This document shows positions 1-64,000 of a stretch of 64,000 bases of DNA, piece by piece. Made by a program: the position numbers and the translations under genes. Origin of the DNA: a virus; the IMG/VR virus record IMGVR_UViG_3300045988_117831; one strand, written 5' to 3'. How positions within the stretch are numbered: the stretch's first letter is position 1; each line of letters opens with the position of its first letter. The notes under the pieces were generated by a model. The model worked only from the letters and a program-made list of their open reading frames with translations, was not told the DNA's origin and searched no databases.

Positions 1-1
1 C

Positions 2-1816
2 TTCCGTGAAAAGTATGAGATCGCGTCCGCCTGCATGGGCGACCTCGAAATTCACCCATCCCACTCTGGAGTCCACGCGGCAGGCATCCTGGTCTGCAAC
101 GATGAAGTCATCGACTTCTGTACGGTGACTTCCGAAGGCGTTGCGCAGCTCGACAAGCCCGATTCGGAATATCTGAATCTCCTCAAAATTGACGCGCTTG
201 GACTTCGAACTTTGGGAGTCATCCAGGACGCGAACTGCGTGACCGCGCAAGAGTTGTACGACTTGCCTTTGAACGACAAGGCGGTTCTGGACGTTCTCAA
301 TGAAGACAAAATGTCCGGCATCTTCCAGTTCGAAGGGCAGGCCGTTCGCTCGGTAGCAAACGCGATCAACATCACCGCGTTCGAGAACATCGACCACATC
401 ACGGCGCTCACCCGTCCGGGTCCGTTGTCTTCTGGTATGGCAATCAAGTATATCAAGCGCGTGGCCGGCCGCGAGCCTGTGACCTATACCATTCCGCAGG
501 TCGAGCAATATCTGTCAGGGACATACGGCGTTTTCCTATATCAGGAACAGATCATGTCCATCGTCAAGGACATCGGCCAGTTCGACTGGGAGCAAACATC
601 GGCAATCAGGAAAGCCATGTCTGCGCGAAAGGGTGAAGAGTTCTTCAACAAGCGCCGGGAATTGTTCATCGAGGGTGCCAAGACCATAGGCGTCGCCCCA
701 GACGATGCTCACCGTGTGTGGCAGGAAATGGTGACTTTCGGCGCCTGGGGATTCAACCGCTCCCACTCGGTAAGCTATGCCGTGGTGACATACTGGACCT
801 GCTACATGAAGCGATATCATCGCCTGGAATACGCGGCCGCGTGTCTTCGGGCGGCGAAAGACGACCAGCAAACTGTGTCCATCCTTCGCGAATTGGCCAA
901 GGAAGGCGTAGAATATACGGCCCTGGACCCGGAGCATTCCGAACTTAACTGGGTAGTGGCGGATGGACGCTTGATCGGCGGCATCATGAACGCCAAAGGC
1001 TTTGGCCCGGCGAAGGCAGAGAAGTTCCTGCGCCTTCGTGATGACGTCAAGGCCGCGAGGATCGCCCTGGCCAATTGCCCGATATCGGCACAGGATGTTG
1101 AGGACAAGGCTGCTGATGTAGCAGCTCTGGAAGCCCAGATTCTTTCGGCGAAAATCAGCCAAGACAAAGAACTGGAGAAACTGTTGAAGGCCGATCTGAA
1201 GGAGTTGAAGGCCGATCTTAAGGGGCTGAAGGCTCAATATAAAGAGCTGGCAGGCACCCACCTGAAGACGCTTCAGGATTGGGAGAAAGTCGCCGCGAGT
1301 CTGTCGAATTCTGAAGTTCAATTCGCAGATTTGAACGAAGCTCACACGCTCTGGGGTCATGCTTATGACAATCCGGAGCTGGTTGGAGTAACTTCCGGAA
1401 ACCCCATTCGGAACATTCGGGATATCCGCGATGGAGATGATGGTCTGGTCATTGTCAAGATGGTGAAAAAAGTTCTGTCTGATGAGAACGAACCGATTCG
1501 CCAGAAGAAGAGGGCCGATCAAGGGAAAAACCCGGTGTACAAGGGCCAGTCGCAGTTTCTCGACATCATGTGCGTTGATGACTCGGTTGATCAGCCGATA
1601 CATTTCAGAATTCGGCCTGAAAAATATCTGCAATACGGAAAGCAGATTGCTGAAGGGACGCCGACAGGTTCTTGGTTCCTCATCAAAGGCTGGAAGCTCA
1701 GCGGAATCGATATGTTCATCGTGAAGGCCGTCAAGCGGATTTTGACCGAACGCGAAAAAGCAAAGCTGGCAGCGCAAGCAGAGAAAGTTTCCAAAGAGGG
1801 CGAAGGTGATGAATGA
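2..1816 (+). CDS. dnaE: DnaE-type DNA polymerase III alpha subunit-like replicative polymerase, C-terminal ~605 codons (5' end lies upstream of the window)
   Basis: The reading frame is open from position 2 with no start codon. Motifs match Pol III alpha in order: HAAG..IDF, KIDALGLRTL, FQFEG, TRPGPLSSGM, YQEQIMS, and the fingers motif FGAWGFNRSHSVSYAVVTYWTCYMKRYH (cf. FAGYGFNKSHSAAYAL..). The C-terminus has a coiled-coil KADLKELKADLKGLK repeat. Confidence 0.88.
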   Translation, partial: FREKYEIASACMGDLEIHPSHSGVHAAGILVCNDEVIDFCTVTSEGVAQLDKPDSEYLNLLKIDALGLRTLGVIQDANCVTAQELYDLPLNDKAVLDVLNEDKMSGIFQFEGQAVRSVANAINITAFENIDHITALTRPGPLSSGMAIKYIKRVAGREPVTYTIPQVEQYLSGTYGVFLYQEQIMSIVKDIGQFDWEQTSAIRKAMSARKGEEFFNKRRELFIEGAKTIGVAPDDAHRVWQEMVTFGAWGFNRSHSVSYAVVTYWTCYMKRYHRLEYAAACLRAAKDDQQTVSILRELAKEGVEYTALDPEHSELNWVVADGRLIGGIMNAKGFGPAKAEKFLRLRDDVKAARIALANCPISAQDVEDKAADVAALEAQILSAKISQDKELEKLLKADLKELKADLKGLKAQYKELAGTHLKTLQDWEKVAASLSNSEVQFADLNEAHTLWGHAYDNPELVGVTSGNPIRNIRDIRDGDDGLVIVKMVKKVLSDENEPIRQKKRADQGKNPVYKGQSQFLDIMCVDDSVDQPIHFRIRPEKYLQYGKQIAEGTPTGSWFLIKGWKLSGIDMFIVKAVKRILTEREKAKLAAQAEKVSKEGEGDE

Positions 1817-2219
1817 TCGCGAAACGAAAGCGGCGAATGCGTTTAAGCAGCGCTCGCTCGGCCGAATCCTGATCGACTTTCTGGAGACGCGGCGGTCTGG
1901 CATGTCCGATTCGATCTGCCTGAATCGTCGAGGTGTCCAGTTCTGGGTCGAGTTCAAGGCTTTGGAGGAGTGGCCGAAACGCGCTTCCACCTGCCCAATG
2001 GCCAGATGTTTCGAACCTGGGCAAATCCCTTTTCTTCGGGAGCGGATCGGCTGGGGTGGCCGGGGCTTCGTCCTGGCCAAGATCGGAACCGATTGGCTGC
2101 TGCTGAATCCTATGCTCGATTTGTTCGAGCTTAACAGCCGCGACTTGGTGGAAGTTGCGAGCTATGCAGAAGGACTGGATAACATTGTTCAGTTCCTCGC
2201 CGATTTGGAGAACAAATGA
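1806..2219 (+). CDS. VRR-NUC-like (PD-(D/E)xK) nuclease domain protein
   Basis: 137 aa. The pattern G-x-SD..L..(13)..F-V-E-F-K..Q..F resembles the VRR-NUC core. It overlaps the downstream SNF2 helicase gene by 4 nt (ATGA), a common phage pairing. Confidence 0.45.
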   Translation: MMNDRETKAANAFKQRSLGRILIDFLETRRSGMSDSICLNRRGVQFWVEFKALEEWPKRASTCPMARCFEPGQIPFLRERIGWGGRGFVLAKIGTDWLLLNPMLDLFELNSRDLVEVASYAEGLDNIVQFLADLENK

Positions 2220-3775
2220 AAGCCAAAACATATCCCGTCAAGGGCATGAAGACCGAGGCCATGCAGCACCAATTCAATGCCCTGGCAGCGTCCCTGAACA
2301 AACGGAACTTCGCATACCTGATGGAGCAGGGCACCGGGAAGACTTGGACGACTTTGGCCGATGCCGTTCGCCTCTTCCTACAGGGGCGCGTGGACGCGCT
2401 GCTCATCGTCGCCCCCAAGGGCGTCCACACCAACTGGATTCTGCGCGAGATTCCCACCCACGTCGCGATCAAGACTTTGAGCGTGGATTGGCGCGGCCGA
2501 CCGACTTCCAAAAAGGCCAGGGCGCGCTTGGACCGTCTGTATTCCGAGACGTTCGCAGATGAAAAAGTTCTTCGCGTCTTCGCCATCAACGTTGACGCAA
2601 TCAACCACCAGGCTGGCTATGATGAGGTCGAGCGATTCCTTGATACATTCAAAGTTTGCGCAATTGTGGACGAGTCAACGAGGATCAAAAACCCACAAGC
2701 CAAGCGTGCGAAAAAGATAGTAAAGCTGGGCGAGAAGGCCGTGGCCCGTCGCATCCTTTCCGGAACTCCTCTGACGCGGGCACCGACCGATTTGTTCATG
2801 CAGTTCCAATTCTTGCGGAATGGAATTCTGGGGACTAAATCCTATCGGGCGTTTGTGGCCGAATTTTCCGTCTTGGTGCCCAGTGACGATCCTCGAATGA
2901 TCGCTATCATGCGCAAGCTGGAAGGGAAGCAAACCATGCCGCCGCAACTCGTCGAAAAAGACGATTATGGGCGCCCGGTATTCCGGAACCTGGACAAGCT
3001 GCGATCCCTGATCGAGCCGCACAGCTTCCGGGTCACGAAGAAGGAAGCATTGCCATTCCTGCCGGACAAGGTGTACAAGCGCATATACTTCGAAATGTCG
3101 CCGGAGCAACGAAAGGTTTACCAGCGCGTGGAAGAAGACTACCACTTTGTTCTCCAGAACGAAGATTTCATGCTTGATGTATCTTTCGATGCTGCGGCAG
3201 CGCGTTCGAAGCTCAAGCAAGTTGCGTCCGGCTATATCAACGTCTATGGTGAGCCGGTGATCCTGCCGCCCGAAGACAACCCGCGATTCGCCGTGTTTAC
3301 TGATCTTCTGGAGGGTCTGCTGGAGGAAGACCAGGAGCGCTCCATCATCATCTGGGCCATGCGCATTCAGGAAATCGACCAGATCAAGGCGTATCTGGAG
3401 GCCCAAGGAATTTCGTTTGGCACATACTACGGCGAGACCAAAGAGGCCGAGCGGGAAAAATTGATCGACGATTTCCAGGCCAAGCGCGTCCAGGTGTTCC
3501 TGGGCAACCCGGCCGCAGCAGGGATCGGGATCACGCTCACGGCCGCAGACGTGGCCATCTACTACACGACCGACGAAGACAACGAGCTGCGGATGCAGTC
3601 CGAAGACCGAAATCATCGAATCGGCACCGTCAACTCGGTTCTGTACTTCGACCTGATCTGTCTGGATTCCATCGACGAGAAAATCCAGGTCAGCTTGGAG
3701 TGGAAACGCAACCTGGCAAGTTATGTCGTTGATGGCGTGTTTGAGGCTGACGTTAGCACTCGCGACGAAATTTAA
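2216..3775 (+). CDS. SNF2-family DNA helicase/ATPase
   Basis: Walker A EQGTGKT, motif II DESTRIKN, SNF2 C-terminal helicase motifs (..AAAGIGITLT.., SEDRNHRIGT). 519 aa. Confidence 0.9.
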   Translation: MKAKTYPVKGMKTEAMQHQFNALAASLNKRNFAYLMEQGTGKTWTTLADAVRLFLQGRVDALLIVAPKGVHTNWILREIPTHVAIKTLSVDWRGRPTSKKARARLDRLYSETFADEKVLRVFAINVDAINHQAGYDEVERFLDTFKVCAIVDESTRIKNPQAKRAKKIVKLGEKAVARRILSGTPLTRAPTDLFMQFQFLRNGILGTKSYRAFVAEFSVLVPSDDPRMIAIMRKLEGKQTMPPQLVEKDDYGRPVFRNLDKLRSLIEPHSFRVTKKEALPFLPDKVYKRIYFEMSPEQRKVYQRVEEDYHFVLQNEDFMLDVSFDAAAARSKLKQVASGYINVYGEPVILPPEDNPRFAVFTDLLEGLLEEDQERSIIIWAMRIQEIDQIKAYLEAQGISFGTYYGETKEAEREKLIDDFQAKRVQVFLGNPAAAGIGITLTAADVAIYYTTDEDNELRMQSEDRNHRIGTVNSVLYFDLICLDSIDEKIQVSLEWKRNLASYVVDGVFEADVSTRDEI

Positions 3776-3869
3776 TATGTAAATCAGTAGCCGTATCAAG
3801 GAAGATGCGGCATAATATCTACTCAATACTTGGTTCAAGTAAGGGAACATCACTAAGTTGGAGGCGGAC

Positions 3870-4490
3870 ATGAAAGAGCAAGAGCTTGAAATCCCGGAAT
3901 ACTTGAAAGAGAACGCGCCGGGCGAAATCGACTATTTTGGCGTCATGGATGAAATGGCGGTTGAAGCCACCGACATCGGCCATCGACTGCTGAACCTGGT
4001 GGACAAGGCTTCGCAGCTGGACGTCGAAATCCTCGATCTTCAAAAGGCGCTGGCCGAAAAGGAAGAGGAGCTGAAAACCCTCAAGCGCAACACCATTCCG
4101 GAGCTGCTGGAGGAGCTTGGTCAAAAGACCACTACTCTGGCTGACGGTCGCACGGTCAAAGTCGAGCCGAAGGCCATCATTTCCGTCAAAGAAGAGAACA
4201 AATCGAAGTTCTGGAAGTGGCTGGAAGAAACCGACAACGACGGCATCATCAAGACCAAGGTTCTGGCCGAATTCGGTCGCGGCGAAATGGAAGATGCGAA
4301 GAAGGCGGCCGAGGCTATCATTGAGGCCGGCTATGACGCCACCATCAACCGCGATGTCCACTACCAGACCCTCCAGGCGTTCGGTCGCGAGTATTTGGAG
4401 AAGGGCGAAGAGCTGCCAGATTTCATCGGCGTGCACGAATACAAAGAGGCCAAAATCACGAAACCGAAGGTGAAAAAGAGCAAATCTTAA
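3870..4490 (+). CDS. coiled-coil Lys/Glu-rich protein, Siphovirus-Gp157-like architecture (recombination-module accessory?)
   Basis: GGAGG SD sits 5 nt upstream of the ATG at 3870; the ORF-track M at 3858 is a TTG. There is an N-terminal coiled coil and a basic C-terminus. It lies next to a putative annealing/ssDNA-binding gene. Confidence 0.45.
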   Translation: MKEQELEIPEYLKENAPGEIDYFGVMDEMAVEATDIGHRLLNLVDKASQLDVEILDLQKALAEKEEELKTLKRNTIPELLEELGQKTTTLADGRTVKVEPKAIISVKEENKSKFWKWLEETDNDGIIKTKVLAEFGRGEMEDAKKAAEAIIEAGYDATINRDVHYQTLQAFGREYLEKGEELPDFIGVHEYKEAKITKPKVKKSKS

Positions 4491-4502
4491 TATGTAATTT
4501 GC

Positions 4503-4530
4503 TTTACTTAGTTGCAACTTCCGTTATTAT
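4503..4530 (+). promoter_or_regulatory. sigma70-like promoter of the conserved TTTACT family (TTTACT-16 nt-TATTAT)
   Basis: TGCTTTACTT box plus TATTAT, about 45 nt upstream of the ATG at 4579. Same -35 box as eight other copies in the window. Confidence 0.5.
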
Positions 4531-4578
4531 AAACCCACAGTTAGCGATAACTGAAATTCGACAAACAAGGAGCCTAAC

Positions 4579-5478
4579 ATGGCTGGTAAGAAAACCGAAA
4601 CTTCCGAAGCAACCGAAGAAACCAAGGCCGTAGCAGTTGCCACCGGTGGCGGCGCCGTCGCAACTACCGAAGTTCCCGACTTCATGGATTTGGGATCGTA
4701 TGACGGCGCAGGCTTCGAAGGCGCCGATGCCGAGTCCTATGCCATCCCCTTCATCCAGGTTCTGCAGAAGATGTCTCCCCAGGTCGATGAAGATGACCCG
4801 AAGTACATCGAAGGCGCGAAGGCCGGCATGTTCCTGAACACCGTCACCGGCAAGATTTACGACGGCAAGACCGGCCTGCTGATCATTCCGGCCGCGTACC
4901 GCCGCGAGTTCATCCGCTGGGCCGGTCGCGAGGCCGAGGGCGGTTTCAAGGGCGCCATCAGCGTCGAAGACTTCAAGGAAATGATGAAAGACCCGACCAA
5001 GGTGAAGGAAGTCGAAGGACGCCTGTACGCGCCGAACGAAGACGGTTCGGTCAGCGACAAGAAGTCTGACTACTTCGCCGACACCCGTGGTCATTACGTC
5101 ATCGTCATCGATCCGGACACCGGCGATTTCGGCCAGGCTCTGATCTCCCTGTCGTCTTCGCAGATCAAGGCCTCGAAGAAGCTCATGACCGCGCTGTCCC
5201 AGAAAAAGGTTCAGACCCCGCAGGGCCTGCGCACCCCGCCGACTTTCGCCAACCTGGTCCGCATGACCACCGTAGGCATGTCGAACGACAAGGGCAGCTG
5301 GTCCGGCGTCCAGTTCGAGCTGGAAGGCCTGGTGAAGAACCCGGATCACTTCAAGGCTGCGGCCGACCTGTACAAGTCGTTCGTCGGCGGCGAGGTGAAG
5401 GTGGACTACAGCAAGCAGGAACAGCCTCGCAGTGACGCCGGTGGCGTCGGCGATGCGACCGAAGCCGAAGAGTTCTAA
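4579..5478 (+). CDS. hypothetical protein with low-complexity N-terminus and acidic C-terminal tail (possible ssDNA-binding / single-strand annealing protein)
   Basis: 299 aa, strong SD AAGGAG. The tail ..GDATEAEEF-COOH is SSB/SSAP-like. Position is in the replication operon directly after the Gp157-like gene. No catalytic motif recognised. Confidence 0.6.
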   Translation: MAGKKTETSEATEETKAVAVATGGGAVATTEVPDFMDLGSYDGAGFEGADAESYAIPFIQVLQKMSPQVDEDDPKYIEGAKAGMFLNTVTGKIYDGKTGLLIIPAAYRREFIRWAGREAEGGFKGAISVEDFKEMMKDPTKVKEVEGRLYAPNEDGSVSDKKSDYFADTRGHYVIVIDPDTGDFGQALISLSSSQIKASKKLMTALSQKKVQTPQGLRTPPTFANLVRMTTVGMSNDKGSWSGVQFELEGLVKNPDHFKAAADLYKSFVGGEVKVDYSKQEQPRSDAGGVGDATEAEEF

Positions 5479-5491
5479 ATCACCGGCCGGA

Positions 5492-5524
5492 GAAAGGCGC
5501 TGTAATGGCGCCTTTCTTTTGAGG
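5492..5524 (+). terminator. intrinsic terminator
   Basis: Hairpin AAAGGCGC-tgtaatg-GCGCCTTT followed by CTTTTG. Confidence 0.6.
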
Positions 5525-5531
5525 AGTCGAA

Positions 5532-6137
5532 ATGGACTGGAAAGACATAGGTAGTAAGATCGGCGCGGCAGCCCCGGCGTTGGGATCGCTCCTGGGTGGG
5601 CCTGCAGGCGCCGCCGTTGGCTCTATCGTCGCGACGGCGCTGGGGTCGAAGGCCGACCCAGCCTCAGTCGCGAGCGCTCTAGACGCGAATCCGGAAGCTC
5701 TAGCGCGCCTCGCCGAACTCCAGAGCGCCGAGCGCGTTCGTCTCCAGGAGCTTGCGATTCAAGCCGAACAAAATCGCCTTCAGTCTGAGCAGAATCAGCT
5801 CCAGGCCGAGCTTAGCCAGTTCGCCGCAGAGGCGGCAGACAGGGATTCGGCGAGGAGGCTTGCCGCGCAGCAGAACGATTTCGTTCGCCCGGCGATTACA
5901 TTCGCTCTTCTGACAGGCTCCATTCTCATCATCATCGCAATCTTCACCTTCGGCCGCGAGGCGCTGATGGACCCGACTTCCTCTGTCGCCATCGGCACAA
6001 TCATCGGCTATTGGTTCGCCGAACTGAAGTCTGTTATGGCCTTCTATTTTGGCACAACCAAGGACGGATCGCGCCAGAGCACGGCATCCATCATCAACGC
6101 AGTCAAATCCCAAATACAGAAGGAATCGAAAGAATGA
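5532..6137 (+). CDS. Gly-rich N-terminal, 2-3 TM C-terminal membrane protein, resembling the '3TM holin' (GTA-holin-like) family
   Basis: GAGGAG SD. N-terminus LGSLLGGPAGAAVGS, an Ala/Gln coiled region, then hydrophobic segments PAITFALLTGSILIIIAIFTF and VAIGTIIGYWFAEL. Confidence 0.55.
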   Translation: MDWKDIGSKIGAAAPALGSLLGGPAGAAVGSIVATALGSKADPASVASALDANPEALARLAELQSAERVRLQELAIQAEQNRLQSEQNQLQAELSQFAAEAADRDSARRLAAQQNDFVRPAITFALLTGSILIIIAIFTFGREALMDPTSSVAIGTIIGYWFAELKSVMAFYFGTTKDGSRQSTASIINAVKSQIQKESKE

Positions 6138-6688
6138 ACATCGAACAAATCATGAGCCGCGAACTTCACGACCTGGTGGTTAAATGGGCTTCCGACCGTA
6201 ACCTGATCAAAGGCTCGTCTGCGAAAGATCAATTCCTGAAGTTGGTCGAAGAGTTCGCAGAAGTATGCGAAGCCTGGGTTCAGAACAACCCGGTCGATGT
6301 GAAAGATGGCATCGGCGACGTAATGGTGGTTGCCACGATCATGGCCGCGCAACTCGGCGAAAATCTGTTCGATCATCTGTCGGCCTTCATCGAGAGCGGC
6401 GAAGTACATCCCACCTACGGCGACGATTTGCAGCGCCTCGGCGATCTGGCAGGCGCTCTGGCACGTGGAAATCATGGGTTGGCCATCAAGAGCCTGGTAT
6501 CGGCCGCCATGACTCTGTTCGACGTGACGGAAGAGCCTGACACCACCATGCTCGCCTGCTACGCTGCTGCCTACGACACCATCAAGGATCGCAAAGGCGT
6601 CATGTACGACGGCGTGTTCATCAAGGAGTCGGATGAGCTCTATGCGTCGATCATGGCCGAACTGAACCACGCCAACGAAACCATCTGA
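6134..6688 (+). CDS. mazG: MazG-like all-alpha NTP pyrophosphohydrolase
   Basis: EExxE-type motif KLVEEFAEVCEAW and downstream DGIGDVMVV. The ATG at 6134 overlaps the upstream stop (ATGA) and has an AAGGAA SD. The ORF-track start at 6011 is internal to the upstream gene. Confidence 0.7.
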   Translation: MNIEQIMSRELHDLVVKWASDRNLIKGSSAKDQFLKLVEEFAEVCEAWVQNNPVDVKDGIGDVMVVATIMAAQLGENLFDHLSAFIESGEVHPTYGDDLQRLGDLAGALARGNHGLAIKSLVSAAMTLFDVTEEPDTTMLACYAAAYDTIKDRKGVMYDGVFIKESDELYASIMAELNHANETI

Positions 6689-6705
6689 GCCGGCTTACCG
6701 CCATT

Positions 6706-6733
6706 TAGCCCGGTTCGCCGGGCTTCTTTTCTG
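6706..6733 (+). terminator. intrinsic terminator
   Basis: GCCCGG-ttcg-CCGGGC followed by TTCTTTTCT. Confidence 0.6.
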
Positions 6734-6742
6734 GAGAACTGT

Positions 6743-7654
6743 ATGAAACCCATGCTCGCATCGAATTTTGACCCGAAGCTGCTGGAAGGCCAACTGCCGA
6801 TGTATTTCTCGCCGAAGATCGATGGATTTCGCTGCTTCGTATTCGAAGGCGAGGCGCTGACTCGTCAACTCAAGCGGCATAACAATCAATCGATCTACGA
6901 ATACCTCAGCGATAAACTGTTCAACGGCCTGGACGGCGAGCTGGTCTGCGGCGACATCAGCGACCCGAAAGTTTTCCAGAAGTCGTCCGGCGATCTTCGC
7001 CGCCACAGCGGTGAGCCGGACTGGTCTTTCCATGTGTTCGATGATTTCACCGATCATCGTGCACCGACCGAAGAGCGCCTAGCCAGGGCGGCCGAGCGCG
7101 TGAACTTCCTGCGTAACTGCCTCGGCTATGAGAGGATTCACCTGGTCGAGCAGGAACTGGTGACTTCCATCGAACAGTTCAGCGAAGTCGAGCGCCGCCA
7201 CACGATGCTGGGATTCGAAGGGTCCATGGGCAAGCGCGCTGATGGACTGTACAAGTTCGGTCGCTCGACTGCCAAGGAAGGGCACTGTGTGAAAGTCAAG
7301 CGATACGACTACGATGAAGCTGAGATCATCGACGTGGAAGAGTTGATGCACAACAACAATGAAGCTTTCATCAATGAACTTGGCCACACGGCCCGCTCCA
7401 GCCACGCAGAAAACCTGTCGCCGTCCGGAATGGTCGGTGCGTTCGTCTGCCGCAACGAACGTCTGTGGCCTGGAGTCACCTTCAACGTGTCGGCCTCCAG
7501 CCTGACCCACGACGAGAAACAGCGCCGCTGGAATGACAGGGAGTATCTCAAGGGCCAGGTCATCCGGTTCAAGCACTTCTCCCATGGCGCCAAGGACAAG
7601 CCGAGACACGCCGTCTTCGATTGCTGGCTGGACGGGTGGGGCGGAAGTCACTGA
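6743..7654 (+). CDS. ATP-dependent DNA ligase (small phage type)
   Basis: N-terminal MKPMLA. Motif I SPKIDGFR (KxDG), motif III DGELVCG, motif IV FEGSMGK, motif V CVKVKR. 303 aa. Confidence 0.85.
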   Translation: MKPMLASNFDPKLLEGQLPMYFSPKIDGFRCFVFEGEALTRQLKRHNNQSIYEYLSDKLFNGLDGELVCGDISDPKVFQKSSGDLRRHSGEPDWSFHVFDDFTDHRAPTEERLARAAERVNFLRNCLGYERIHLVEQELVTSIEQFSEVERRHTMLGFEGSMGKRADGLYKFGRSTAKEGHCVKVKRYDYDEAEIIDVEELMHNNNEAFINELGHTARSSHAENLSPSGMVGAFVCRNERLWPGVTFNVSASSLTHDEKQRRWNDREYLKGQVIRFKHFSHGAKDKPRHAVFDCWLDGWGGSH

Positions 7655-7679
7655 TCCTAGCGTACACTAGATCGAAATA

Positions 7680-7725
7680 AACCCGGACGCCTTGTCCTAC
7701 AGGCGATCCGGGTTTTCTCGTTTTA
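7680..7725 (+). terminator. intrinsic terminator
   Basis: CCCGGACGCC..GGCGATCCGGG hairpin followed by TTTTCTCGTTTT. Confidence 0.65.
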
Positions 7726-7933
7726 ATGTCGACAAATTAAGCCTTAGACCGGACCCGGCCGCCAGAGTTCCTTGGCCAGAAAGAAGGCGATTTAATATCG
7801 CGGTGCGTATCGTTAAACAGTTAAGCGCGAGCATTTTCGTCGAGTTATAATAACGCCCGACCCTTCCGACTAACACAGCGCATCCCCAAGCCATTATCGG
7901 GGTGAGGAGAAGACCGCAGACAGAGGACTAAAC

Positions 7934-8185
7934 ATGAAACGCAAAGAGCATCGCAAGCGCTTTCGGCCAAGAATCAGCCCAAGACTCCGGGAAGAGTTGA
8001 TATCCGTTCTGACCAAGATCATAGGCGAGACAGTCAAGGACAAGGTAGTAAGAGCGCTGTTAATCGGCGTTCTGAGTTCACTAGGGAACTATGTGGATTC
8101 GGTAACTCAGGAGGAGTCCGCCGCGCCGGTCGAGATCAAGATGGTTGAAGAGGCAAAGCCAGAAAGCAAAAAGGCCGCTGAATAA
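7934..8185 (+). CDS. small basic hypothetical protein (83 aa), isolated transcription unit
   Basis: ORF with SD (GAGGA), flanked by terminators on both sides. N-terminus is Arg/Lys-rich. Confidence 0.5.
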   Translation: MKRKEHRKRFRPRISPRLREELISVLTKIIGETVKDKVVRALLIGVLSSLGNYVDSVTQEESAAPVEIKMVEEAKPESKKAAE

Positions 8186-8200
8186 GCGGCCTTTTCTTTG
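8168..8200. terminator. bidirectional intrinsic terminator between convergent genes
   Basis: AAGGCCGC-tgaataa-GCGGCCTT has T-runs on both strands. The stop codon of the 7934 gene lies in the loop. Confidence 0.65.
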
Positions 8201-8209
8201 GGTGGAATG

Positions 8210-8872
8210 TCAGGAGCCTTGATTGATCGCGGCGATGGTCTTCATATAGCGGTTGATCCGGAGCTGGCCGTGGTTCGCATCGTTAGGCGCGGCGCCGTTG
8301 ATGGTTTTCACGACCAGGGAGAAGTTGTTGGACTCCGCCATGGGGATACAGCGATTGCGCCAGAAGAACCAGGCAGAAGACATCGACGCGCCGGCCGGAG
8401 TTTCCAGAAGCTCCGGTTTCTCCAGAACGTCCATGCCGGAGTCTTCGGCGAACAGGGAATAGTTCGACTTCCCGGTCAGCTGGATCAAGCCGCGCCCGCG
8501 ATACTTCCAACCATCGCCATCCTGCTCGCATCCATTACCCATGCGATCCGCGTACACGTTGTTGGCGATGGCGACCGGGTTACGGGCCAGGCGGTTCGCC
8601 AGAGCGTTCGGGACATACGGGCGGACTCGCGGGTCTACTGCGTACCGGCGAGGCCAGGTGTTGGCCAATCCTTGAGCGCTGTAGTTGAGATTCTCCACCA
8701 GACTTACCAGTCCGCCGGACTCGACGCCGATGTTGGCGAGGTAGGCCGCGATGGCTCGCGGTGACTCGATGTGGAACTTGTCCATGGCCGCCTGGACGTC
8801 ATCCAGCCACTTGATCGCCCGATCCGTGGTGCATCCGGTTCCTGTGATCAAAATATCCTTCGTTATTTTCAT
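8210..8872 (-). CDS. endolysin, glycoside hydrolase family 19 (chitinase-like lysozyme)
   Basis: GH19 catalytic-region signature ..GCEQDGDGWKYRGRGLIQLTGKSNY.. 220 aa. It is the last gene of the - strand virion/lysis operon. Confidence 0.85.
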   Translation of the reverse strand: MKITKDILITGTGCTTDRAIKWLDDVQAAMDKFHIESPRAIAAYLANIGVESGGLVSLVENLNYSAQGLANTWPRRYAVDPRVRPYVPNALANRLARNPVAIANNVYADRMGNGCEQDGDGWKYRGRGLIQLTGKSNYSLFAEDSGMDVLEKPELLETPAGASMSSAWFFWRNRCIPMAESNNFSLVVKTINGAAPNDANHGQLRINRYMKTIAAINQGS

Positions 8873-9300
8873 CAGTACTCCTGATTTTTGAACATTGTTT
8901 TCAAAGCCATGGGAAGTCGCGGCCGATCCCCGCTATTCCAATCGCGAATCTGCTGCCTCCAGTAAACAAGGGCTGCGATCAGCCCAGGTCCATCCGTGGG
9001 TTCGATACCCAGCCGCCTCTGCTCGTCGTGACGATCTATGGGCCAGCGGGTATCACGAAGGATAGCCCGCTTTTCCCTGGCCCGTATAGCGCCCTGCAAG
9101 GCCTGCTCCCGCTTCGCATCGACCGGGGCGATAGGTCCGTGCGCCCCGGATAGGATCGCAGCGTGGATGGCCCTTCCGTGGGCCTCCACGTCGTGCGGAT
9201 TGGCGGTGAAAGGAACTTCTCCAATCCCCTCGAAAGTAACCATGGCGTGGATGTTTACCGCGTCCAGCCAACGTGGGTTTCTGATCCGCATCCATTTCAT
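8872..9300 (-). CDS. hypothetical protein (142 aa) between tail fibre and endolysin (fibre assembly or lysis accessory?)
   Basis: ORF coupled to the endolysin start (ATGA overlap). No TM segment, no recognised motif. Confidence 0.5.
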   Translation of the reverse strand: MKWMRIRNPRWLDAVNIHAMVTFEGIGEVPFTANPHDVEAHGRAIHAAILSGAHGPIAPVDAKREQALQGAIRAREKRAILRDTRWPIDRHDEQRRLGIEPTDGPGLIAALVYWRQQIRDWNSGDRPRLPMALKTMFKNQEY

Positions 9301-9301
9301 G

Positions 9302-12190
9302 TTACGTTACCCGCTGGAATAGGGATGCCGAGTCGCCGTTGGTGGAGTCTCGGTTATACACATACCCCATGCAGCGCCAGGTGCCCGTCGGACGGGCGCT
9401 GCTGCGATAGGTCGAATCGCAGGACGAATAGAACAGCTTGGAACTGTCCATGATCGTTCCGGGGGCAATGGACGCTGCCGGCGCGGAGGTGTCCAATACG
9501 GCAAGGATCGCGTAGGAACCGACGCCGCCAAGACCTACCTGAACCAGCGCCTGGTTGATGTAGTTGTTGTAGTTGCCGGAGTGGATGATGGGATATGCTA
9601 CGCCGCCCATTGTGCCGCCACCGATCTTTACCACGTTGTCCGCATCCAGGCCGAAGTTGACCTGATATTTCTGCGACGAATGGAACGTGATGGCGGCTGC
9701 GGTATTGGTGACGCTGTTGTTTTCCACAACCAACGCACCGACCTGTCCGGTTGATGCGATTTCGGACGCCCCATAACTGAATATTGTAGGGGATGACGTC
9801 GTATTGCGAGCTGCCAAAGTCGCCTTGGTGTCTGGGTTGAAGTTTCCCGACCTCCAGATGGTCTGCCCGTTCCAGTTCGGCGCGGCAGCGTGGGATGACC
9901 ACAGGCTCATGAGGTTGTTGGAGTCGGCAATCTCGAACGCGACGGCACCTAGAGAATAGCCGCCCCATTTCAGCTTGTTGTCCGTGTCCAGGCCGAACAG
10001 AACGCCTCGTGCCCCGTTACGAACAAACGAAATTACAGCAGCACGATTCCCGGTCGGCGTCGAAGCCTCATAGTTGAAGAACGACATAGCCGCGTCGCCA
10101 TAACTTGTCATGGCGGCTATCCCTACGTCCTTCGCGGCGCTGTTTACCATCCTGGTGTATTGGCTATCGTTGAATGCGCCCAACGTAAGCTTAGTGTTCG
10201 GATTGAAGTTCCACGGACCCCAGAACTCGACATTCCCCCAAATCGGGCGCGCAGCCATTGTGTTGATATGGGTTAGGATGTTGGATTCGTCGGTGATCAC
10301 ATAGGAGTTATTGTCGAGCGACCAGCCGGCCCGCTTGAGCTGTCCATCCTTGTCCATGCCCAGATACCATCCGGTCTGGGAGTTGTCGAAATAGATCGCG
10401 GCAGGCTCACCGCCCCCTTTTCCGAAGATTTGAATGGCAGCATTGCCATAGGATGCCGTCGTGGAGCCGGAACCCCAGGTGTTCATGTTGCCGGTGTTGC
10501 CGTTGGTATTCCGAATCCCGGTTGGGCCGGCGATTTGGTTCGTGGCATTCACCGTCAACTTGGTGGAAGGATCGAAGTTCCCAGAATCCCAAGGGGTGTA
10601 TTGACCGGCGAAGAGCGGACGGTTGTTGAATATGACGTTCGTGGACGCCCAGTCCCATCGCATGACCTGTGAACGATAGGAACCGTTCGGATTGGTGGTA
10701 TTGACTGCGATCACCGCGTTGTTGTTCGCGTCCACGCCTTGTGCAAAGGTGAATTTCCAACCGGGCTGATCGGCGGTGGTGTTCTGCCAAAGGGGGCCAG
10801 AGTTCGCGATGTACGCGAGGTTTTTCGCCACATCGAGTCGCGGCTGGAAGAAAGTCACGGAATTTCGGTTGAACAGGATGTCCTGGGTAGGCCCAGCAGA
10901 CCCCTGCCTCGAATAGAAAGCCAGCGATCCGTCTGCTTCAGATATCAGCCGATAGTCAAAATCTTTGGCGCGATTGCTGTTGAAGTGGAAATCGATGAAA
11001 GGCCGAGCATCGGACAGCTCCAGATTGGCGAACCACGGCGTTGTATCTTGGATAGCGACGTTCGGCTTGTTGACGACATCCGTCCAATCCACTTCGGTGA
11101 GCTTTTGGGACGCGACATAGTCTTTAACTTGCTTCCAACTCGGCGCCTGGTAGTCCTGATCGGCGTTGCCGACTTGGATGCGCGGCGCGCCTGCCAGAAT
11201 CCTCCAGCGGTCGCCTGCTGCGTCGAAGACAAGCTCAGCGATGAGTCCTTGGCCAAGTTCGCCGCCAGTGAGAGGGAAGTTGGCCGCGCCGACGATGGCT
11301 TTGGCGCCGAGTCCGGAGACGTTGATGGTGGAGGCGCCGGTGTTCATGGTGTTGAACTTGACCCGAAGAATCATGCCATCCACCAGGCCGCCTTGGAGCT
11401 GCGGAACTAGCGTCAACGTGTAAGCGTTCGCCGATCCGGCCGCGACTCCATAGGTGACCCGACCTTGTTGGAGGGCCATGACATTTACTGCGTACATCCA
11501 GTTGGTCCAGGCCCCGGCATTAAGCCCGCGCACAGCGACGTTCCCGACGTGGTCAGTGTAGCGTTGAACGCAGAATGTATTGGACCCGGATATCCAGGAT
11601 TTCGCCTCCAACATTCCAGCTGCTGCACCAGCCGAAGCGGGATATACGGGGGCGTTCTGAGAAGCGACGACCACTGAATCAGAGAAGAACTCCCACGTCC
11701 CATTCAACAGGTCATTGAAGTTGCGGCCGGTCGTGATGACTTCTCCGCCAGAAGATAGGCCTGGGCCTCCAGCCGGCATCGGGATGCTGGAGCGCATCAC
11801 CGACCAGGCGGGTTGTTCTTCCCAAGTCGTGCTGCTAAGAGGGTCGCTCGCATTGGCATTCACCATGGAACGATAGCGACGCATTATGCCGTCATTTCCG
11901 ACGCGCACGACTTCTGCATTCTGTTCGTAGCCGCCCGGCATGCCCTGAAACCACGGCGGCGCCATTTGACGCTGCCAGGCTTGCGCATTCTGGGTCGCGA
12001 TGAAGAAGAGTTGGTTTTGAATCTTTCGCTCGACCGCTTTGGCCTGCGGGTTGTTCGACGCCAGGCTGATTTCGTAGTCCGGCGTGTAGCCGTCGCGAAG
12101 GTTAGCGAAGCCAGTGGAAGAAGTCTGCGGGATCGGGTCTTTGTCGCCCTGCGCAGCAAACGGACTGGGTATCAGTTCGGGTGTGATCAC
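9302..12190 (-). CDS. tail fibre protein (962 aa)
   Basis: Gly/Asn/Thr/Ser-rich. Three internal repeats of type SGNFNP(D/N/S)TK(A/L)TL.A.N.. each followed by a beta-rich block. Position is after the baseplate genes. Confidence 0.8.
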   Translation of the reverse strand: MITPELIPSPFAAQGDKDPIPQTSSTGFANLRDGYTPDYEISLASNNPQAKAVERKIQNQLFFIATQNAQAWQRQMAPPWFQGMPGGYEQNAEVVRVGNDGIMRRYRSMVNANASDPLSSTTWEEQPAWSVMRSSIPMPAGGPGLSSGGEVITTGRNFNDLLNGTWEFFSDSVVVASQNAPVYPASAGAAAGMLEAKSWISGSNTFCVQRYTDHVGNVAVRGLNAGAWTNWMYAVNVMALQQGRVTYGVAAGSANAYTLTLVPQLQGGLVDGMILRVKFNTMNTGASTINVSGLGAKAIVGAANFPLTGGELGQGLIAELVFDAAGDRWRILAGAPRIQVGNADQDYQAPSWKQVKDYVASQKLTEVDWTDVVNKPNVAIQDTTPWFANLELSDARPFIDFHFNSNRAKDFDYRLISEADGSLAFYSRQGSAGPTQDILFNRNSVTFFQPRLDVAKNLAYIANSGPLWQNTTADQPGWKFTFAQGVDANNNAVIAVNTTNPNGSYRSQVMRWDWASTNVIFNNRPLFAGQYTPWDSGNFDPSTKLTVNATNQIAGPTGIRNTNGNTGNMNTWGSGSTTASYGNAAIQIFGKGGGEPAAIYFDNSQTGWYLGMDKDGQLKRAGWSLDNNSYVITDESNILTHINTMAARPIWGNVEFWGPWNFNPNTKLTLGAFNDSQYTRMVNSAAKDVGIAAMTSYGDAAMSFFNYEASTPTGNRAAVISFVRNGARGVLFGLDTDNKLKWGGYSLGAVAFEIADSNNLMSLWSSHAAAPNWNGQTIWRSGNFNPDTKATLAARNTTSSPTIFSYGASEIASTGQVGALVVENNSVTNTAAAITFHSSQKYQVNFGLDADNVVKIGGGTMGGVAYPIIHSGNYNNYINQALVQVGLGGVGSYAILAVLDTSAPAASIAPGTIMDSSKLFYSSCDSTYRSSARPTGTWRCMGYVYNRDSTNGDSASLFQRVT

Positions 12191-12194
12191 GTCA

Positions 12195-13709
12195 TTACTC
12201 CTGAATGACTTTTACATCGCAACCGGCGCAAGTCGGCATGATACCAACTGCCCGGTCATTCATGAGGTTGATCAATTGCGGCGACAAATTAAGCGCCGGA
12301 CCAACTCTGTATTCTAGCTTGAACGCCCCACTAGTGGGTAGGCCGATGTATGCAGGACTGGACAAATTGAATGTATCTTGAATCCCATCCCCTACTGCGA
12401 ATCTGGCCGGCTCGGCCGCAGTCCCACCTTTCCAGTCTCCAGTCCAATACGCTTCGGCTCCAGTCGGAAGAGGCTGGGTGAACTTGACCGTTCCGGTTTG
12501 GATGTTCTGCAGAACATAATCAGTGATGGTGGCAGGGGTTCCGGTGGTCGCCAAGTATCCAGTTGGAGTATCACCCAGTTCGATCTGAGCGCCCCAGATA
12601 AGCACGTCAATCGCCGCGCTGGAATTCGAATCAATCCAGCTGAAGTTGGTTTCTGCCGGAGCGACGTAAGCAGCGCGGAACGAAGAACTGACGGTTTTGG
12701 TCGTGAGAACGCAACGCCACCAGCCATCTTCCAAACGAATCATGCGAGCGCTTACCACGCTGCTGTCCAACATCTGATCGCTGATCACGTTCCCGGAATC
12801 CAGGTCGAAAACGGCATCGGCTCGACTGGGGAAATCGGCAGCCGATTGGACTGCAATGAAACGGGTGGATCCGGCTTTCGCGAAGAACGAAAACGTTACA
12901 GTGCTACCGGATCCCAGCGGCCCATCTATCGGCGCGGAGACGTAGGCGGTACTCCCGGCCGGCTTAGTAAGCTTGCACACCGTAGCGGAGCCGTCCGGGG
13001 CCGTAGCGGACGCCGTTTCGACCGTTACCGGACGGCCGCTCGCGGCCGGATCGACTCCTGGCCAATCGGCGTCGCTGGCAGGAGTCGATATCAGCACATG
13101 GTTCGTCCTGGGCGAGCTAGACAATAAAACCATCCCTTCCCAATCTTTCCGATATACGGCCAAATCCTCCACAGGACCATTCTCGCCGGTCGAGTCCATG
13201 AGGTAGAAGTACAACCCGGCCGCCTCGTCCCACGGCTCATCATCGTTGAAGATATACCGAAGCATGCGATTGATATATGCAATCGAGCCGTTCGAAATCA
13301 GCGCTACATATCTTAGCTGAAGCACTTTCCTGATTTCGTCCAAGTTGAGAATTTCGGCATTGCCGCCACCGTAGAAGTTGCCGCCAGGCGATGCGTCTGC
13401 CGGTGGCGGGACTTGTGTACCGCTATAGATGAAGTTCTGGCGTAGCCGACCGAATGCCCAAGAACTGTTTTTTGGATAAAGGCCGAACCCTTTCGAAGGC
13501 GTGCCGAGGATGATGCACCAAACCATAAGGCCGAACGGGTTGGCGGTCTTCAAGTTGAAAACGTCGCGCTCCCAGTTGGCCCAGAATTGGCGGCTGAATC
13601 TGTCATACCATTGCGCCTTTCTCTGGATCAGGCCGGTGATTCCAGGCGCCTGGTTATGGAGCCATTTCAGAGCTTGTTGGATGTCCGAATTGTACGCAGG
13701 CAGAGTCAT
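12195..13709 (-). CDS. baseplate wedge / tail-fibre-associated protein (gpI/gp48-like N-terminus with C-terminal putative binding domain)
   Basis: 504 aa immediately after the baseplate J gene. The N-terminal W-rich region (FWANWERDVF..GLMVWCIILG) resembles baseplate wedge subunit 2 proteins. Confidence 0.55.
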   Translation of the reverse strand: MTLPAYNSDIQQALKWLHNQAPGITGLIQRKAQWYDRFSRQFWANWERDVFNLKTANPFGLMVWCIILGTPSKGFGLYPKNSSWAFGRLRQNFIYSGTQVPPPADASPGGNFYGGGNAEILNLDEIRKVLQLRYVALISNGSIAYINRMLRYIFNDDEPWDEAAGLYFYLMDSTGENGPVEDLAVYRKDWEGMVLLSSSPRTNHVLISTPASDADWPGVDPAASGRPVTVETASATAPDGSATVCKLTKPAGSTAYVSAPIDGPLGSGSTVTFSFFAKAGSTRFIAVQSAADFPSRADAVFDLDSGNVISDQMLDSSVVSARMIRLEDGWWRCVLTTKTVSSSFRAAYVAPAETNFSWIDSNSSAAIDVLIWGAQIELGDTPTGYLATTGTPATITDYVLQNIQTGTVKFTQPLPTGAEAYWTGDWKGGTAAEPARFAVGDGIQDTFNLSSPAYIGLPTSGAFKLEYRVGPALNLSPQLINLMNDRAVGIMPTCAGCDVKVIQE

Positions 13710-15004
13710 ACGAAAGTCACCCGAACGTTACCAACGGAAATGGTAGCCTGGCCGAATGCGCTCATGACGTATTCCGAAGTGAAATCGCCCGGAGCCGGAG
13801 CCGGCGAGCCAGCCGCGACGCACGCGACCTGGCAGAGTTTGATGTAGATGCCGGGAATTTCGCGAGCGATGGCGCCGGCGACTTCGAATGCCGACAGGCT
13901 CGCGCCAACCACCAGCCCCTCTTCCCCTTCCACTTTCCCCTGGGCGTAATTGACCACTGCGTTCTGAATGGCTTCCGGAGCTACAGAGGAGGAACCTTGC
14001 TGGACTGTTACGTTAACATATCCATCGTACATAATTGGAGTGGTCCACTTCACGACATACTTTCGACCGGACGCCGGATCGCGCACAGGAACGCCATTCG
14101 GACCGTCCACCGGGACGCCGTTGTTCGTCGCACCATAGTCCCATGGAGTTCCGCCGTTATGAGCGGCCCACAACGCATCGGCGACTGCTTGTTTATCCGG
14201 GTTTCCGGCGACGCAGACCCAAACAGCATACGGAAGGGTAAACGAGACTCCATTCACCACTTGAACGGCGCCGGTGTTGTTCTCGATTACGTTCACCGAC
14301 GTGACGTTTGGAACGGCGCTCACATACGCCTTGATGGCCATAGTCGAGTTGCGGCCTTGGATGGCCAATCGATTAACGCGGGCATTCTTCAACTCTGCAT
14401 CGCTCATTTGGCGGCTGCCCGGATCGACGCGAGTGGAGGCGATGACTTTTGCTCCGGACCATCCAATTGTTCCGTCGATGATGATGAGATTCCCGACCGG
14501 CAGAGGAATGTTGCCATACTCCTGCGATTTGATATCGATGGTCGCGACACCACCAGCAGGGATCGTGACATCGCTCATCACTGTGAAGATCGCGCCGGCC
14601 GGAGTCTGGACCCTAGACCCGGTGGAAATGCGGGTTTGGCTGCGGCCGGTGACTTGAACTCCATAGCCGAAGGTTGACAGATCAGAACCGCGCTCGATCC
14701 CCATCAAGGCACAGATCGCGTCCAGGAACGTTCCGAATGAAACGTTCGGGTTTATGGTATTGGCAATTCGCGCTTCATTCCGCATGACACTGGAACGGGC
14801 GATGGCCTCGGCCGCGACAAGCGATCCCTGCGGAGTGCTCGCGGCCAAGTTGATATTGGCACCGAGGGCGGCGCGGAACTCGGCCTCAACGTCGCTCAGA
14901 ACGTCGGCGGTATCTGCGACTATCACACCAGTATCGACGATGTAGTTGTAGTTAGCCATTACAACCCCCCCCGCTGTTAAATCAGAAAAATCAAAACTTG
15001 CCAT
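13706..15004 (-). CDS. baseplate J-like protein
   Basis: Size and sequence character match the Baseplate_J family. The true start is the ATG at 15004, with AAGGAG 7 nt upstream; the ORF-track start at 15022 is a TTG. Confidence 0.75.
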   Translation of the reverse strand: MASFDFSDLTAGGVVMANYNYIVDTGVIVADTADVLSDVEAEFRAALGANINLAASTPQGSLVAAEAIARSSVMRNEARIANTINPNVSFGTFLDAICALMGIERGSDLSTFGYGVQVTGRSQTRISTGSRVQTPAGAIFTVMSDVTIPAGGVATIDIKSQEYGNIPLPVGNLIIIDGTIGWSGAKVIASTRVDPGSRQMSDAELKNARVNRLAIQGRNSTMAIKAYVSAVPNVTSVNVIENNTGAVQVVNGVSFTLPYAVWVCVAGNPDKQAVADALWAAHNGGTPWDYGATNNGVPVDGPNGVPVRDPASGRKYVVKWTTPIMYDGYVNVTVQQGSSSVAPEAIQNAVVNYAQGKVEGEEGLVVGASLSAFEVAGAIAREIPGIYIKLCQVACVAAGSPAPAPGDFTSEYVMSAFGQATISVGNVRVTFV

Positions 15005-15014
15005 GAAAATCTCC

Positions 15015-15704
<690 letters not shown>

Positions 15705-15728
15705 CTAGTATAGCCTTCCCAGGCCCGG

Positions 15729-16268
15729 TTAGGAATTATCCTTTTTGATTCTGTTGTGCGATGCTTCGGACGCCAAGGCCTCGTTCACGCTCTTCGCCGT
15801 CATGATGTCTATCATCTTAAACGCATCTTGAGTCGAATAATACTCTTCCAACTCGCGCATAGAGGCTGAGCCGTTCGCGACCAAGCTCGCAACTACAGAA
15901 GGTGAATGTGCCGTCTTCACGCTTTTGATATCTTCGACAAATCTGGATGGAATCTTGACTCCGGTCCAGTCTTTGAGAAAACCAAAGTTCCAGTCGATTA
16001 CCACTTCGGACAGAAGTGCAAGAACTTGTACGGGAGCTATTACTTTCGCTCGATCAACGACATAAAGATTGATGTTCGCAGCAGTCAATGGAAGCCAGAT
16101 GCCTTCCGGATGGTCTTCCGGATGCGCCAATACATCAGTACCCTTGAGCAATTCTTCTGGCGGCACGTTCTGAATTTCCGACATCATGCTGAGCCCATCG
16201 ACAGCAGAGAATTGCCGCGAAGTATAGTGAACTCCGAACATGTTGAATGATTTGATTTCCCTGGCCAT
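15729..16268 (-). CDS. putative baseplate/tail assembly protein (179 aa)
   Basis: Positional only, between the TMP-proximal gene and the spike. Confidence 0.45.
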   Translation of the reverse strand: MAREIKSFNMFGVHYTSRQFSAVDGLSMMSEIQNVPPEELLKGTDVLAHPEDHPEGIWLPLTAANINLYVVDRAKVIAPVQVLALLSEVVIDWNFGFLKDWTGVKIPSRFVEDIKSVKTAHSPSVVASLVANGSASMRELEEYYSTQDAFKMIDIMTAKSVNEALASEASHNRIKKDNS

Positions 16269-17131
16269 TATGCTGCTGGACTCCCCATGACTTTGATATA
16301 GAACGGCCGATCCCGACTGGCCAAATCGTATTCCAGAGCAGTTATTACATAGTTACCATTAACACTTGGATTCATGAGAGATTCGACCGCTACGCCTCCA
16401 GCCACACGAATCGATGGCTCAAACAGACACTGGAATTCCACGCCCCATTCAGACAAAGATGGAATTCCAACAAACGAGTTGACGTTGGTCACCTCATCCG
16501 GACGAATGACTTTATCGCGGTCCTTCACGATCAATATGTCATCATCGACGAACGCGGCCACGTCCGGCATGTACATATCCTGAATCGACGCCAGGATTGC
16601 CGACGCGACAGTGATAGACCGGCCCGGATTCTTCAGAACTTGATCGTTGTAACTGGTATCGCAGATGAAGTTCAATCCCATTTCGTTCGCGCCCCACTCG
16701 ACGAACTTGACAAACGTCGTGTTGGCGGGCGGCATATTCCGAATGGTCTTCGTCCTGTCGATTTGCCTGGTATAGCACTGGATGCGGATTCCAATGTCAG
16801 GTGGCGGAGAAATGATATCGACAATGGCAACTTCGCCGACAAAGACTCTGGAAACTTGCTCGCGCCCCTGGTCAGAGTAGCCGGCTTCCACCGACACCTT
16901 GATCATCAATTCATCTTCCCTGCCCACTTGACGTTGCCGGTGCTTCCACGCGGTGAACTGCGACAGAAGAGACTCGCGCAGCTGAGTGGTGAGGCCGAAA
17001 ATTTCCATCGTCGCCCGGTTCTGAATCCGCAACGCAGCCTTCATAATCCGGACCCGAACATCCAGATCTTCGCGGATGACTTCGGGTCCATAAGGCATGT
17101 TGAATGTTACTCGCAGAATTCTCTTTTTCAT
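16268..17131 (-). CDS. putative distal tail / baseplate hub protein (287 aa)
   Basis: Immediately downstream of the tape measure gene with a 1-nt overlap; positional inference. Confidence 0.5.
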   Translation of the reverse strand: MKKRILRVTFNMPYGPEVIREDLDVRVRIMKAALRIQNRATMEIFGLTTQLRESLLSQFTAWKHRQRQVGREDELMIKVSVEAGYSDQGREQVSRVFVGEVAIVDIISPPPDIGIRIQCYTRQIDRTKTIRNMPPANTTFVKFVEWGANEMGLNFICDTSYNDQVLKNPGRSITVASAILASIQDMYMPDVAAFVDDDILIVKDRDKVIRPDEVTNVNSFVGIPSLSEWGVEFQCLFEPSIRVAGGVAVESLMNPSVNGNYVITALEYDLASRDRPFYIKVMGSPAA

Positions 17132-19707
17132 CAGTAGAGTATCTTAGTTGCGGAATCGTTTTGAGCGTCCTGGATTGCCGTAGTCAGCTGGTCTGCAGTC
17201 TGCTTGCTGAATATCTCACGAGCCTCTTCCGGAGAATTCGCGCCGGTGACGTTGACCAACATGTCGATCCGACCGATGGTCAGCTCCTGGCCGCGCTCTG
17301 GAGCGCTCTTCAGAAGTTGCTCGCCGTACGTCCTGAGAATATCCATTTCTCGCGATGCGGCGTTCACCTTGGCCGTGGCTTCGGCAAGCTTGGCTGGAGA
17401 CAGGAATACGTTGTTGGCTTCGGTCGCGGCGGCCTTGATCTCCTGTTGCTTGCCCAGGATGGCTTGGTTGTATCCGAACAGTAAGTCAGAACGGCTGATT
17501 TCGCGGCGCATGATCTGGTTGGGGTTAACGCCGATCACTTGCGCGATGGCTCCTGCAGTGAGTTGAGCCTGGATGTTCTGCTTGGTCTCGCCGCGAACTT
17601 GATTCGGGAACTTCCGGAATCCAGAATCTGCCCGGTCGGCCTCTTGACGTCTAGACATCTTGAGGATTTCGCCGTCGCTGCGGTCTGGCATGCGGTCGAT
17701 GATGCGAATTTCCGGTCGCACAACCCTGTCGTCATATCGACGGGCTTCGCGGCGCTCATCTTCCTTCTTGCCCTGGTCTGGGGTTTCCAGTCGCCCGCCA
17801 TCATAGGGACGAATGTCCATGTCGCCGCCTTCCGGGGCGAACGTCTCGTTGGCGACGGTCATGGCCGCAGCCTTCTGCTTGCGCTGAGCCTCTTCCATCA
17901 GCTCGATTGGAGCGCTCATTACCAAACCCGGATATGCGCGAGTCCTTGGGCCCCAGTTCTTCGGATCGAGTCCGCCATGATAGTATGTCAAGGCCAACCG
18001 CATGTCGCCATTTGCTCGATCTAGGTTTTCACGCAGTAGGCGCGTTCCGCCGAGGATGTTCTGGCGAGGGTCATATACGTCAGTGATACCATACGCCTTG
18101 GCGATTTCCGGCATCAGTTGCATGAGGCCTTTCGCTCCGGCTTCGCTGGTGGCCCTGGCGTTGAATCGGCTTTCGGTGTATATGAGTTTCTTGATGTCCA
18201 GCTCAGGAATGTTGTACATCTTCGAAGCATCTTTGATGATATCGTTGATGTACGATGGAACGGTGACCGGCTCTGCCTTGCGCTGCGGCGAGAACATGCG
18301 ATTGCGAAGAGACTGGGCGCCGATTGGCTCGCCGAAGACTTGTCCGGCCGCGCCACTCTTCGACTGATCATAGATCGCGTGCGGATAGACGCCGGTTGCC
18401 CGCGAAGTCGGCGCGGTGCTTCCCATACCGACCGCCCGACCAATTTCCCCCGCCCAGGCTGCCCAAGCTTGGCGCTCGTCAACGGCATTCGCGAACGACG
18501 ATACCGCGCCACTGAACATGTTGATCGCCACCGCAAAATCATTGGTAGACTTCGTGGTCTGGTCAGCCAGCTTCTCTAGCTCTTTCATGGACTTAGTAGC
18601 CTTGTCCTGGTCTTCTTGTTTCTTGGCCAGGTCTTCGCTGGTTTGAGCGCCGGGAACCTTGTCCTTGTCGATGAGCCCTGATTCTTCCATGCCGCGACGA
18701 GTCCCCCACGCTGCCAGGCGACCGAGCAGGGCGCCGGGGCTGAGGAGGGATAGGATATCACTGCCAACGGTCGCCTTCCCGAGCACTCCATCTTCCCAAC
18801 GGGATTTGGTGTCCTTCGCGAAGCTTTCCACTTCATTGGGAATAGCCTGGACTATCTTGTCGATGATTTCGATCAGCTTGGTGAACGCAGGCGCGAGCTT
18901 TTCGCCGACTCGGTTTTCCAGGGTGGTGAACGTCTGGTTGAGATTCGCCAGAGCATCGTTGAATTTCTGAATGTTGGACTCGCCCTGGACCCTGGACTGG
19001 AGTTCCGCAGTCGTCATCTCGGTGACTTTTCCCATGGCCGGGCCGATCTTAGCCAGGGTGCTCAGGTAGTCTCGCGAGACGCCAAGGGCATCAGCGTAGG
19101 CAGAAATTTCGTCCGGCTTCAGCTTGGCCATTTTCGTGGCCAGATCAGTAATGATGTCGTTGAGCGGCCGCATGCCCTTTTGGAAGCTCCCGACATCAAC
19201 GCCGGCCATACGCAGAATTCGCGCTTCCGGGCCGACTCGCCCGATATCGCGATAAGCACGCCGGAAAGTGTCTGCCAGATTTTTGGTCATCTCCGCGCCC
19301 TGCTCGCGGCTGATGGTTCCACCGGACTGGCGAACGAATTTTCTCTGGTACTCTTCCAAGCGTGCCGGGGCGATGCCGATGTCCATCGCCTGGATGCGCT
19401 GCTGATTGTACTGGTCCCTGGTGTTCATGAACGCCTTGACGCCGGCCGCGACCAGGGCCACGCCAGTGGCGCCTATCGCCAGTTGCGCGTTCATCCCGCG
19501 AATCGCGCTCGTCACAGAATCGATCTGCGGAACGACTCGGCCGAGTTCAGTGGCCGCGCCGTCTGCGAAGTGGCGCAAATCCTGAAGGCCACTCGTCGAT
19601 GCGCTGTTCACGCGCCTGATCTGGTTCTGGAGGCGCTCCAGATTGCGCTCGGCTCTGGCAGTATCGGCCTCATACCGAAGTATGAATTCATCCAAATCAC
19701 TAGACAT
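17131..19707 (-). CDS. tail tape measure protein with embedded soluble lytic transglycosylase (SLT) domain
   Basis: 858 aa, alpha-helical and Ala/Gln-rich. SLT motifs ..ESRFNARATSEAGAKGLMQLMPEIAKAYGI..ILGGTRLL..YYHGG. Confidence 0.85.
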   Translation of the reverse strand: MSSDLDEFILRYEADTARAERNLERLQNQIRRVNSASTSGLQDLRHFADGAATELGRVVPQIDSVTSAIRGMNAQLAIGATGVALVAAGVKAFMNTRDQYNQQRIQAMDIGIAPARLEEYQRKFVRQSGGTISREQGAEMTKNLADTFRRAYRDIGRVGPEARILRMAGVDVGSFQKGMRPLNDIITDLATKMAKLKPDEISAYADALGVSRDYLSTLAKIGPAMGKVTEMTTAELQSRVQGESNIQKFNDALANLNQTFTTLENRVGEKLAPAFTKLIEIIDKIVQAIPNEVESFAKDTKSRWEDGVLGKATVGSDILSLLSPGALLGRLAAWGTRRGMEESGLIDKDKVPGAQTSEDLAKKQEDQDKATKSMKELEKLADQTTKSTNDFAVAINMFSGAVSSFANAVDERQAWAAWAGEIGRAVGMGSTAPTSRATGVYPHAIYDQSKSGAAGQVFGEPIGAQSLRNRMFSPQRKAEPVTVPSYINDIIKDASKMYNIPELDIKKLIYTESRFNARATSEAGAKGLMQLMPEIAKAYGITDVYDPRQNILGGTRLLRENLDRANGDMRLALTYYHGGLDPKNWGPRTRAYPGLVMSAPIELMEEAQRKQKAAAMTVANETFAPEGGDMDIRPYDGGRLETPDQGKKEDERREARRYDDRVVRPEIRIIDRMPDRSDGEILKMSRRQEADRADSGFRKFPNQVRGETKQNIQAQLTAGAIAQVIGVNPNQIMRREISRSDLLFGYNQAILGKQQEIKAAATEANNVFLSPAKLAEATAKVNAASREMDILRTYGEQLLKSAPERGQELTIGRIDMLVNVTGANSPEEAREIFSKQTADQLTTAIQDAQNDSATKILY

Positions 19708-19710
19708 GAA

Positions 19711-20139
19711 TCACTCCGGCTTGTTGGCGAGTCCTTCGGCGATCTTCATTGCTGGACCAATGAGCTTGGACGCCTCGGCCAGAAATGCGATGGCCATCTG
19801 CGATCCGACTTGTTCCCAATAGTCCGGCCGGTCGGCGTGCGTGGCCGGGTCGATGCCATTGTGCTTGAGAACAGAGTTGAAAACCAGTTCCACGTTCTTC
19901 CAGTGGCCGAGGTGGTTGTTGATGACTGCCGCGGTGGTCAGCGGAATGCCGGTGTCATCGTCGCCAAGCAGCACTTTCGCATAGCCCAGGATTTCCATGG
20001 TGAAAGAGCGGCGGAAGTCGGAATCTTGGCTGACAGCGAATTCGACGAAACGGCGCTGGAGTTCCCAGCCATCCAATGCCGACCACGCCTCGATTTGTAC
20101 GCGAGTTTGACGGCCATCGGGAAGATTGATTTCAAGCAT
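19711..20139 (-). CDS. putative tail assembly chaperone (gene immediately upstream of tape measure)
   Basis: 142 aa; position only. Confidence 0.45.
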   Translation of the reverse strand: MLEINLPDGRQTRVQIEAWSALDGWELQRRFVEFAVSQDSDFRRSFTMEILGYAKVLLGDDDTGIPLTTAAVINNHLGHWKNVELVFNSVLKHNGIDPATHADRPDYWEQVGSQMAIAFLAEASKLIGPAMKIAEGLANKPE

Positions 20140-20148
20140 GATACATCC

Positions 20149-20742
20149 TCAGAAGTAGCTGGTCACGCGATTATATAGCGATTTTGCGGCCGAAGATATC
20201 GAATCGCCGATGGCGCCCAAATCCAGCAAATTAGCATCAGAAAGAGATTGAATCTGTACCCCATAAGTCGGACTATCTTGAGGGAACGCAGGATCGAATT
20301 TATTCAATACTGGAGGCTCAACCTGCTCGAATTCCATATTGATCTCAGCCGCGTTCAACATGTCTGGAGACTGATCTACATCGAGCGCCATGATGGCCAT
20401 TTTATCGGCCAATATCGACTTAGAAGTGATAGCGAAAGTCGAGGTGTTATCATTGAAGGCGTTCATGATACTTTCAACGGTGGACAGGTCCGGACAGATA
20501 GCATTGATGCGGAGTCGCACCGGTTGGATGATCTTTCCATTCTTCACATCAATGTCCAGAGCTTCGGTGTACACTTGAGCTTCCGTCTGGTCTTTCGTCG
20601 CCAGAGGTTTCGACACTACGGAAGCCGGCGAGTAAATTTCCACTTTCTTGACTTGAAGACTCTTCCAGACAGGAAGTTTGGTGACATCATCGCGTATGGT
20701 GAGAGTAGGCGTGTTGAGAATAGACTTGAGGAAAGAGTTCAA
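20149..20742 (-). CDS. tail-module protein, paralog pair member B (197 aa)
   Basis: Alignable with the 20751-21290 product (..I.V..ICP..D.V..I..D.....ITS..TPDMISA/SPDMLNA..), suggesting a tandem duplication. Confidence 0.55.
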   Translation of the reverse strand: MNSFLKSILNTPTLTIRDDVTKLPVWKSLQVKKVEIYSPASVVSKPLATKDQTEAQVYTEALDIDVKNGKIIQPVRLRINAICPDLSTVESIMNAFNDNTSTFAITSKSILADKMAIMALDVDQSPDMLNAAEINMEFEQVEPPVLNKFDPAFPQDSPTYGVQIQSLSDANLLDLGAIGDSISSAAKSLYNRVTSYF

Positions 20743-20750
20743 TTGGCACC

Positions 20751-21290
20751 TCAGAACAAGTCTGCGGCGTTCTGGACGCCGTTCACTGCGTAGTCGAACA
20801 GATCGCCGGCCGAGCCAACCACGTCTTCAGCTAGGGCCAGCCCTCGGTCGATCATAGAAGAGTCCCCTGCATTTCTGAATATTATAGGCTTGGGATTCTG
20901 GACGAGAACTTGGGAGAATGTCAGCCGCGCAGGAGTCGCCGATATCATATCCGGAGTCTGATTGAGCGCTTCGCTGGTACACATCATCCGTTCGAATACC
21001 ATGCCGCGAGTGATGACTTTGTACAGTGTGTCGCGATCCAGGAGCAATTGATTGATCTGATCGACGACATCAATTGAAGGGCAAAATACTTCGACGATGA
21101 TTTCCATAGGGTGGATCGTTCTGGAATCCATCTTGGTCGTACCATCTTCCAGCATGTGGCGTTGCCCTACAGAAGAAAACCGGGTGTTGGCCCGGCTTAT
21201 CCTCAAATCCGCAGCAACTAGCTGGTTTGTGTTTTGGTCCACAATCGAAAAAGATCGCGAACTTAGGAGGCTGGTGAAAATCCCCAACAT
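20751..21290 (-). CDS. tail-module protein, paralog pair member A (179 aa)
   Basis: See the 20149-20742 entry. Confidence 0.55.
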   Translation of the reverse strand: MLGIFTSLLSSRSFSIVDQNTNQLVAADLRISRANTRFSSVGQRHMLEDGTTKMDSRTIHPMEIIVEVFCPSIDVVDQINQLLLDRDTLYKVITRGMVFERMMCTSEALNQTPDMISATPARLTFSQVLVQNPKPIIFRNAGDSSMIDRGLALAEDVVGSAGDLFDYAVNGVQNAADLF

Positions 21291-21793
21291 CAGACCACCT
21301 CCAGTACCGATTGGATAACGTTAGAAATGGCTTGACGCGCAGTCTGGGCGCCAAGATAGCTACCGAAAACAAAAGTGTACGTGTTGCCTTTGCGTCGTCC
21401 GTTGTTCTGTATGGTGTCGATGGCCGGACCCTTGATGATAGTCCCATTGGACAGAACGGTGCGGCCGCCATCAGGAAGAGTGGCCACGAGAGTCGTCATA
21501 TCCGGGATGATGCCCGGAAGAAATCGGAATGATCCCTTTTTGGAATTGAGAAGGATGCGAAGGTTAATATCATCCTCGCTCCCTGCGATGACGGATACAG
21601 ATACTTCCAGAGGAGCAGCCTTGTCAAAGGCGAATAGGCCGCCGTCATAAAGCATCTCATATCCGAACGGCTCCAGCTCTTTGGAGGATATCGGACTCTC
21701 ATCATCAGCGAACTTCGACAAGGAAAACCCCATCGGGAACGATGAGGCGGAAACTATTACAATTCCTGTGCCGAAGCCGCTGACGTTGATCAT
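21290..21793 (-). CDS. tail tube-like protein, second paralog
   Basis: The N-terminus MINVSGFGTGIVIVSASSFPMGFSLSKFADDESPI parallels the tube protein at 22906-23358 (MINISAFGSICQFTASRTFPNGFTVTEFADDADPI) and is of similar length. Confidence 0.65.
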   Translation of the reverse strand: MINVSGFGTGIVIVSASSFPMGFSLSKFADDESPISSKELEPFGYEMLYDGGLFAFDKAAPLEVSVSVIAGSEDDINLRILLNSKKGSFRFLPGIIPDMTTLVATLPDGGRTVLSNGTIIKGPAIDTIQNNGRRKGNTYTFVFGSYLGAQTARQAISNVIQSVLEVV

Positions 21794-21802
21794 GTCGAGT
21801 CC

Positions 21803-22234
21803 TTACTTGCTGGTGGTTTTGCGAGAGGTGGCCTTGGCGGGAGCCGGGGCTTCCTCTTCAGCGGCCGGCGAGGCCGTTTCCTCGGCCTTTTCTACTGGGG
21901 CGGTAGTCGGGGCTTCCTCAGCGCCTTTCTCGTCGCCTTGGCCCGCTGCAGGAGCTTCCTGGGCGCCTTCCGGGGCCGATTCGGCCGCAGGAGCGTCGGT
22001 CGATACCGGAGCCGGGATGGTTCCGCCGTTGTCGACATTGGAATCGACGTTTACCGGGGGAACGGGAAGACCGGCCGGCGAGGAGTCGCCCTTGTCGGTG
22101 TTCTTTTCGCGGTCCAGGCCTTCCAGATCTTCGACAGACGGGTTAAACGAGGGCAGCGGGTCCAGGGGCGGCGGATTTTTGCCGTCCAGGAACAGTTGGG
22201 TGCCGTTGGCGTATTGGATGCGGATGGTACTCAT
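21803..22234 (-). CDS. Pro/Ala/Glu-rich low-complexity tail-module protein
   Basis: Start taken at the ATG giving MSTIRIQYANG.., which abuts the upstream stop; the longer ORF-track start overlaps the upstream gene. Confidence 0.45.
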   Translation of the reverse strand: MSTIRIQYANGTQLFLDGKNPPPLDPLPSFNPSVEDLEGLDREKNTDKGDSSPAGLPVPPVNVDSNVDNGGTIPAPVSTDAPAAESAPEGAQEAPAAGQGDEKGAEEAPTTAPVEKAEETASPAAEEEAPAPAKATSRKTTSK

Positions 22235-22235
22235 T

Positions 22236-22586
22236 TCAAACTCCTGTGGTAACAGGCCCGTGGATGGTGATGACTTTCGCATCGACGCCGAAGACTTCCC
22301 CGGTTATGTCGATGTCAAGCTGCTCGATGCCGGTCACATCCGGCGAGGATAAAATTGCATCCGCGATGGATTTGCGAGCGTCATCATAGCTTTTCTGCGG
22401 CGAGAAGATGTATTCGAAATATCCCACACCGGAGTTCACATCGAAAATGTTTTCGCCGGTGCGCATGAGCATCGCCGCCCGAACGTCCTGGGCGCACGCT
22501 TCGACATCCCTGAGGATAACCATGTTTCCATTGTCGTCCAAAAGGATATCGTTGTTCGTCCCGGTTCTGATCGTTGATGTGCTCAT
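22236..22586 (-). CDS. hypothetical tail-module protein (116 aa)
   Basis: ATGA-coupled to the upstream gene (start MSTSTIRTG..). Confidence 0.5.
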   Translation of the reverse strand: MSTSTIRTGTNNDILLDDNGNMVILRDVEACAQDVRAAMLMRTGENIFDVNSGVGYFEYIFSPQKSYDDARKSIADAILSSPDVTGIEQLDIDITGEVFGVDAKVITIHGPVTTGV

Positions 22587-22906
22587 TCTTTCCTCGTGGC
22601 AAGCGCCTGATACTCGGCGAATTCGGCGCCGTCCAGATAGAACAGGTTGATGCCGTCGCCGAACAATGTCCAATCGGCGTCGCGGTCGAAGACGAAATTG
22701 CCATAGTCAGGTCGGTACTGATGGCTGTATTGGAGAAGAGGAATCCCGCCGAAGCAGCGGACCCCATGGCAAACGATCACGCCGTCGCGGCTGATATCGG
22801 CATTCATCATGTCCATGTTCTGGTACAGGCGAATCTTCCAATAGCTGCTACCGGCGTTAAATGAGATCGCTTGATTGGGGACTGCTGTCAGCGGAATTTT
22901 CTTCAT
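22583..22906 (-). CDS. hypothetical tail-module protein (107 aa)
   Basis: Abuts the tube gene. Confidence 0.5.
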   Translation of the reverse strand: MKKIPLTAVPNQAISFNAGSSYWKIRLYQNMDMMNADISRDGVIVCHGVRCFGGIPLLQYSHQYRPDYGNFVFDRDADWTLFGDGINLFYLDGAEFAEYQALATRKE

Positions 22907-23358
22907 CAGCTAGTACCGGCTTTGATCACTTTTTCAAATCGGAACCGATACGGCTTGGTCTTCAGACGGCCGACGCTTGCCACCGCGTTGATCAGAACGC
23001 CGTCGATTGGGGTGCCGTTGGTGCAGGTGATTTTGCTGCCGTCCGGCATCGCCACGACCAAACCGACGACATCACGAGCGCCCGACTTGTCCTTTCCGGT
23101 GCGGTTGGCATCCAGCAGGACTGCCAGGTTGCGCTCGCCCTCGGTATTCGGAATGACGTTGACGACTACTTCCAGGATGTTCGCCCGGTTCCAAACTACC
23201 ATGTCACCGTTGAGACCGACGCCGGTATCGGCAGCGGTGAACGGCGGGCTGTCGATGGGATCGGCATCGTCGGCGAACTCGGTGACGGTGAATCCGTTCG
23301 GGAAAGTTCTGCTTGCCGTGAACTGGCAGATCGAGCCGAACGCAGAAATGTTGATCAT
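22906..23358 (-). CDS. tail tube protein
   Basis: 150 aa immediately downstream of the sheath gene; see paralog at 21290-21793. Confidence 0.7.
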   Translation of the reverse strand: MINISAFGSICQFTASRTFPNGFTVTEFADDADPIDSPPFTAADTGVGLNGDMVVWNRANILEVVVNVIPNTEGERNLAVLLDANRTGKDKSGARDVVGLVVAMPDGSKITCTNGTPIDGVLINAVASVGRLKTKPYRFRFEKVIKAGTS

Positions 23359-23416
23359 TGCTTATTCCTCACTCCATTTATGGAAGGTAGCGGCGGATCG
23401 AGTCCGCCGCAAACCA

Positions 23417-24931
23417 TTAGATCATCACGTCCGATCCTTCGACGAAGCGGATGGCATCGCCCTTCGAATAGATCAGCGTGTAGTTGGCCTTCCACTCGGT
23501 CAAGCCAGTGTTGCTGTTGGTATAGCTGGAGAAGGTGATGTTGATCCAGTAACCCAGGGTTTGGACTTGACGCCAGGCGCGGCGATCACCGGTGACTTGG
23601 GTGATGTACTGCTGCTGGACGGCGCTGATTTCCTTGCCGTAGGTGAACGTGCCGTTGGCTGTCGCCTTGTCCAGAACCGGCTGCAGCACCGCCAGGGTCA
23701 TCGCCTCGCCAGTGCTGCTCGCCGGGACCGCATTGACGTTCAGGAACAGGTCCAGGAGCGCTTGAGCGATAGCCGACTTCAGCCAGATTTCGTTGGCATA
23801 GACGTTCATGTCCACCGCATCGGTCGGACCGCCGCACAGAATGCCGCGCTGGTAGAACGCGAGTTGCTGGCCATTGGCCTGGGTGACGCCGATGTAGTTG
23901 CCCCGGCTCTTGTCGACGGTGTTCGCAACGGTATCGTCGGAAACAGTGATGTTGCGGCCAGGGAATTGGTAGTACATGTAGTTTTGCGAAGCGCCCGGCT
24001 CATCGTAGTTGGTGGCAGCCAGAATCTCGCTGGGGCACTGCTCCACGAAGTCGTTGGCAGCAGTCGCCGACAGCACGTTCAGGGCGGTCCCGGCGTTGCC
24101 ATTCACCAAGGTGAAAAGAGTGCCGAGGTTCGCCAGGGAAGTAGCGACCGTGTAGATGAACTGGTTGTTCTGAGCCGCGTTCCAGGCCGACACGGCCTTG
24201 ATCTGGTCATTGTCGAGCGGCGCACCGGCGAACAGGAACGAACCGAAGTTGTTGCTGACATTGGTGCTCTTGGCAACGGCCGCGTCGGGAAGATCGGCAG
24301 CCTGGCCGGCGACGTTGACGACGTTGGAGGTGGACCAGCCGAGGGCGGTGGACATGTCCTGGGGGTCGGCAGATTTCGCCACGGCCAGGACGCCGGTACC
24401 AATGGTGGCGCCGACCAAGGTGAACTGGTTGGCGTTCTGATTCCAGGTAACGGTAGCCTGGGCCAGCTGCGGGTCAGCGTTCTTGCGGATTTCGGTCTGG
24501 ATGATCGACGCCACGTTGTCCATAGAAGTCGCGGCGGACGTATCGATGGCGGTAATGTTCTGTTCGGCCGCGCCGACCATGATGGTCAGAACCCCTGCTG
24601 AGAAGCCGGCGAAATCGGCGATGGTCTTCGGCAGATTGTCACCAACAACCATCGGCGCGATGGCGGTGTTTACCCAGCGAGCGAAGCTGATGCTGGACGG
24701 CGAATTCACGCTTTTACTGATGAACTTGAAATAAGCCGCAGCCCGCTGATACTCTTCCGACTGCGCGCCGAAGTGTGACAGGACTGCGTTGGCGTTGTCG
24801 AACTCGATGACGATTCCGGGCGGGATGACGTTGTTGGTAGTCATGACGCGCAGAATCAGCTTTCGGCCTGCGACCGGAGCGCCTGCGCCTACGCCCGAAA
24901 TGATCCGGATATAACGGCTCTGACTGATCAC
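23417..24931 (-). CDS. contractile tail sheath protein
   Basis: 504 aa, typical sheath size and composition. N-terminus MISQSRYIRIISGVGAGAP..ILRVMTTN. Followed by the tube gene. Confidence 0.75.
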   Translation of the reverse strand: MISQSRYIRIISGVGAGAPVAGRKLILRVMTTNNVIPPGIVIEFDNANAVLSHFGAQSEEYQRAAAYFKFISKSVNSPSSISFARWVNTAIAPMVVGDNLPKTIADFAGFSAGVLTIMVGAAEQNITAIDTSAATSMDNVASIIQTEIRKNADPQLAQATVTWNQNANQFTLVGATIGTGVLAVAKSADPQDMSTALGWSTSNVVNVAGQAADLPDAAVAKSTNVSNNFGSFLFAGAPLDNDQIKAVSAWNAAQNNQFIYTVATSLANLGTLFTLVNGNAGTALNVLSATAANDFVEQCPSEILAATNYDEPGASQNYMYYQFPGRNITVSDDTVANTVDKSRGNYIGVTQANGQQLAFYQRGILCGGPTDAVDMNVYANEIWLKSAIAQALLDLFLNVNAVPASSTGEAMTLAVLQPVLDKATANGTFTYGKEISAVQQQYITQVTGDRRAWRQVQTLGYWINITFSSYTNSNTGLTEWKANYTLIYSKGDAIRFVEGSDVMI

Positions 24932-24946
24932 TGGATGATCTCCTGG

Positions 24947-25528
24947 TTATGTTACTCTGCTGCTAATCGATTGAAGCATGTGCGCCGTATCGACCAGCGG
25001 TCTGTTGAATCCCTTTCTCCTGACCGTAGATGCTGAGTTAGCCACCCATGGCCCGGTCCTGATGCTTCTGGCTATGTATCCTTCCAATGCCAGGCCGATC
25101 TGGGCAAGAGCTTGATCTGGAGTGATCTGTCCTCTGGCCAGCCTCATGGCTATCCGGTTCTGGATTGCGGCGCGATCTGCGGAAAACAAGTTCCAAGCAT
25201 ATCGCATAAACGGTCTAGCCGGGATGGTAATTCTGTGAGGCTTAGTTACCTCGGTTTCTCCCGGAAAGTCGTTTCTGACGAACCGAACGCCAACAAACCG
25301 GCCCCGAACAATGGCGTCCCTAATATACCTGGTCCCGCCCGGATGGTCGATAGTTCCGCCGTACTCATTGAGACGTGCGATTCTCGCGACTTGTATTCCG
25401 ACCGATCCGCCTGCCTTGTCAGGATATCGAGCCGTGGAATACCATCCGGCTGAAACGGACCTGCCGCGCATGGCTCTTAACATCTGGAGGTGCGCGGCGA
25501 TTAGCTCTGAATCGCGCCTCAGGCTCAT
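24947..25528 (-). CDS. putative head-tail joining / tail terminator protein (193 aa)
   Basis: Positional, immediately upstream of the sheath gene. Confidence 0.45.
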   Translation of the reverse strand: MSLRRDSELIAAHLQMLRAMRGRSVSAGWYSTARYPDKAGGSVGIQVARIARLNEYGGTIDHPGGTRYIRDAIVRGRFVGVRFVRNDFPGETEVTKPHRITIPARPFMRYAWNLFSADRAAIQNRIAMRLARGQITPDQALAQIGLALEGYIARSIRTGPWVANSASTVRRKGFNRPLVDTAHMLQSISSRVT

Positions 25529-26076
25529 ATGCCTATCAATACCCCATCGGCCGAATATGCTGCGTTTTCGTACAGGCGAATATATTGGTTGTAAGTTACA
25601 ACCATGTCAAAACTTGGGTGGAATTCGAACTGGTGATTGTCGTTCTCGAATGCCTCGTTGGAAATTTGAGACACGCGAAGAATGAGGAAGTCCAGTTCCT
25701 TTACGCGCTCAATTGTGGATCGAGCTTGGAAATAAGCTCTCACATAGTTGGCGATATCAGAAGCCGTAACCACGTGAGTGATTTCAGGATTCTGCCAATG
25801 AAGGGAACTGATCTGGAAAGTCGTCTCTACATGCTGTCGAGTTATTTCCACATATTTGCGGGCCGTGTTGTCCAGGTACCAATCGGTGGCAGGCCAGCCG
25901 CGAGGAATGTCAAACAGTTTCTGGAAAAAGATGGTCGGCCTGGTTGACGTCCCCTGTTGGGTCGGCTGAGCTTTCTGGACGACTTCAAAATCCGGGAACT
26001 GCAAAGCCTCTTGAGCAGATGCCATCGCCGCATTCAGCTCGACAACCATTTTCGCTATCAGTTCGCCGTCAAACAT
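25525..26076 (-). CDS. hypothetical neck/connector protein (183 aa)
   Basis: Start at MFDGELIAK.. with an AGGTGG SD; the longer ORF-track start overlaps the upstream gene. Confidence 0.5.
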   Translation of the reverse strand: MFDGELIAKMVVELNAAMASAQEALQFPDFEVVQKAQPTQQGTSTRPTIFFQKLFDIPRGWPATDWYLDNTARKYVEITRQHVETTFQISSLHWQNPEITHVVTASDIANYVRAYFQARSTIERVKELDFLILRVSQISNEAFENDNHQFEFHPSFDMVVTYNQYIRLYENAAYSADGVLIGI

Positions 26077-26083
26077 ACACCAC

Positions 26084-26482
26084 CTAGAAAGTCGGTTTCC
26101 CGTCATCAGTGAGCTTGGCCGCACCGATATCCACGGCCAGGCAAACTCCCCAGCCGTCCTGATAAAACCAGGAGCCTTGAGACTCCAGCTGAAAAACTCT
26201 TCCAGTCCAGAGGAACTGGTCACCGGCCATATTGCGATCCAAGTCAACCATATCAAAGTTGGCGAAGATCATAACATAATTCCGTTGGAACTCCAGATTA
26301 AACTGGGCATACTGATCGCGTCGGACTCGCTGGACAGACGCTGCCAGGTCGAAAGGCTCCCCGAACATGGAGACATACTGGGCTTGATCATTCTTCACTC
26401 GCTGCTCAAACTTGCGATATCTCACAATTTGAGTGCCGATGACCCCGAAGGCCATTCGCAGAAGATTCGCGCCAGGGATCAC
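26084..26482 (-). CDS. hypothetical neck/connector protein (about 133 aa, GTG start)
   Basis: GTG at 26482 overlaps the upstream stop (GTGA) with GGAGGG 8 nt upstream. The 232-aa ORF-track version has an Arg-rich N-terminus that lies antisense to the upstream gene and is rejected. Confidence 0.45.
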   Translation of the reverse strand: MIPGANLLRMAFGVIGTQIVRYRKFEQRVKNDQAQYVSMFGEPFDLAASVQRVRRDQYAQFNLEFQRNYVMIFANFDMVDLDRNMAGDQFLWTGRVFQLESQGSWFYQDGWGVCLAVDIGAAKLTDDGKPTF

Positions 26483-26946
26483 CAGAACGTCCCTCCAACC
26501 TTCCGGAAGCCTCGGCGCTCTGGAAGGCCGCCGATATAGAATCCGCCCACAGACTTGACGCTGAGGAGCGCCCAAAGCTCTTGGCCGTAAGGCGTCCCGG
26601 ACAGCCACCACTGCCAACCATTCTTGGCCGGGGGCGCGAGCTTGGCCACGCTGACCTCGCCGACCGTAGCGCTGGTGATGAAACCGCCTTGGGTCCCACC
26701 GGCAGTGACGCCACCTCCAGCCGCGCCCTGAACTTGCATCGTGGAAAGCGACAGGAGGTGGGCGGTCAGAAGATACAGGCACGCTTCCAGGGCTTTGCCA
26801 TTGAGAATCCGGTATGGCGAATCGCGATCAGAAATGAATTCGCACGCAATGTCGAAATACATCTGCAGGCGCACGTCCGGATAAGCGGCTGGATCAGCAA
26901 ACTCCGGAAACAGCGTGCGAAACTTATTTTCGTCGAAAATCACCAT
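26479..26946 (-). CDS. DUF4054-like head-tail connector protein
   Basis: N-terminus ..FRTLFPEFADPAAYPDV.. is typical of the DUF4054 family. Confidence 0.55.
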   Translation of the reverse strand: MVIFDENKFRTLFPEFADPAAYPDVRLQMYFDIACEFISDRDSPYRILNGKALEACLYLLTAHLLSLSTMQVQGAAGGGVTAGGTQGGFITSATVGEVSVAKLAPPAKNGWQWWLSGTPYGQELWALLSVKSVGGFYIGGLPERRGFRKVGGTFW

Positions 26947-26960
26947 GCCGAAACCCTCGG

Positions 26961-27398
26961 TTAAATCCGGAACTCTTGTTCCTGGGAAGCGCTGGCTGTG
27001 GTCACCTTGATTTTCTGCTGCAGGCGAGTAGCATCCAGAGGCTGGAATCCATCGCGCTCCATGGTGCGAGTCTCTTTGGAAATCCGCTGGTGGTCACTGG
27101 TGATGTCGGTCTTCACGACTCGCAGATAACCCTTCTCCATGTGACGCATGAAAATCTTATTGGCCTGAAGCAGCTCGAAATCCGAATCGCTCACGGCAGT
27201 GCAATCGCCCTGTGGGGTCCAGATCGGACGTCCTGCCTCGTCGGAAATCATGTCGCCGAAGCCGGAAGTTTCGGATGCGATGCCTGCGCGGCCGCGAATC
27301 AGAATCTTTCGCTGGAGGCGAGGATTGGACGGATCAGAGGTGTCATACGCATTGTAAGACACCGATTGAGTCATGGAGGAAACGATATAAACAGTCAT
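26961..27398 (-). CDS. hypothetical head protein (145 aa) downstream of the capsid gene
   Basis: Positional. Confidence 0.45.
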   Translation of the reverse strand: MTVYIVSSMTQSVSYNAYDTSDPSNPRLQRKILIRGRAGIASETSGFGDMISDEAGRPIWTPQGDCTAVSDSDFELLQANKIFMRHMEKGYLRVVKTDITSDHQRISKETRTMERDGFQPLDATRLQQKIKVTTASASQEQEFRI

Positions 27399-27499
27399 TG
27401 GCGTAGTCCTAGTAATTATGCCCTAACCGGCCCCTACAACCGAGTTAGAGTCAGAGTGAACAAAGGCCGGAAGCCCGGCCTTTGGTGAATAGGCATCTG

Positions 27500-28648
27500 T
27501 TAGATGCCGAGGTAGCGCACCACAGCCCACGGACGCTTGCACAGCGCACCGGCGGTGCCGTTGGAGAAGTCTTCCACGTACGACTTCGCCCGCTTTTCGA
27601 CACCCAGGGTGATGAACTTGCTCTGTACCAGCTGGCTGAACACGCTGCCGCCATCGGTGCTGCCATCGACGGCCGCGTTCACGTCTTCGACGAAGAGCAC
27701 CAGAGCATCTTCCGGCTCTTGGTTTTTCATCTGGACGCCGGACAATTCCGGAGCCGACACGATCCGCATTTTCGGATAGGTCTGTTCGATCCAGTCCGAA
27801 ACCGAAATGCCGTAAGGCGTGGTTACCGACAGGTAGTCCACCTTGCTGGTGGCCAGGGCCAGAGTGATCTTTTCCGCCTTCGGATCGATCTGATCTTGGC
27901 TCTGAATACGCAGCTGGCGAACGGCCTCGCGGATGTCGCCGATGATGCCTGCCCAGTCGGCAGTGGACCAGCCCTGGCTCGGCGGGGTCTGGAATGCCGG
28001 CAGGTTGGGATCGTTCAGGAAACCATAGGTGCGGTTGCCCAGGCCGCTCTGCCAGCCATAAAAGCCGATGGCGTTGCGGAAGATTTCCAGACCGATGGCC
28101 GCCTGTTGGCGTTTGGTTTCGGCGCTGTTCAGCCGGATGGCCGAGGCACGACCCTCTTCCAGGGTGCCCACCATCATACCCAGCTCGCCACGAACGATGG
28201 TGCGACGTTCGAAGTTGGCGTTCCAGCTGGTCAGCGGGATGTTGGTGTGGTCGCCGTATTCCACCGCAGTGCCGGCCGGCTCCACGATGCCCTGGACGAT
28301 TTCTTGATCTTCCCAGGAGCCAACGGTATCGATGCCGATGATTTCGTCGATCTTCCGTGCAGCGGTCATGACCTTCACGAAGCCCGGCAACCAGGTCTGC
28401 AGGAACTGGATGGGAGTCGGGATGGACGGCGTGGTCACCGGGGCGGTGAAGTTGCTGTCCATGGCCGAGCCGGAGCGGAACGCGCCGGCCTTCGCCAAGG
28501 CCTTGATCTGGTCCTGGACGACGGCGTGATCGAATACCAGGCCGATGCGGCGCAGAGACGCCACGGCGTCATTGGTGATGTTTTTCAGGTCGAAAGGTTT
28601 CGCATTGCGGCCTGCGAGGCGCGAATGGGTCTTGCTGATCTGGCTCAT
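27500..28648 (-). CDS. major capsid protein (DUF2184/encapsulin-like HK97-fold family)
   Basis: 382 aa. Position after the DUF2213-like protease/scaffold. Strong SD and the best - strand start context in the module. Confidence 0.75.
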
Positions 28649-28657
28649 GACGCCTCC

Positions 28658-29293
28658 TTACTGCGTGAGCTGGACGATGGTAACGCCAGCAACCAGATTC
28701 CCCGCCGACTGGGCCGGCAGACTGATGGCGTTAACGATGCGTGCGTTGGGAATCTGGACCAAGCCGGTCGGCATGGAGCCAGCCTTGAAGCCAACCAGGG
28801 CGCCGGCCGGCAGGCCAAGCGCGTTGTCGGCGGTAGGCAGGTTGTTTGGTACATAGGCGACCAGGTCACCATAGTCCAGGTCCAGGGCGGTTGCGGCGCC
28901 GTTGAAAATTTCGACGACCAGGCCGGTGGCCATGTCGAAGAACTCGCCTTCGGCGCCATCGGGCAGATCATAGCTGGGAGCCAGGGAGTCTCCGGCCGAA
29001 CCGAACAGCGCATAGTGCTTCGGATGACCGAGGACACCAAAGAAGTTGGCGCCGCCGATCACGACTTCAGAAGCGCGAGCCGCGATAGTCTTCGGCTGAC
29101 CTTCGCCGAGGGAGCTGACGTCACCGGCGTAACCGAAAGCGCGACTGATGCGGTTGGGGCCGGTGGCGGTGGCAGCCGGATTTACGGCAGACAGAGACAT
29201 GATTCGACCCGGCCGCGCCCGCTTCGGGCCGTCCTCGATCAGATCGCCCGGAAAACCAGGAGTGTACTGGCGGTAAACTTGTTTCTGGAACAT
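28658..29293 (-). CDS. hypothetical head protein between scaffold and capsid genes (decoration or scaffold-like?)
   Basis: 211 aa, Gly/Ala-rich. Confidence 0.5.
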   Translation of the reverse strand: MFQKQVYRQYTPGFPGDLIEDGPKRARPGRIMSLSAVNPAATATGPNRISRAFGYAGDVSSLGEGQPKTIAARASEVVIGGANFFGVLGHPKHYALFGSAGDSLAPSYDLPDGAEGEFFDMATGLVVEIFNGAATALDLDYGDLVAYVPNNLPTADNALGLPAGALVGFKAGSMPTGLVQIPNARIVNAISLPAQSAGNLVAGVTIVQLTQ

Positions 29294-29296
29294 GAG

Positions 29297-30730
29297 TTAC
29301 TCCCCCTTCAGGTAGCTGTCCAGCTCGGCGCACTGCGGAGCAGAACCGGCCGAATCCTGGGCTTTCGATTGACGGCTGGCCGCGCCGCGCGCGGCTTCGA
29401 CACCTTTCAGGTACATGTCGAGCGCCAGTGCTTCCTGGCCCTTCGCGCAGCTGATATTCAGCTTCTTCACGCCGTAAACAGCGACTTCAGCCGAGTCCAT
29501 AGCTCGGTGATCGAACGCACCAACCACGGAGCTAAGACGCTTGTAGAGGCGATCTTTAGCAGCAATGTCGCGATAGAGACCGCGAATTGCAGCATCTTGC
29601 GCGTTCTTCTGTGCCATTTCAGGAAGTTCCTCGCTGTTATCCTTGCCCTCACCACCATCGTCGCTGGCGGTTTGCGCGCCGCTGAGGCTGCTCTGCTCTT
29701 CCAAGCCCTCGACGACATCTTGACCTTCGCCATGCTCTTCGTCCGCCCCTTCGGCTACCGTGCCCTCCAGTCGAGCCAGAATGGCCTTGACTTGAGAGAT
29801 CAGTTCGGCGACTTCGCCTTCACCGGACATTTCGGATGCGGCACCTTCTTGATGCTCCGGCTCGACGGCGGCCACGGCCGGATCGACAACGGAAGGCTCC
29901 TCTTCCTGCTCTTCGTCATCCTTCTGAGCACCTTCCAGAGTCGGATGCTCGGTCAGGTGCTCGCTGTCGGTCGGTTCGGCCGGAGCTGCGCCTTCCTGAT
30001 GCTCCGGCTCCTGCTCTTCTTCGCCCAGGAACTTCTGGACAGACGCAGATAGCTTCGGCCACAGGGCGCGCAACTCTTCGACCGCCGAGTCAGCAGCTTG
30101 CCCTACGCGCTGGACAGGGGGCTTCCGCTTGGCTTTCTTGAGACTCATTTCATTACCCTCATCGGATGGTCTGAAATCAAAACTGAGATGGTCAAAACAC
30201 AGACCATCCAATACTCTGGCCCCCGGCACACGACCCTCTTTTACCAGGGCAATGTGGTTGCCGCGCATCTTGTCCTGGACGACTTCATAAGGTGTTCCGT
30301 TCCAGATGCCGGGTTGCTCAGTGTAGCGGCAACTATAGCCTAGGGACAGGTCTTCTTTGCCCCTTTCCAGCTGATTCTGCATGTTGCGGGAATAGATGCG
30401 GATATCGCCGCGTGCCCATGGGGCTTCGTAGTAAGCGTTGGATGTGATGATGCCCTCCACCCCTTTGTCTTCGGGGGCCACGCTATCGTCATCATCGTCG
30501 AATCCCGACAGCATCTCATGCTCGTCGATCAACGGGAGATTCTTCAGAGATTCGATGTACTCCGGATCGCTGACGGCAGACTCCGGGCGATATACGTTGA
30601 CAATCCGCGTCGGATCGCCCGGAAGACCGAGTTGACCAGCAGAATATTGGAAAACGCCATAAGAGCTGATCGGGCAGCCCTCTATGGTCATATATCCATT
30701 TTCGTCAATTTTTCTTTTCGACTTTGCCAT
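29297..30730 (-). CDS. prohead protease-like (DUF2213-type) N-terminal domain fused to an acidic scaffold-like C-terminal region
   Basis: N-terminal motifs ..VYRPE..LIDEHE..GNHIALVKEGR... The central region is extremely acidic with a duplicated EPEHQEGAA unit. 477 aa. Confidence 0.6.
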   Translation of the reverse strand: MAKSKRKIDENGYMTIEGCPISSYGVFQYSAGQLGLPGDPTRIVNVYRPESAVSDPEYIESLKNLPLIDEHEMLSGFDDDDDSVAPEDKGVEGIITSNAYYEAPWARGDIRIYSRNMQNQLERGKEDLSLGYSCRYTEQPGIWNGTPYEVVQDKMRGNHIALVKEGRVPGARVLDGLCFDHLSFDFRPSDEGNEMSLKKAKRKPPVQRVGQAADSAVEELRALWPKLSASVQKFLGEEEQEPEHQEGAAPAEPTDSEHLTEHPTLEGAQKDDEEQEEEPSVVDPAVAAVEPEHQEGAASEMSGEGEVAELISQVKAILARLEGTVAEGADEEHGEGQDVVEGLEEQSSLSGAQTASDDGGEGKDNSEELPEMAQKNAQDAAIRGLYRDIAAKDRLYKRLSSVVGAFDHRAMDSAEVAVYGVKKLNISCAKGQEALALDMYLKGVEAARGAASRQSKAQDSAGSAPQCAELDSYLKGE

Positions 30731-30869
30731 CGTTAATTCGAAGAGTCGTGGACTATGGCTGTATTATATACGCAGTACATCTAAGGGTAAATAAGCGGAA
30801 CAATAATTAGATGTAGCCGTGACTGTTAACTTACATTATAATTTGTATTATGATCTAATTACCAGTTTC

Positions 30870-31210
30870 CTCAGCCGCGAAAATCCGGTAATTTGGTCTC
30901 GGAAACTTGACGGGATTTGTCTAAGCCTACTGCCGCGAGGCTTTCAACTCCTAAACTAATTCAAATTACCAATTTACCGATTAAAAATTGAATTTCAATA
31001 CGTCTAGAGCATATAGATTGACGTTATATTATAACGTTACTTATAGATGAATTCTATTGGAACGTTACTTCTAATTTCCCAGGCTATATACTTTTGAAGC
31101 ATGCGGCTAAATCGGAAATTAGGAACTGGCTCTGTTAAAGCCTCGCGGCAGTAGGATTTCCAAATTACTGCTATTTTCCGTAAACGGTAATTTGCGGCTA
31201 TCCGGACTAG
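30870..31210. repeat. non-coding repeat element R1, homologous (~85% over an 80-bp core) to 50385-50690
   Basis: Core 30899-30978 (CGGAAACTTGACGGGAT..TGCCGCGAGGCTTTCAA..CAAATTACCAA). A perfect 19-bp inverted repeat at 30926-30944 and 31137-31155 flanks a ~190-bp AT-rich core. The core carries AACGTTACTT x2 and TATACTTTTG. Confidence 0.8.
31064..31092 (+). promoter_or_regulatory. promoter-like GTTACT-17-TATACT inside R1 (variant of the TTTACT family), + strand, no coding target
   Basis: Sequence only. It points antisense to the 31380-31586 gene. Confidence 0.3.
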
Positions 31211-31379
31211 AATTTTTAGTCAGAATCCAGATTTTTCTCAGTATCATCGGCCAAAGCCATCAAGATGGCGAAGCCGATGATTGCCAAATCGATGGCGGCA
31301 AACTTCAGGCTGAAGAATCCGCCGTGAATATTGGCCCTGATTACATCGACCACGAGTCGGCGCCGGCACGTCTTGCGGT

Positions 31380-31586
31380 TCATTTCACGAGCCTCGACAG
31401 AGAGTCCACCAGGGCGCGAAGATCGGCGACGAGCTCAGGCGAACAATCTTTCGCCGTCTTCCCTTTCTCACTGCGCTGGATGGAGTAAGCGATGGCCGCA
31501 GCCTGCTTTGGGTCCTTACCGGCTTCGATTTCCCGCTTGATGTTTTCAGAACGAGCCTCATTGGAATTGCCATGAACTAACGGCAT
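31380..31586 (-). CDS. small charged hypothetical protein (68 aa)
   Basis: GGAG SD; downstream of the MuF-like gene. Confidence 0.55.
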
Positions 31587-31604
31587 ATAGCGCTCCTATC
31601 GATA

Positions 31605-32444
31605 TCAAATGATCGGTATCTTTCTGCACCTACAGTTAATCGCCCATCCTGGCGGCCCCTGGTCTGCTTTCGGACCCTCCCAAAGTCTGGGGTCATTCAG
31701 CTTGAACCTCTTCCCATCTTTCTCCAGGTGGGTGTGGCGAGGAGTCTTGCCGGCAGAAGAGTGTAGCCACTCGAACTCCTCGACTCCATTTTCCGCCATT
31801 CTCTCATCGCTCAGAGAACTGTAAAGCTTGCTTGTTTGATCTCTTGCGATGAGTTCGATTCGATCTTCAGAAAACTTCCCGACTTTGCGAAGTGCGTTAG
31901 TTATGCCGGAAGTTCCTTGCTCTTCCGGATTCGGGGAAGTCAGAGACAGCATTACTGATGTGTAAATCTTCTCGTGGACTTCCTCTTGGATCTTGGTGAT
32001 GAGAGTATGATTGTAAGTGGTTGCGGCCTCCAGGGTGTTCCTGACGCTCTCATTATACGCAGCTCGTGGCTGATCGACGCCGGCCACCGACAAGCTGTGA
32101 AGGGTCGCGGCAGTGGCGGCTTCTTCGGTCCGGTTGACGAACTCCGGGGCGATCTTGGCCGCGAAACCTTCAAAAATGCGGCTCCATCGCTGCTGTAGGC
32201 TTCGAAGGGTCATCTTGAACAGGACGTTAACGGATTCGTCTCTGGCGAAGAACCGTTCGGCCGCAGGCTGGGACAGCGCCTTCTCAATCTCGTTTCGATA
32301 GTCGGAGATCATGAGCTTGGACATATCCTTCATCTGCTTTCGATACCAGGCCTCGATTCCTGCCGATGGAATTATGGGCTTCCCTCTTCCGACTGGAAGA
32401 GGTGCCCGGCGCTCGCGCTTTTTGGAGGCCTTGAATGCCATCAC
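31605..32444 (-). CDS. head morphogenesis protein, Mu gpF / SPP1 gp7 family
   Basis: C-terminal ..PPGWAINCRCRKIPI-COOH is typical of the MuF family. Overlaps the portal gene stop (ATGA). Confidence 0.75.
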   Translation of the reverse strand: MMAFKASKKRERRAPLPVGRGKPIIPSAGIEAWYRKQMKDMSKLMISDYRNEIEKALSQPAAERFFARDESVNVLFKMTLRSLQQRWSRIFEGFAAKIAPEFVNRTEEAATAATLHSLSVAGVDQPRAAYNESVRNTLEAATTYNHTLITKIQEEVHEKIYTSVMLSLTSPNPEEQGTSGITNALRKVGKFSEDRIELIARDQTSKLYSSLSDERMAENGVEEFEWLHSSAGKTPRHTHLEKDGKRFKLNDPRLWEGPKADQGPPGWAINCRCRKIPII

Positions 32445-34738
32445 TCGCCCCCGAATGGTTTGGTGGTGTCGCCGTTCGCCAGCCAGCGACGGAAAGCGGG
32501 CAGGTCAACTTCATGGATGGAGCCGAGACCATCCCAGCCCGGACGGAAGCAGGACAGATATCCGGACTTCGCATCGTTGATGTTGTTGAAGCCGAGCATA
32601 CACTTGTGCTCGTCAAACTGACCTTCCTTGTTCACTTGGTTGACGACGAAGACCCGTTTGGATCCCAGATTCGGACCGACGAAGCAATCGACTTCATCCC
32701 CATCAGCGCCTTTCGTTCCCTTGATGAACCCGTAGTGGTGTTTCATCTGAACTCGCCAACTCCCATCCTTTCCTTGCCGAATGCTTCCGCGCGGATTTTC
32801 GATCAAGGTGGTTATTCCATTCACCTTGATTCTCTGGAGTTCCGAATGATCACGAGGCCCGATGATGCGGTTGGACGAAAACACCGAAGGCTCCATGCCA
32901 GACACGCCAGGTTGGGACGTGCGCTTTAAGCCAGGCGCATCATTGTGCTCTATGTCTACGCCGTCCGGCGCCTTAATGTCGTCCAGGTCTTGGAGCTTCG
33001 ACAAAAGATCGACCAACAAGTTCCGCAGCTCGGCCTTGGGGTCCGGTCGCGACGGCGGTTCAGCGGCCTCGCTGGCCCCTTCCTCGGCCGCTTTCGCGAG
33101 AGGCTTAGTCCCGCGTGGAGCGGCGGGAACCGGGCCGCCTGCGCCCTCTACGGCGCCCGCCTGGGCTTCGGCTCGCTCGGCTTCGCCTTTCGCCTTTGTC
33201 GACTGTGCACCGGCCTTCTCGAATTCGGCCAGGTTTTCCGGAGACATGCCCGGTTCGGTTTCTGCCTGATCGTCGGTGAGTCGGTTGTAGCCGGAACGCG
33301 GATCGTCGCGCAGACGCTCGCGAACTTCATCCGGAGACACAACGCCAGAGTTGATGTAGATTTCGTCGGTAGCGGCTTTCTTGTTGTTCAATTCGGCTTG
33401 TTGCTGGCTGGACGTGGAGTCTACAGGATTCCAGACGATTTCCAGCTGCACATCGATTTCTTCCGACTTCGCCAGAAGCAAATAGTGGCGTTCAAGAAGT
33501 GGGTCGAATATGTGCTCTTGAATGGACTCCAGTTCTTCGTGATAAGAAATCGTTTCGTGCTCACCAGTGGCATTGAATCCTTTTGGAGAAGTGCCGAGGA
33601 GCTTCGTGGCTGGAGTCTTGGCGATGGCCGCGACCAGCTGATATTGGTTCATGATGATGCTGTCGAAGTCGGCCAGGTTCGTGTCGAACTGCTCCATGCC
33701 TTCGTCAATTCCCAGAACTTTCACGCCGTGGTTATCACGGTTGGCGATCCAGAACGCCAGGCGAGCGTTGAAGGCCTCTTCGTTCGCGATGGCCTTCTCC
33801 ACGTCAACGTGGATGGTGCTGGTTCGCTTCGACATGGCAAGCAGCGGGGCTTCGTTCGCCGTCCGTTCCGCTGCATACACGCGCTCATAGATTCTCTGGG
33901 TGAGCGGGATACCGCCGAAGATGTATGTAGGCTTCAGGATATCTGGCGGCTGCGGTCCACGAACCACCACTAGGTGGCTGCGGTGATATTTTTTGCCGCT
34001 GATAATCCAGAAATCCGGCTCATAGAAATGTTCGGAAGACGGATCTGCCGTCGAGCCAGCAGTGAGCTGCGGCATTGCCCAGTATGGATCGATCTGGGAG
34101 ATTCCCTTGTAGGAGCCGGGCGTGATTCCATCCGGATTGAACGGCTTTTCGTAGTAGTCCGGATCGTCAGACTCCACGACGAACAGCGCGATACGAACGC
34201 CGAAAACGTTCTTGAATCTGTTGAGTTCGACAAGGTTGTCTTTGACGCGAAACTCCATGTCGCGCCGGGCGATCAGCGCGCTTTGTTCATCGGATAGCTT
34301 CCTGCCGTCCGATTTGAGTTCCCATCCGTTCCGTGCTGCGTCTTCCCCAGACATGGAACAAGCTTTGTCCACCAACCAGTGCTGGGAAATGATTGCGCAA
34401 GCTTGGTATCCGATAAACCCTTGGGAATTGTACCAGTCCTGCAACATAGTCGGGACGACATAGGGATTCTGGCCGCCCGCAGCAGCCTTCGCGGCCGGAG
34501 TTGGTCCATCACCATACGCACTATCCATCGCTACAGATAGGCCCGGCTCCAGGAAATCTTTCACACTACGAATGACCGGGGTTTTCTCCGGCTCGACGTT
34601 CCAGCCGCGAATCCTTCCCAGCTTGATCATGGGGTCGAGCGGATCGTGTTGAGGGATTTGTGCGACTTTCTCCGGCGCCGATTCCGAACAGGCAGCATTA
34701 TCCTTTTTGCGCCCGAATATCCAGGAAAGTTTAAACAT
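32441..34738 (-). CDS. portal protein with long acidic C-terminal extension
   Basis: 765 aa. Position directly upstream of the MuF-like gene, and portal-like core. Confidence 0.6.
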   Translation of the reverse strand: MFKLSWIFGRKKDNAACSESAPEKVAQIPQHDPLDPMIKLGRIRGWNVEPEKTPVIRSVKDFLEPGLSVAMDSAYGDGPTPAAKAAAGGQNPYVVPTMLQDWYNSQGFIGYQACAIISQHWLVDKACSMSGEDAARNGWELKSDGRKLSDEQSALIARRDMEFRVKDNLVELNRFKNVFGVRIALFVVESDDPDYYEKPFNPDGITPGSYKGISQIDPYWAMPQLTAGSTADPSSEHFYEPDFWIISGKKYHRSHLVVVRGPQPPDILKPTYIFGGIPLTQRIYERVYAAERTANEAPLLAMSKRTSTIHVDVEKAIANEEAFNARLAFWIANRDNHGVKVLGIDEGMEQFDTNLADFDSIIMNQYQLVAAIAKTPATKLLGTSPKGFNATGEHETISYHEELESIQEHIFDPLLERHYLLLAKSEEIDVQLEIVWNPVDSTSSQQQAELNNKKAATDEIYINSGVVSPDEVRERLRDDPRSGYNRLTDDQAETEPGMSPENLAEFEKAGAQSTKAKGEAERAEAQAGAVEGAGGPVPAAPRGTKPLAKAAEEGASEAAEPPSRPDPKAELRNLLVDLLSKLQDLDDIKAPDGVDIEHNDAPGLKRTSQPGVSGMEPSVFSSNRIIGPRDHSELQRIKVNGITTLIENPRGSIRQGKDGSWRVQMKHHYGFIKGTKGADGDEVDCFVGPNLGSKRVFVVNQVNKEGQFDEHKCMLGFNNINDAKSGYLSCFRPGWDGLGSIHEVDLPAFRRWLANGDTTKPFGGE

Positions 34739-34772
34739 TGTAGTTCCACGTGGTTGTTGACTGTGTGCGCTT

Positions 34773-34801
34773 ATTATAGGGGAAACATCAAACGTTCAAA
34801 A
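34773..34801 (-). promoter_or_regulatory. candidate sigma70 promoter for the portal/head operon (TTGAAC-N16/17-TATAAT on - strand)
   Basis: AT-rich divergent region. Perfect TATAAT at + 34773-34778 (reverse complement). Confidence 0.4.
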
Positions 34802-34862
34802 GAGATTCAAACATATACATCAGATTAACAGTTGCAACTAATCAGTTATGAGAAAATAATTC

Positions 34863-34891
34863 TTTACGGGAACTTTTCGGCAGATTAGACT
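34863..34891 (+). promoter_or_regulatory. TTTACG-17-TAGACT promoter (TTTACT-family variant) for the + block starting at 34919
   Basis: CTTTACG -35 box, 17-nt spacer. Confidence 0.4.
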
Positions 34892-34918
34892 CTAATTATC
34901 AACCAATGGAGATTAAAC

Positions 34919-35320
34919 ATGAATACTCTTTTGCCAATCGTACATATCGTGTTGAAAGACGGCGAAGTTCTGGGCGTATTCGATTGCGACAAATCGGCAA
35001 GATTGTTTCGCGACATGAAAGGCGGCGTGCTGGATTCCTGGATGGTGGAATCGCAGAACAGCTCGCGTTCACGCCTCGTCACGAAAGAAAGCTATGAAGT
35101 CGGTGATCACGTCATATACCTGGACGAGCACGGAGAAGGACACGGCAAGGTTCTGGCGGTTGAGCCACGAGGCGAGCGTGCTGTCGGCGGACGGGAGCTG
35201 TACAACCTATATCAAATCAGCAGCGACGATCCGTCCGTGGAGATTTGGATGCTCGACGCAGACATCATCGGCATTTATCCCGACGAAAAGCGCTTTACTC
35301 CTGGCGAGCAGATGGAATAG
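34919..35320 (+). CDS. hypothetical protein (133 aa)
   Basis: GGAG SD; first gene of the + block. Confidence 0.55.
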   Translation: MNTLLPIVHIVLKDGEVLGVFDCDKSARLFRDMKGGVLDSWMVESQNSSRSRLVTKESYEVGDHVIYLDEHGEGHGKVLAVEPRGERAVGGRELYNLYQISSDDPSVEIWMLDADIIGIYPDEKRFTPGEQME

Positions 35321-35351
35321 ACTCTGCTCATCAACTAAAGAGGGTGACGAA

Positions 35352-35675
35352 ATGGCGAGTATCACCGTATGGATTGCTACTGCTTTCCTTTGCACTGGAG
35401 ACGGCTGCGTCCAGATGCCGGACCATACTAGCAGACGGTTCGACAGTAAGGCTCAGTGCGAAGACGTCATGCTAAGAGCGATTGATAAGATGTGGGAGCG
35501 GCACCAATTGGTCGTCCAGGCCGTTTGCACGCCTTATTTCCTGAGCAGCACTGAGACTCCCGGATTCTACAGTCCGCCGCCCCAGCCACCGACTGGTCTG
35601 AACCGTATGTGGGACAATTGGATTCGCGGCGGCGGTCTGCCATCCTATGAGCCAGGAAGAGGGTGGAGCGAATGA
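35352..35675 (+). CDS. small secreted/membrane protein with N-terminal hydrophobic segment, Cys cluster and Pro-rich C-terminus (107 aa)
   Basis: AGAGGG SD. N-terminus MASITVWIATAFLCTGDGC, later ..SPPPQPPTG... The ORF-track start at 35094 is unsupported upstream. Confidence 0.5.
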   Translation: MASITVWIATAFLCTGDGCVQMPDHTSRRFDSKAQCEDVMLRAIDKMWERHQLVVQAVCTPYFLSSTETPGFYSPPPQPPTGLNRMWDNWIRGGGLPSYEPGRGWSE

Positions 35676-35875
35676 AGCCGCGCCGTCCGGAAGTTCGGGT
35701 GAGCCTGGAAACCGCCCTCTGGATGTCGACATCCGCTGCACTCCTCGCGGCGATTATCGCCGGCGCGGTTTTCCCGCCTTCGACGATTCAATGTCCGGAA
35801 GAAAGACCGCCTGCGACCGAGCGTTTTCACCATCCGGAAAACAGCAAGTTCTTTCCTCACATACAAAAGGGATAG
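35672..35875 (+). CDS. small membrane protein (68 aa, one TM)
   Basis: ATGA overlap with the previous stop; GGTGGAG SD; TM segment ALWMSTSAALLAAIIAGAVF. Confidence 0.45.
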   Translation: MKPRRPEVRVSLETALWMSTSAALLAAIIAGAVFPPSTIQCPEERPPATERFHHPENSKFFPHIQKG

Positions 35876-35880
35876 TGAGT

Positions 35881-36192
35881 ATGAAGTATGTAGTCCTGAA
35901 GCTGACGGTCCGTGGCATGTCGCGTGAAGTTCCTGTGATCTTCCCCGACCTCATCAGTCATGTGAACATGGCCGCGAGTGCAATTGTGGCCCTCGATGCT
36001 GAGTGCGAAGACTTCAAGAAGGCCGGCGACAAAGTTGATATCACCGCAGTATCGGCAGGATTCCTGTCTTCGATGGATATCGATGCGAAATGCAACGGCC
36101 AGTCGGACTCTTTGGGCGGTCTGAAGTCGAGGGAATCAGAGGATGATGGTCTCATCCGAATGATCGACTATACCCATGGTTACGTCGGTTAA
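35881..36192 (+). CDS. hypothetical protein (103 aa)
   Basis: AAGGGA SD; starts MKYVVLKLTVRG... Confidence 0.5.
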   Translation: MKYVVLKLTVRGMSREVPVIFPDLISHVNMAASAIVALDAECEDFKKAGDKVDITAVSAGFLSSMDIDAKCNGQSDSLGGLKSRESEDDGLIRMIDYTHGYVG

Positions 36193-36433
36193 GGCGCGCT
36201 GCCTTTCATGCGACAGACGCGCCGTCTTGGACGAACGAAAACTGAAGTCGAAGCGCCCACCAGTCTGTAGATGGTGTGGAGGATCGACCTGGCGAATAGT
36301 CATGGAAGTTACCTGTTATAGTTCGTGTAGACCCTATCCCCACAGGGCTGGCTCGGTCGGATGCATTCTGGATCGATCAGGCTCAACAATAATCGTCGAA
36401 CTTCCTGGAGTCCCAGACGATTTTCCTTTTTGA
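36176..36433 (+). CDS. Cys-rich putative zinc-ribbon protein (85 aa)
   Basis: CLSCDRR..CRWCGG (CxxC..CxxC). Overlaps the previous gene by 17 nt. Confidence 0.35.
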   Translation: MVTSVKARCLSCDRRAVLDERKLKSKRPPVCRWCGGSTWRIVMEVTCYSSCRPYPHRAGSVGCILDRSGSTIIVELPGVPDDFPF

Positions 36434-36440
36434 GGTGAAC

Positions 36441-36731
36441 ATGGCTACTAAGGCCGATTTGGAACTGGAAGTTCAGCAGCTTCGACGAGTAGTGAAATCT
36501 CGCGAGCAAGAAATTGAAGAGTTGCACGGACGACTGGAGCGCCATCGAGACATCATTCGTCGCGTCCGGCTCTATCTTTGGAGCCGTCTGCTGATCCATC
36601 GCCGGACGGCCGAAACCCTGGAAGTCGGCGACAGCATCGCCAAGACCATCGCCGCGAAAACGGCACAAGGCCGCGAACGACGTTCTAGGCATCATTCAGC
36701 ATTTGAACGACTACTGCGACAGCTATGCTGA
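36441..36731 (+). CDS. hypothetical coiled-coil/basic protein (96 aa)
   Basis: GAGGTG SD. Confidence 0.45.
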   Translation: MATKADLELEVQQLRRVVKSREQEIEELHGRLERHRDIIRRVRLYLWSRLLIHRRTAETLEVGDSIAKTIAAKTAQGRERRSRHHSAFERLLRQLC

Positions 36732-36892
36732 GTACGACTACAACGACGGCGCTGAGCATGGGTTCAAGATCAATAGCGACATTTATTGATTGTCTTCGAC
36801 CCGACGAACGGTAGTGAGAAATCTCTACCGTTTTTCCATTTCTGGCGTATAGTCAACTCATCGAAACGAACTTTCCAAACAGGAGAATCGAC

Positions 36893-37825
36893 ATGAACGC
36901 AGCAGAGAATCTGTTCACCGGCTTCGAAGACCTGGGTGATGACTTCGCTACCGTAGAGATCAACAACGAAGCGCCGAAGACCCTGGAAGACGTGTCCATG
37001 GGTGCCCGCCCGAACTCCCGGAAGGAAGTGAAGCTGTATCGCGACAAGTGCACCAAATGCGCAGGCACCGGCCTGTACCGTGGCCCTTCGTCTTATGGTC
37101 GCGCCTGCTTTGCCTGCGGCGGCGTCGGATACAAAGAGTATAAAACCAGCCCGGAGCAGCGCGCCAAGAGCCGTGCTAAGGCGGTAGAAAAGCGCATCGA
37201 GAAAATCTGTAGCGCTGCGCAAGAGCGCGACCTCAAAATTAAGGCCTTCGAAGCCGCGCACCCGGACATCATCGAGTGGTGGACTGGAAATTCCTTCAGC
37301 TTCGCTCAGAGCCTTCAGGAGTCGTTGTATAAATACGGCTCCTTGACAGAAAATCAGATCGCTGCTGCGAAGCGCGCCATCGAAAACCTCGCCAAGTATC
37401 GCGAGAAAGTGGCCGCGCAGGAAGCTGCTGCGCCGACTCTGGACATTTCCGGCATCGAGAAAGCGTTTGAGAAGGCGAAAGAGTCTGGTATCAAGCGCCC
37501 GAAAATCCGCCTAGCTGGCGAAGGCGAGGAGCCGCTCATCGTTGTTGTGAAAGAGGCTAGCGCTCACAGCCGGAACGCCGGTAGCCTGTACGTCCTGGGC
37601 GACATCTACCTCGGCCGGATCACCAATGGCAAATTCATCAAGAGTCGCGACTGCACCGATACTGAGCACGACGACGTTCTGAAGATGTTCGAAAAGCCGA
37701 TGGAATCGGCAGTCGCCTACGGTCGGAAGACTGGTCAGTGCTCCTGCTGCGGTCGCGAGTTGACCAACCACGCATCCATCGAAATGGGCATTGGCCCGAT
37801 CTGTGCCGGAAAATTCTTCGGATGA
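36893..37825 (+). CDS. protein with N-terminal C4 zinc ribbon and C-terminal CxCCGR..GxGPxC zinc-binding motif (310 aa)
   Basis: CTKCAGTG..CFACGG at the N-terminus. The C-terminal GQCSCCGRELTNHASIEMGIGPICAGKF resembles a short phage zinc-binding module. Confidence 0.6.
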   Translation: MNAAENLFTGFEDLGDDFATVEINNEAPKTLEDVSMGARPNSRKEVKLYRDKCTKCAGTGLYRGPSSYGRACFACGGVGYKEYKTSPEQRAKSRAKAVEKRIEKICSAAQERDLKIKAFEAAHPDIIEWWTGNSFSFAQSLQESLYKYGSLTENQIAAAKRAIENLAKYREKVAAQEAAAPTLDISGIEKAFEKAKESGIKRPKIRLAGEGEEPLIVVVKEASAHSRNAGSLYVLGDIYLGRITNGKFIKSRDCTDTEHDDVLKMFEKPMESAVAYGRKTGQCSCCGRELTNHASIEMGIGPICAGKFFG

Positions 37826-37926
37826 TCTACACGACCATCAAAGCCATGGCCTGGTTCGCCCTTCTATGGGCGACCGGCTTATCAATCGTAACTCTCACAA
37901 TACATTTCTGCTACTGAGGATTATCC

Positions 37927-38514
37927 ATGAGCACCGTCCATGACCCGATGAAGGACAAGATCACTCTGCACGGCCTGGGGTTCATTCAGGTCCAACTTCC
38001 GGCCGGTCGCCTCCATGTTTGGCACCCGGAGCTGCCGCGTCGGCTTTGCTTCAATCACTCGGCCATCCACGATCATCGATTCGATTTCGAGTCTCTGGTG
38101 CTGGTTGGATCGATGGAGAACATCAACTATTACGAGGATCGCTCGGCTTGCCTCGGCGAAATGACTCACGAAGGTTATGAGCATTCTTCGGCTCGCCAGG
38201 CTTGCGGCGGTCGCGGCTGGAATCCTGTGGGCTCTGTATGTCTGCGCCAGAGGCAAAGATTTGTTATCGACGCCGGGCAGCAATATTCGATGTCTGCGTA
38301 CGTTCCGCACAGGACGAATCCGCTCGGTGACGGCCGCGTGGCGACTCTCATGCGGAAAGGCAGTGTTCATAAATGGCCTGCCACTTCCTATGTGACGCTG
38401 GGCGTCGATCCTGAAACCGACTTCGACCGTTACCAGTGGTCTGTTCCGACGCTCTGGGAAGTCGTCATTGATGTTCTCGGCGGCGCAGAGTTTCAAATCC
38501 CCTCCATCCCGTAA
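37927..38514 (+). CDS. hypothetical protein with His-rich cupin-like metal-binding motif (195 aa)
   Basis: ..LHVWHPE..IHDHRFDFESLVLVG.. (HxH..E..G spacing like cupin motif 1). Confidence 0.5.
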   Translation: MSTVHDPMKDKITLHGLGFIQVQLPAGRLHVWHPELPRRLCFNHSAIHDHRFDFESLVLVGSMENINYYEDRSACLGEMTHEGYEHSSARQACGGRGWNPVGSVCLRQRQRFVIDAGQQYSMSAYVPHRTNPLGDGRVATLMRKGSVHKWPATSYVTLGVDPETDFDRYQWSVPTLWEVVIDVLGGAEFQIPSIP

Positions 38515-38530
38515 CCGAAGGAATCTGAAA

Positions 38531-38968
38531 ATGAAAAAGTTCTGTGTCGACATCACTAATGGTCTGGCCGGCTTCATCATCTGGGGCGGCGCAATCGTCC
38601 TGGCTGCTACCGTCTTCGTCATCGGCCCGCTGGCCCTCCTGCTGACCGGCGCCTGGGTTGTGTGTACGTCCGTAGTGTTCGCCCTCTGGTTCGCCGTCGC
38701 CGGCATCTACGAAGAGTCGCAAAAGCAGACCGAGTATCTTAAATCCCTGGTGTCGCTCCAGGCGTGTGAACGCGGCATCGGCTACGGCCCAGGAGACGCC
38801 GGTTGCAGCGCTAGCGCTCCGGCCGTTCCCGTAGAGCCCAAGCTCAGCCATCCCAAACTGAAGCCGGGCGCACAGCTCGCGGCCGCTGTCTTGTTCTTTG
38901 CCGCCCTCATCCTCTTGCTGGTAGCAGGTGATTGGATCTGGAATTTCTTCCAGTCGATGCCGAAATAG
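38531..38968 (+). CDS. membrane protein, 3-4 TM (145 aa)
   Basis: GAAGGAA SD; hydrophobic segments at the N-terminus, centre and C-terminus. Confidence 0.55.
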   Translation: MKKFCVDITNGLAGFIIWGGAIVLAATVFVIGPLALLLTGAWVVCTSVVFALWFAVAGIYEESQKQTEYLKSLVSLQACERGIGYGPGDAGCSASAPAVPVEPKLSHPKLKPGAQLAAAVLFFAALILLLVAGDWIWNFFQSMPK

Positions 38969-38981
38969 TGGAAGAAAGTGC

Positions 38982-39010
38982 TTTACTTCCATTCTGAATG
39001 AAGGCAGAAT
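38982..39010 (+). promoter_or_regulatory. TTTACT-17-CAGAAT promoter of the conserved family, plus conserved leader
   Basis: GTGCTTTACTTCCATTCTGAATG is identical over 23 nt to the copy at 43098. Confidence 0.5.
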
Positions 39011-39054
39011 AGCTCCATTGAAATGCGAAACCCTTCAGACAAAAGGAACCGACC

Positions 39055-39834
39055 ATGGCCGACCAGAACGAATTCACCCCTGAAGCCATCGAGAAGGCGA
39101 AAGACCGCATCCGCAAACTGACCGCCATGGCAGCCGACTCTTCCAGTCCGCACGAAGCGGCCATCGCAGCCGAGCGTGTGAAGAAGTTGAAGGACAAATA
39201 TGACCTTCACGACTTCGAAGCTACCGGCGAGATTCGCGAAGAGTTCGATGAGCAAATTGCCACTCGTTACTATTCCGCAATCCCGAACTGGATGAAGTTT
39301 TTCTCAGTGGCCGTGGCGACGTACAATGACTGCATCATGGATTTCGCCGGTGGCATCAACAACCACAGAGCATCGGCTAAGGCATCCAGGAGCGCCCGCG
39401 ACGGAAGCACTACCAAGCGCTGGGGTCATGCCGTACGCTTCAAAGGCTACAAGTCGGACGTTGAGCTGGCGGTGAACATGTTCAACTCCCTGGTCGAGGC
39501 CATTGATCGTCTGTGTCGGGAGTATCAGAAGGCGCAAGGGTACGAACGTTTCAACGTAAAGGTTGCCGCGCAATTCAAACTGGCCGCGACCCAGGAAATC
39601 AGCTATCGCCTTCAGTCCATAACCAGGAAGCGTATGGAGCTGGTATCTTCTGCCGGAACGTCTCTGGTTGTGGTGAAGGAAGCTGCGGTTCACGAACATT
39701 TCGGCGATCCTGGCTACAAGAAGTCCAATGTTACGAAGCTCATGCGTCTGGACGATAGCGACGGTCGGCGCGCCTTCAATGCAGGGGCCAATGCCGGGCG
39801 CAATATGGAAATCGTTCGGTCGGTGGAGGATTGA
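39055..39834 (+). CDS. DUF2786-like N-terminal domain protein (259 aa)
   Basis: ..AIEKAKDRIRKLTAMAADSSSPHEAAIAAERVKKL.. matches the DUF2786 helix pattern. Confidence 0.6.
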   Translation: MADQNEFTPEAIEKAKDRIRKLTAMAADSSSPHEAAIAAERVKKLKDKYDLHDFEATGEIREEFDEQIATRYYSAIPNWMKFFSVAVATYNDCIMDFAGGINNHRASAKASRSARDGSTTKRWGHAVRFKGYKSDVELAVNMFNSLVEAIDRLCREYQKAQGYERFNVKVAAQFKLAATQEISYRLQSITRKRMELVSSAGTSLVVVKEAAVHEHFGDPGYKKSNVTKLMRLDDSDGRRAFNAGANAGRNMEIVRSVED

Positions 39835-40235
39835 TTATGAACTTCCCTAGCGACAAAGTGATGCTGCGAATCGTCCAATCCATCCTCGCGATCCTCATCG
39901 GGATCGCTTGGGCCTGCGCCGACTATGGAGTCGTGGCTGCTGAACTTCCTCCATCTCTGCAAGCCCATCCCGCGAGGCCAGGGCACAGCGAAGTCTCTGC
40001 CCGCGACCCTAGGTCGGTCGAGGCCGAAAAAGCGCGGGAAGAGGCCTTAGAATATGTCCTGTCGCTACGCCCGGAAGTTATCGAGGCGAAAGCCCGCTTC
40101 GCAGCTGAGGCGGCGCAGCACGGAATGTCAACCGAGAAATACGCTGAGATGCAGCGCCTGTCAAAGCTGATGTCCGGCATACTTGTGCCGTTTGCGTTCC
40201 TTGCGTTCATCTTCATCATGCTGCTCAGACTGTAA
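39831..40235 (+). CDS. membrane protein with N- and C-terminal TM segments (134 aa)
   Basis: ATGA overlap with the previous stop; C-terminal ILVPFAFLAFIFIMLL. Confidence 0.5.
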   Translation: MIMNFPSDKVMLRIVQSILAILIGIAWACADYGVVAAELPPSLQAHPARPGHSEVSARDPRSVEAEKAREEALEYVLSLRPEVIEAKARFAAEAAQHGMSTEKYAEMQRLSKLMSGILVPFAFLAFIFIMLLRL

Positions 40236-40278
40236 TAGGCCTGAGCAGCGAACAACCGCCAACCAAAAGAGAATCATC

Positions 40279-40662
40279 ATGAAGAAAGAACCGATTCGAC
40301 TCAGCTCCATGGCCTCGGCCCGTGCCATCGATGCGGAATTCGCATTCCGGATGGACGAGTTCATGGCGCGCGTCGCTAAAGAGCACGAAGCGCTCGCCGC
40401 CCGCGTCGCTAAAGAGCACGAAGCGCTCGCCGCCCGACTGAATGCCGAGCATCTGGTGCTTTGGGACGAAATCCGCGCTGTCGCCGGCCTGAGCGCCACC
40501 GACTTCCCGAACATCTCCATGGCGCACGACACTGCCGATGGGAAGCTCTATGTCATGGATGCCGACGAGCTGGAGCGCGTCCGCCAGGCATGTCCCTGCC
40601 CGGACTGCGAAGCCGCACGCGCCGAAAGCATGCCGTCGCAAGCCAGTGGAGGTATTCACTGA
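40279..40662 (+). CDS. hypothetical protein containing a tandem 11-aa duplication and C-terminal Cys pair (127 aa)
   Basis: AAAGAGA SD; ARVAKEHEALAARVAKEHEALAARL; ..CPCPDC... Confidence 0.5.
   Translation: MKKEPIRLSSMASARAIDAEFAFRMDEFMARVAKEHEALAARVAKEHEALAARLNAEHLVLWDEIRAVAGLSATDFPNISMAHDTADGKLYVMDADELERVRQACPCPDCEAARAESMPSQASGGIH
40369..40434 (+). repeat. perfect 33-bp tandem direct repeat x2 inside the CDS
   Basis: CGCGTCGCTAAAGAGCACGAAGCGCTCGCCGCC twice, in frame. Confidence 0.9.
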
Positions 40663-40877
40663 TGCCGATCAAGCTATCTTCCGTGCATGTACGGATCGCC
40701 GGGCCTGATGGCAGGGTCTTGGCCGAAGGCCGCGCCGAGTTCTCCGGAACTGCATTCTGGCTGGCCGCGCAACGCGAAATGAAGCTAAAGCACCTCGTCG
40801 GAACTTCCTTCGAAGGCGCCCTGACCTACCTGGCCGACAACGGCTACAACGTTACATTCAGCAAAGGTGAAAAGTAA
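40662..40877 (+). CDS. hypothetical protein (71 aa)
   Basis: GGAGGT SD; coupled to the previous gene. Confidence 0.5.
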   Translation: MPIKLSSVHVRIAGPDGRVLAEGRAEFSGTAFWLAAQREMKLKHLVGTSFEGALTYLADNGYNVTFSKGEK

Positions 40878-41260
40878 TGATCGAAAGACATGTAGTGGAT
40901 GCGGAAGTCGTCGAGCGGATTCGTTCTCTTCGCATTCGGTTCAACGTCCTGGACGAAACCCTGCAACGGGCCGTTGACATGGCCATGCTCAGCCACCAGA
41001 AAGCTCTGCAAGACCTGCGGACCTATGAGGCCCAGCTCTGGGACGCGCTCAACGCTCGTTACGGTCTGTCCGTCGAAAAGACCTATGACCTGCGGTTCGA
41101 AGGCGAAGAAGCCGTGCTGGTCGAGGTTCCGCCAGGCGATGGCCAAGGTGATGATTTCATCGTCGAGTCGGAAGCCGAAGCGCTCGCGGCCGGCCAGGAA
41201 GCCCTGGGAGTCGGCGAGGCCGTTGCGTCGACACTCAGCGCCAGGAACCGCACCGAGTAA
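40877..41260 (+). CDS. hypothetical acidic protein (127 aa)
   Basis: ATGA overlap with the previous gene; last gene of the + block. Confidence 0.5.
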   Translation: MIERHVVDAEVVERIRSLRIRFNVLDETLQRAVDMAMLSHQKALQDLRTYEAQLWDALNARYGLSVEKTYDLRFEGEEAVLVEVPPGDGQGDDFIVESEAEALAAGQEALGVGEAVASTLSARNRTE

Positions 41261-41263
41261 GAC

Positions 41264-41296
41264 CCGAAGCCCGGAGCGATCCGGGCTTTTCTATGT
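41264..41296 (+). terminator. intrinsic terminator closing the + block, convergent with terL
   Basis: GAAGCCCGGA-gcga-TCCGGGCTT followed by TTCTATGTTT. Confidence 0.6.
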
Positions 41297-42679
41297 TTAG
41301 AAGTCGAAGAAGCCTTTGGGCTTCCGGATCGGCAGAATGGCCGACATAATCACCGAGTCAGCGATGTTCGGTGACTTGATTTTGCGTTTCTCGCGCATAT
41401 CCTTCTTGGACTCGACTTTGAACCGGCCGTTCATGTCCAGGTCTTTGCGCGGTGACGAAAGTTCGATACACAGTTGATTTAGTTTGTCCGGGTGAATCGT
41501 TTCAGAGTTGATCGAAATCAATTCGTCAAATGGATAAACCTTTCCATGCTCAACCGCTTCATAAGTCTTCCGGAATCGGGTCGCGACTTCTTCCCACTTC
41601 TGCGCCTTGATGTTGCTGAAGTGGTCTTTGTTCTTGATAATCGTGTGCGGCAGCTTCATGTAGACGTCATCAGGCTTATCGACAGCGCCGCCCGCGTTGA
41701 ATGGGTCATAGATCAGTTTGAAGTCTGGGCTGGCATCGTTCAACTCGGCGAACTTCGAACCGACATGAGCGCCGACGCCGATGGAGTCATAAGTGACCGA
41801 TGCGCCTTTCATCTTCGCCAGGTTGTAAACGCGGCTGGACGACTTGAGCAGTTCATCCTCCAGGCCGTCCCATTCGTCAACTTCCATGATGACGTTGCCG
41901 TGCATGAGCGTAGTGGCGTTCGCATCCTCGCCGTCGTCCGCAACGTCGAAGCCGATGCGCTTCGATCCGGCCGGCTCCCAGCCGAGTTTCTTGTGGGCGT
42001 CGATGGCCGCGAGAATGAACTTGAGGTTGATGACGGATTTGTCGCCTCCAGTCTTCGGAATCCCGCCATAAATGTGCTCGGCCTGCTCCCGGTCGCGTTC
42101 ATAGGCTTCGTGAATCACTTTGAGCATCGTCTCACTGAGGAACGGATTTTCGTTCCAGTTGATCATCTTGACGCAGGAGTCTTTCGGGGGCTTGACCACG
42201 AAGTTCTGATACACGAAATCGGTGACTTCGTTAGGGTTGAAGATGATCCAGATTTCTGAGTTCTCTTTCCGGATGGTCGGCTCGATGACTTCCCACTGCT
42301 CCTGGGTCAGGTAGTGAGCTTCCTCAAGCCAGAGAATGTCGATGCCTTCGGTAGACTTGATTTCCGACAGGTTACGGGCGATCCCATAGAATAGGAATTC
42401 TGATCCGGTCATCTTGTGCTTGATCGAGTTCTTCGTGAAAATGAACTCGCCGTTGTACTCAGAATTCTCAATCTTGTCCTTGATCAACGTGTAGACCGAT
42501 TCGCTGATGCGGTTCTGAAACTGGCGAGCACAGAGGAACTTGAGTCTATAGTTGGCCGCGAGGTAAACGGCGATACCGCCTGCGTCGTGTGACTTCGAAG
42601 ACGCCCGGCCGCCATAAATGACTTTGTAACGGGCGCGAGTTCGCCAGACTGCTCGCAGTGCAGGGTTGAGTTTGTACAT
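41297..42679 (-). CDS. terL: terminase large subunit (Terminase_3 / PBSX-type)
   Basis: Walker A ..YKVIYGGRASSKSHD.., then ..ILWLEEAHYL.. and a C-terminal nuclease region. Start taken at the ATG giving MYKLNPAL..; an alternative GTG lies at 42742. Confidence 0.85.
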   Translation of the reverse strand: MYKLNPALRAVWRTRARYKVIYGGRASSKSHDAGGIAVYLAANYRLKFLCARQFQNRISESVYTLIKDKIENSEYNGEFIFTKNSIKHKMTGSEFLFYGIARNLSEIKSTEGIDILWLEEAHYLTQEQWEVIEPTIRKENSEIWIIFNPNEVTDFVYQNFVVKPPKDSCVKMINWNENPFLSETMLKVIHEAYERDREQAEHIYGGIPKTGGDKSVINLKFILAAIDAHKKLGWEPAGSKRIGFDVADDGEDANATTLMHGNVIMEVDEWDGLEDELLKSSSRVYNLAKMKGASVTYDSIGVGAHVGSKFAELNDASPDFKLIYDPFNAGGAVDKPDDVYMKLPHTIIKNKDHFSNIKAQKWEEVATRFRKTYEAVEHGKVYPFDELISINSETIHPDKLNQLCIELSSPRKDLDMNGRFKVESKKDMREKRKIKSPNIADSVIMSAILPIRKPKGFFDF

Positions 42680-42781
42680 TCTAATCAATCCGGTGTCAGC
42701 AATAGGTCGAGTATATCGACGCCGCAACAGACGGTCGAGCACAACCGTTCGTCGGTGAACATAATTTTATTGTTAATACAC

Positions 42782-42810
42782 TTTACTTCCATTCTGACCA
42801 ACGGCATAAT
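42782..42810 (+). promoter_or_regulatory. TTTACT-17-CATAAT promoter plus conserved leader
   Basis: Conserved family member, upstream of the ATG at 42850. Confidence 0.55.
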
Positions 42811-42849
42811 CTCTTCATCGAAACGAACAAACACCTGGAGGGTAAGACG

Positions 42850-43008
42850 ATGAACGCAAACCAGCAAATAGAAGCATTCTTCCTGGCTCGCAAAGCGGAA
42901 GGGTGCGGCAATAGCAGAGCCTTGGATGCGACCGTCGAGCACTTCGCACAATACAACCCTATGTACGTGCGGACTCACATTCGCCACTGCGCGCTTTGGG
43001 ATACCTAA
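42850..43008 (+). CDS. small hypothetical protein (52 aa)
   Basis: Below the ORF-track size cutoff, but has the promoter, a GGAGGG SD and an open frame. Confidence 0.45.
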   Translation: MNANQQIEAFFLARKAEGCGNSRALDATVEHFAQYNPMYVRTHIRHCALWDT

Positions 43009-43100
43009 TCAACATTCGGATGCGGAAATGCCTTCCATGGGAGGAAATATTCCTGACGGGCATACCGTTCGTCCACTTTGAGAAATATTTCACAATTCTG

Positions 43101-43129
43101 CTTTACTTCCATTCTGAATAGCGTCATAA
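43101..43129 (+). promoter_or_regulatory. TTTACT-17-CATAAT promoter plus conserved leader
   Basis: Closest to the family consensus; leader ..CTCTTCATCGAACGCGAAACACTCCAAAACAGAGGAA.. Confidence 0.55.
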
Positions 43130-43174
43130 TCTCTTCATCGAACGCGAAACACTCCAAAACAGAGGAACGCAGAA

Positions 43175-43321
43175 ATGACCAAATCCCAGATCAACGATCA
43201 AATCCGCTCCGCCAAGATCGCCATCAGCGAGGCAGAAATGGAAGGCCTGCGCGGCCAGGCTATGATCGCCCTGAAAGCTAAGCTGACCACCCTCAAAGCT
43301 CAGTACAAACTCGCCAAATAA
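43175..43321 (+). CDS. small hypothetical protein (48 aa)
   Basis: Promoter, AGAGGA SD and an open frame. Confidence 0.45.
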   Translation: MTKSQINDQIRSAKIAISEAEMEGLRGQAMIALKAKLTTLKAQYKLAK

Positions 43322-43333
43322 GGGGCCAGAAAA

Positions 43334-43636
43334 ATGACTAAGCAGATCAATATCGGCGTCAGCAACTTCGACGAAGCTTTCATCCAGCACATCATCAGCG
43401 GCGGTTTCCTCTTCGATGTCGACGAATATGAAGTCGCAGACCGCATCCTGCTGAATGTGGATGGCGAACCGGCTATCCAGTTCGAACTGAATGCCGAACT
43501 GTGGAACGAAGAGACTCTGGGCATTCCGATGGACATCGACAGTGACGAGTTCGCCGATGAGCTTCAAGATTGGGTCGAGTCTAAGGTAAATTTCGCCTTC
43601 GAAGAGTGGCTGAGCGCGGACGAAGGCGAAGAGTGA
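43334..43636 (+). CDS. acidic hypothetical protein (100 aa)
   Basis: AAGGGG SD. Confidence 0.5.
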   Translation: MTKQINIGVSNFDEAFIQHIISGGFLFDVDEYEVADRILLNVDGEPAIQFELNAELWNEETLGIPMDIDSDEFADELQDWVESKVNFAFEEWLSADEGEE

Positions 43637-43688
43637 TTACGATGCGGCTGGGATGGTCCCGGCCGCGACTTCTTATGAGGATTGTGTT

Positions 43689-44375
43689 ATGTCTAGCATA
43701 GTGTACTTCCAGTACATCACCGGCGCCATTCAGGTTCCTCTGGAAGTCGAAGTGGAGGCCGGCCAGCTGCAAATGGTCAATGTAGAAGTCGATCCTGATG
43801 GCTTCCGCAAATTCTGGCCTATTGCCGATAGTCTCCTCTGGGATCCAGAGGAGTGCAAGTTTCTGCCTCGCTACAAATCCAGATACATGACCGATGCCGC
43901 AGCGTATGCCGACCAGGCAGTGCTCGCCTTCGCAGCCGGCCAGTACTACCTGCGGATGGAGTCGAAGGAAGAGCGTAAAGACCCGGATGACGATCTGCAT
44001 GCGATTGAGCTTTCAGAAATGCGAGAGACGTGCAGAAAGGCGAAAGTCGAAAAGCATCAGCTGGTGCGCGAAAATACTCGCCTTGACGAATGCCTTCAGA
44101 ACTCCATCGCCCGCGAAAACCAGGTTGGCGAGACAAATCGCCAGCTCCAGCTCAGAATCCAGGATTTGGAGGCAGAGCTAGCATCGCAGAAGGCGCTCCG
44201 GGAAGAGCTGGACAAGAGCCTGGAAGGCAGCATCAAGAACGCCAATGCCCAGCACAAGACGGCGTGCGACGCCATGGAGCAGCTTACAAAAGCCAGGAAA
44301 GAAGCCGATTTCTATCGCCTCGGTATGCAGAAAGTAGCGGCTATCGCAAACGCTAAACCTTCTGAGGATAACTGA
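43689..44375 (+). CDS. hypothetical protein with C-terminal coiled coil (228 aa)
   Basis: GAGGAT SD before the ATG at 43689. Confidence 0.5.
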   Translation: MSSIVYFQYITGAIQVPLEVEVEAGQLQMVNVEVDPDGFRKFWPIADSLLWDPEECKFLPRYKSRYMTDAAAYADQAVLAFAAGQYYLRMESKEERKDPDDDLHAIELSEMRETCRKAKVEKHQLVRENTRLDECLQNSIARENQVGETNRQLQLRIQDLEAELASQKALREELDKSLEGSIKNANAQHKTACDAMEQLTKARKEADFYRLGMQKVAAIANAKPSEDN

Positions 44376-44377
44376 AC

Positions 44378-44566
44378 GTGCAGAAATACGCCATGTCCCA
44401 TATCCCTCGCCCAGGAACGCTCCAGTTCGAGTTCGAATGTCTCGCTGCGGCCCACTTCGGCATCAATGATGGCGCCTTATCTATGTCGTCCGATGGCGAG
44501 CGTTACTGCAACGAACACATCGACTGGCTCTGGCGGCAATTCCTGTCTTCAAAAGGTTTCAGATAA
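44378..44566 (+). CDS. small hypothetical protein (62 aa, GTG start)
   Basis: GAGGATAA SD 9 nt upstream. Confidence 0.4.
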   Translation: MQKYAMSHIPRPGTLQFEFECLAAAHFGINDGALSMSSDGERYCNEHIDWLWRQFLSSKGFR

Positions 44567-44580
44567 TCTGAAGAAAATGC

Positions 44581-44609
44581 TTTACTCGATGAGGTGGCTG
44601 AGGTATAGT
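44581..44609 (+). promoter_or_regulatory. TTTACT-17-TATAGT promoter plus conserved leader; -10 embedded in an 8-bp inverted repeat (GATGAGGT..ACCTCATC)
   Basis: Family member with a possible operator. Confidence 0.5.
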
Positions 44610-44651
44610 TACCTCATCGAACGCGAAACACTCCAAAAAGAGGATTGCGAC

Positions 44652-44903
44652 ATGACTAGCTCCAAATGGAACATCGGCAGAAACGACACCATCGCAGTCG
44701 AGGCCGTAAACAGCCGCGAAGATTTCCGCTGGAACGGCAAGGTTCGCGTCATCCACTACAGCGCCGGTCAAATCGTCAACATCATCGAGTTCTATCACCA
44801 CGATCTGGACTGGGCGATCAAGAATTTCGGCATCAAGCTGAAGGCTATCTCCAAAGGCCTGGAAATACTCCACACCTGCTACTTCGGGAAGTATGTCAAG
44901 TGA
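44652..44903 (+). CDS. hypothetical protein (83 aa)
   Basis: AGAGGA SD. Confidence 0.5.
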   Translation: MTSSKWNIGRNDTIAVEAVNSREDFRWNGKVRVIHYSAGQIVNIIEFYHHDLDWAIKNFGIKLKAISKGLEILHTCYFGKYVK

Positions 44904-45100
44904 TCGTCCAATTCGATTCCCAAGAAGAGAAAATCATCAGCCTGAGAACGCTGTCCAAGTATCGTCGCGCCGGTGGCAAGTTCGCGCCGGTGGACGGAAC
45001 TCAGACCGGTCCCTGGGGTCCAGTAGACAACGCGCTCTGGGCGAAGTTCGAAGCCGAAGTCAGGGCAGAATACATCCGCAAACAGGAGCGTAAAGCATGA
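44900..45100 (+). CDS. hypothetical protein (66 aa, GTG start coupled via GTGA)
   Basis: Open frame with translational-coupling geometry. Confidence 0.4.
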   Translation: MIVQFDSQEEKIISLRTLSKYRRAGGKFAPVDGTQTGPWGPVDNALWAKFEAEVRAEYIRKQERKA

Positions 45101-45312
45101 TCAAGCAAGACCTGTACAAGCAGATCGCCTTCGCGGCGATTGGCTCCGGCATCAAGATGTTCGTCAAGCTGTACTGCAACGATACCACCCTGGAAGTCAT
45201 CGGCGTCGAGGAAGCCCACATTGATGGGACGATTCGTCTGCGTTACACTGGCTACGCAGATGGAGTTGGCTTTAACTTCTTCGCCGACGAAATTGACGTG
45301 GTGATGGTATGA
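45097..45312 (+). CDS. hypothetical protein (71 aa)
   Basis: ATGA overlap. Confidence 0.5.
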   Translation: MIKQDLYKQIAFAAIGSGIKMFVKLYCNDTTLEVIGVEEAHIDGTIRLRYTGYADGVGFNFFADEIDVVMV

Positions 45313-45518
45313 GCAGGAAGCCGGCACCAAGCGGCTGGGCGCAACCCGGCAATGCTCGCAAAGTCCACTTCTTCACGTCGGACGGCCGCAGTCTGTGCAA
45401 GCGCTGGCTGTATCTCGGCAAGACTTACAGCGAGCTGCCCGACCTGGAAATCACCTGCGCGATCTGCGAGAAGAAGCGCCAGAGTCCTTTCGAGAAATAC
45501 TGCGACACCATTCTCTAA
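45309..45518 (+). CDS. hypothetical Cys-containing protein (69 aa)
   Basis: ATGA overlap; ..CAICEKK.. Confidence 0.45.
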   Translation: MSRKPAPSGWAQPGNARKVHFFTSDGRSLCKRWLYLGKTYSELPDLEITCAICEKKRQSPFEKYCDTIL

Positions 45519-45549
45519 CTTTCAAATCTTCCAAAACCGAGGAACAGTT

Positions 45550-46194
45550 ATGAAACTCTACCATGCAAAAGTCAGCCCTCCATCCTTCTATCGCCACAAC
45601 CAGACCGACGAAGAGCGGAAAGCCTTGGAAGCGGAATATGTCAGCAAGCTCCATGTTCTACTGGGGAACCTGGAAGGCGTAACAATCGGGAATCCTGGTG
45701 AGCGGAACTGGGAGCCGTCCACCTGGAGCAACGACGTTCCCGTGGTGTGTAATGAAATCGGCCTGGGTCGTCTGACCGCTTCAGCCTGGGATCTGGACAA
45801 GGACTATCCGTATACCATCATCAGCCTGGTCCTTCTCTGGGACGACATTGACCCGGAAGCTGCTCTGCGACCCATGCTGGAGCGTCTGGAGCTGGCCGCG
45901 AGCCGGTTGGCCGGTATGTCCGTAAGCTACATCAACCAACCGGAGATGGTGAGTGGAATCGAGGGTTGGAACTCACTCACAGGATCGGCCATACCTGGTC
46001 CGAATCTCCAGAACGTCAACCGTCTGCTGCTCAAGGAAGACTGCTGCACGGACGAACTCCAGTCTGCCCTGGACGCAGGATGGCGCCTTCTCGCCGTGTG
46101 TCCTCAGGAAGCGCGCCGGCCCGACTACATCCTGGGTCGGTTCGATCCCGTCCCGCCGACCGGACCGCGTGGCGCGGCCAGGAGCATCGATTAA
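45550..46194 (+). CDS. hypothetical protein (214 aa)
   Basis: GAGGAA SD before the ATG at 45550. Confidence 0.5.
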   Translation: MKLYHAKVSPPSFYRHNQTDEERKALEAEYVSKLHVLLGNLEGVTIGNPGERNWEPSTWSNDVPVVCNEIGLGRLTASAWDLDKDYPYTIISLVLLWDDIDPEAALRPMLERLELAASRLAGMSVSYINQPEMVSGIEGWNSLTGSAIPGPNLQNVNRLLLKEDCCTDELQSALDAGWRLLAVCPQEARRPDYILGRFDPVPPTGPRGAARSID

Positions 46195-46521
46195 ATGACC
46201 ATGGTAGGCCCGGCTGGCAAGCGCTATTGGCTCCGATATGAAACCAGATACTGGGAGTGTCTTGACGGACAAACCCTGCGGCTGGTCTTCGTCATCAACG
46301 GTCGCCGGTATGAGGTCAATCGACGAGTGAATGTCGACATCCTGTCCAGTCGGCGCAGGTTCGAATCTTTCGGCCGAGTCCTGGCAAGGATGGAAATCAG
46401 CCTGTGGTTCGCAGTGTGCGAGCAAGAAGGGCCATGGCGCGGTAGCGTAGCCATAAGCGATACCGCACTTTGGTTCCACCTGACGGGAGAATTGGTACAC
46501 AAATGCTTTACTCGGCGGTGA
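46195..46521 (+). CDS. hypothetical Arg/Trp-rich protein (108 aa)
   Basis: Abuts the previous stop. Confidence 0.4.
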   Translation: MTMVGPAGKRYWLRYETRYWECLDGQTLRLVFVINGRRYEVNRRVNVDILSSRRRFESFGRVLARMEISLWFAVCEQEGPWRGSVAISDTALWFHLTGELVHKCFTRR

Positions 46522-46536
46522 GAATCAGGGCATAAT
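46507..46536 (+). promoter_or_regulatory. TTTACT-18-CATAAT promoter plus leader with a CCGGCT..AGCCGG hairpin
   Basis: Family member; overlaps the 3' end of the previous ORF. Confidence 0.5.
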
Positions 46537-46586
46537 CTCTTCACCGGCTGAGAAGCCGGACCAGAAGTCCAAAAAGGAATCTCGAA

Positions 46587-46721
46587 ATGTACAGAACTCC
46601 CTCGTCCAAGTTCACTTTCATCTGCAACGGCCTCGCCCAGAATACTGAAGTGACGGTCCTGCTCCGGACGCAGAAACCGGAAGACGTATGGTGGTGGACG
46701 AAGCTCCAGCTGCGAACCTGA
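46587..46721 (+). CDS. small hypothetical protein (44 aa)
   Basis: AAAGGAA SD. Confidence 0.4.
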   Translation: MYRTPSSKFTFICNGLAQNTEVTVLLRTQKPEDVWWWTKLQLRT

Positions 46722-46730
46722 TTCGCATCC

Positions 46731-47117
46731 ATGAACGCAGCAATCCGCGCCGTCGCCGTACCATTAGCATCCTCGACGTGGACGCAGTGTCCATCCTTCA
46801 CAAACGTTAATCCATCGGCGCGGCTGGGATCGTCCTGGCCGCGCCTTCTCATAGGGTGTATGATGGCCAAAATATTGATGGCCTGTGAGTTGCTCGTCGG
46901 CGACGAAATACTCACTCATGTTGACGTCAACGATCCCGTTCGGCGTCGGGCCATAGTCCTGCGATCTGGAGCTGCGCCGCACAGCAAAGTAAGCATCGAA
47001 GTCTCGGCACTCATCGGCGCTGACTGGGTGGACTTCAAGCTCAAGTTGGCCAGGGACTATCCTACCATCTGCTTACATGACATCGACCCGATCCGCCCTC
47101 GCGGCGCTGCCCAATAG
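46731..47117 (+). CDS. hypothetical protein (128 aa); strand assignment uncertain
   Basis: An antisense ORF 46541-46915 of similar length exists; neither has strong signals. Confidence 0.3.
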   Translation: MNAAIRAVAVPLASSTWTQCPSFTNVNPSARLGSSWPRLLIGCMMAKILMACELLVGDEILTHVDVNDPVRRRAIVLRSGAAPHSKVSIEVSALIGADWVDFKLKLARDYPTICLHDIDPIRPRGAAQ

Positions 47118-47125
47118 GAGAACAC

Positions 47126-47347
47126 CATGGCAAAAGTTGTAAGAGTTGATGAGTTGAAACTGGCGACGAAATTCTGATTAAGCTCAGGGCGGATTCCGCA
47201 GCCAGGAACAAGGCAATTGTCCTTTCTGTCGAATGCTGGCGCGACGAAATCACCCTGGAGCTTACCTGCCCGGCCGGCGACTACTGGGAAGACTGGCGCA
47301 GTAAATATCGCGCATATGACAAAGTCGTTCTGTTGAAGCGCGACTAA
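47126..47347 (+). pseudogene. small gene apparently interrupted by a frameshift (ATG frame stops at 47176; open -1 frame continues to 47347)
   Basis: AGGAGA SD plus ATG at 47126, then MAKVVRVDELKLATKF-stop. The -1 frame reads ..ETGDEILIKLRADSAARNKAIVLSVECWRDEITLELTCPAGDYWEDWRSKYRAYDKVVLLKRD without a start codon of its own and ends at the terminator. Confidence 0.35.
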
Positions 47348-47356
47348 CAACAACAA

Positions 47357-47385
47357 GCCTCTGCCGAGTCGCAGAGGCTTTCTCA
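47357..47385 (+). terminator. intrinsic terminator
   Basis: GCCTCTGC-cgagtc-GCAGAGGC followed by TTTCTC. Confidence 0.65.
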
Positions 47386-47712
47386 TTGGAGGGCAGCTTA
47401 TGTCCGATAAAAGAACAAAGTGGCCATTACTGGGTGACGGTCAGTCCGACCGATCTGTCTAGCGCGTCGGCCGCGCAGCGACTCTGCGAAACGATCCGTC
47501 TGAACATGACGCGAGGCGTCGCATCCTACATCAAGTTCTACGGCTCGAAAGGCGAAGACCTGGTGACGCGAGTCATTCCGCACCAGTGCGAACTATTCGT
47601 CAATGACGAGTCGGGCACGAATCGGCGTCGAACGGCGATGATGATCGAATACGTCCGCTTCAAAGTTCCGGCCGGTATGTCTCTGGTCGAACACCAAAAG
47701 CAACCTTATTGA
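47386..47712 (+). CDS. hypothetical protein; start uncertain (ORF-track TTG at 47386 lies in the terminator)
   Basis: The open frame is coupled to the downstream gene (GAGGAG SD for 47723), but no good start codon or SD of its own was found. Confidence 0.3.
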   Translation: MEGSLCPIKEQSGHYWVTVSPTDLSSASAAQRLCETIRLNMTRGVASYIKFYGSKGEDLVTRVIPHQCELFVNDESGTNRRRTAMMIEYVRFKVPAGMSLVEHQKQPY

Positions 47713-47722
47713 GGAGCGAGCC

Positions 47723-48418
47723 ATGCTGTACATCTGGGAAGACCAAGATATCCACCACAACATCGAAACTCTGGCTTTCGTCGGCGAGTCCAGGTCCAAC
47801 TACACAATCATCGGATTCGAATTCGGTGATCTGTTCGCCATCGCCAAAGAGTCCACTGGTCAGATCGTGGTAAGCCCGCTGACTCGGCAAGGGATGGCGG
47901 AATGGCTCACCATGAACGGCCATATTCCTGCCGAGATCATCAGCCACGGACCCGGCAACCACAAAAACCCGTATGTCTGGGCGGACTCCATCGTCCTGAA
48001 CAATCTGCCGACCCATCCGAACATGCGCTGCGTTACCACTCCATTCACGGGCTTCGATCCAGCAGAACCGGGTGGCGACAAGACTGCCATAGGTCAAGTC
48101 ATCAAGGACAACCGATCCGCCGAAATGTTCGGCGACAATCCGTCGCAGCGGTCGCAGCGGTCCTTTGGCGGCATAGCGCCGAGTCTTCCTGATCTGCCCG
48201 ATCTTCCGGAGCCGCCCAGGGCGCCGATGGCTCCTCCAGGCCTGCCGGTTCCGCCCGCGCCTCATGCGCCAAAAGCGCCTCCAGCTCCGCAGGTAAGCAG
48301 GCAGTCGGAATCGCTGGCGCTTCGGTCGGGTGCGATCCCTTCCAGCCCGGCGCCCGCATCGGACAACGACAGGCCCGGCGATCCGCCCATCGAGCCTATC
48401 ACAGTCCCGACTTTCTGA
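47723..48418 (+). CDS. hypothetical protein with Pro-rich C-terminal region (231 aa)
   Basis: GAGGAG SD; ..LPDLPDLPEPPRAPMAPPGLPVPPAPHAPKAPPAPQ.. Confidence 0.55.
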   Translation: MLYIWEDQDIHHNIETLAFVGESRSNYTIIGFEFGDLFAIAKESTGQIVVSPLTRQGMAEWLTMNGHIPAEIISHGPGNHKNPYVWADSIVLNNLPTHPNMRCVTTPFTGFDPAEPGGDKTAIGQVIKDNRSAEMFGDNPSQRSQRSFGGIAPSLPDLPDLPEPPRAPMAPPGLPVPPAPHAPKAPPAPQVSRQSESLALRSGAIPSSPAPASDNDRPGDPPIEPITVPTF

Positions 48419-48516
48419 CATCACCCCAACGCCAACAAACACCGCAGCCTGCTCTGCGGTGTTTTCACATCAGACAACCGTTCGTCGGCTTTGTGATCAA
48501 TCTGATGAAATAGATG

Positions 48517-48545
48517 TAGACACGCAGCATCGACCTAGGCATAAT
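48517..48545 (+). promoter_or_regulatory. TAGACA-17-CATAAT promoter plus conserved leader (variant -35)
   Basis: The -10 and leader CATAATCTCTT..TTCCAAAACAGAGGA are conserved. Confidence 0.45.
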
Positions 48546-48607
48546 CTCTTTCAACGGGGCGACAAACTGAAGCCCAAACGAAATCTTCCAAAACAGAGGA
48601 TCGCAAA

Positions 48608-49225
48608 ATGACCAACTCCATCAAAACCTTCGGCGACATCCAGAACGCAGAAATGAAAGAACTGGTCGCCTTCTACAACGCTCACAACGCCGATGCGACT
48701 GTCAAGCGTTTCTCTGACCGCAAGACTGCTGAGCGTCGCTGCCTCGCCATCCTGAATGCTCTGCCGGCCGAGGAAGAAGCCTTTCAGGAAGAGGAAGCCC
48801 CGGCCAAAGTCTACAAAACCCGCACTTCCAAGAAGAAGAAGGAAGAAGAGAAGGCCGAGGAAGAGAATCTGAAGCCTGAAGAAGAGATCACCGAAGAGGA
48901 AGCGCTGGAAGAAATCCGGAAGATGCGCGAAGAGGCCAAGAACGCTCCGGAGAAAGCCAAAGAGTCCAAAGACCTGTCGGCAGCCATCGCCAACTCCTGG
49001 AAAGACCCGGAAGTTTCCAAGAAACGCACTCAGCGCCATGGCGTGGCTGTGACTGTCAAAGGCAAGCGCGGCGAGTTCCGGTCCACCAACGCAGCATTCA
49101 TCGAGTTCGGCCTGCCTTCTTCGAAACACATCCGCTTCCGCATGCAGCTGAAGGCGGCTGGCAAAATGACTTTCGAGCACGAAGGCGTCAAATACAACTT
49201 CGAAATCATCGAAGCTGGCGAATAA
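48608..49225 (+). CDS. hypothetical protein with central KE-rich acidic linker and conserved C-terminal domain (205 aa)
   Basis: AGAGGA SD; last + strand early gene. Confidence 0.55.
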   Translation: MTNSIKTFGDIQNAEMKELVAFYNAHNADATVKRFSDRKTAERRCLAILNALPAEEEAFQEEEAPAKVYKTRTSKKKKEEEKAEEENLKPEEEITEEEALEEIRKMREEAKNAPEKAKESKDLSAAIANSWKDPEVSKKRTQRHGVAVTVKGKRGEFRSTNAAFIEFGLPSSKHIRFRMQLKAAGKMTFEHEGVKYNFEIIEAGE

Positions 49226-49236
49226 GGCGCCCAAAA

Positions 49237-49271
49237 GAAAGCCCCGGATTCTGAACTAGAGTCCGGGGCTT
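49237..49271. terminator. bidirectional intrinsic terminator
   Basis: AAAGCCCCGGA..TCCGGGGCTTT has T-rich flanks on both strands. Confidence 0.65.
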
Positions 49272-49391
49272 TGTCGTTTCTGAGGGTTAGGCTACGACTT
49301 CCTAGAACCGCCCTAGAATCGTTTTCGTCCCTTCCCGCTACCGTCGCCTTAGTTCGGTCCGATTCGGGCCTAGAACGATGTTATTTTATGT

Positions 49392-49961
49392 CTAAATGGG
49401 GTTGGCGCGGTCTTCCTCGGTCGGTTCCGGAGACGGAGACGGGAAATCTCCCTCTTCACCTTCCGGCACATAGCCATTGGCTTCGGCCGCAGCAGCGACG
49501 GTCGCGGTCTGAGCCTCGGCTTCTGATGCGTAGAAATCGGCCAAACCGCGACCGATCCGGGTCTTGCCCGACTCGTCCACGAACGTGATTTCAGCCAGAA
49601 CGTTCAATTCCTTGATGGCCGACAGACGGCTGGAGTCCTTGACGGTGGGGTCACGAACCATTTGGAGGAGTTCGTGGAGCGCCGTCTTTGGATTCCACAA
49701 ATCGGACGTTTTGGTCGCGTTCAACTTGGCCTTGAACTGCTTGCGATAGTACGGGTTGGACTCCATCGCGAAGATGCGGGCCTGCGCGGGACCGTCCATA
49801 TGCTCCTCGCCCCAGATGGCCCGGAAGACCCGCCAGGAGCTGTAACCTTGGACGCGCAGGTCGATGTACAGGTCGAATCGCTTTTGGTTGATCGCCGCGA
49901 AATGCGGGTCTGCGAATTCCTGTGGCGTGACTAGATCGTCGGGGCTGTAGAATTTGGTCAT
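49392..49961 (-). CDS. possible terminase small subunit-like DNA-binding protein (start uncertain)
   Basis: ..KRFDLYIDLRVQGYSSWRVFRAIWG.. then ..SRLSAIKELNVLAEI.. resembles the HTH and oligomerisation pattern of P27-type small terminases. Alternative starts: GTG at 50042 (no SD) or ATG at 49961 (weak SD). Confidence 0.35.
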   Translation of the reverse strand: MTKFYSPDDLVTPQEFADPHFAAINQKRFDLYIDLRVQGYSSWRVFRAIWGEEHMDGPAQARIFAMESNPYYRKQFKAKLNATKTSDLWNPKTALHELLQMVRDPTVKDSSRLSAIKELNVLAEITFVDESGKTRIGRGLADFYASEAEAQTATVAAAAEANGYVPEGEEGDFPSPSPEPTEEDRANPI

Positions 49962-50384
49962 TTGGTGCTGCGTCCCTGAGTTCGATTCTGGAGTCGTCGT
50001 GGTGGCTTGGTTGGCGGATGGCCCTGGTGCTCTGCGCGACACTGAGTATGGCGCGATTGTACTATGGGGCCAGGGATCGCGTCTATGGGCTGCTTGTGGG
50101 TGGCCTGTAGGTCTGGGTGGGTTTGATGGTGAATGAGTGTTAGGTGGTGTTATAGGATGTTATATGGGCGGTCTGCTGGTGGGTGAGGGTCGAGTCGGCG
50201 GTTGGTGGGTGAGGATGGCGGTGAGGGTTTGGATTGAGTGTTAAATCGAATGTTAGAAATATGTCCAGCTGAGCGATTCTGTCGCGCTCCCAAATTTCCG
50301 GTTCCGTTCGTCGAGTTTTGGCACTTGCCGCTTAGTCCGCCGTGGTGTTGCCGCGACCCATGGATTGGAAGTCCGGAAGTTTCC

Positions 50385-50690
50385 GGCGACCCTGCCGCGA
50401 ACTGGCTGGAATCGGAAACTTGACGGGATGTGTACAAGCTTAGTGCCGCGAGGCTTTCAAATACTAAAGTATACCAAATTACCAAATTACTATTAATTTA
50501 ATTAATTTTAAAGATAGGTAACGTCCGTGATAGATTTTTTCTATTAGGATTGTGCAATCGATTTTCGCTGTAGTATACTTTTGCGGCTGCATCCGAAACC
50601 GGAAATTATCCGTTAAAGCCCTTCAAACCCACGCGGCACTAAGGCTAGGCCCTAATTACCGGTTTCGTAAATTACCGGTAAGCTCGACGC
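50385..50690. repeat. non-coding repeat element R2, homologous to R1 (30870-31210)
   Basis: Core 50411-50490 is 85% identical to 30899-30978. An imperfect inverted copy at 50615-50644 matches 50438-50456. Shared AT-rich core with TATACTTTTG (50574-50583) and AATTACC motifs. Confidence 0.8.
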
Positions 50691-50874
50691 GGCCGACCCC
50701 AAAAATCCAGTCAGAATCGGCGATTTTCCACAATTCATCCAATCACCACACAAAATCCTCGATCCACCGTCCACGAACTTTCCATAACGCAACATCACCA
50801 CCCCATCCTAATTACCGGATAGCTTCCGAATCTCACTCGTCCACCACCGAAATTAATGTACGCCGCACCAAAGA

Positions 50875-50903
50875 AAAAGACCGCCCGAAGGCGGCCTAGT
50901 CCA
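50875..50903 (-). terminator. intrinsic terminator for the primase-helicase operon
   Basis: On - strand: GGCCGCC-ttcg-GGCGGTC followed by TTTTTCTTT. Confidence 0.7.
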
Positions 50904-50922
50904 AGTACACTCCGCCACTACA

Positions 50923-52662
50923 TCAGAAATCCTCGCCCAAAATCTTGGCTCGCTCGGCCCGGACTGCCCGAATTTTTGCCATGGCAGCCTCATCAGTGAT
51001 GTCCGGGTCGCCCTTTCTCAGCAAGTACACAAGCGCATCATTGAACGGCGGCAACGTCGTGTGCATGCCATTCGTCCATCCAGGTGCAACCTTATCGACA
51101 GGTAAGCACCAACCAGCAAGGCCGTTCTTATTCGGGATGAATCCCAGCGCCTTCAGGTGCGGAGTAAGGTGACGAGAAATCGGCTTCTTCCTGGCGAGAA
51201 TATCGAACCATTTCAGAATGGAAACGGTGTCAGCCCTCCATCCAGGATTCTTGGCATTCCTGCCAGGCTTGATCTCTTCGAACTCGCAACTGATCAGAAC
51301 ATTGATCAGATACATGTCAATCGTATCGTCACGAACCACGCCACGCGCATTCTCCATTTCCGAAATAGAGAATTTCTGGACTTCGCGGTTCGCTTCCGAC
51401 ACCATATCCAGGTATCCATCGACACCATGCTCTTCGATCCATGCGCGGCATTCAGCCATCGCTTGCCAGAATTTGCGGCCGAAGTCGGTGAAGTCCACCT
51501 TGAACGGTTCATTACCATCGCCCGGCTTAACCCAGTTCGGCTTTCCATCTTCGTCGGGAAGTTGTGCCACGAACATCGGATAGAATCGACGGTTGCCGGA
51601 GTCGTCCCGCTGGAGTCCATCGTATCCGTTGCCGTCCATGATGGTGATCCATTGTCGCTTGATCGTTTCGCCAGGCTCAAACTTCTGGTCGAATGTATCC
51701 GAAGATCGCACCAAGAACTCCTTGATGCGTTCCATATCGCCCTTTTTGAAGCCGGACATTTCCCCGACGTTCGCAATGACCGAGTTGCCGGTGATATTGC
51801 GCAGGAATGGCGTCTGGTCGTGTCGGCTCAGATCGAGCTGGACTGGAGCCAGATCGCGACCGCCAGACAGTTCTTTGCAGATCAACAAGCCGAAATATGA
51901 TTTCCCCGCATCCTGCCCACCAATCAACGCCAGCGAGATCGGCGCCGAGATTCCAGGATAGTTGATGCGGCAGTACAGGCTCAGCCAGAAATACCTGCTT
52001 ACCATCCGGTTCAATTCGGTGTCGAACGGCTTGAAAAGATCGATCAGCAACGTGCTAATTCGCTCTTCGCCGTCCCAATCCGGTATCTTCTTCTCAAACG
52101 TTTCGATCAAAGAGTTGCGGCGATATCGACGCGCCCACACGCAGCAAGTCTCAATCGTCTTCTTAATCGAGGGATCGTCCAAGGCCGCAGCCGCGAGGGC
52201 GTCCATCAGGTCAATCGGATCGAGGGTCTTGTTGTTGAACGCCACGCCGCGATGGTCCACCAGCCGGCCGCGAAACTCGTCGAAGTGCGGGTGTGGGACG
52301 GTTCCGTCGCCCTTACAGAACAACGTATCATAGACCGCGAGGTAGTTGCTGTCTGAAGTCGAGCTGTACTTGGTGATAAAGTCATCGAACGGTCCTTTCA
52401 CCAGCCGGCTGACCGGAAGATCAAAGGCCTGGTCGAGCATCAACAACCGCGCTCGCTTCCTCAAGTCTGGTTCAGCATACGCCTCGGCGTATCTTGCCGC
52501 CTTTTGCGCGCGATGCGTTTCGTTCCTCGCAATCGCATCATCGGCCGCCTTGCTCGCGGCGGTCATCAAAGGGTCCATTCCAGCATCTTCTATCTGCGTG
52601 AGATCAAACTCACTGGACCCTGATTCGCCATCATCAAAAATATTATCTTCGTCGATAATCAT
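50923..52662 (-). CDS. VirE / P4-type primase C-terminal domain (D5-like) P-loop helicase
   Basis: Walker A LIGGQDAGKS and the signature ..DDSGNRRFYPMFV. 579 aa. Confidence 0.8.
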   Translation of the reverse strand: MIIDEDNIFDDGESGSSEFDLTQIEDAGMDPLMTAASKAADDAIARNETHRAQKAARYAEAYAEPDLRKRARLLMLDQAFDLPVSRLVKGPFDDFITKYSSTSDSNYLAVYDTLFCKGDGTVPHPHFDEFRGRLVDHRGVAFNNKTLDPIDLMDALAAAALDDPSIKKTIETCCVWARRYRRNSLIETFEKKIPDWDGEERISTLLIDLFKPFDTELNRMVSRYFWLSLYCRINYPGISAPISLALIGGQDAGKSYFGLLICKELSGGRDLAPVQLDLSRHDQTPFLRNITGNSVIANVGEMSGFKKGDMERIKEFLVRSSDTFDQKFEPGETIKRQWITIMDGNGYDGLQRDDSGNRRFYPMFVAQLPDEDGKPNWVKPGDGNEPFKVDFTDFGRKFWQAMAECRAWIEEHGVDGYLDMVSEANREVQKFSISEMENARGVVRDDTIDMYLINVLISCEFEEIKPGRNAKNPGWRADTVSILKWFDILARKKPISRHLTPHLKALGFIPNKNGLAGWCLPVDKVAPGWTNGMHTTLPPFNDALVYLLRKGDPDITDEAAMAKIRAVRAERAKILGEDF

Positions 52663-52809
52663 GTTAGGTTTGCCGCCTTCTGCTTTACATGATCGGATTC
52701 AACATTGCCTCTACACATTGAGGCGAAAGGGACGGCTATTATCTCCTACCTAAACCGGCATAGCTAATAAGTTCCGTCCCCATCCGAAAATTTCTGTACC
52801 GTTCGTCGA

Positions 52810-52995
52810 TTAAAATACGTCAAACGCAACGACGAACCAGAACGTCAAAGCAGAAAGGCCGAAGAAGAAGCACAGAAGCGACGCGAGGAAGTTTGCGACT
52901 TGTATTTTCCATCCCTTTAGGCCTTCGAAGAAGATGATAAGGCCGAGGAACAGCAAGCCGATGGCGGTAATCAGGATTCCAGGATCGTTTTGCAT
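52810..52995 (-). CDS. small 2-TM membrane protein (61 aa)
   Basis: Two hydrophobic helices ILITAIGLLFLGLIIFF and LLCFFFGLSALTFWFVVAF. Confidence 0.5.
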   Translation of the reverse strand: MQNDPGILITAIGLLFLGLIIFFEGLKGWKIQVANFLASLLCFFFGLSALTFWFVVAFDVF

Positions 52996-53000
52996 AGTTA

Positions 53001-54077
53001 CTACTCCTCGCCGATGTGACGGCGGTTAATGCGTTCCAATTGTTCTACGATATAGGGCAGGACGACTTCATCGGTGAAGGCCGCCCATGTCCGTCGATGC
53101 TCTTTGCGGCAAGTATCGTGCCCGCATCCGAACACATATTCGTGCTCGGCGCCAGGTATCGGTCCGCGAAAGTATGCGCCGAAAGGATCGCCGTTGGTGT
53201 GCTCGTCGCCCCAGGGACAGCGGATGCGGTATTTGCCGGACATATTCTGCTGGACCTGGCCGCCTGCCGCTTCTCCCATCTTGTATTTCGTGCAGATGTG
53301 CTCGGCATACTTCAGCCATACTTGGTCATACACCCAATCGTCGCGGTTTATCTCCACCTTCTTCATCTGTGGCATAATGATGCGGACGCCGAAGGCCTGC
53401 GCGATTTCCTCTGGCGAGTAGCGCTTGGAATAGTCGGCGCTGTACAGGCGCACGAGTTCGGGTTTGCCGTTTTCGTCGGCATATTTGAACTTGCCGTCTT
53501 TCCCGCGCTTGTTGTTGAAGCCGAATGGCATCCGGCCGTAACGGCTGACGTCCTTGACGGTGTTGTCGCCGCCTTTCTTTAGCACCTGGTCCACGAACGA
53601 ATAGAGCAGCGCCTTGAACTGGAGCATGTGGGACATCGGCTCTTTGAAGAAATACCAGAACTGGTAGTTGTTCGGCGAAGTCTCTACAATCGCGGTCGGC
53701 TCTAGTCGCTCGCGGAACTCGTCGCGGTCGAAGTCGCCCTTGGACCCTTTGCCTGAGCCGATGTCATCGACCATCAACGCCAGGCCGTGGCCGAAAGAGG
53801 CTTCGCCGCGCCAGTATCGCATCTGGCCGGTCTTCGGGTTGGGCGTCTTGATGGATGACGAGATGCAAGCGTAGGCGTTGGATCGGGAGTTTATGTATTT
53901 CCCTTCCTTCCAGGGCACAGGCCACCAGCCGGCGTTGAGCTTGCGGCCGTTCTCGTCGGTTTGGACTGTGGCCTCTTCAGCGTAGCCGACCATTACCCGT
54001 TCGTCGTCCGGAATCCCTCGGCCGAGTTCGCGCAGGAACTCTTCGGCCTGGGCCAGTCTTATTTCGTGAGGCTTCAT
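53001..54077 (-). CDS. archaeo-eukaryotic-primase-type primase-polymerase (PrimPol) with C-terminal Cys/His zinc module
   Basis: AEP motifs LALMVDDIG (DxD), ETSPNNYQFWYFF (motif II-like), RYGRMPFGFNNKRG. C-terminal CPWGDEH..CGHDTC. Confidence 0.7.
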   Translation of the reverse strand: MKPHEIRLAQAEEFLRELGRGIPDDERVMVGYAEEATVQTDENGRKLNAGWWPVPWKEGKYINSRSNAYACISSSIKTPNPKTGQMRYWRGEASFGHGLALMVDDIGSGKGSKGDFDRDEFRERLEPTAIVETSPNNYQFWYFFKEPMSHMLQFKALLYSFVDQVLKKGGDNTVKDVSRYGRMPFGFNNKRGKDGKFKYADENGKPELVRLYSADYSKRYSPEEIAQAFGVRIIMPQMKKVEINRDDWVYDQVWLKYAEHICTKYKMGEAAGGQVQQNMSGKYRIRCPWGDEHTNGDPFGAYFRGPIPGAEHEYVFGCGHDTCRKEHRRTWAAFTDEVVLPYIVEQLERINRRHIGEE

Positions 54078-54523
54078 GCAAGTCGCTCCGGGCGCCCCTT
54101 GCGTCGTGGCACTCCCACAAACTGTCGCGCAGCGCTCGCCTTTCTGGCGGAGTTTAGGCCATCTTCATGGATTCGGCTCCATGCTTCCATGATCTTGTGC
54201 TGCCGCGCCTTTTCGAGCGCCGGGGGAATCTTCGCATCATCGATGCCGCGCACCCACATGAACATCAGGAACGTCGCCAGGTCCAAGAGGTTGTTCTCAT
54301 TTCCCTTCAGCGCATGTTCGGCGAATCCGTTGATCAGAATATCTTCGTCGCAGTCGATCCAGCCGCCTCGGCCTTTATCGCGGGAGCGCTGCATTTTCTG
54401 GCGGATCGCCGTTGCGAACATGGACACGGCATACTCGTCCTGGGCTTCGGGCTGTGCTTTCCGGAGAACGTCGAGGCTGGTCATGATGACTCCATCTACT
54501 GGTGAAGGTTTCTTCTGTTCCAT
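54074..54523 (-). CDS. hypothetical protein (149 aa)
   Basis: ATGA overlap with the PrimPol start. Confidence 0.5.
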   Translation of the reverse strand: MEQKKPSPVDGVIMTSLDVLRKAQPEAQDEYAVSMFATAIRQKMQRSRDKGRGGWIDCDEDILINGFAEHALKGNENNLLDLATFLMFMWVRGIDDAKIPPALEKARQHKIMEAWSRIHEDGLNSARKASAARQFVGVPRRKGRPERLA

Positions 54524-54546
54524 TACATGAATTCCTTACTTGGCAC

Positions 54547-55851
54547 TTACCGCTCGCACCCGCAGCGGGCAGGATGGGCCTGTGGTTGCTGGCACGGCTG
54601 AGGATGCGCGGCCGGATCGATGGGTGAGGGAGCTACGGCGAGCATTTGCCGGTAAATCTCGCCGATGCTGTTTACCGCGTCATAACGCAGGGACTGACCG
54701 ACATAGGTCATCTGCGATGTCGGGTCCATCGGTACGAGCTTCCACCCCTCCGGCACGCTGTGCTGAGCCGAGCTGCCGGGCGCGGCGATAAACTTCCCAT
54801 CTTCAAACGCCGTAGCCAATTCGGTCGCTACCCGCTGACACTGCTTCAAGTGGCCGACGAACAGTTCACGCGTTCCATCCCCCGCACGCACGCAGTATGG
54901 CCAGAAACCCTTCCCAGTTTTTTCTACGCGGTACCGCTCAAGCCCGAACACCTCCGGCACAACATCCGCCCTTGCGCGCAGTGCTGCGACTTCCTGCCTT
55001 AGCGCCTGGGCCTCGACCTGCCGGCGGCGCTCTGCCTGAACGTCGAGCCATGCTTTCGGCACGCTGTGCTGAGCGGGGGCGGCCATGGCGCGCAAAAAGT
55101 TCTGAATTGCTCGCATATCTTCATCGCTGGGTTCGTTACGCAGATACAGCACTACAGCTCTGGGATGTTCGGCATCGCGACCGATGCCAGATATTTCCGG
55201 CACGCTGGGTTGAGCCTTGGCGACCGCTAGCGCCTCGTTGAGCCGGAACCCTTCGTGCACCCAGTCCGTCAACTTCCCTTCCAGCTCCGCGACCCTGGCC
55301 AAGGCGGCGTCGCGTTCCACTTTATAACGACAATAAGGATGGCCGTATTCATCGCCGACTACGCCGTCACAATAGCTCGCGGCCAGCTCGCTCCCGCGCT
55401 TTTCGGATTCGGCCAGTGCCTTTTCCAGCCGGCCGATTTCTTCAATGGCGTCTGCAAGCCTATTCGCATCGGTCTTTTCGAACTTAGGGGCAATTTGAGG
55501 ATTATCTTCGATTGGCTTCTGCGACCATTCGCTGATCCACCCCTGGCCGCGGCCATTGCAAACAGTACACTTCCCCCGAAGCAACGTCTGACCGATTCCC
55601 TTGCAAGCGGCGCACTTCCCCAGAAACCCGACTTCGACGCGCTCAATCCCGGCCTTGGTGAGCGTCCATTCCATCCTAAGATGGCCGGTGCCTGCCCAGT
55701 TTTCGAATTCTTTCGCCTTTACATACCCCATCTGCCGAAGTTCATTTAGCGCCTGATTGTTGGGGCCTGTGAAGGCCGGCTGATCGGGATTGTTATACAG
55801 ATATAACAATGCGGTTTGATGGTGGTGATTCAAAGTCGGTTTATTATACAT
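54547..55851 (-). CDS. protein with DnaJ-type CxxCxGxG zinc finger, coiled coil and triple AQHSVP repeat (434 aa)
   Basis: GAGGTG SD before MYNKPTL... Motif CAACKGIGQTLLRGKCTVCNGRGQ. CGGCACGCTGTGCTGAGC repeated three times at about 54763, 55058 and 55198. Confidence 0.55.
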   Translation of the reverse strand: MYNKPTLNHHHQTALLYLYNNPDQPAFTGPNNQALNELRQMGYVKAKEFENWAGTGHLRMEWTLTKAGIERVEVGFLGKCAACKGIGQTLLRGKCTVCNGRGQGWISEWSQKPIEDNPQIAPKFEKTDANRLADAIEEIGRLEKALAESEKRGSELAASYCDGVVGDEYGHPYCRYKVERDAALARVAELEGKLTDWVHEGFRLNEALAVAKAQPSVPEISGIGRDAEHPRAVVLYLRNEPSDEDMRAIQNFLRAMAAPAQHSVPKAWLDVQAERRRQVEAQALRQEVAALRARADVVPEVFGLERYRVEKTGKGFWPYCVRAGDGTRELFVGHLKQCQRVATELATAFEDGKFIAAPGSSAQHSVPEGWKLVPMDPTSQMTYVGQSLRYDAVNSIGEIYRQMLAVAPSPIDPAAHPQPCQQPQAHPARCGCER

Positions 55852-55861
55852 GCCATTCACC

Positions 55862-56647
55862 TCAATTACAGATGGCGATGTTGAGAACTTTATCGCGCCC
55901 GGCCGCGAACTTCTCCAGGAAGTCCACCAGGTCATTCAGGATGGTCCCCGCTCGACCTAGCTTGTGGCCGATCAGGAGCTGCGCGACTCGGTGTCCGACG
56001 AATTTCCCCGAAGGAATCTTCGGCCATGTTTCGCCGATGCTTTTGAGTACTGCATCAGTATAGGTTTTGTCCGCGCCGACTTTGTGGTGATCGAGGATCG
56101 TGCGATCACGAACGTATCGATTGATGATCCGCCGCAGGAACTCGTCTTCAGTCCCGGCCAGGGCGCCGCACTCGCGGAGTTGGCGCAGGAGACGCCACCC
56201 CAAGTTCCGCTCCCACTTTTCGGCGAACTCTTCGGCTTCGGCGAATGACGCTCGCATGATGTGATCGACTGGAATAATGACGGCGCCGCCTTCTTTCGTT
56301 CCGGCTTCCATGACCGCCCATTCGCCATGCTCGCGATGCTCGATGAAGCCGATCAGCATGCCGATGAAAGCTCCATCTTCCGGAACTCCGGTCACGCGAA
56401 CGACGGAATGGCGCGGGAAGGCTTTCGATCCATAAAGGCTGGACTGTGAATTGACCCATCCGGCCTTGGCCAAGTCGGATGCTTCGGCGTGGATCAGCTC
56501 GCGACGGATGCGAACGGCCAGCGCCGGGTCCAGCTCGCGGCTGCGACGCAGGAAACCGGGCTTAAGGTTCGGGTCGCGGGTCTTGTCGACATTGGGATTC
56601 GGATTACCGACCGGGAGTTGGTCGCGGGAAATCTTGCATTCTTGCAT
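55862..56647 (-). CDS. hypothetical protein (261 aa), first gene of the - strand replication operon
   Basis: AGAGGA SD. Confidence 0.55.
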   Translation of the reverse strand: MQECKISRDQLPVGNPNPNVDKTRDPNLKPGFLRRSRELDPALAVRIRRELIHAEASDLAKAGWVNSQSSLYGSKAFPRHSVVRVTGVPEDGAFIGMLIGFIEHREHGEWAVMEAGTKEGGAVIIPVDHIMRASFAEAEEFAEKWERNLGWRLLRQLRECGALAGTEDEFLRRIINRYVRDRTILDHHKVGADKTYTDAVLKSIGETWPKIPSGKFVGHRVAQLLIGHKLGRAGTILNDLVDFLEKFAAGRDKVLNIAICN

Positions 56648-56691
56648 TTAATGTATCCTCTGTTTTGGAGGGCAGTACAGGCGGCGGCTCT

Positions 56692-56720
56692 AGTATCGGC
56701 CACTTTCCTGCCGAAGTAAA
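56692..56720 (-). promoter_or_regulatory. TTTACT-family promoter plus conserved CTCCAAAACAGAGGA leader on the - strand
   Basis: Reverse complement reads CTTTACTTCGGCAGGAAAGTGGCCGATACT..CTCCAAAACAGAGGATACATTA-ATG. Confidence 0.5.
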
Positions 56721-56815
56721 GTTGGATTAAATTCGCTCGCTTTGGCGAGTCAGCTGATAGTATACTCTTCCTGCGCAGAGGTAAAGCATAACTGTACGTT
56801 ATAAAGGAACATTCG

Positions 56816-57238
56816 ATGGCGGAACATATTTTAACTCACGAAGGCACTGTGGTGTTCGAGGGGCGATCCCGAACGGTCAAGCTCCGGCGCGGCAACCACC
56901 ACTGGGTAGACTTCGATAGACATCGCTATAGCCCAAAGGACGGCCGCGCCGCTTCCCAGGCTATTAAGGGGGCGGTCCTGGTCCTTTCGACCGTCCGCTG
57001 GCTCCCTGGGGCCAAAGAGGCCGCAGAGCAGGCGAAGGCTTTCCCGTATAAAGGAAGGGTCCACGCGCTTGGAGCTGCTTGGCATTATGTTCTGCTGCGG
57101 CGCACGAAGAACTTCTATGTCGATCCGCAAGGCCGCAAGTATCGTCGTAGCACTGGCTGGTCTGTGGACGGCGTGCTTAAACTGAGCCTCGATTCCATTA
57201 AACCTAGCGTTGGAGAACGCAAATATGTCAGCATCTAA
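56816..57238 (+). CDS. hypothetical protein (140 aa)
   Basis: AAAGGAA SD. Confidence 0.5.
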   Translation: MAEHILTHEGTVVFEGRSRTVKLRRGNHHWVDFDRHRYSPKDGRAASQAIKGAVLVLSTVRWLPGAKEAAEQAKAFPYKGRVHALGAAWHYVLLRRTKNFYVDPQGRKYRRSTGWSVDGVLKLSLDSIKPSVGERKYVSI

Positions 57239-58412
57239 CTTCACCGTCGATCAGATCGAAGAGCGATTCGGCTTTCGACCAAACAGTCAGCAGATCGACG
57301 CGATCAATTCCGTTGTGGACTGGTATCGCGGTTGGTGTGATCGAGCGCACCGCCGCCAGGTCTATCGACTCGCTGGTTTCGCCGGAACTGGTAAGACTTC
57401 CATCGCGAAGATAATCGCCGAACTTTGCTGCTCGATGGACTGGACAGTCTTCGTCGCGCCAACCGGGAAAGCAGCAGCGCGGCTTCGCGAGAAGGGTTGC
57501 ACCAATGCCCGGACCCTCCACAGCTTCATCTATCGGCCGATTGGTGAAGATGAAGACGGCGAAATCATGTTTGCCAACAAAGACTCGCTCGACGAGAAGC
57601 CGAAGTTGGTCGTGCTCGACGAGTCGTCCATGATCGGCGAGTGGGATGAAGAGCGCTTGCTGTCGCACCGAATTCCGGTTCTGGAGATTGGTGACTTTGG
57701 CCAAGTTCCTCCTGTGCGCGGCGTCCAGATTTTCCATGAGAACAGCTGTGACACCATCATGACCGAAATCGAGCGCAACGCCGGCAATATCGTTCGGGCG
57801 TCGATGTTCGTCCGCCAGGGCAAGCGCCTACCCTGCCGCGAGTATGACGACATTCTGGTACGGGCCGGATTCGACATGTCGGACGACGAAATGCGGACGT
57901 TCTTGGACGATGATGGCGTGATCCTTTGCGCCTACAACAATACTCGCCGCCGTTTGAACGCCAGGGCGCGCCGCATCCTCGGCTACAAGGGTGTACAACC
58001 GGAAATCGGCGAGAAGCTGGTGTGCACCGGGAACCAGCACGAATATGGCATCATGAACGGCGAGCAAGCAATTCTGCTGGACTTCAAGCCGGTCCCCGAA
58101 GGCCAAGAAGATGATGACGAGCCGGATGAAATGCTGTTTGCCAAAGTTCGCATTATCGGCACGAACTATGAGCGCTGGGTGAAGTTCAATCCTCTTAGCT
58201 TTTCGGTTGAGGAAGATGTGCGGCTGGAGGCACAGAAGGCCATTGGCGGATTCGACTTCGGCTGGGCGATGACATTCCACAAGTCGCAGGGATCGGAATG
58301 GAAGCGGGTCGCAATGTTGGAAGAAAACTTGCCTTCAATTCCTTACAGCCAGTTGATGTATACTGGCATAACTCGCGCAATTGAATACTTGTTGTTTTTG
58401 CGTAAGAGTTAA
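57225..58412 (+). CDS. SF1 DNA helicase, RecD/Dda-like
   Basis: Walker A GFAGTGKTS; motif II VLDESSM; C-terminal ..FHKSQGSEW..YTGITRA. Confidence 0.8.
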   Translation: MSASNFTVDQIEERFGFRPNSQQIDAINSVVDWYRGWCDRAHRRQVYRLAGFAGTGKTSIAKIIAELCCSMDWTVFVAPTGKAAARLREKGCTNARTLHSFIYRPIGEDEDGEIMFANKDSLDEKPKLVVLDESSMIGEWDEERLLSHRIPVLEIGDFGQVPPVRGVQIFHENSCDTIMTEIERNAGNIVRASMFVRQGKRLPCREYDDILVRAGFDMSDDEMRTFLDDDGVILCAYNNTRRRLNARARRILGYKGVQPEIGEKLVCTGNQHEYGIMNGEQAILLDFKPVPEGQEDDDEPDEMLFAKVRIIGTNYERWVKFNPLSFSVEEDVRLEAQKAIGGFDFGWAMTFHKSQGSEWKRVAMLEENLPSIPYSQLMYTGITRAIEYLLFLRKS

Positions 58413-58573
58413 AAACTTCGCTAACATAAATAAGTTCCCTGGAGTCTGGACTTTCCCGAAAGAAAAATATTTAGAGAAGTTCAGGCGAAAGGTATTCCCT
58501 TCTTCAATTAGTTTAGAGATAATCCTCTCACAGGCCAATAAGCCATCCATTTAAACATTCCCGGAGTAAGAAC

Positions 58574-59467
58574 ATGGAACAGAAAGACCAGAACGAGCAG
58601 ACCCAAGGCGAAGAGCTGACCAAGGAACAAGCAGCCGCCCTGCGCAAGGCCGAGAAGGCCGCTGAGCGTCAACGTAAAGAGCGCGAGCGCGCCGAGAAGG
58701 CCGAGGCCAAGGCCAAGGAAGCCGAACAGAAGAAAGCCGAGCGCGAAGAGAAGCGTAAGGCCGAGCGCGAGAAGAAAGAAGCCGAGCGCGCCGAGAAGGC
58801 GAAGGAAAAGGCCGCAGCCAAGGAAGCCGAGCGCGCTGAAAAGGCCAAGGCGAAGGAAGCCGAGCAGGCCGAGAAGGCGAAGGCGAAGGAAGCCGAGCGC
58901 GAGCAGAAGAAGGCCGAGAAGGAAGCCGAGCGCGCCAAAAAGGCCGAAGAGAAGAAGGCCGCCCAGGAAGCTCAGAAAGTAGCTCGCGAAGAAGAGCGCA
59001 AGCGCCTGGCCGAGCAGAAGAAGGCTGAGCGCGAAGCCGAGAAGCAGCGCCGCAAGGAAGAGCAGGAAGAGCGCCGCAAGAAGGCCGAAGCCCGCCGCGA
59101 AGACCTGAAGTCCAACGGCTCGCGTCGCCCCCGCGCCACTCACTTCATCCCGACCGGCGACGGCCATGGCACTCCGCAGGCCTTCTCGACTCGCGGCAAG
59201 GTGTTCGCATACATCAACGAGCACTGCACCGTTGGTGAGCCGGTCGAAATCGAATCCTTCGGCGATAAGGTGGCCCATCTTCTCTATGGCACCTCGGTCC
59301 GCAGCTACCTGAGCAAGCTGGAAATCATGGGCTGGGTCGATCTGGTTGCCATCGCTTCGAAGGAAGACGAAGCTGGCCAGGGCGATGACGAGAAGGCCGA
59401 TGACGAAGGCCAGGAGCACGGAGGTGAAGATCAGGGCGCCGATGGTTCCGAAGGTGAGGAGGAGTAA
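58574..59467 (+). CDS. highly charged Lys/Glu/Ala-repeat protein with globular C-terminal domain and acidic tail (297 aa)
   Basis: About 170 aa of AEKAKAKEAE-type repeats, mirrored by nucleotide repeats at 58660-59100. Confidence 0.6.
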   Translation: MEQKDQNEQTQGEELTKEQAAALRKAEKAAERQRKERERAEKAEAKAKEAEQKKAEREEKRKAEREKKEAERAEKAKEKAAAKEAERAEKAKAKEAEQAEKAKAKEAEREQKKAEKEAERAKKAEEKKAAQEAQKVAREEERKRLAEQKKAEREAEKQRRKEEQEERRKKAEARREDLKSNGSRRPRATHFIPTGDGHGTPQAFSTRGKVFAYINEHCTVGEPVEIESFGDKVAHLLYGTSVRSYLSKLEIMGWVDLVAIASKEDEAGQGDDEKADDEGQEHGGEDQGADGSEGEEE

Positions 59468-59492
59468 GCCGCCGCTCCTCTGAGCCTGAATC

Positions 59493-59527
59493 GTCTAGCT
59501 CTTCAAGGGACTCATGAAAATGGGTCC
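59493..59527 (+). terminator. intrinsic terminator
   Basis: AAGGGAC-tcatgaaaatg-GGTCCCTT followed by TTTTATCC. Confidence 0.65.
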
Positions 59528-59538
59528 CTTTTTTATCC

Positions 59539-59568
59539 TCTCAAGTTTTGTACTCTCAAGTTTTGTAC
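59539..59568 (+). repeat. 15-bp tandem direct repeat x2 (TCTCAAGTTTTGTAC), candidate operator
   Basis: Perfect duplication immediately upstream of the 59587 gene. Confidence 0.85.
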
Positions 59569-59586
59569 ACTCATAAGGGACACATC

Positions 59587-60588
59587 ATGATTCCTGATCA
59601 GAAAGTAATCATCGTAGGTGCCGGACTCGCCGGACTGATCGCCGCGCATCGCTTTCCTCAAGCCCAAATCATCGACGCGGCGACGCCGGAGAACAAGGAG
59701 CGCCACAACGCACTTCTGCGATTCCGCTCGCCAGTGATTGGCCAACTCACCGGCATCCCGTTCCGCAAAGTCACTGTACACAAAGCTATCTACATCGACG
59801 GCGAGTTCATTTCCCAGCCGCGCATCGACCACTGCAACATGTACTCCAGGAAAGTAACGGGCGGCCTGTCGGACCGGTCCATCTGGAATCTGGCGACTGA
59901 AAAGCGTTGGATCGCACCGGCCGACTACTATGAGCAGCTGGTGGCTAAGCTTGCGAATCGTATCACTTGGAGCCGTCCTTTCGACGCCTCTTTCTTCCAG
60001 TATCTTCGCCGGCAAGATGACCACGTGAATATCATCAGCACCGCGCCGTTCCGCGCCAATCTGGCTGCGGCAGGGCTGGACCTGGGAATCGACCCGTCAT
60101 TCGGTGAAGGAACCTCCATCATCGTGAGTCGATACAAGCTCTCCATCCCCTGTGATGTCTTCCAGACCGTGTATTTCCCTGGTCCTAAAGTGGGAACGTT
60201 TCGAGCGTCCATCACCGGTGATACTCTGATCGTCGAATCCATCACTAAAGGGATAGTGGAGACTTTAGATGGTAAAATCGAAACCATCGAATGGGACAGC
60301 GACTGGGATATGGATTACGTTTGCGCGGCCTTCGGCATCAGAAGGAAACAGCTCATCGAAGATGGCGAGCCGACCATCCAGACCAAAGGCAAAATCATTC
60401 CGCTCGGTCGCGACGAGCGCGAATCCATGATCTGGAATCTCACCCATGAGGCTGGCATCTTCTCGCTCGGCCGGTTCGCTACCTGGCGCAACGTCCTTCT
60501 GGATGATCTGGTTTCGGACATGGACGTCATCGAGCGCCTGATGACTTCTTCGTCTTATCAGAAGGCCAAGAAAATGTTCGTGAAGTAA
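59587..60588 (+). CDS. FAD/NAD(P)-binding Rossmann-fold protein
   Basis: AAGGGA SD; N-terminal VIIVGAGLAGLIAA dinucleotide-binding motif. Confidence 0.6.
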   Translation: MIPDQKVIIVGAGLAGLIAAHRFPQAQIIDAATPENKERHNALLRFRSPVIGQLTGIPFRKVTVHKAIYIDGEFISQPRIDHCNMYSRKVTGGLSDRSIWNLATEKRWIAPADYYEQLVAKLANRITWSRPFDASFFQYLRRQDDHVNIISTAPFRANLAAAGLDLGIDPSFGEGTSIIVSRYKLSIPCDVFQTVYFPGPKVGTFRASITGDTLIVESITKGIVETLDGKIETIEWDSDWDMDYVCAAFGIRRKQLIEDGEPTIQTKGKIIPLGRDERESMIWNLTHEAGIFSLGRFATWRNVLLDDLVSDMDVIERLMTSSSYQKAKKMFVK

Positions 60589-60601
60589 TTTACAAAAGTG
60601 C

Positions 60602-60630
60602 TTTACTTCTGGATCAGGTGGGCGTAATAT
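60602..60630 (+). promoter_or_regulatory. TTTACT-17-TAATAT promoter plus conserved leader
   Basis: Family member upstream of the ATG at 60676. Confidence 0.5.
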
Positions 60631-60675
60631 TCCCTCATCGAAACGCGAACCCCTTCAACCAAAAGGAATCGACAA

Positions 60676-60906
60676 ATGGCCCGCGAAGTAACCTTCTCCA
60701 CCGACAAGAACCACACCAAAACCTACGCCACCAAGGCCAATCTCGAACGCGCTATCGCCAAGGCCGAGTGGCTCGGTGAAGGCGCCCGCTACTTCATCCA
60801 TATGACCGAGGACGGCCGCCTGACTCCTGTGTTCCTTCTGAATAGCCTTCCTGCAGGGGCTGGTGCCGTGTGGTGCGCTCAGCACGGCTGGAACGTGGTA
60901 GGTTAA
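60676..60906 (+). CDS. hypothetical protein (76 aa)
   Basis: AAAGGAA SD. Confidence 0.5.
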   Translation: MAREVTFSTDKNHTKTYATKANLERAIAKAEWLGEGARYFIHMTEDGRLTPVFLLNSLPAGAGAVWCAQHGWNVVG

Positions 60907-61124
60907 TGGCCGTCGATCCTCGCGAAGCAGCGCTCAAGCGGGCGCTGCTAGCTTTCTTCCGGGACACCGATGCCCTTGGCGGCGGGAGTCTCACCATAAC
61001 GGCCCGAATCGTCGGGCCAGAGGGCGACAGGAAGTTTCGCGCCAGTTATTTCCTGAATGGCGAGAAGTTAAGCCTGTCAGATATAATCGCTAAAGTGGAG
61101 GCCGAAGATGGGCCGGATCATTAA
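60906..61124 (+). CDS. hypothetical protein (72 aa)
   Basis: TAATG overlap with the previous stop. Confidence 0.4.
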   Translation: MAVDPREAALKRALLAFFRDTDALGGGSLTITARIVGPEGDRKFRASYFLNGEKLSLSDIIAKVEAEDGPDH

Positions 61125-61326
61125 TATCAAAGCAGTCATTTCGCGCACCACCGAGCGCGATTCTATGGGGTCTCCGTACATCCATGAGTCTTACCGCACT
61201 TTCTCTTTCTCCGCTTCCACCACACTGGTCGCGGCCATCGACTGGGTGAAAGGCCAGTGTCCGGAAATCGTTGACATGCTCATCTACGAGCCGGAAACCG
61301 TAGCTGCTCAGCAGGAGCGCTATTGA
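61108..61326 (+). CDS. hypothetical protein (72 aa)
   Basis: GGAGG SD. Confidence 0.45.
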   Translation: MGRIINIKAVISRTTERDSMGSPYIHESYRTFSFSASTTLVAAIDWVKGQCPEIVDMLIYEPETVAAQQERY

Positions 61327-61592
61327 TGTACTCACCAGACCATCCTGAAGAGGTTCCCATGTCTTTCCTAGAAATGCAAATCGACCCGCCGCAAACGCGA
61401 CAGACAGCGCCGTCTTTCGTGCTGGTAGGCATCCTGTACCTGATTGGCGATGGGCGCCTGGACGATAAGCCTTTCACTTCGTTCAACCTGTCGTTCGGCA
61501 GTCGAGAAGAGGCCGAGCGCGCCCGCGATAAGATTCGTGAGCACTACCTCGACCGTCGAGATATCCGCGCCGAAATCATCCGCTGCTACTGA
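61323..61592 (+). CDS. hypothetical protein (89 aa)
   Basis: ATGA overlap. Confidence 0.45.
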   Translation: MMYSPDHPEEVPMSFLEMQIDPPQTRQTAPSFVLVGILYLIGDGRLDDKPFTSFNLSFGSREEAERARDKIREHYLDRRDIRAEIIRCY

Positions 61593-61599
61593 GGCGATC

Positions 61600-61806
61600 A
61601 TGGCTATTGAACTCGTATACAGAACCTCTGATGGAACCGTCTTCTCGTCAGTTCATGAGGCTGAAGAGTATGAGTCTCGTCTGGAGGCCTGCGAACTGCT
61701 TAAGGAAGAGATGGAGCAGTATGGACTTCGTAAGGAGCAAGCCCAAGGCCTGGCACTTGCTCTCACAGAAAAATTCACCTTCACGCCAATTCCGGAAGAT
61801 TTCTGA
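61600..61806 (+). CDS. hypothetical protein (68 aa)
   Basis: GAGGCG SD. Confidence 0.45.
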   Translation: MAIELVYRTSDGTVFSSVHEAEEYESRLEACELLKEEMEQYGLRKEQAQGLALALTEKFTFTPIPEDF

Positions 61807-62723
61807 TGAAGATTTCTCTGATCAGTTACACCCAGAACGCCTGGGAACTCCTCCTGGGGACGAAATCCACCCGCATGCGCGGCCAAGACCCGGCGACCAT
61901 GACCGAAGCCGAAAAGCTTGACCACTGGAAGTACATGCTGGACACCATCCGCTCGCCGTTCGAGTTCGTGGACTTCATTTTCCAGATCGAGGGTGTCAGC
62001 AAGAACTTCACCCATCAACTCGTTCGGACTCGTACCGGGGCTTACCAGCAGGAAACCAGTCGCGCTCTGGAAATCAGCGCCGTCGTTCAGCCGGAAGCCT
62101 TCCGCTGGGAATTCGACGAACCGGCTACGGTAAATGGCGAGCCTGACCCGACCTACCATGTCCGCGAAGAGCTGAACCGTCTGTGGCATGACGCCATTGC
62201 CGACGCGCAAACCAGCTACCAGAAGCTTCTGGAGGCCGGCGCGTCGCTCCAGGACGCTCGTGCCATCATCCCTTCCAACATGGAAACGAAGATCGCGGCC
62301 AAGTTCAATCTGCGGACTCTCAGCGACATGGCGAAGGTTCGCCTGTGCGTTCGGACCCAGGGTGAATATCAGGAAGTATTCCGCGAAATGCGCCGGCTGG
62401 TTCTGGAAGTCTATCCTATGTTCGACAGCCTGCTCCAGCCGCACTGCGTCGCCACCGGCTCCTGCGCCTTCCCGCGCTATGGGTCGAAGGTGATGAATGA
62501 AGAGGAAATCCAGCAGAAATCCTATGACCGGTTCATGGCCGCTCTGGAGACAAAGCCAGGTCAGATTCCTGTGATTGATGTTCCGTTGGAACCTATCTAC
62601 CAGTGCAAGTTCTATCGCCCCTGGATGGATCGCTCGGCCGAGCAGGAAGAACTGCGCCGCGATTTCTGGGGATCGGAAAAACAAGAGGCCAACCCTGTGG
62701 CCGTCAATGGGAAGTCCATGTAA
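61806..62723 (+). CDS. thyX: flavin-dependent thymidylate synthase ThyX
   Basis: ThyX signature region ..FTHQLVRTRTGAYQQETSRA.. (RHR..S..R-like) and ..ARAIIPSNMETKIAAKFNLRTLSDMAKVR.. Confidence 0.8.
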   Translation: MKISLISYTQNAWELLLGTKSTRMRGQDPATMTEAEKLDHWKYMLDTIRSPFEFVDFIFQIEGVSKNFTHQLVRTRTGAYQQETSRALEISAVVQPEAFRWEFDEPATVNGEPDPTYHVREELNRLWHDAIADAQTSYQKLLEAGASLQDARAIIPSNMETKIAAKFNLRTLSDMAKVRLCVRTQGEYQEVFREMRRLVLEVYPMFDSLLQPHCVATGSCAFPRYGSKVMNEEEIQQKSYDRFMAALETKPGQIPVIDVPLEPIYQCKFYRPWMDRSAEQEELRRDFWGSEKQEANPVAVNGKSM

Positions 62724-62725
62724 CA

Positions 62726-62916
62726 TGAAGATCATTGTCGAGAAAGTTGGCGACATCGCACAAGTCGAAGTGACCAACGGCAGCGAATCCATTCGCATCA
62801 CGATGAACGTGCAATCGTTCGATTTCATCCAGAATGGCGAAGTTTTCCGCCTCACTTCTGATGGGACGTTCATCGATAGAACCGTCACCCAGAAAGCAAC
62901 CAGTAAGGAAATCTGA
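62726..62916 (+). CDS. small hypothetical protein (63 aa)
   Basis: Coupled to the thyX stop. Confidence 0.4.
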
Positions 62917-62918
62917 AT

Positions 62919-63935
62919 ATGGAACGCAAACCAAAGAATGGCATCATCATCTTCGACCTGGACGGCTGCGTATTCGACGATAGCCACCGCAAGAGCTTCG
63001 CCTTGGAACGGCAATGGGACGAGTATCATTCTCGTCTCGACAAGGACACTCTCAACCCGCACGCTGTAGGTCGCATCAGGAATGCCATCGACGCCGACCT
63101 CATGATTTTCTTCGTCACCGGCCGAACCGACAACCACTTTTTCCAGACCAGGGCCAAGCTCCACCGCGAACTCGGCATCGCCGAACATCGCGAGTATGAA
63201 CTCATCATGCGGCCGTATGGTAACACCGAGCCGGCGTCTCAGTTCAAGCGGGCAGTCGCGCTCGACATCCTGAAGAAAATCGAAGGCGTCACCAAGATCG
63301 TCGCGGCGTTCGATGATCGCCAGGACATCATCGATGCCTACAATAGCCTGGGGATCGACTCCTACATCCTGAACCTGGAAGGTTGCGATGCGCCGTTCTT
63401 CGCCGTCGCGGCCGATAGCGACCCCGATAGCGCGCCCAACGACATGGCAGGCGAGCCGTTCCCGGCCGCCCCGAACTCCGCCCCTACCCTCGACGAGGCG
63501 TTTGCGAAAGCCCCGTCTCCGCTCGCTGAAACGGCTCAGTCCGAAGACCCGACCGAAGACGCCGCGCCGTTCGCCATGGAATCCGTCTGGCCGGGCGAAG
63601 ATGATTCCCATCCAGATGATTTCGCGGAAGATGTTCTCAACAATCTGTACGCCGCAGCAGAAGTCTTCCGCGCCCGCCAGAGCACCTATGGTCGCAATGA
63701 TCTGATGTACGGAAAGATCATGGAAATCCTCTTCCCGAACGGCCTGGTGGCGAAGACCGCCGATGATCATCGACTCGCCATGTTCGTGATGCACATGGTG
63801 GGTAAACTCACTCGCCTGGCGAATAGCGGGTTCAAGGATGCCGATTCGGCCTTGGACTCGATCAACTATTCGGCGTTTGTTCACGCCACCATGCGCTCCG
63901 GCCGCATCACGCCGAAAGACGGACAGAAGGCGTAA
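62919..63935 (+). CDS. HAD-superfamily hydrolase (putative nucleotidase/phosphatase) with C-terminal extension
   Basis: HAD motif I IIIFDLDGCVFDD. Context is nucleotide metabolism. Confidence 0.6.
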   Translation: MERKPKNGIIIFDLDGCVFDDSHRKSFALERQWDEYHSRLDKDTLNPHAVGRIRNAIDADLMIFFVTGRTDNHFFQTRAKLHRELGIAEHREYELIMRPYGNTEPASQFKRAVALDILKKIEGVTKIVAAFDDRQDIIDAYNSLGIDSYILNLEGCDAPFFAVAADSDPDSAPNDMAGEPFPAAPNSAPTLDEAFAKAPSPLAETAQSEDPTEDAAPFAMESVWPGEDDSHPDDFAEDVLNNLYAAAEVFRARQSTYGRNDLMYGKIMEILFPNGLVAKTADDHRLAMFVMHMVGKLTRLANSGFKDADSALDSINYSAFVHATMRSGRITPKDGQKA

Positions 63936-64000
63936 ATCTTCAGCCGTCGCGATATACTCCTCAGGCCGGTCGCGAAAGCAGCCGGCCTTTCGACATAAGA

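What the first reader, a model, noticed from the sequence alone, without database searches (positions are those of the whole stretch)
42775..48610. Family of more than nine near-identical promoter plus 5'-leader cassettes (TGCTTTACTT-N16-18-CATAAT-CTCTTCATCGAACGCGAAACACTCCAAAACAGAGGA)
Copies at 4503, 38982, 42782, 43101, 44581, 46507, 48517, 60602 (+ strand) and 56720-56692 (- strand) share a -35 box, a -10 box and a 35-40 nt CA-rich leader ending in the SD. Variants occur at 34863 and 31064. Two copies (38973-39000 and 43098-43120) are identical over 23 nt. Some copies carry extra palindromes around the -10 box (44590-44620) or in the leader (46540-46560). This much conservation of the transcribed leader, not just the promoter boxes, suggests either a common post-transcriptional regulator (RNA-binding protein, RNase site, translational enhancer) or recent duplication of a mobile promoter cassette seeding new early genes.
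Basis: seen in the sequence. Interest (0 to 1): 0.58.

Follow-up and report, generated by a model that had tools for sequence, protein, structure and literature searches.

The report
Repeated phage early promoter-leader cassettes
These repeats are the already-mapped host-polymerase early promoters of a PB1-like Pseudomonas phage together with their short conserved mRNA leaders, and comparison with relatives shows they also act as recombination points where small early genes are gained, lost or swapped.

Summary
The window is almost a whole Pbunavirus (PB1-like) Pseudomonas aeruginosa phage genome. The flagged repeats are real: CTTTAC-N28-YCATYGAA occurs 5 times against 0.06 expected. They are the sigma-70 early promoters of the genus. 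Transcription starts mapped by ONT-cappable-seq in the relative 14-1 (Putzeys 2024) fall on the A that opens the conserved "leader".

Only six copies share the full cassette. Three more share only the ribosome-site module. The 31064 "variant" has no support.

The leader (+1 to ATG, 33-39 nt in the six full copies) is A-rich and mostly unstructured. It is as conserved as the -35 and -10 boxes among paralogues. Among orthologues in 12 genomes it is constrained like non-synonymous sites (14% variable columns against 34% at third codon positions).

Relatives show hybrid cassettes, about 105-bp direct cassette repeats flanking inserted ORFs, five cargo alleles at one site, and a 1.4-kb deletion between two cassettes. 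This behaviour resembles the T4 PeSL cassettes.

No Hfq/Crc motif, RsmA architecture or Rfam family is present. A shared regulator of the leader is not excluded, but nothing supports it.

The promoters are already known. The conserved leader and the cassette-mediated shuffling are a modest addition.

The parts
42757..42849 (+). Cassette 1. A/T-rich upstream region (86% AT at -60..-39), -35 CACTTTACTT (42779-42788), -10 CATAAT (42805-42810), inferred TSS A at 42817, 33-nt leader ATCGAAACGAAC...GGAGGG. It drives the cargo ORF 42850-43008.
   Evidence: The promoter half continues from the terminase-side flank exactly as 14-1 P001 does, and P001 was validated in vivo. 14-1 has no separate orthologue of this copy, so no TSS is mapped for it.
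42850..43008 (+). Variable cargo ORF of 52 aa (phrog_34182, unknown function) lying between two cassettes. It is absent from 14-1, R26 and PAP8 and is replaced by other ORFs in Ab27-type, cory-type and E215 genomes.
43077..43174 (+). Cassette 2. -35 TGCTTTACTT (43099-43108), -10 CATAAT (43125-43130), TSS 43137, 38-nt leader ATCGAACGCGAAACACTCCAAAACAGAGGAACGCAGAA. It drives the gp02-like and gp01-like ORFs (43175-43321, 43334-43636).
   Evidence: 14-1 P001 (TSS 707) maps to 43137. Also.
44556..44651 (+). Cassette 3. -35 TGCTTTACTC (44578-44587), -10 TATAGT (44604-44609), TSS 44616, 36-nt leader. A 14-15-bp inverted repeat at 44586-44620 runs from just after the -35 to +5.
   Evidence: 14-1 P049 maps to 44616. 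Palindrome. Hybrid A/B origin.
46483..46586 (+). Partial member. -35 GCTTTACTCG, -10 CATAAT (46531-46536), expected TSS 46543. The 14-1 P048 call maps 9 nt further on, at 46552, in the loop of the 5' hairpin 46544-46559. The RBS module TCCAAAAAGGA is at 46568.
48493..48607 (+). Partial member. -35 TAGACA (48517-48522), -10 CATAAT, TSS 48553, 55-nt leader that shares only the RBS module CTTCCAAAACAGAGGAT (from 48586). A terminator-like hairpin lies upstream at about 48437-48466.
   Evidence: 14-1 P043 maps to 48553 with 100% identity. Also.
38957..39054 (+). Full cassette. -35 TGCTTTACTT (38979-38988), -10 CAGAAT, TSS 39017, 38-nt leader ATTGAAATGCGAAACCCTTCAGACAAAAGGAACCGACC. It drives the DUF2786/DUF7168 protein 39055-39834.
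   Evidence: 14-1 P006 maps to 39017. Also.
36800..36892 (+). A terminator hairpin plus T-run (36806-36835) has a 3' arm that forms the -35. -10 TATAGT (36848-36853), TSS 36860, 33-nt leader ATCGAAACGAACTTTCCAAACAGGAGAATCGAC. It drives the DUF6011 protein 36893-37825, the homologue of 14-1 gp12.
   Evidence: 14-1 P009 and intrinsic terminator T004. Hairpin -15.4 kcal/mol, z -4.9. Orthologue conservation.
60577..60675 (+). Full cassette in the replication-gene region. -35 TGCTTTACTT (60599-60608), -10 TAATAT, TSS 60637, 39-nt leader ATCGAAACGCGAACCCCTTCAACCAAAAGGAATCGACAA.
   Evidence: 14-1 P028 maps to 60637. Also.
56648..56744 (-). Partial member. -35 ACTTTACTT, -10 GATACT, TSS 56684. The leader shares only the RBS module CCTCCAAAACAGAGGAT. 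A second promoter, P037, lies upstream at 56750-56788.
   Evidence: 14-1 P038 (validated in vivo) and P037 map here with 100% identity. Also.
4477..4578 (+). Sigma-70 promoter with the family's -35 (TGCTTTACT), TSS 4537. Its leader is unrelated and carries a 5' hairpin.
   Evidence: 14-1 P024, 100% identity. Fold z -2.5.
34838..35351 (+). Two further early promoters with related -35 boxes and the ATCAAC start but short (21-22 nt) unrelated leaders. P012 has TSS 34898 and P010 has TSS 35330.
45529..45550 (+). RBS module TTCCAAAACCGAGGA-N6-ATG inside an operon, with no promoter and no mapped TSS. It shows that the RBS module is separable from the promoter and initial transcribed sequence (ITS) module.

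Best explanation
The repeats are the host sigma-70-dependent early promoters of a Pbunavirus, each fused to the short 5'UTR of the first gene of an early transcription unit. Six copies form a tight family of expression cassettes about 100 nt long. Each carries, in order:
- an A/T-rich, UP-like region (-60..-39)
- an extended -35 (TGCTTTACTT)
- a 17-nt spacer
- the -10 box (CATAAT or TATAGT)
- the discriminator CTCYTC
- the +1 A
- the initial transcribed sequence TCGAAACG(CG)AAAC
- an A/C-rich unstructured linker
- a Shine-Dalgarno sequence 6-9 nt before the ATG

Shown here: host RNA polymerase starts at the first base of the conserved leader in the relative 14-1. Two family promoters there are active without phage factors. 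The leader is under purifying selection. The copies recombine with one another.

Inferred: the cassette is a compact, self-sufficient "promoter + initiation sequence + ribosome site" that gives immediate strong expression of small host-takeover genes. Its sequence uniformity is kept partly by that function and partly by homologous exchange between copies. The same exchange inserts, deletes and replaces small early ORFs between cassettes. In that respect it works like the PeSL cassettes of T4-like phages and like morons.
For: Identity. The region is 99% identical to Pseudomonas phage vB_PaeM_1648, and about 300 Pbunavirus records match it.

TSS. Table S3 of Putzeys et al. lists 14-1 P001, P006, P009, P028, P043, P049, P038, P024, P010 and P012. 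Their 50-nt upstream sequences are these boxes. In the 14-1 sequence each of P001, P006, P009, P028 and P049 is the A of CTC-A-TCGAAACG. They map at 82-100% identity to window 43137, 39017, 36860, 60637 and 44616. P001 and P038 drove msfGFP in E. coli and P. aeruginosa without phage.

Non-randomness. 5 hits against 0.06 expected. The leader HMM hits occur only behind promoters.

Constraint among paralogues. Mean pairwise identity is 0.71 for the -35, 0.31 for the spacer, 0.66 for the -10 and 0.73 for +1..+17.

Constraint among orthologues (8 cassettes, 12 genomes). Leader columns are variable at 14% (pi 0.056). Third codon positions are variable at 34% (pi 0.152; Fisher p = 2e-9). Codon positions 1+2 and the -35 and -10 boxes are each at 11%.

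Other properties. Upstream AT content is 67% against 44% for the genome. The full-cassette leaders are unstructured, with z from -0.8 to +0.5.

Recombination.
(i) Beside the terminase promoter, five genomes carry a 590-bp two-ORF insert flanked by direct repeats of about 105 bp, each consisting of the cassette. 14-1, R26 and PAP8 have exactly the single recombinant cassette, with the junction near +20. The same site holds five different cargo alleles.
(ii) At the 44616 site, R26, Ab27, E215 and Ka2 have tandem cassettes A and B. 14-1 and the window have a single A-upstream/B-downstream hybrid.
(iii) A 64,427-bp IMG/VR contig lacks window 43182-44577. There the 43101 and 44581 cassettes are fused into one mosaic copy.
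(iv) Homology breakpoints against ten genomes cluster at 42825-42858, 43099, 44542-44557 and 44620-44658.

Distribution. The cassette occurs only in Pbunavirus records (299 records, 979 places). It occurs in no bacterial genome.
Against: No TSS or time-course data exist for this phage itself. The starts are transferred from 14-1, and the 42817 start rests on promoter homology alone.

What the invariant +1..+10 ATCGAAACG does is not shown. Promoter escape, mRNA 5'-end properties or a binding site would all fit the conservation.

The recombination evidence is comparative, from 12-16 genomes, and is not observed directly. Indels are expected to sit in intergenic DNA anyway. About 5 of about 14 distinct breakpoints lie in cassettes, which is clearly enriched against all positions but only weakly against gene boundaries.

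Orthologue conservation could be inflated by recombination between co-infecting phages.

Unlike PeSLs, most copies have no adjoining terminator.
Confidence: 0.75

Rival explanations
1. The conserved leader is the RNA target of one shared post-transcriptional regulator. Candidates are host Hfq/Crc or RsmA, a phage RegA-like translational repressor, or a RegB-like nuclease. Such a regulator would switch the early regulon on or off together.
For: +1..+17 is as conserved as the promoter hexamers among paralogues. The leader is constrained among orthologues. It is A-rich and single-stranded, so it is accessible. The RBS module YTCCAAAA(C)AGAGGA recurs at 8 gene starts.
Against: No leader contains AAnAAnAA. 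The longest A-R-N triplet (ARN) run is 2-3, and each leader has a single GGA, which is the SD. This rules out the Hfq/Crc and two-site RsmA architectures. There is no conserved fold and no Rfam match. The 5' module and the RBS module occur independently, and several early promoters (P043, P038, P048, P024) lack the 5' module. +1..+20 lies inside the RNA polymerase footprint (established knowledge), so DNA-level constraint is enough to explain it. No candidate regulator was identified.
Confidence: 0.2
2. The region from -10 to about +20 is a DNA operator for a phage or host protein that shuts off, or re-targets RNA polymerase at, early promoters. One candidate is a factor acting with the RNAP-alpha-binding protein gp12 of 14-1.
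For: The invariant CTC-ATCGAAACG straddles the start site. The 44616-type cassettes carry a 14-bp inverted repeat from just after the -35 to +4, which is a typical position for an operator. UP-like A/T tracts would make these promoters sensitive to an alpha-subunit-binding factor. According to the Putzeys paper, gp12 of 14-1 is thought to interact with RNAP alpha.
Against: The common motif ATCGAAACGCGAAAC has no dyad symmetry or direct repeat. The palindrome is confined to one cassette lineage, and 8 of the 11 distinct sequences carry a G.T pair in it. These are tolerated in RNA but break DNA symmetry. No binding protein is known.
Confidence: 0.1
3. The leader similarity is only a relic of recent duplication plus gene conversion. 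There is no selection on the transcribed part beyond the Shine-Dalgarno sequence.
For: The copies clearly recombine. The gp02 orthologue carries leader type ACACTCCAAAACAGAGGA in some genomes and ACCCTTCAAACAAAAGGAAG in others. The window's two cassettes at 43137 and 44616 both have the 1-nt-shorter ATCGAACGCG, unlike most orthologues.
Against: Among paralogues the spacer has decayed to 0.31 identity while +1..+17 stays at 0.73. Duplication or conversion alone would not produce that difference. Orthologous leaders vary 2.4-fold less than synonymous sites. At the 36860 cassette both flanks are highly diverged while the cassette is nearly invariant.
Confidence: 0.1

Closest known systems
Sigma-70-like promoters of Pseudomonas phage 14-1 mapped by ONT-cappable-seq (Putzeys et al., microLife 2024, PMC10914365; Table S3 in bioRxiv 10.1101/2023.10.13.562163)
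   Same: These are the same elements at orthologous positions, with the same boxes, and the TSS falls on the first base of the leader. P001 and P038 were shown to be active in E. coli and P. aeruginosa.
   Different: The paper analysed -50..+1 only. The word 'leader' does not occur in it, and its 'UTR' passages (12 of 17 places viewed) concern terminators and ncRNAs. A full-text search for the leader or cassette sequences found no relevant paper. The window has an extra cassette and cargo ORF (42757-43008) that 14-1 lacks.
PeSL (promoter-early stem-loop) cassettes of T4-like phages (Arbiol et al. 2010, PMC2839356; Comeau et al. 2014, PMC4122927)
   Same: Both are multiple near-identical strong sigma-70-like early promoters clustered among small non-essential ORFs of unknown function. 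In both, insertions, deletions and replacements between close relatives are bounded by the cassettes (for PeSLs; for this phage).
   Different: A PeSL is defined as a promoter plus an effective terminator stem-loop. Here only the 36860 copy overlaps a mapped terminator. The 44616 lineage has a hairpin over the -10 with no T-run, and the other copies have none. Here the repeat also extends into the transcript (ITS, and in part the RBS). Mini-circles were not tested. The phage genus and host are different.
Morons (independently transcribed gene units inserted between phage genes; Hendrix and colleagues, from my own knowledge)
   Same: The inserted units consist of their own promoter, one or two small ORFs, and a GC hairpin after each ORF.
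   Different: Morons are usually described in temperate phages and carry unrelated promoters. Here the promoter is one shared cassette that also supplies the homology for integration and excision.
T4 RegA translational-repressor and RegB nuclease regulons; Pseudomonas Hfq/Crc 'CA motif' targets (from my own knowledge)
   Same: The concept is the same: many early mRNAs share a short A-rich sequence near the ribosome site, which allows co-ordinate control.
   Different: No AAnAAnAA motif and no multi-ARN tract are present. The most conserved block is at the 5' end, not over the SD or AUG. No cognate protein was identified. Membership is not supported.
'Phage promoter' motif of Pseudomonas phage YuA (Ceyssens 2008 as annotated in NC_010116; Putzeys 2024 Table S3)
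   Same: YuA has GCTTTACTTCTTCGG-N8-CACTATACTTCTTC-A(+1). The extended -35 GCTTTACTTC, the TATAMT -10, the pyrimidine-rich discriminator and the A start are almost the same as in the Pbunavirus cassette.
   Different: The phage family is unrelated, the leaders are unrelated, and no promoter-trap activity was reported for YuA (it is annotated as needing a phage cofactor). By contrast 14-1 P001 and P038 are active alone.

Membership tests
Sigma-70-dependent early promoters of Pbunavirus (14-1 class) | -35-like and -10-like hexamers separated by 16-18 bp | tested here: met
   TTTACT-17/18-CATAAT or TATAGT at 42782, 43102, 44581 and 46507; TAGACA-17-CATAAT at 48517.
Sigma-70-dependent early promoters of Pbunavirus (14-1 class) | Primary 5' end (TSS) about 7 nt downstream of the -10 | tested here: met
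   Met by orthology. The published 14-1 TSS fall on the A after CTCYTC and map to window 43137, 44616, 39017, 36860, 60637, 48553, 56684(-) and 4537. They were not measured in this phage, and 42817 has no separate orthologue.
Sigma-70-dependent early promoters of Pbunavirus (14-1 class) | Activity with host RNA polymerase alone | not testable with these tools
   Reported for 14-1 P001, P018, P036 and P038 by fluorescence assay. Not tested for the other copies.
PeSL cassettes (T4-like phages) | Strong sigma-70-like early promoter repeated many times in variable regions rich in small ORFs of unknown function | tested here: met
   All cargo proteins match PHROGs or DUFs of unknown function.
PeSL cassettes (T4-like phages) | Adjoining stem-loop that acts as a transcription terminator | tested here: not met
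   Only the 36860 copy overlaps a mapped intrinsic terminator (14-1 T004). 14-1 has just 14 mapped TTS, and few of them lie next to cassettes. The scan finds no terminator next to 42782, 43101, 39017 or 60602. The 44586-44620 hairpin has no T-run, and 14-1 reads pass through it.
PeSL cassettes (T4-like phages) | Indels and replacements between close relatives bounded by cassette copies | tested here: met
   A 590-bp insert flanked by cassette repeats of about 105 bp, and the single recombinant cassette in other genomes. Tandem against hybrid cassettes. A 1.4-kb inter-cassette deletion. Breakpoint clustering.
PeSL cassettes (T4-like phages) | Formation of cassette-bounded mini-circles | not testable with these tools
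   Needs outward PCR or long-read sequencing of infected cells or lysates.
Hfq/Crc catabolite-repression targets (CA motif) | AAnAAnAA or a run of several A-R-N triplets at or near the ribosome site | tested here: not met
   0 of 12 leaders contain AAnAAnAA, and the longest ARN run is 2-3.
RsmA/CsrA targets | Two or more GGA motifs, at least one in a hairpin loop | tested here: not met
   10 of 12 leaders have a single GGA, which is the SD. One has none, and 46543 has two. No loop presentation was seen.
Any curated RNA family (Rfam 15) | Covariance-model match at the gathering score | tested here: not met
   0 matches in the whole window.

The most novel reading that the evidence does not exclude
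The invariant start-site block CTC-AUCGAAACG(CG)AAAC may be more than a good initiation sequence. It could be a dedicated signal, read as DNA or as the mRNA 5' end, through which the phage or host switches the whole early regulon together. One possible route is the RNAP-alpha-binding gp12 pathway, and another is an unrecognised RNA-binding factor. At the same time the cassettes may act as portable homology arms that circulate small anti-host genes among co-infecting Pbunaviruses, as PeSL-like mini-circles do.
Probability: 0.15. Interest if true: 0.6.

Novelty: new member of a known kind. Interest (0 to 1): 0.3.

Why it matters
Pbunaviruses are among the most widely used therapeutic phages against P. 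aeruginosa, and their early genes are almost all of unknown function.

Three practical uses follow from recognising that these genes sit behind one portable promoter-leader cassette that also serves as the exchange point.
- It gives a simple rule for finding early transcription units and accessory (likely host-takeover or anti-defence) genes in any new isolate.
- It predicts where genomes of this genus will differ, and where engineered inserts can be placed and will be expressed early.
- It supplies compact, strong expression parts independent of phage factors for Pseudomonas synthetic biology.

It also extends the promoter-cassette model of modular shuffling from T4-like phages to an unrelated genus. 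For the biology of regulation it adds little until the role of the +1..+17 block is tested.

Tried and rejected
(1) Scanning IMG/VR with the 15-nt leader core returned 120+ stretches, mostly chance hits in unrelated contigs. It was uninformative about distribution. A 21-nt pattern found only 6 stretches, all consistent with Pbunavirus.

(2) The supplement of the PMC version of Putzeys 2024 is not held. The bioRxiv version supplied Tables S3-S5. Ceyssens 2009, the original PB1-like comparison, is not held. I therefore could not check whether it already noted these intergenic repeats. The JG024 paper says conserved intergenic motifs of unclear function were seen.

(3) SD-sequestering mini-hairpin idea. 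CUCC, CCUU or UUUCC lies about 7 nt upstream and pairs with GAGG, AAGG or GGAGA. The folds are weak (-4 to -8 kcal/mol, z about 0), and any pyrimidine tract pairs with any SD, so I rejected this as evidence.

(4) Hfq/Crc and RsmA motif tests were negative.

(5) The Rfam search was negative.

(6) A search for the leader in 185,579 bacterial and archaeal genomes found nothing.

(7) The covariation test on the 44586-44620 palindrome shows 97% of cells paired. Only one pair changes on both sides, and this is not better than shuffles, so RNA-level versus DNA-level function stays open.

(9) The 31064 "variant" is rejected as a family member.

Full report
WHAT THE WINDOW IS. The flagged region is 99.3% identical to Pseudomonas phage vB_PaeM_1648, and about 300 PB1-like (Pbunavirus) phage records match it. 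The 64-kb window is therefore nearly a whole Pbunavirus genome of about 65-66 kb, in the opposite orientation to the reference phage 14-1 (NC_011703). G+C is 55.6%.

- The exact 36-nt leader quoted in the title occurs once, but the family is clear once it is aligned on the start site.
- CTTTAC-N28-YCATYGAA gives five + strand hits against 0.06 expected from shuffles.
- A profile built from the leader alone (+1 to the SD) finds six copies at E<0.05. These have TSS 36860, 39017, 42817, 43137, 44616 and 60637. All lie directly behind sigma-70-type boxes and none lies elsewhere.
- Three more sites (46507, 48517, 56720-) share only the ribosome-site module YTCCAAAA(C)AGAGGA. That module also occurs once inside an operon, at 45529, with no promoter.
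- 4503, 34863 and 35291 are related promoters with unrelated leaders.
- 31064 is not supported: no TSS is mapped in 14-1 on that strand, and it has no leader and no SD-ATG.
- The longest identical run between two copies is 21 nt.
- The two palindromes are real and strong.

WHAT IT IS.
- Putzeys et al. (microLife 2024) mapped 50 TSS in 14-1 by ONT-cappable-seq and classed 26 as sigma-70-like.
- Their Table S3 lists the upstream 50 nt of P001, P006, P009, P010, P012, P024, P028, P037, P038, P043, P048 and P049, and these are the boxes in question.
- Reading the 14-1 sequence around each TSS shows the start is the A of CTC-A-TCGAAACGCGAAAC. The conserved "leader" therefore begins exactly at +1.
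- The TSS transfer to the window at 82-100% local identity.
- P001 and P038 drove a reporter in E. coli and P. aeruginosa without any phage factor, and P001 was among the strongest.
- The promoter part of the finding is therefore already known.
- That paper analysed only -50..+1. It never uses the word 'leader', and the 'UTR' passages I viewed (12 of 17 places) concern terminators and ncRNAs.
- A full-text search for the cassette sequences found no relevant paper. Ceyssens 2009 could not be read.

ANATOMY. The cassette runs as follows:
- an A/T-rich -60..-39 region (mean 67% AT against 44% for the genome, p<1e-4)
- TGCTTTACTT as the extended -35
- a 17-nt spacer
- CATAAT, TATAGT, CAGAAT or TAATAT as the -10
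- CTCYTC
- +1 A
- TCGAAACG(CG)AAAC
- an A/C-rich linker
- AGAGGA, AAAGGA or AGGAGA as the SD
- 6-9 nt
- the ATG

The 5'UTR is 33-39 nt in the six full copies. Its composition is A 43%, C 26%, G 20%, T 11%.

IS THE LEADER CONSTRAINED.
- Among the six paralogues in the window, mean pairwise identity is 0.71 for the -35, 0.31 for the spacer, 0.66 for the -10, 0.52 for the discriminator and 0.73 for +1..+17. Eight of the first nine transcribed positions are invariant.
- I then compared eight orthologous cassettes in 12 genomes: the window, 14-1, R26, PAC8, cory, 4003, Ab27, E215, Ka2, PaP006, Wadjak2 and PAP8.
- Leader columns are variable at 14% (pi 0.056). This matches codon positions 1+2 (11%) and the two hexamers (11%).
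- Third codon positions are variable at 34% (pi 0.152; Fisher p = 2e-9), and the spacer at 23%.
- At the 36860 cassette both flanks are highly diverged while -50..+45 is nearly invariant.
- The leader is therefore functional sequence and not only a duplication relic.

WHAT THE LEADER IS NOT.
- The six full leaders fold weakly (-4 to -8 kcal/mol) with z-scores from -0.8 to +0.5.
- No Rfam family matches.
- None of 12 leaders has the Hfq/Crc AAnAAnAA motif, and ARN runs are at most 3.
- Ten of the twelve leaders have a single GGA, which is the SD.
- The leader does not occur in any of 185,579 bacterial or archaeal species genomes.
- The 82-nt cassette occurs only in Pbunavirus records of the phage collection: 299 records and 979 places, about three per genome at that threshold.

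THE CASSETTES AS EXCHANGE POINTS.

Site 1 lies beside the divergent terminase promoter.
- 14-1, R26 and PAP8 have one cassette followed by gp02.
- Ab27, PAC8, Ka2, PaP006 and Wadjak2 have a 590-bp insert with two small ORFs, each followed by a GC hairpin.
- That insert is flanked by direct repeats of about 105 bp. Each repeat runs from GACGGTCGAGCAC through the promoter to ...GAAACCC at about +20.
- The single-cassette genomes are exactly the recombinant: left-copy promoter joined to right-copy ribosome site.
- The window has a different cargo here, the 52-aa ORF at 42850-43008. cory and 4003 have another.
- E215 has a fourth cargo behind a leader identical to the window's up to ATGAAC.
- Counting the empty state, that makes five alleles at one site.

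Site 2 is at window 44616.
- R26, Ab27, E215 and Ka2 have two tandem cassettes, A and B, with a 61-aa ORF between them.
- 14-1 has one cassette whose upstream half is A-like and whose downstream half is B-like. The window also has a single cassette with the A-type upstream flank, but its spacer is already B-like.
- PAC8, cory, 4003 and PaP006 have a different gene behind the cassette.

Third event.
- A 64,427-bp IMG/VR contig, the same length as the LBL3 record, lacks window 43182-44577.
- In that contig the 43101 and 44581 cassettes are fused into one mosaic copy.

Other observations.
- Homology breakpoints between the window and ten genomes cluster at 42825-42858, 43099, 44542-44557 and 44620-44658.
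- The gp02 orthologue carries two alternative leader types in different genomes.
- The window's 43137 and 44616 copies both have the 1-nt-shorter ATCGAACGCG. This is consistent with conversion between copies, but I regard it as suggestive only.

MECHANISM.

Shown:
- Host sigma-70 polymerase starts at the first leader base, established in 14-1.
- Two 14-1 promoters carrying the family's -35 (P001, P038) work without phage proteins.
- The leader is constrained.
- The copies recombine.

Inferred:
- The cassette is a compact, self-sufficient early-expression unit.
- The invariant start block probably serves initiation and promoter escape. From memory, strong phage early promoters such as T7 A1 also start AUCGA and lambda PL starts AUC, but I did not test this.
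- The A-rich single-stranded linker probably serves ribosome loading.
- Sequence uniformity is maintained jointly by function and by exchange between copies.
- That exchange is also the route by which small early ORFs come and go.

Alternatives that remain possible are a shared RNA-binding regulator, or a DNA operator linked to early shut-off (for example through the RNAP-alpha-binding gp12, whose homologue itself sits behind the 36860 cassette). Nothing tested supports either.

COMPARISON WITH KNOWN SYSTEMS.
- The elements are members of the published 14-1 sigma-70 promoter class.
- They work like PeSLs of T4-like phages in being repeated strong early promoters that bound indels among ORFans.
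- They fail the defining PeSL feature of an adjoining terminator stem-loop. Only the 36860 copy overlaps a mapped terminator (14-1 T004). The 44616 lineage has a hairpin over the -10 without a T-run. The other copies have none.
- Unlike PeSLs, the repeat includes the start of the transcript.
- The inserted units resemble morons.

VERDICT. This is a real feature, correctly read as promoters plus leaders. The promoter part is already published for a close relative. The conserved leader and the cassette-mediated shuffling are a modest, useful extension and are not a surprise to a phage specialist.

Noticed in passing
L133 (phage YuA, NC_010116) TSS 2914, 7758, 22676, 29094, 31134; compare window 42779-42817 and 43099-43137: The 'phage-specific' promoter motif of the unrelated siphophage YuA is GCTTTACTTCTTCGG-N8-CACTATACTTCTTC-A. 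It shares the extended -35 GCTTTACTTC, a similar -10, the pyrimidine discriminator and the A start with the Pbunavirus cassette. YuA's promoters are annotated as needing a phage cofactor, whereas 14-1 P001 and P038 are active alone. The leaders are unrelated.
   Followed up: partly
window 44586-44620; L123 9899-9933 and equivalents in L124-L132: A 14-15-bp inverted repeat runs from just after the -35 to +4/+5 and encloses the -10 (-21.9 kcal/mol, z -6.2). It is conserved in all 16 copies of this cassette lineage, with 97% of cells paired. One G-C to A-U exchange is seen, and 8 of the 11 distinct sequences carry a G.U pair. There is no T-run and no TTS is mapped in 14-1, so whether it is an operator or an RNA hairpin stays unresolved.
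   Followed up: partly
window 36806-36835: A terminator hairpin plus T-run corresponds to the mapped 14-1 intrinsic terminator T004. Its 3' arm forms the -35 of the 36860 promoter, so this is a true terminator-promoter composite. The stem differs from 14-1 by compensating changes.
   Followed up: partly
window 43643-43667 and 46815-46850: Two GC-rich hairpins after small ORFs carry GCTGGGAT in or near the loop. This is the 'CTGGG' second promoter motif of 14-1, whose P047 TSS maps to 46830 inside the hairpin. These 5' ends could be processing sites rather than starts.
   Followed up: no
window 46587-46721 (and the 46688-46810 ORF): The first gene behind the 46543 promoter is 44 aa here and matches only residues 1-36 of the 74-residue phrog_5267 profile. 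14-1 gp82 is 225 nt. This may be a frameshift or a truncated gene in this phage.
   Followed up: no
window about 40385-40450: An in-frame tandem duplication of about 33 bp (CGCGTCGCTAAAGAGCACGAAGCGCTCGCCGCC, two copies) lies inside an early ORF. It is visible in the sequence and appears as twin hairpin hits in the terminator scan.
   Followed up: no
L066 (IMG/VR contig of 64,427 bp) against window 43182-44577: A relative has lost four early genes (homologues of gp02, gp01, gp90 and gp89) through fusion of two cassettes. These genes are therefore dispensable.
   Followed up: yes
window 56684-56788, both strands: Three mapped promoters of 14-1 (P036 on one strand, P037 and P038 on the other) overlap within about 100 bp. 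They form a divergent early control region between the helicase-side and primase-side gene blocks.
   Followed up: no
window 46543 against 46552: The 14-1 TSS call for P048 lies 9 nt downstream of the position expected from the -10, in the loop of the 5' hairpin, and was not classed as sigma-70 by the authors. It is likely a processed or mis-called 5' end of a transcript starting at 46543.
   Followed up: no

What the first reader, a model, noticed from the sequence alone, without database searches (positions are those of the whole stretch)
50043..50922. Second copy of the same non-coding element (R2) embedded in ~900 bp of strand-symmetric G-depleted sequence
The core 50411-50490 is about 85% identical to 30899-30978, and homology extends about 330 bp (shared TATACTTTTG, TTAAAGCC, CGCGGCA(C/G)TA(A/G)GG, AATTACC motifs). 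R2 also carries an imperfect inverted copy (50438-50456 against 50615-50644). Around it, 50100-50270 is almost C-free on the + strand (GT-rich with GGG runs), and 50700-50880 is almost G-free on the + strand (CA-rich). RNA leaving the centre in either direction would therefore be C/A-rich and G-poor. Two such elements in one phage genome, each upstream of a - strand operon (head genes; the TerS-like gene), suggest a shared cis-regulatory or replication/packaging function. They may also be a mobile non-coding element. G-poor, C-rich RNA is the classic Rho-utilisation signature, and it equally fits the unstructured CA-rich leaders this phage uses on its early genes.
Basis: seen in the sequence. 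Interest (0 to 1): 0.7.

Follow-up and report, generated by a model that had tools for sequence, protein, structure and literature searches.

The report
Phage packaging-start region, duplicated elsewhere
The flagged non-coding stretch lies just upstream of the small-terminase gene of a PB1-like Pseudomonas phage, holds the fixed DNA end where genome packaging most likely starts, and has a sister copy in front of the head-protease gene that is conserved in distant relatives and still unexplained.

Summary
The window is a Pbunavirus, about 98% identical to phage 14-1. R2 is the 960-bp intergenic region between a VapE-like primase/helicase gene and gp76. gp76 is the small terminase TerS (187/189 identical to PDB 7UXE).

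Published TSS mapping places two sigma70 promoters here, both on the - strand, and both drive terS. One gives a ~495-nt C/A-rich leader. No + strand start is known.

The AT-rich centre is 99-100% conserved in 12 Pbunaviruses. It contains AAAATC^GATTGC (w50560). That is the "putative packaging site" reported for JG024. About 23 of 297 GenBank Pbunavirus records probably begin there.

R1 and R2 share inverted TGCCGCG/CGCGGCA arms and AATTACC repeats. Eight of the nine AATTACC copies in the window lie in R1 or R2.

Four distant lineages keep the same two-site layout, upstream of terS and upstream of the head protease. Each has its own repeat, shared by its two copies. In E. coli phage Bas100 the element follows terS, not the primase.

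Best reading: R2 is the pac/TerS-recognition region overlaid on the terS promoters, and R1 is a paralogous second site. TerS binding is inferred. An origin, a mobile element and a coding gene are disfavoured.

The parts
49392..49961 (-). terS (14-1 gp76), the small terminase gene directly downstream of R2
   Evidence: 187/189 identical to PDB 7UXE 'Small terminase' of phage E217, E = 2.5e-125. Belongs to phrog_4783, as do the genes downstream of the equivalent element in the Burkholderia and P. syringae phages.
50056..50085 (-). Proximal sigma70 promoter P041 (TAGACG-18-TACAAT), TSS about w50048/49
   Evidence: Consensus scan. 14-1 P041, TSS 59807, in ONT-cappable-seq Table S3. The TACAAT/TATAAT box just upstream of terS recurs in distant lineages.
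50100..50270 (-). C/A-rich, G-poor part of the ~495-nt 5' leader of the P040 terS transcript
   Evidence: Composition. TU045 runs 59399->60626 through terS. Fold z = +0.71. No codon periodicity of substitutions. Conservation 0.88-0.99.
50349..50450 (-). Three direct CGCGGCA copies (50349-55, 50393-99, 50444-50) on the terS side of the centre. A fourth, inverted copy lies at 50632-38 (+).
   Evidence: GCCGCG/CGCGGC motifs flank the AT-rich centre in every lineage read.
50414..50457 (-). Most R1-like block, with the left arm AAAGCCTCGCGGCACTAAG (50439-57). The arm forms the first nucleotides of the P040 RNA.
   Evidence: The TSS position follows from the 50-nt upstream sequence of P040.
50468..50496 (-). 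Sigma70 promoter P040 (TTAATA-17-TGnTATACT), TSS about w50456/57. The AATTACC/AATTACT repeats at 50477-50491 fill its spacer.
   Evidence: scan. 14-1 P040, TSS 59399. Predicted earlier in the LBL3 and DP1 records. Repeat positions.
50491..50574 (.). AT-rich centre. 50516-50565 is near-invariant. Contains the palindrome ATAGA-N5-TCTAT (50530-44) and the fixed DNA end AAAATC^GATTGC at w50560.
   Evidence: Conservation 0.97-1.0 in 12 Pbunaviruses. JG024 position 59,376 maps here. The Pa193 and PA8P1 records start here. 23 of 297 records lack full coverage across the site, and all 5 that were listed begin at w50559/60. Essoh 2015 reports reads with a single fixed end.
50574..50579 (+). TATACT(TTTG) shared with R1 (31087-92). 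No TSS is known and its role is unknown.
   Evidence: alignment. Absent from the TSS table and from the promoter scan. Altered in JG024.
50600..50690 (+). Right arm (50615-44, with an 11-nt insertion) and AATTA(C/T)C repeats at 50604, 50654 and 50670
50690..50869 (+). G-poor flank on the + strand, G/T-rich in terS sense. One more AATTACC at 50810. Hypervariable among Pbunaviruses.
   Evidence: Composition. Conservation 0.62-0.86 and near-unalignable with JG024.
50870..50898 (-). Intrinsic terminator of the primase/helicase gene
   Evidence: stem 50897-50878 plus T run. Annotated in the JG024, DP1, phiKT28 and LBL3 records.
50923..52662 (-). VapE-like primase/helicase gene (14-1 gp75) upstream of R2
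   Evidence: Pfam VapE-like_dom, E = 2.9e-22. phrog_4630.
30853..31200 (.). R1, the paralogous copy. Arms at 30923-44 and 31137-58, AT-rich centre between them, AATTACC-type repeats at 30857, 30893(-), 30964, 30971, 31163 and 31192(-).
   Evidence: 97-99% identical in the Pbunaviruses that could be aligned.
30763..30791 (-). Sigma70 promoter P014 (TTTACC-17-TATAAT) between the R1 core and the head-protease gene (29297-30691 -)
   Evidence: scan. 14-1 P014, TSS 13257, TU014 -> gp22.

Best explanation
R2 is the packaging-initiation (pac) and terS control region of a headful-packaging Pbunavirus.

**Layout, read in terS sense**
1. Terminator of the primase operon.
2. A variable G/T-rich flank.
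3. An inverted TGCCGCG arm with GGTAATT repeats.
4. A near-invariant AT-rich centre.
5. Promoter P040, whose spacer is filled by two more repeats.
6. CGCGGCA arms.
7. A long C/A-rich untranslated leader.
8. Promoter P041.
9. terS.

**Shown**
- The gene is terS.
- Both promoters and their transcripts are mapped in phage 14-1.
- Virion DNA of several Pbunaviruses has a preferred end at AAAATC^GATTGC in the centre. Records that start there read towards terS.

**Inferred**
- The TerS decamer recognises the repeat/arm arrays on both sides of the centre, an SPP1-like pacL-pacC-pacR layout.
- TerS presents the centre to TerL for the first cut.
- Packaging then proceeds towards terS.
- Because the repeats overlap P040, the same binding would down-regulate terS.

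**R1**
R1 is a paralogous array of the same recognition motifs in front of the prohead-protease operon. It is probably bound by the same protein. It may serve as an accessory or alternative pac site, or as a regulatory or synapsis partner. Its role is not established.
For: - **Gene identity.** gp76 matches PDB 7UXE, the E217 small terminase.
- **Transcription.** TSS and transcription units P040, P041, TU045 and TU046 are mapped. The only consensus promoters in the region coincide with them.
- **Fixed end.** JG024 'putative packaging site 59,376' equals w50560. Pa193 and PA8P1 start there. In one search, 23 of 297 records lack full coverage across the site. All 5 of these that were listed start at record position 1, at w50559/60. 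About 0.01 such records would be expected by chance. [quoted passage not shown] Headful, circularly permuted genomes are reported.
- **Conservation.** The centre is 99-100% conserved, above the flanking coding DNA.
- **Motif specificity.** AATTACC and the 19-nt arm are essentially confined to R1 and R2.
- **Other lineages.** Each has its own repeat, confined to its own two sites. Burkholderia Karil-Mokiny-1: TAGTTAT. Bas100: ATGATACG, 12 of 13 genomic hits in its two elements. IMG/VR pairs L051/L107 and L057/L087.
- **Linkage to terS.** In Bas100, terS lies 9 kb from the primase. The element sits before terS, and the primase has no such region after it. L051 has no primase within 5 kb upstream of terS. 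In L058 an inserted ORF separates the primase from the element.
Against: - No TerS-DNA binding data exist for these sites. E217 TerS showed no appreciable DNA binding in vitro, as reported in a review. The DNA that was used is not known to me.
- PhageTerm found no significant peak for phage Banzai.
- The JG024 signal came from a transposase library, which the authors themselves distrust.
- Record start points are indirect evidence. Part of their agreement could reflect shared software or copied conventions.
- A second pac-like copy has no settled role in the model.
- Repeat spacing (8-20 bp) is irregular.
- P. syringae phage tabernarius has only the terS copy in the parts of its genome that were read.
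Confidence: 0.6

Rival explanations
1. Operator arrays for a lineage-specific phage transcription factor (not TerS) that co-regulates two late units, terS and the prohead protease-scaffold-capsid operon. The fixed DNA end in R2 would be a separate feature that happens to lie in the same intergenic region.
For: - Both copies sit upstream of mapped sigma70 promoters (P040 and P041; P014).
- Repeats overlap the P040 spacer.
- The two-site layout before the same two genes is conserved in five lineages.
- The authors of the TSS study suspect that 14-1 uses additional phage factors for its non-sigma70 promoters. This is only loosely related.
Against: - No candidate regulator was identified.
- In R1 the mapped promoter lies about 150 bp outside the homologous core, and no TSS lies in the core.
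- The near-invariant centre with a reproducible DNA end is not explained.
- The G/C skew switch is specific to the terS copy.
Confidence: 0.2
2. Replication origins: repeats flanking an AT-rich unwinding element, bound by the adjacent VapE-like primase/helicase, with two copies. This resembles SaPI pri-rep-ori and SPP1 oriL/oriR.
For: - In Pbunavirus, Burkholderia phage Karil-Mokiny-1, tabernarius and several IMG/VR contigs, the element directly follows the primase/helicase gene.
- The repeats / AT-rich centre / repeats layout fits an origin.
- The Banzai study places a local cumulative GC-skew minimum at 52,360 in TerL-start coordinates. By my rough mapping that falls in or near the primase gene and R2.
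Against: - In Bas100 the primase is followed at once by another gene, while the element sits 9 kb away before terS.
- L051 has no primase within 5 kb upstream of terS.
- The centre is conserved in sequence, not just in composition.
- There is no DnaA-box cluster.
- The local skew is opposite to the usual leading-strand G excess.
- The most prominent skew minimum in the genus lies in the polymerase gene.
Confidence: 0.1
3. One reading: divergent promoters in the centre send C/A-rich, G-poor RNAs both ways, and these RNAs act as Rho-loading (rut) sites or unstructured leaders.
For: - The - strand half is real. P040 gives a ~495-nt untranslated C-rich, G-poor leader with no excess structure.
- G-rich-then-C-rich flanks, read in terS sense, recur in 8 of 9 lineages.
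- TerS over-expression lowers E217 infectivity, so attenuation would make sense.
Against: - No + strand TSS was found in 14-1.
- No + strand consensus promoter was found.
- The + strand TATACT is altered in JG024.
- The + strand flank is the least conserved part of R2.
- The model does not explain R1, the repeats or the DNA end.
- This model can coexist with the pac model for the leader alone.
Confidence: 0.1
4. The region encodes a protein, as several GenBank records annotate (JG024 gp77, F8 ORF075, four small CDS in APTC-PA18).
For: An ORF in terS sense of 111-228 codons, ending near w50150, is open in most Pbunaviruses. CDS are annotated in some records.
Against: - Variable columns show no third-position excess: 25/29/28 by codon position inside the ORF and 55/52/51 upstream of it.
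- The start codon and length are not conserved.
- P040 starts inside the ORF.
- Skewed composition alone suppresses stop codons.
- The reference records for 14-1, LBL3, DP1 and phiKT28 leave the region uncalled.
Confidence: 0.03

Closest known systems
SPP1/SF6 pac site (pacL-pacC-pacR at the promoter and 5' end of the terS gene). Recalled from established literature, not tested here.
   Same: Lies at the terS promoter region. Has protein-recognition repeats on both sides of a central segment where the end is made. Headful, unidirectional packaging. Binding would also autoregulate terS.
   Different: The recognition sequences are unrelated. The centre is strongly AT-rich and about 100 bp long. 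Long strand-skewed flanks are present. A second paralogous copy lies about 19.5 kb away. TerS binding is not demonstrated.
Phage P1 pac (hexamer repeats flanking the cleavage region, inside the terS-equivalent gene pacA). From memory.
   Same: Short repeats (7-9 bp here) clustered on both sides of the cut region.
   Different: No evidence of methylation control. The site is intergenic rather than inside the gene. The repeats differ in each lineage.
Phage T4 gene 16 / gene 19 pac-like pair (TerS-mediated synapsis model of Black and colleagues). From memory.
   Same: Two homologous TerS-associated sites in one genome, in direct orientation, bracketing the terminase-large, portal and head genes.
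   Different: The T4 sites are short sequences inside coding genes about 3 kb apart. Here both are 350-bp or longer intergenic arrays 20-26 kb apart, conserved across genera. No amplification or synapsis data exist.
SaPI/PICI ori (repeats flanking an AT-rich segment, 3' of rep), SPP1 oriL/oriR and P4 ori/crr pairs. From memory.
   Same: Repeats / AT-rich / repeats architecture. Position after a VapE-like helicase gene in Pbunavirus. Two separated copies that share repeats.
   Different: Linkage to the helicase gene is lost in Bas100, while linkage to terS is kept. The centre is conserved in sequence. A packaged-DNA end maps to it.

Membership tests
pac (headful packaging initiation) site | Located in or next to the small-terminase gene | tested here: met
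   terS identified by PDB 7UXE. The element is directly upstream in Pbunavirus, Burkholderia phage Karil-Mokiny-1, tabernarius, Bas100 and six IMG/VR lineages.
pac (headful packaging initiation) site | A preferred, one-sided DNA end in virion DNA at the site, within an otherwise permuted genome | tested here: inconclusive
   No reads were available here. Indirect evidence: JG024 59,376 = w50560. Reads with a single fixed end in Ab27-29. 23 of 297 records lack full coverage across the site, and all 5 listed begin at w50559/60. Against: no significant PhageTerm peak for Banzai.
pac (headful packaging initiation) site | Specific binding by TerS | not testable with these tools
   E217 TerS was reported to show no appreciable DNA binding in vitro. 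These fragments are not known to have been tried.
Repeat-type (iteron) replication origin | Repeated short motifs flanking an AT-rich segment | tested here: met
   and in relatives.
Repeat-type (iteron) replication origin | Conserved linkage to the initiator or helicase gene | tested here: not met
   The Bas100 primase has no adjacent element, and the element is 9 kb away before terS. L051 has no primase within 5 kb upstream of terS.
Repeat-type (iteron) replication origin | Host initiator (DnaA) boxes | tested here: not met
   One 1-mismatch match in R2, none in R1, no excess in the window. This feature is optional for phage origins.
Sigma70 promoter region | Mapped primary 5' ends with matching -35/-10 boxes | tested here: met
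   P040 and P041 (R2) and P014 (next to R1) in ONT-cappable-seq of 14-1 coincide with the consensus scan. All are on the - strand only.
Rho-utilisation (rut) region | Long untranslated, C-rich, G-poor, weakly structured RNA | tested here: met
   The leader is about 495 nt. G is 2-6 per 50 nt on the RNA strand in 50100-50249. Fold z = +0.71.
Rho-utilisation (rut) region | Rho-dependent termination | not testable with these tools
   Full-length P040 transcripts do exist (TU045).
Mobile non-coding element (MITE-like) | Terminal inverted repeats with variable insertion sites and target-site duplications | tested here: not met
   Inverted arms exist. However, homology extends beyond them, and both positions are fixed across genus-level lineages. 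No third copy is present.
Known RNA families (Rfam 15) | Match at the family's gathering score | tested here: not met
   0 matches in the whole window.

The most novel reading that the evidence does not exclude
A broad clade of myoviruses, the PB1-like phages and their Burkholderia, E. coli and uncultured relatives, uses a two-locus recognition system for a single DNA-binding protein, most likely TerS. One array is at the pac site before terS. A paralogous array lies before the prohead-protease operon. The two arrays co-evolve within each lineage. The second site would be a functional partner: an alternative pac site, a synapsis partner as proposed for T4 genes 16/19, or a switch that couples head-gene expression to packaging.
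Probability: 0.3. Interest if true: 0.7.

Novelty: new variant of a known kind. Interest (0 to 1): 0.55.

Why it matters
- **Clinical relevance.** Pbunaviruses are among the most used therapeutic Pseudomonas phages.
- **An open question becomes testable.** The TerS structure is solved, but no DNA target is known, and the protein appeared not to bind DNA in vitro. This analysis names concrete candidate targets: AATTACC repeats and inverted TGCCGCG/CGCGGCA arms around a near-invariant centre that carries the observed genome end. TerS-DNA recognition can therefore be tested directly.
- **Practical uses.** The results matter for transduction risk and for the design of rebooted genomes. They also show that several GenBank CDS calls in this region are probably spurious.
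- **Not yet described, as far as I could find.** The second copy, which co-evolves with the first and is conserved across genus-level lineages, is a feature that current packaging models do not predict.

Tried and rejected
- **Rfam scan of the window:** no match.
- **RNA structure:** the P040 leader folds no better than shuffled sequence. The arms do not co-vary in PRS-1, which has an R1-type arm on one side and an R2-type arm on the other. An RNA or cruciform stem was therefore not pursued.
- **DnaA boxes:** no cluster.
- **GC skew as an origin test:** not decisive, because it is dominated by gene orientation.
- **Coding potential:** rejected on the lack of codon periodicity.
- **CTGGG phage-promoter motif:** present once in R1 (- strand, about 31078-82) but with no mapped TSS, and absent from R2. 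Judged to be chance.
- **16-mer scan of IMG/VR:** 32 loci. Judging by contig names and lengths, only about 3 look like Pbunavirus, and the rest are probably chance matches. They were not inspected individually.
- **The search for related loci with the seven-sequence TerS alignment:** failed.
- **The search for related loci with the single primase protein:** returned only close relatives.
- **Papers not held:** Ceyssens 2009 and Lokareddy 2022. What I say about them comes from citing papers.
- **PHROG and Pfam searches of ORFs upstream of terS in L051 and L058:** nothing found.
- **Not used:** structure prediction and the large protein searches beyond one TerS search. The PDB match had already settled the gene's identity.
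Full report
**What the window is**

A 4-kb piece around the finding matches 298 phage records, nearly all Pseudomonas PB1-like phages (genus Pbunavirus). The best match is phage 14-1 at 98% identity, on the opposite strand.

R2 (50043-50922) is the whole intergenic region between two - strand genes:
- a 579-aa gene at 50923-52662, VapE-like and annotated 'DNA primase';
- a 189-aa gene at 49392-49961, 14-1 gp76.

R1 (about 30850-31200) lies between two small ORFs and the head-maturation-protease gene gp22.

**Check of the observation**

All sequence statements hold.
- The core is 67/80 identical, with a 1-nt offset from the stated coordinates.
- A 105-nt ungapped pair is 77% identical. The gapped alignment of about 400 columns shows the named shared blocks.
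- The 19-nt arm occurs three times against 0 expected. The fourth copy, the right arm of R2, carries an 11-nt insertion.
- AATTACC occurs 9 times in 64 kb, and 8 of these are in R1 or R2.
- 50100-50249 has 2-6 C per 50 nt. 50700-50849 has 4-6 G per 50 nt.

**What the neighbouring gene is**

gp76 is 187/189 identical to PDB 7UXE, the decameric small terminase (TerS) of Pbunavirus E217. Two papers state that TerS and TerL are encoded far apart in these phages.

**Transcription**

Supplementary Table S3 of the ONT-cappable-seq study of 14-1 lists 50 transcription start sites (bioRxiv 10.1101/2023.10.13.562163).
- In R2 there are two, both in terS sense (window - strand) and both classed sigma70.
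- P040 has its TSS at 59399, which is w50456/57. The RNA begins with the left arm, AAAGCCUCGCGGCACUAAG.
- P041 has its TSS at 59807, which is about w50048/49.
- Both give transcripts through terS (TU045, TU046).
- A consensus scan finds exactly these two promoters and the primase terminator, and nothing on the + strand.
- The - strand C/A-rich stretch is therefore part of a ~495-nt untranslated terS leader. It folds no better than shuffled sequence (z = +0.71).
- Next to R1, the only mapped start is P014, 65 nt before gp22 and outside the homologous core.
- The AATTACC/AATTACT pair at 50477-50491 fills the spacer of P040.

**Conservation**

I aligned 12 distinct Pbunavirus versions of R2, 76-98% identical overall.
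- The AT-rich centre is the best conserved part. w50516-50565 is 99-100% conserved, above the flanking coding ends.
- The terS side scores 0.88-0.99.
- The primase side (w50590-50870) scores 0.62-0.86 and is nearly unalignable between this phage and JG024.
- Substitutions show no codon periodicity (25/29/28 and 55/52/51). The start and length of the long ORF that some records annotate are not conserved. The region is best treated as non-coding.

**A fixed DNA end in the centre**

[quoted passage not shown] By alignment this is the C of AAAATC^GATTGC, w50560.
- The Pa193 record starts with that C, and PA8P1 starts 2 nt later.
- A 110-bp query across the site matched 297 Pbunavirus records, and 23 of them lack 80% coverage. 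The 5 such records that were listed (Ab28, Ab29, TH15, fHoPae01, PB10) all begin at record position 1, at w50560/59.
- A 3-nt window would catch about 0.01 record starts by chance.
[quoted passage not shown] That pattern is the signature of a pac end.
- Other work reports headful, circularly permuted genomes.
- Caveats: PhageTerm found no significant peak for Banzai. The JG024 library was transposase-based.
- The same test on the R1 centre gave 295 of 297 full matches. One listed record, E215, breaks inside it, at GTAACGTTC^CAATAGA, w31059. That single case is not significant on its own.

**Distant relatives**

Searches with the primase, TerS and protease proteins recovered genus-level relatives. 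Each has a non-coding region before terS with the same plan:
- GCCGCG-type motifs;
- short lineage-specific repeats;
- an AT-rich centre;
- inverted CGCGGC-type motifs and repeats;
- a C-rich leader;
- a TACAAT/TATAAT box.

The repeats differ by lineage:

| Lineage | Repeat |
|---|---|
| Pbunavirus | AATTACC |
| Burkholderia phage Karil-Mokiny-1 | TAGTTAT/C |
| P. syringae phage tabernarius | ATAGTCA |
| E. coli phage Bas100 | ATGATACG / ATCCGTATC |
| L053 | AACTTGCG |
| L057 | ATAGTTG |
| L059 | AAGTTGA |
| L056 | AAATACA |
| L051 | CTATACCGGCAG |

In four of these lineages, besides Pbunavirus, the same lineage-specific repeats occur a second time just upstream of the head protease:
- Karil-Mokiny-1;
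- Bas100, where 12 of the 13 genomic ATGATACG hits fall in its two elements;
- L051/L107, with a 56-bp match at 96% identity;
- L057/L087, where all 10 ATAGTTG hits in the protease locus cluster in the element.

Tabernarius has only the terS copy in the parts of its genome that were read.

The two copies therefore co-evolve within a genome and diverge between genomes. That is what one expects of sites read by one phage-encoded sequence-specific protein.

**Which gene does the element follow?**

In Pbunavirus it lies between the primase/helicase gene and terS, so both an origin and a pac site fit by position. Bas100 separates the two readings.
- Its primase is followed by another gene with no gap, and that gene is not a TerS homologue.
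- Its terS (39% identity) lies 9 kb further on, and the element sits directly before it.
- L051 has no primase within 5 kb upstream of terS.
- In L058 an extra ORF separates the primase from the element.

The element follows terS.

**The skewed flanks**

Read in terS sense, the upstream flank is G-rich and the downstream flank is C-rich in 8 of 9 lineages at the terS copy. The pattern is weak or absent at the protease copy.

Its cause is open. A Rho-sensitive or unstructured terS leader explains the downstream half only. I could not test any explanation for the upstream half, which is also the least conserved in sequence.

**Mechanism proposed**

*Shown:*
- terS identity;
- the two promoters and the leader;
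- the near-invariant centre;
- the reproducible record and read end;
- repeat specificity and co-evolution;
- linkage to terS.

*Inferred:*
- TerS rings bind the repeat and arm arrays on both sides of the centre, as in SPP1 pacL/pacR.
- TerL makes the first cut at AAAATC^GATTGC.
- Packaging runs towards terS.
- Occupancy of the repeats in the P040 spacer lowers terS transcription. This fits the report that excess TerS harms E217.
- R1 would bind the same protein. Whether it is an alternative pac site, a synapsis partner or a regulator of the head operon is unknown.

**Novelty**

Already in the literature or in database records:
- the promoters;
- the approximate genome end;
- a one-line 'putative packaging site'.

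I did not find described in the papers I could search:
- the anatomy around that end;
- the paralogous second copy;
- conservation of the two-site layout across genus-level lineages, with lineage-specific repeats;
- linkage to terS rather than to the primase.

Ceyssens 2009 and Lokareddy 2022 could not be read. I rate the feature as a new variant of a known kind.

Noticed in passing
window 38962-39022, 42762-42839, 43082-43174, 44600-44638, 46532-46565, 48579-48608, 60577-60721: A separate repeat family (CTTTACTTCCATTCTGA ... ATAATCTC ... CATCGAACGCGAAACACTCCAAAACAGAGGA). It matches the sigma70 early promoters mapped in 14-1 (for example P001, P006, P028) and continues into a shared C/A-rich leader ending at the ribosome-binding site.
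   Followed up: partly
window 58620-59040: Dense in-frame tandem repeats (periods 21, 33 and 45 nt; AAGGCCGAG-type, Lys/Ala/Glu-rich) inside a coding region. 14-1 TSS P031-P033 fall in the equivalent stretch.
   Followed up: no
window 31059 (R1 centre); NC_042080.1 positions 1 and 66789: The linear GenBank record of phage E215 breaks inside the AT-rich centre of R1 (GTAACGTTC^CAATAGAATTC). It is the only record seen to do so (one other of the 297 lacked full coverage and was not listed). If that start came from read ends, R1 may serve as a packaging start in that phage.
   Followed up: partly
window 50150-50900 (- strand ORFs); JG024 59205-59786, F8 ORF075, APTC-PA18 CDS76-79: Several GenBank records annotate 'hypothetical protein' genes across the R2 non-coding region. 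Substitution patterns show no codon periodicity, so these calls are probably artefacts of the stop-poor skewed composition.
   Followed up: yes
window 50590-50870: The primase-side half of R2 is a mosaic hot spot. It is about 50% identical between this phage and JG024, while the adjacent 600 bp are 97-100% identical. It keeps only its G/T richness (in terS sense) and the GGTAATT motifs.
   Followed up: partly
L045 (IMG/VR Pbunavirus), equivalent of window about 50219: A 36-nt tandem duplication in the C-rich terS leader of one Pbunavirus. It shows as a repeated PPSLANRRLDPH in the spurious ORF translation.
   Followed up: no
window 31078-31082 (- strand CTGGG): R1 carries the CTGGG core of the phage-specific 14-1 promoter motif, pointing towards gp22. 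No TSS is listed there, and R2 lacks the motif.
   Followed up: partly
window 50373-50386: A perfect 14-bp palindrome, CCGGAAGTTTCCGG, in the terS leader. It is highly conserved among Pbunaviruses (block score 0.97), and related CCGGAAA/TTTCCGG half-sites are scattered through R1 and R2.
   Followed up: no
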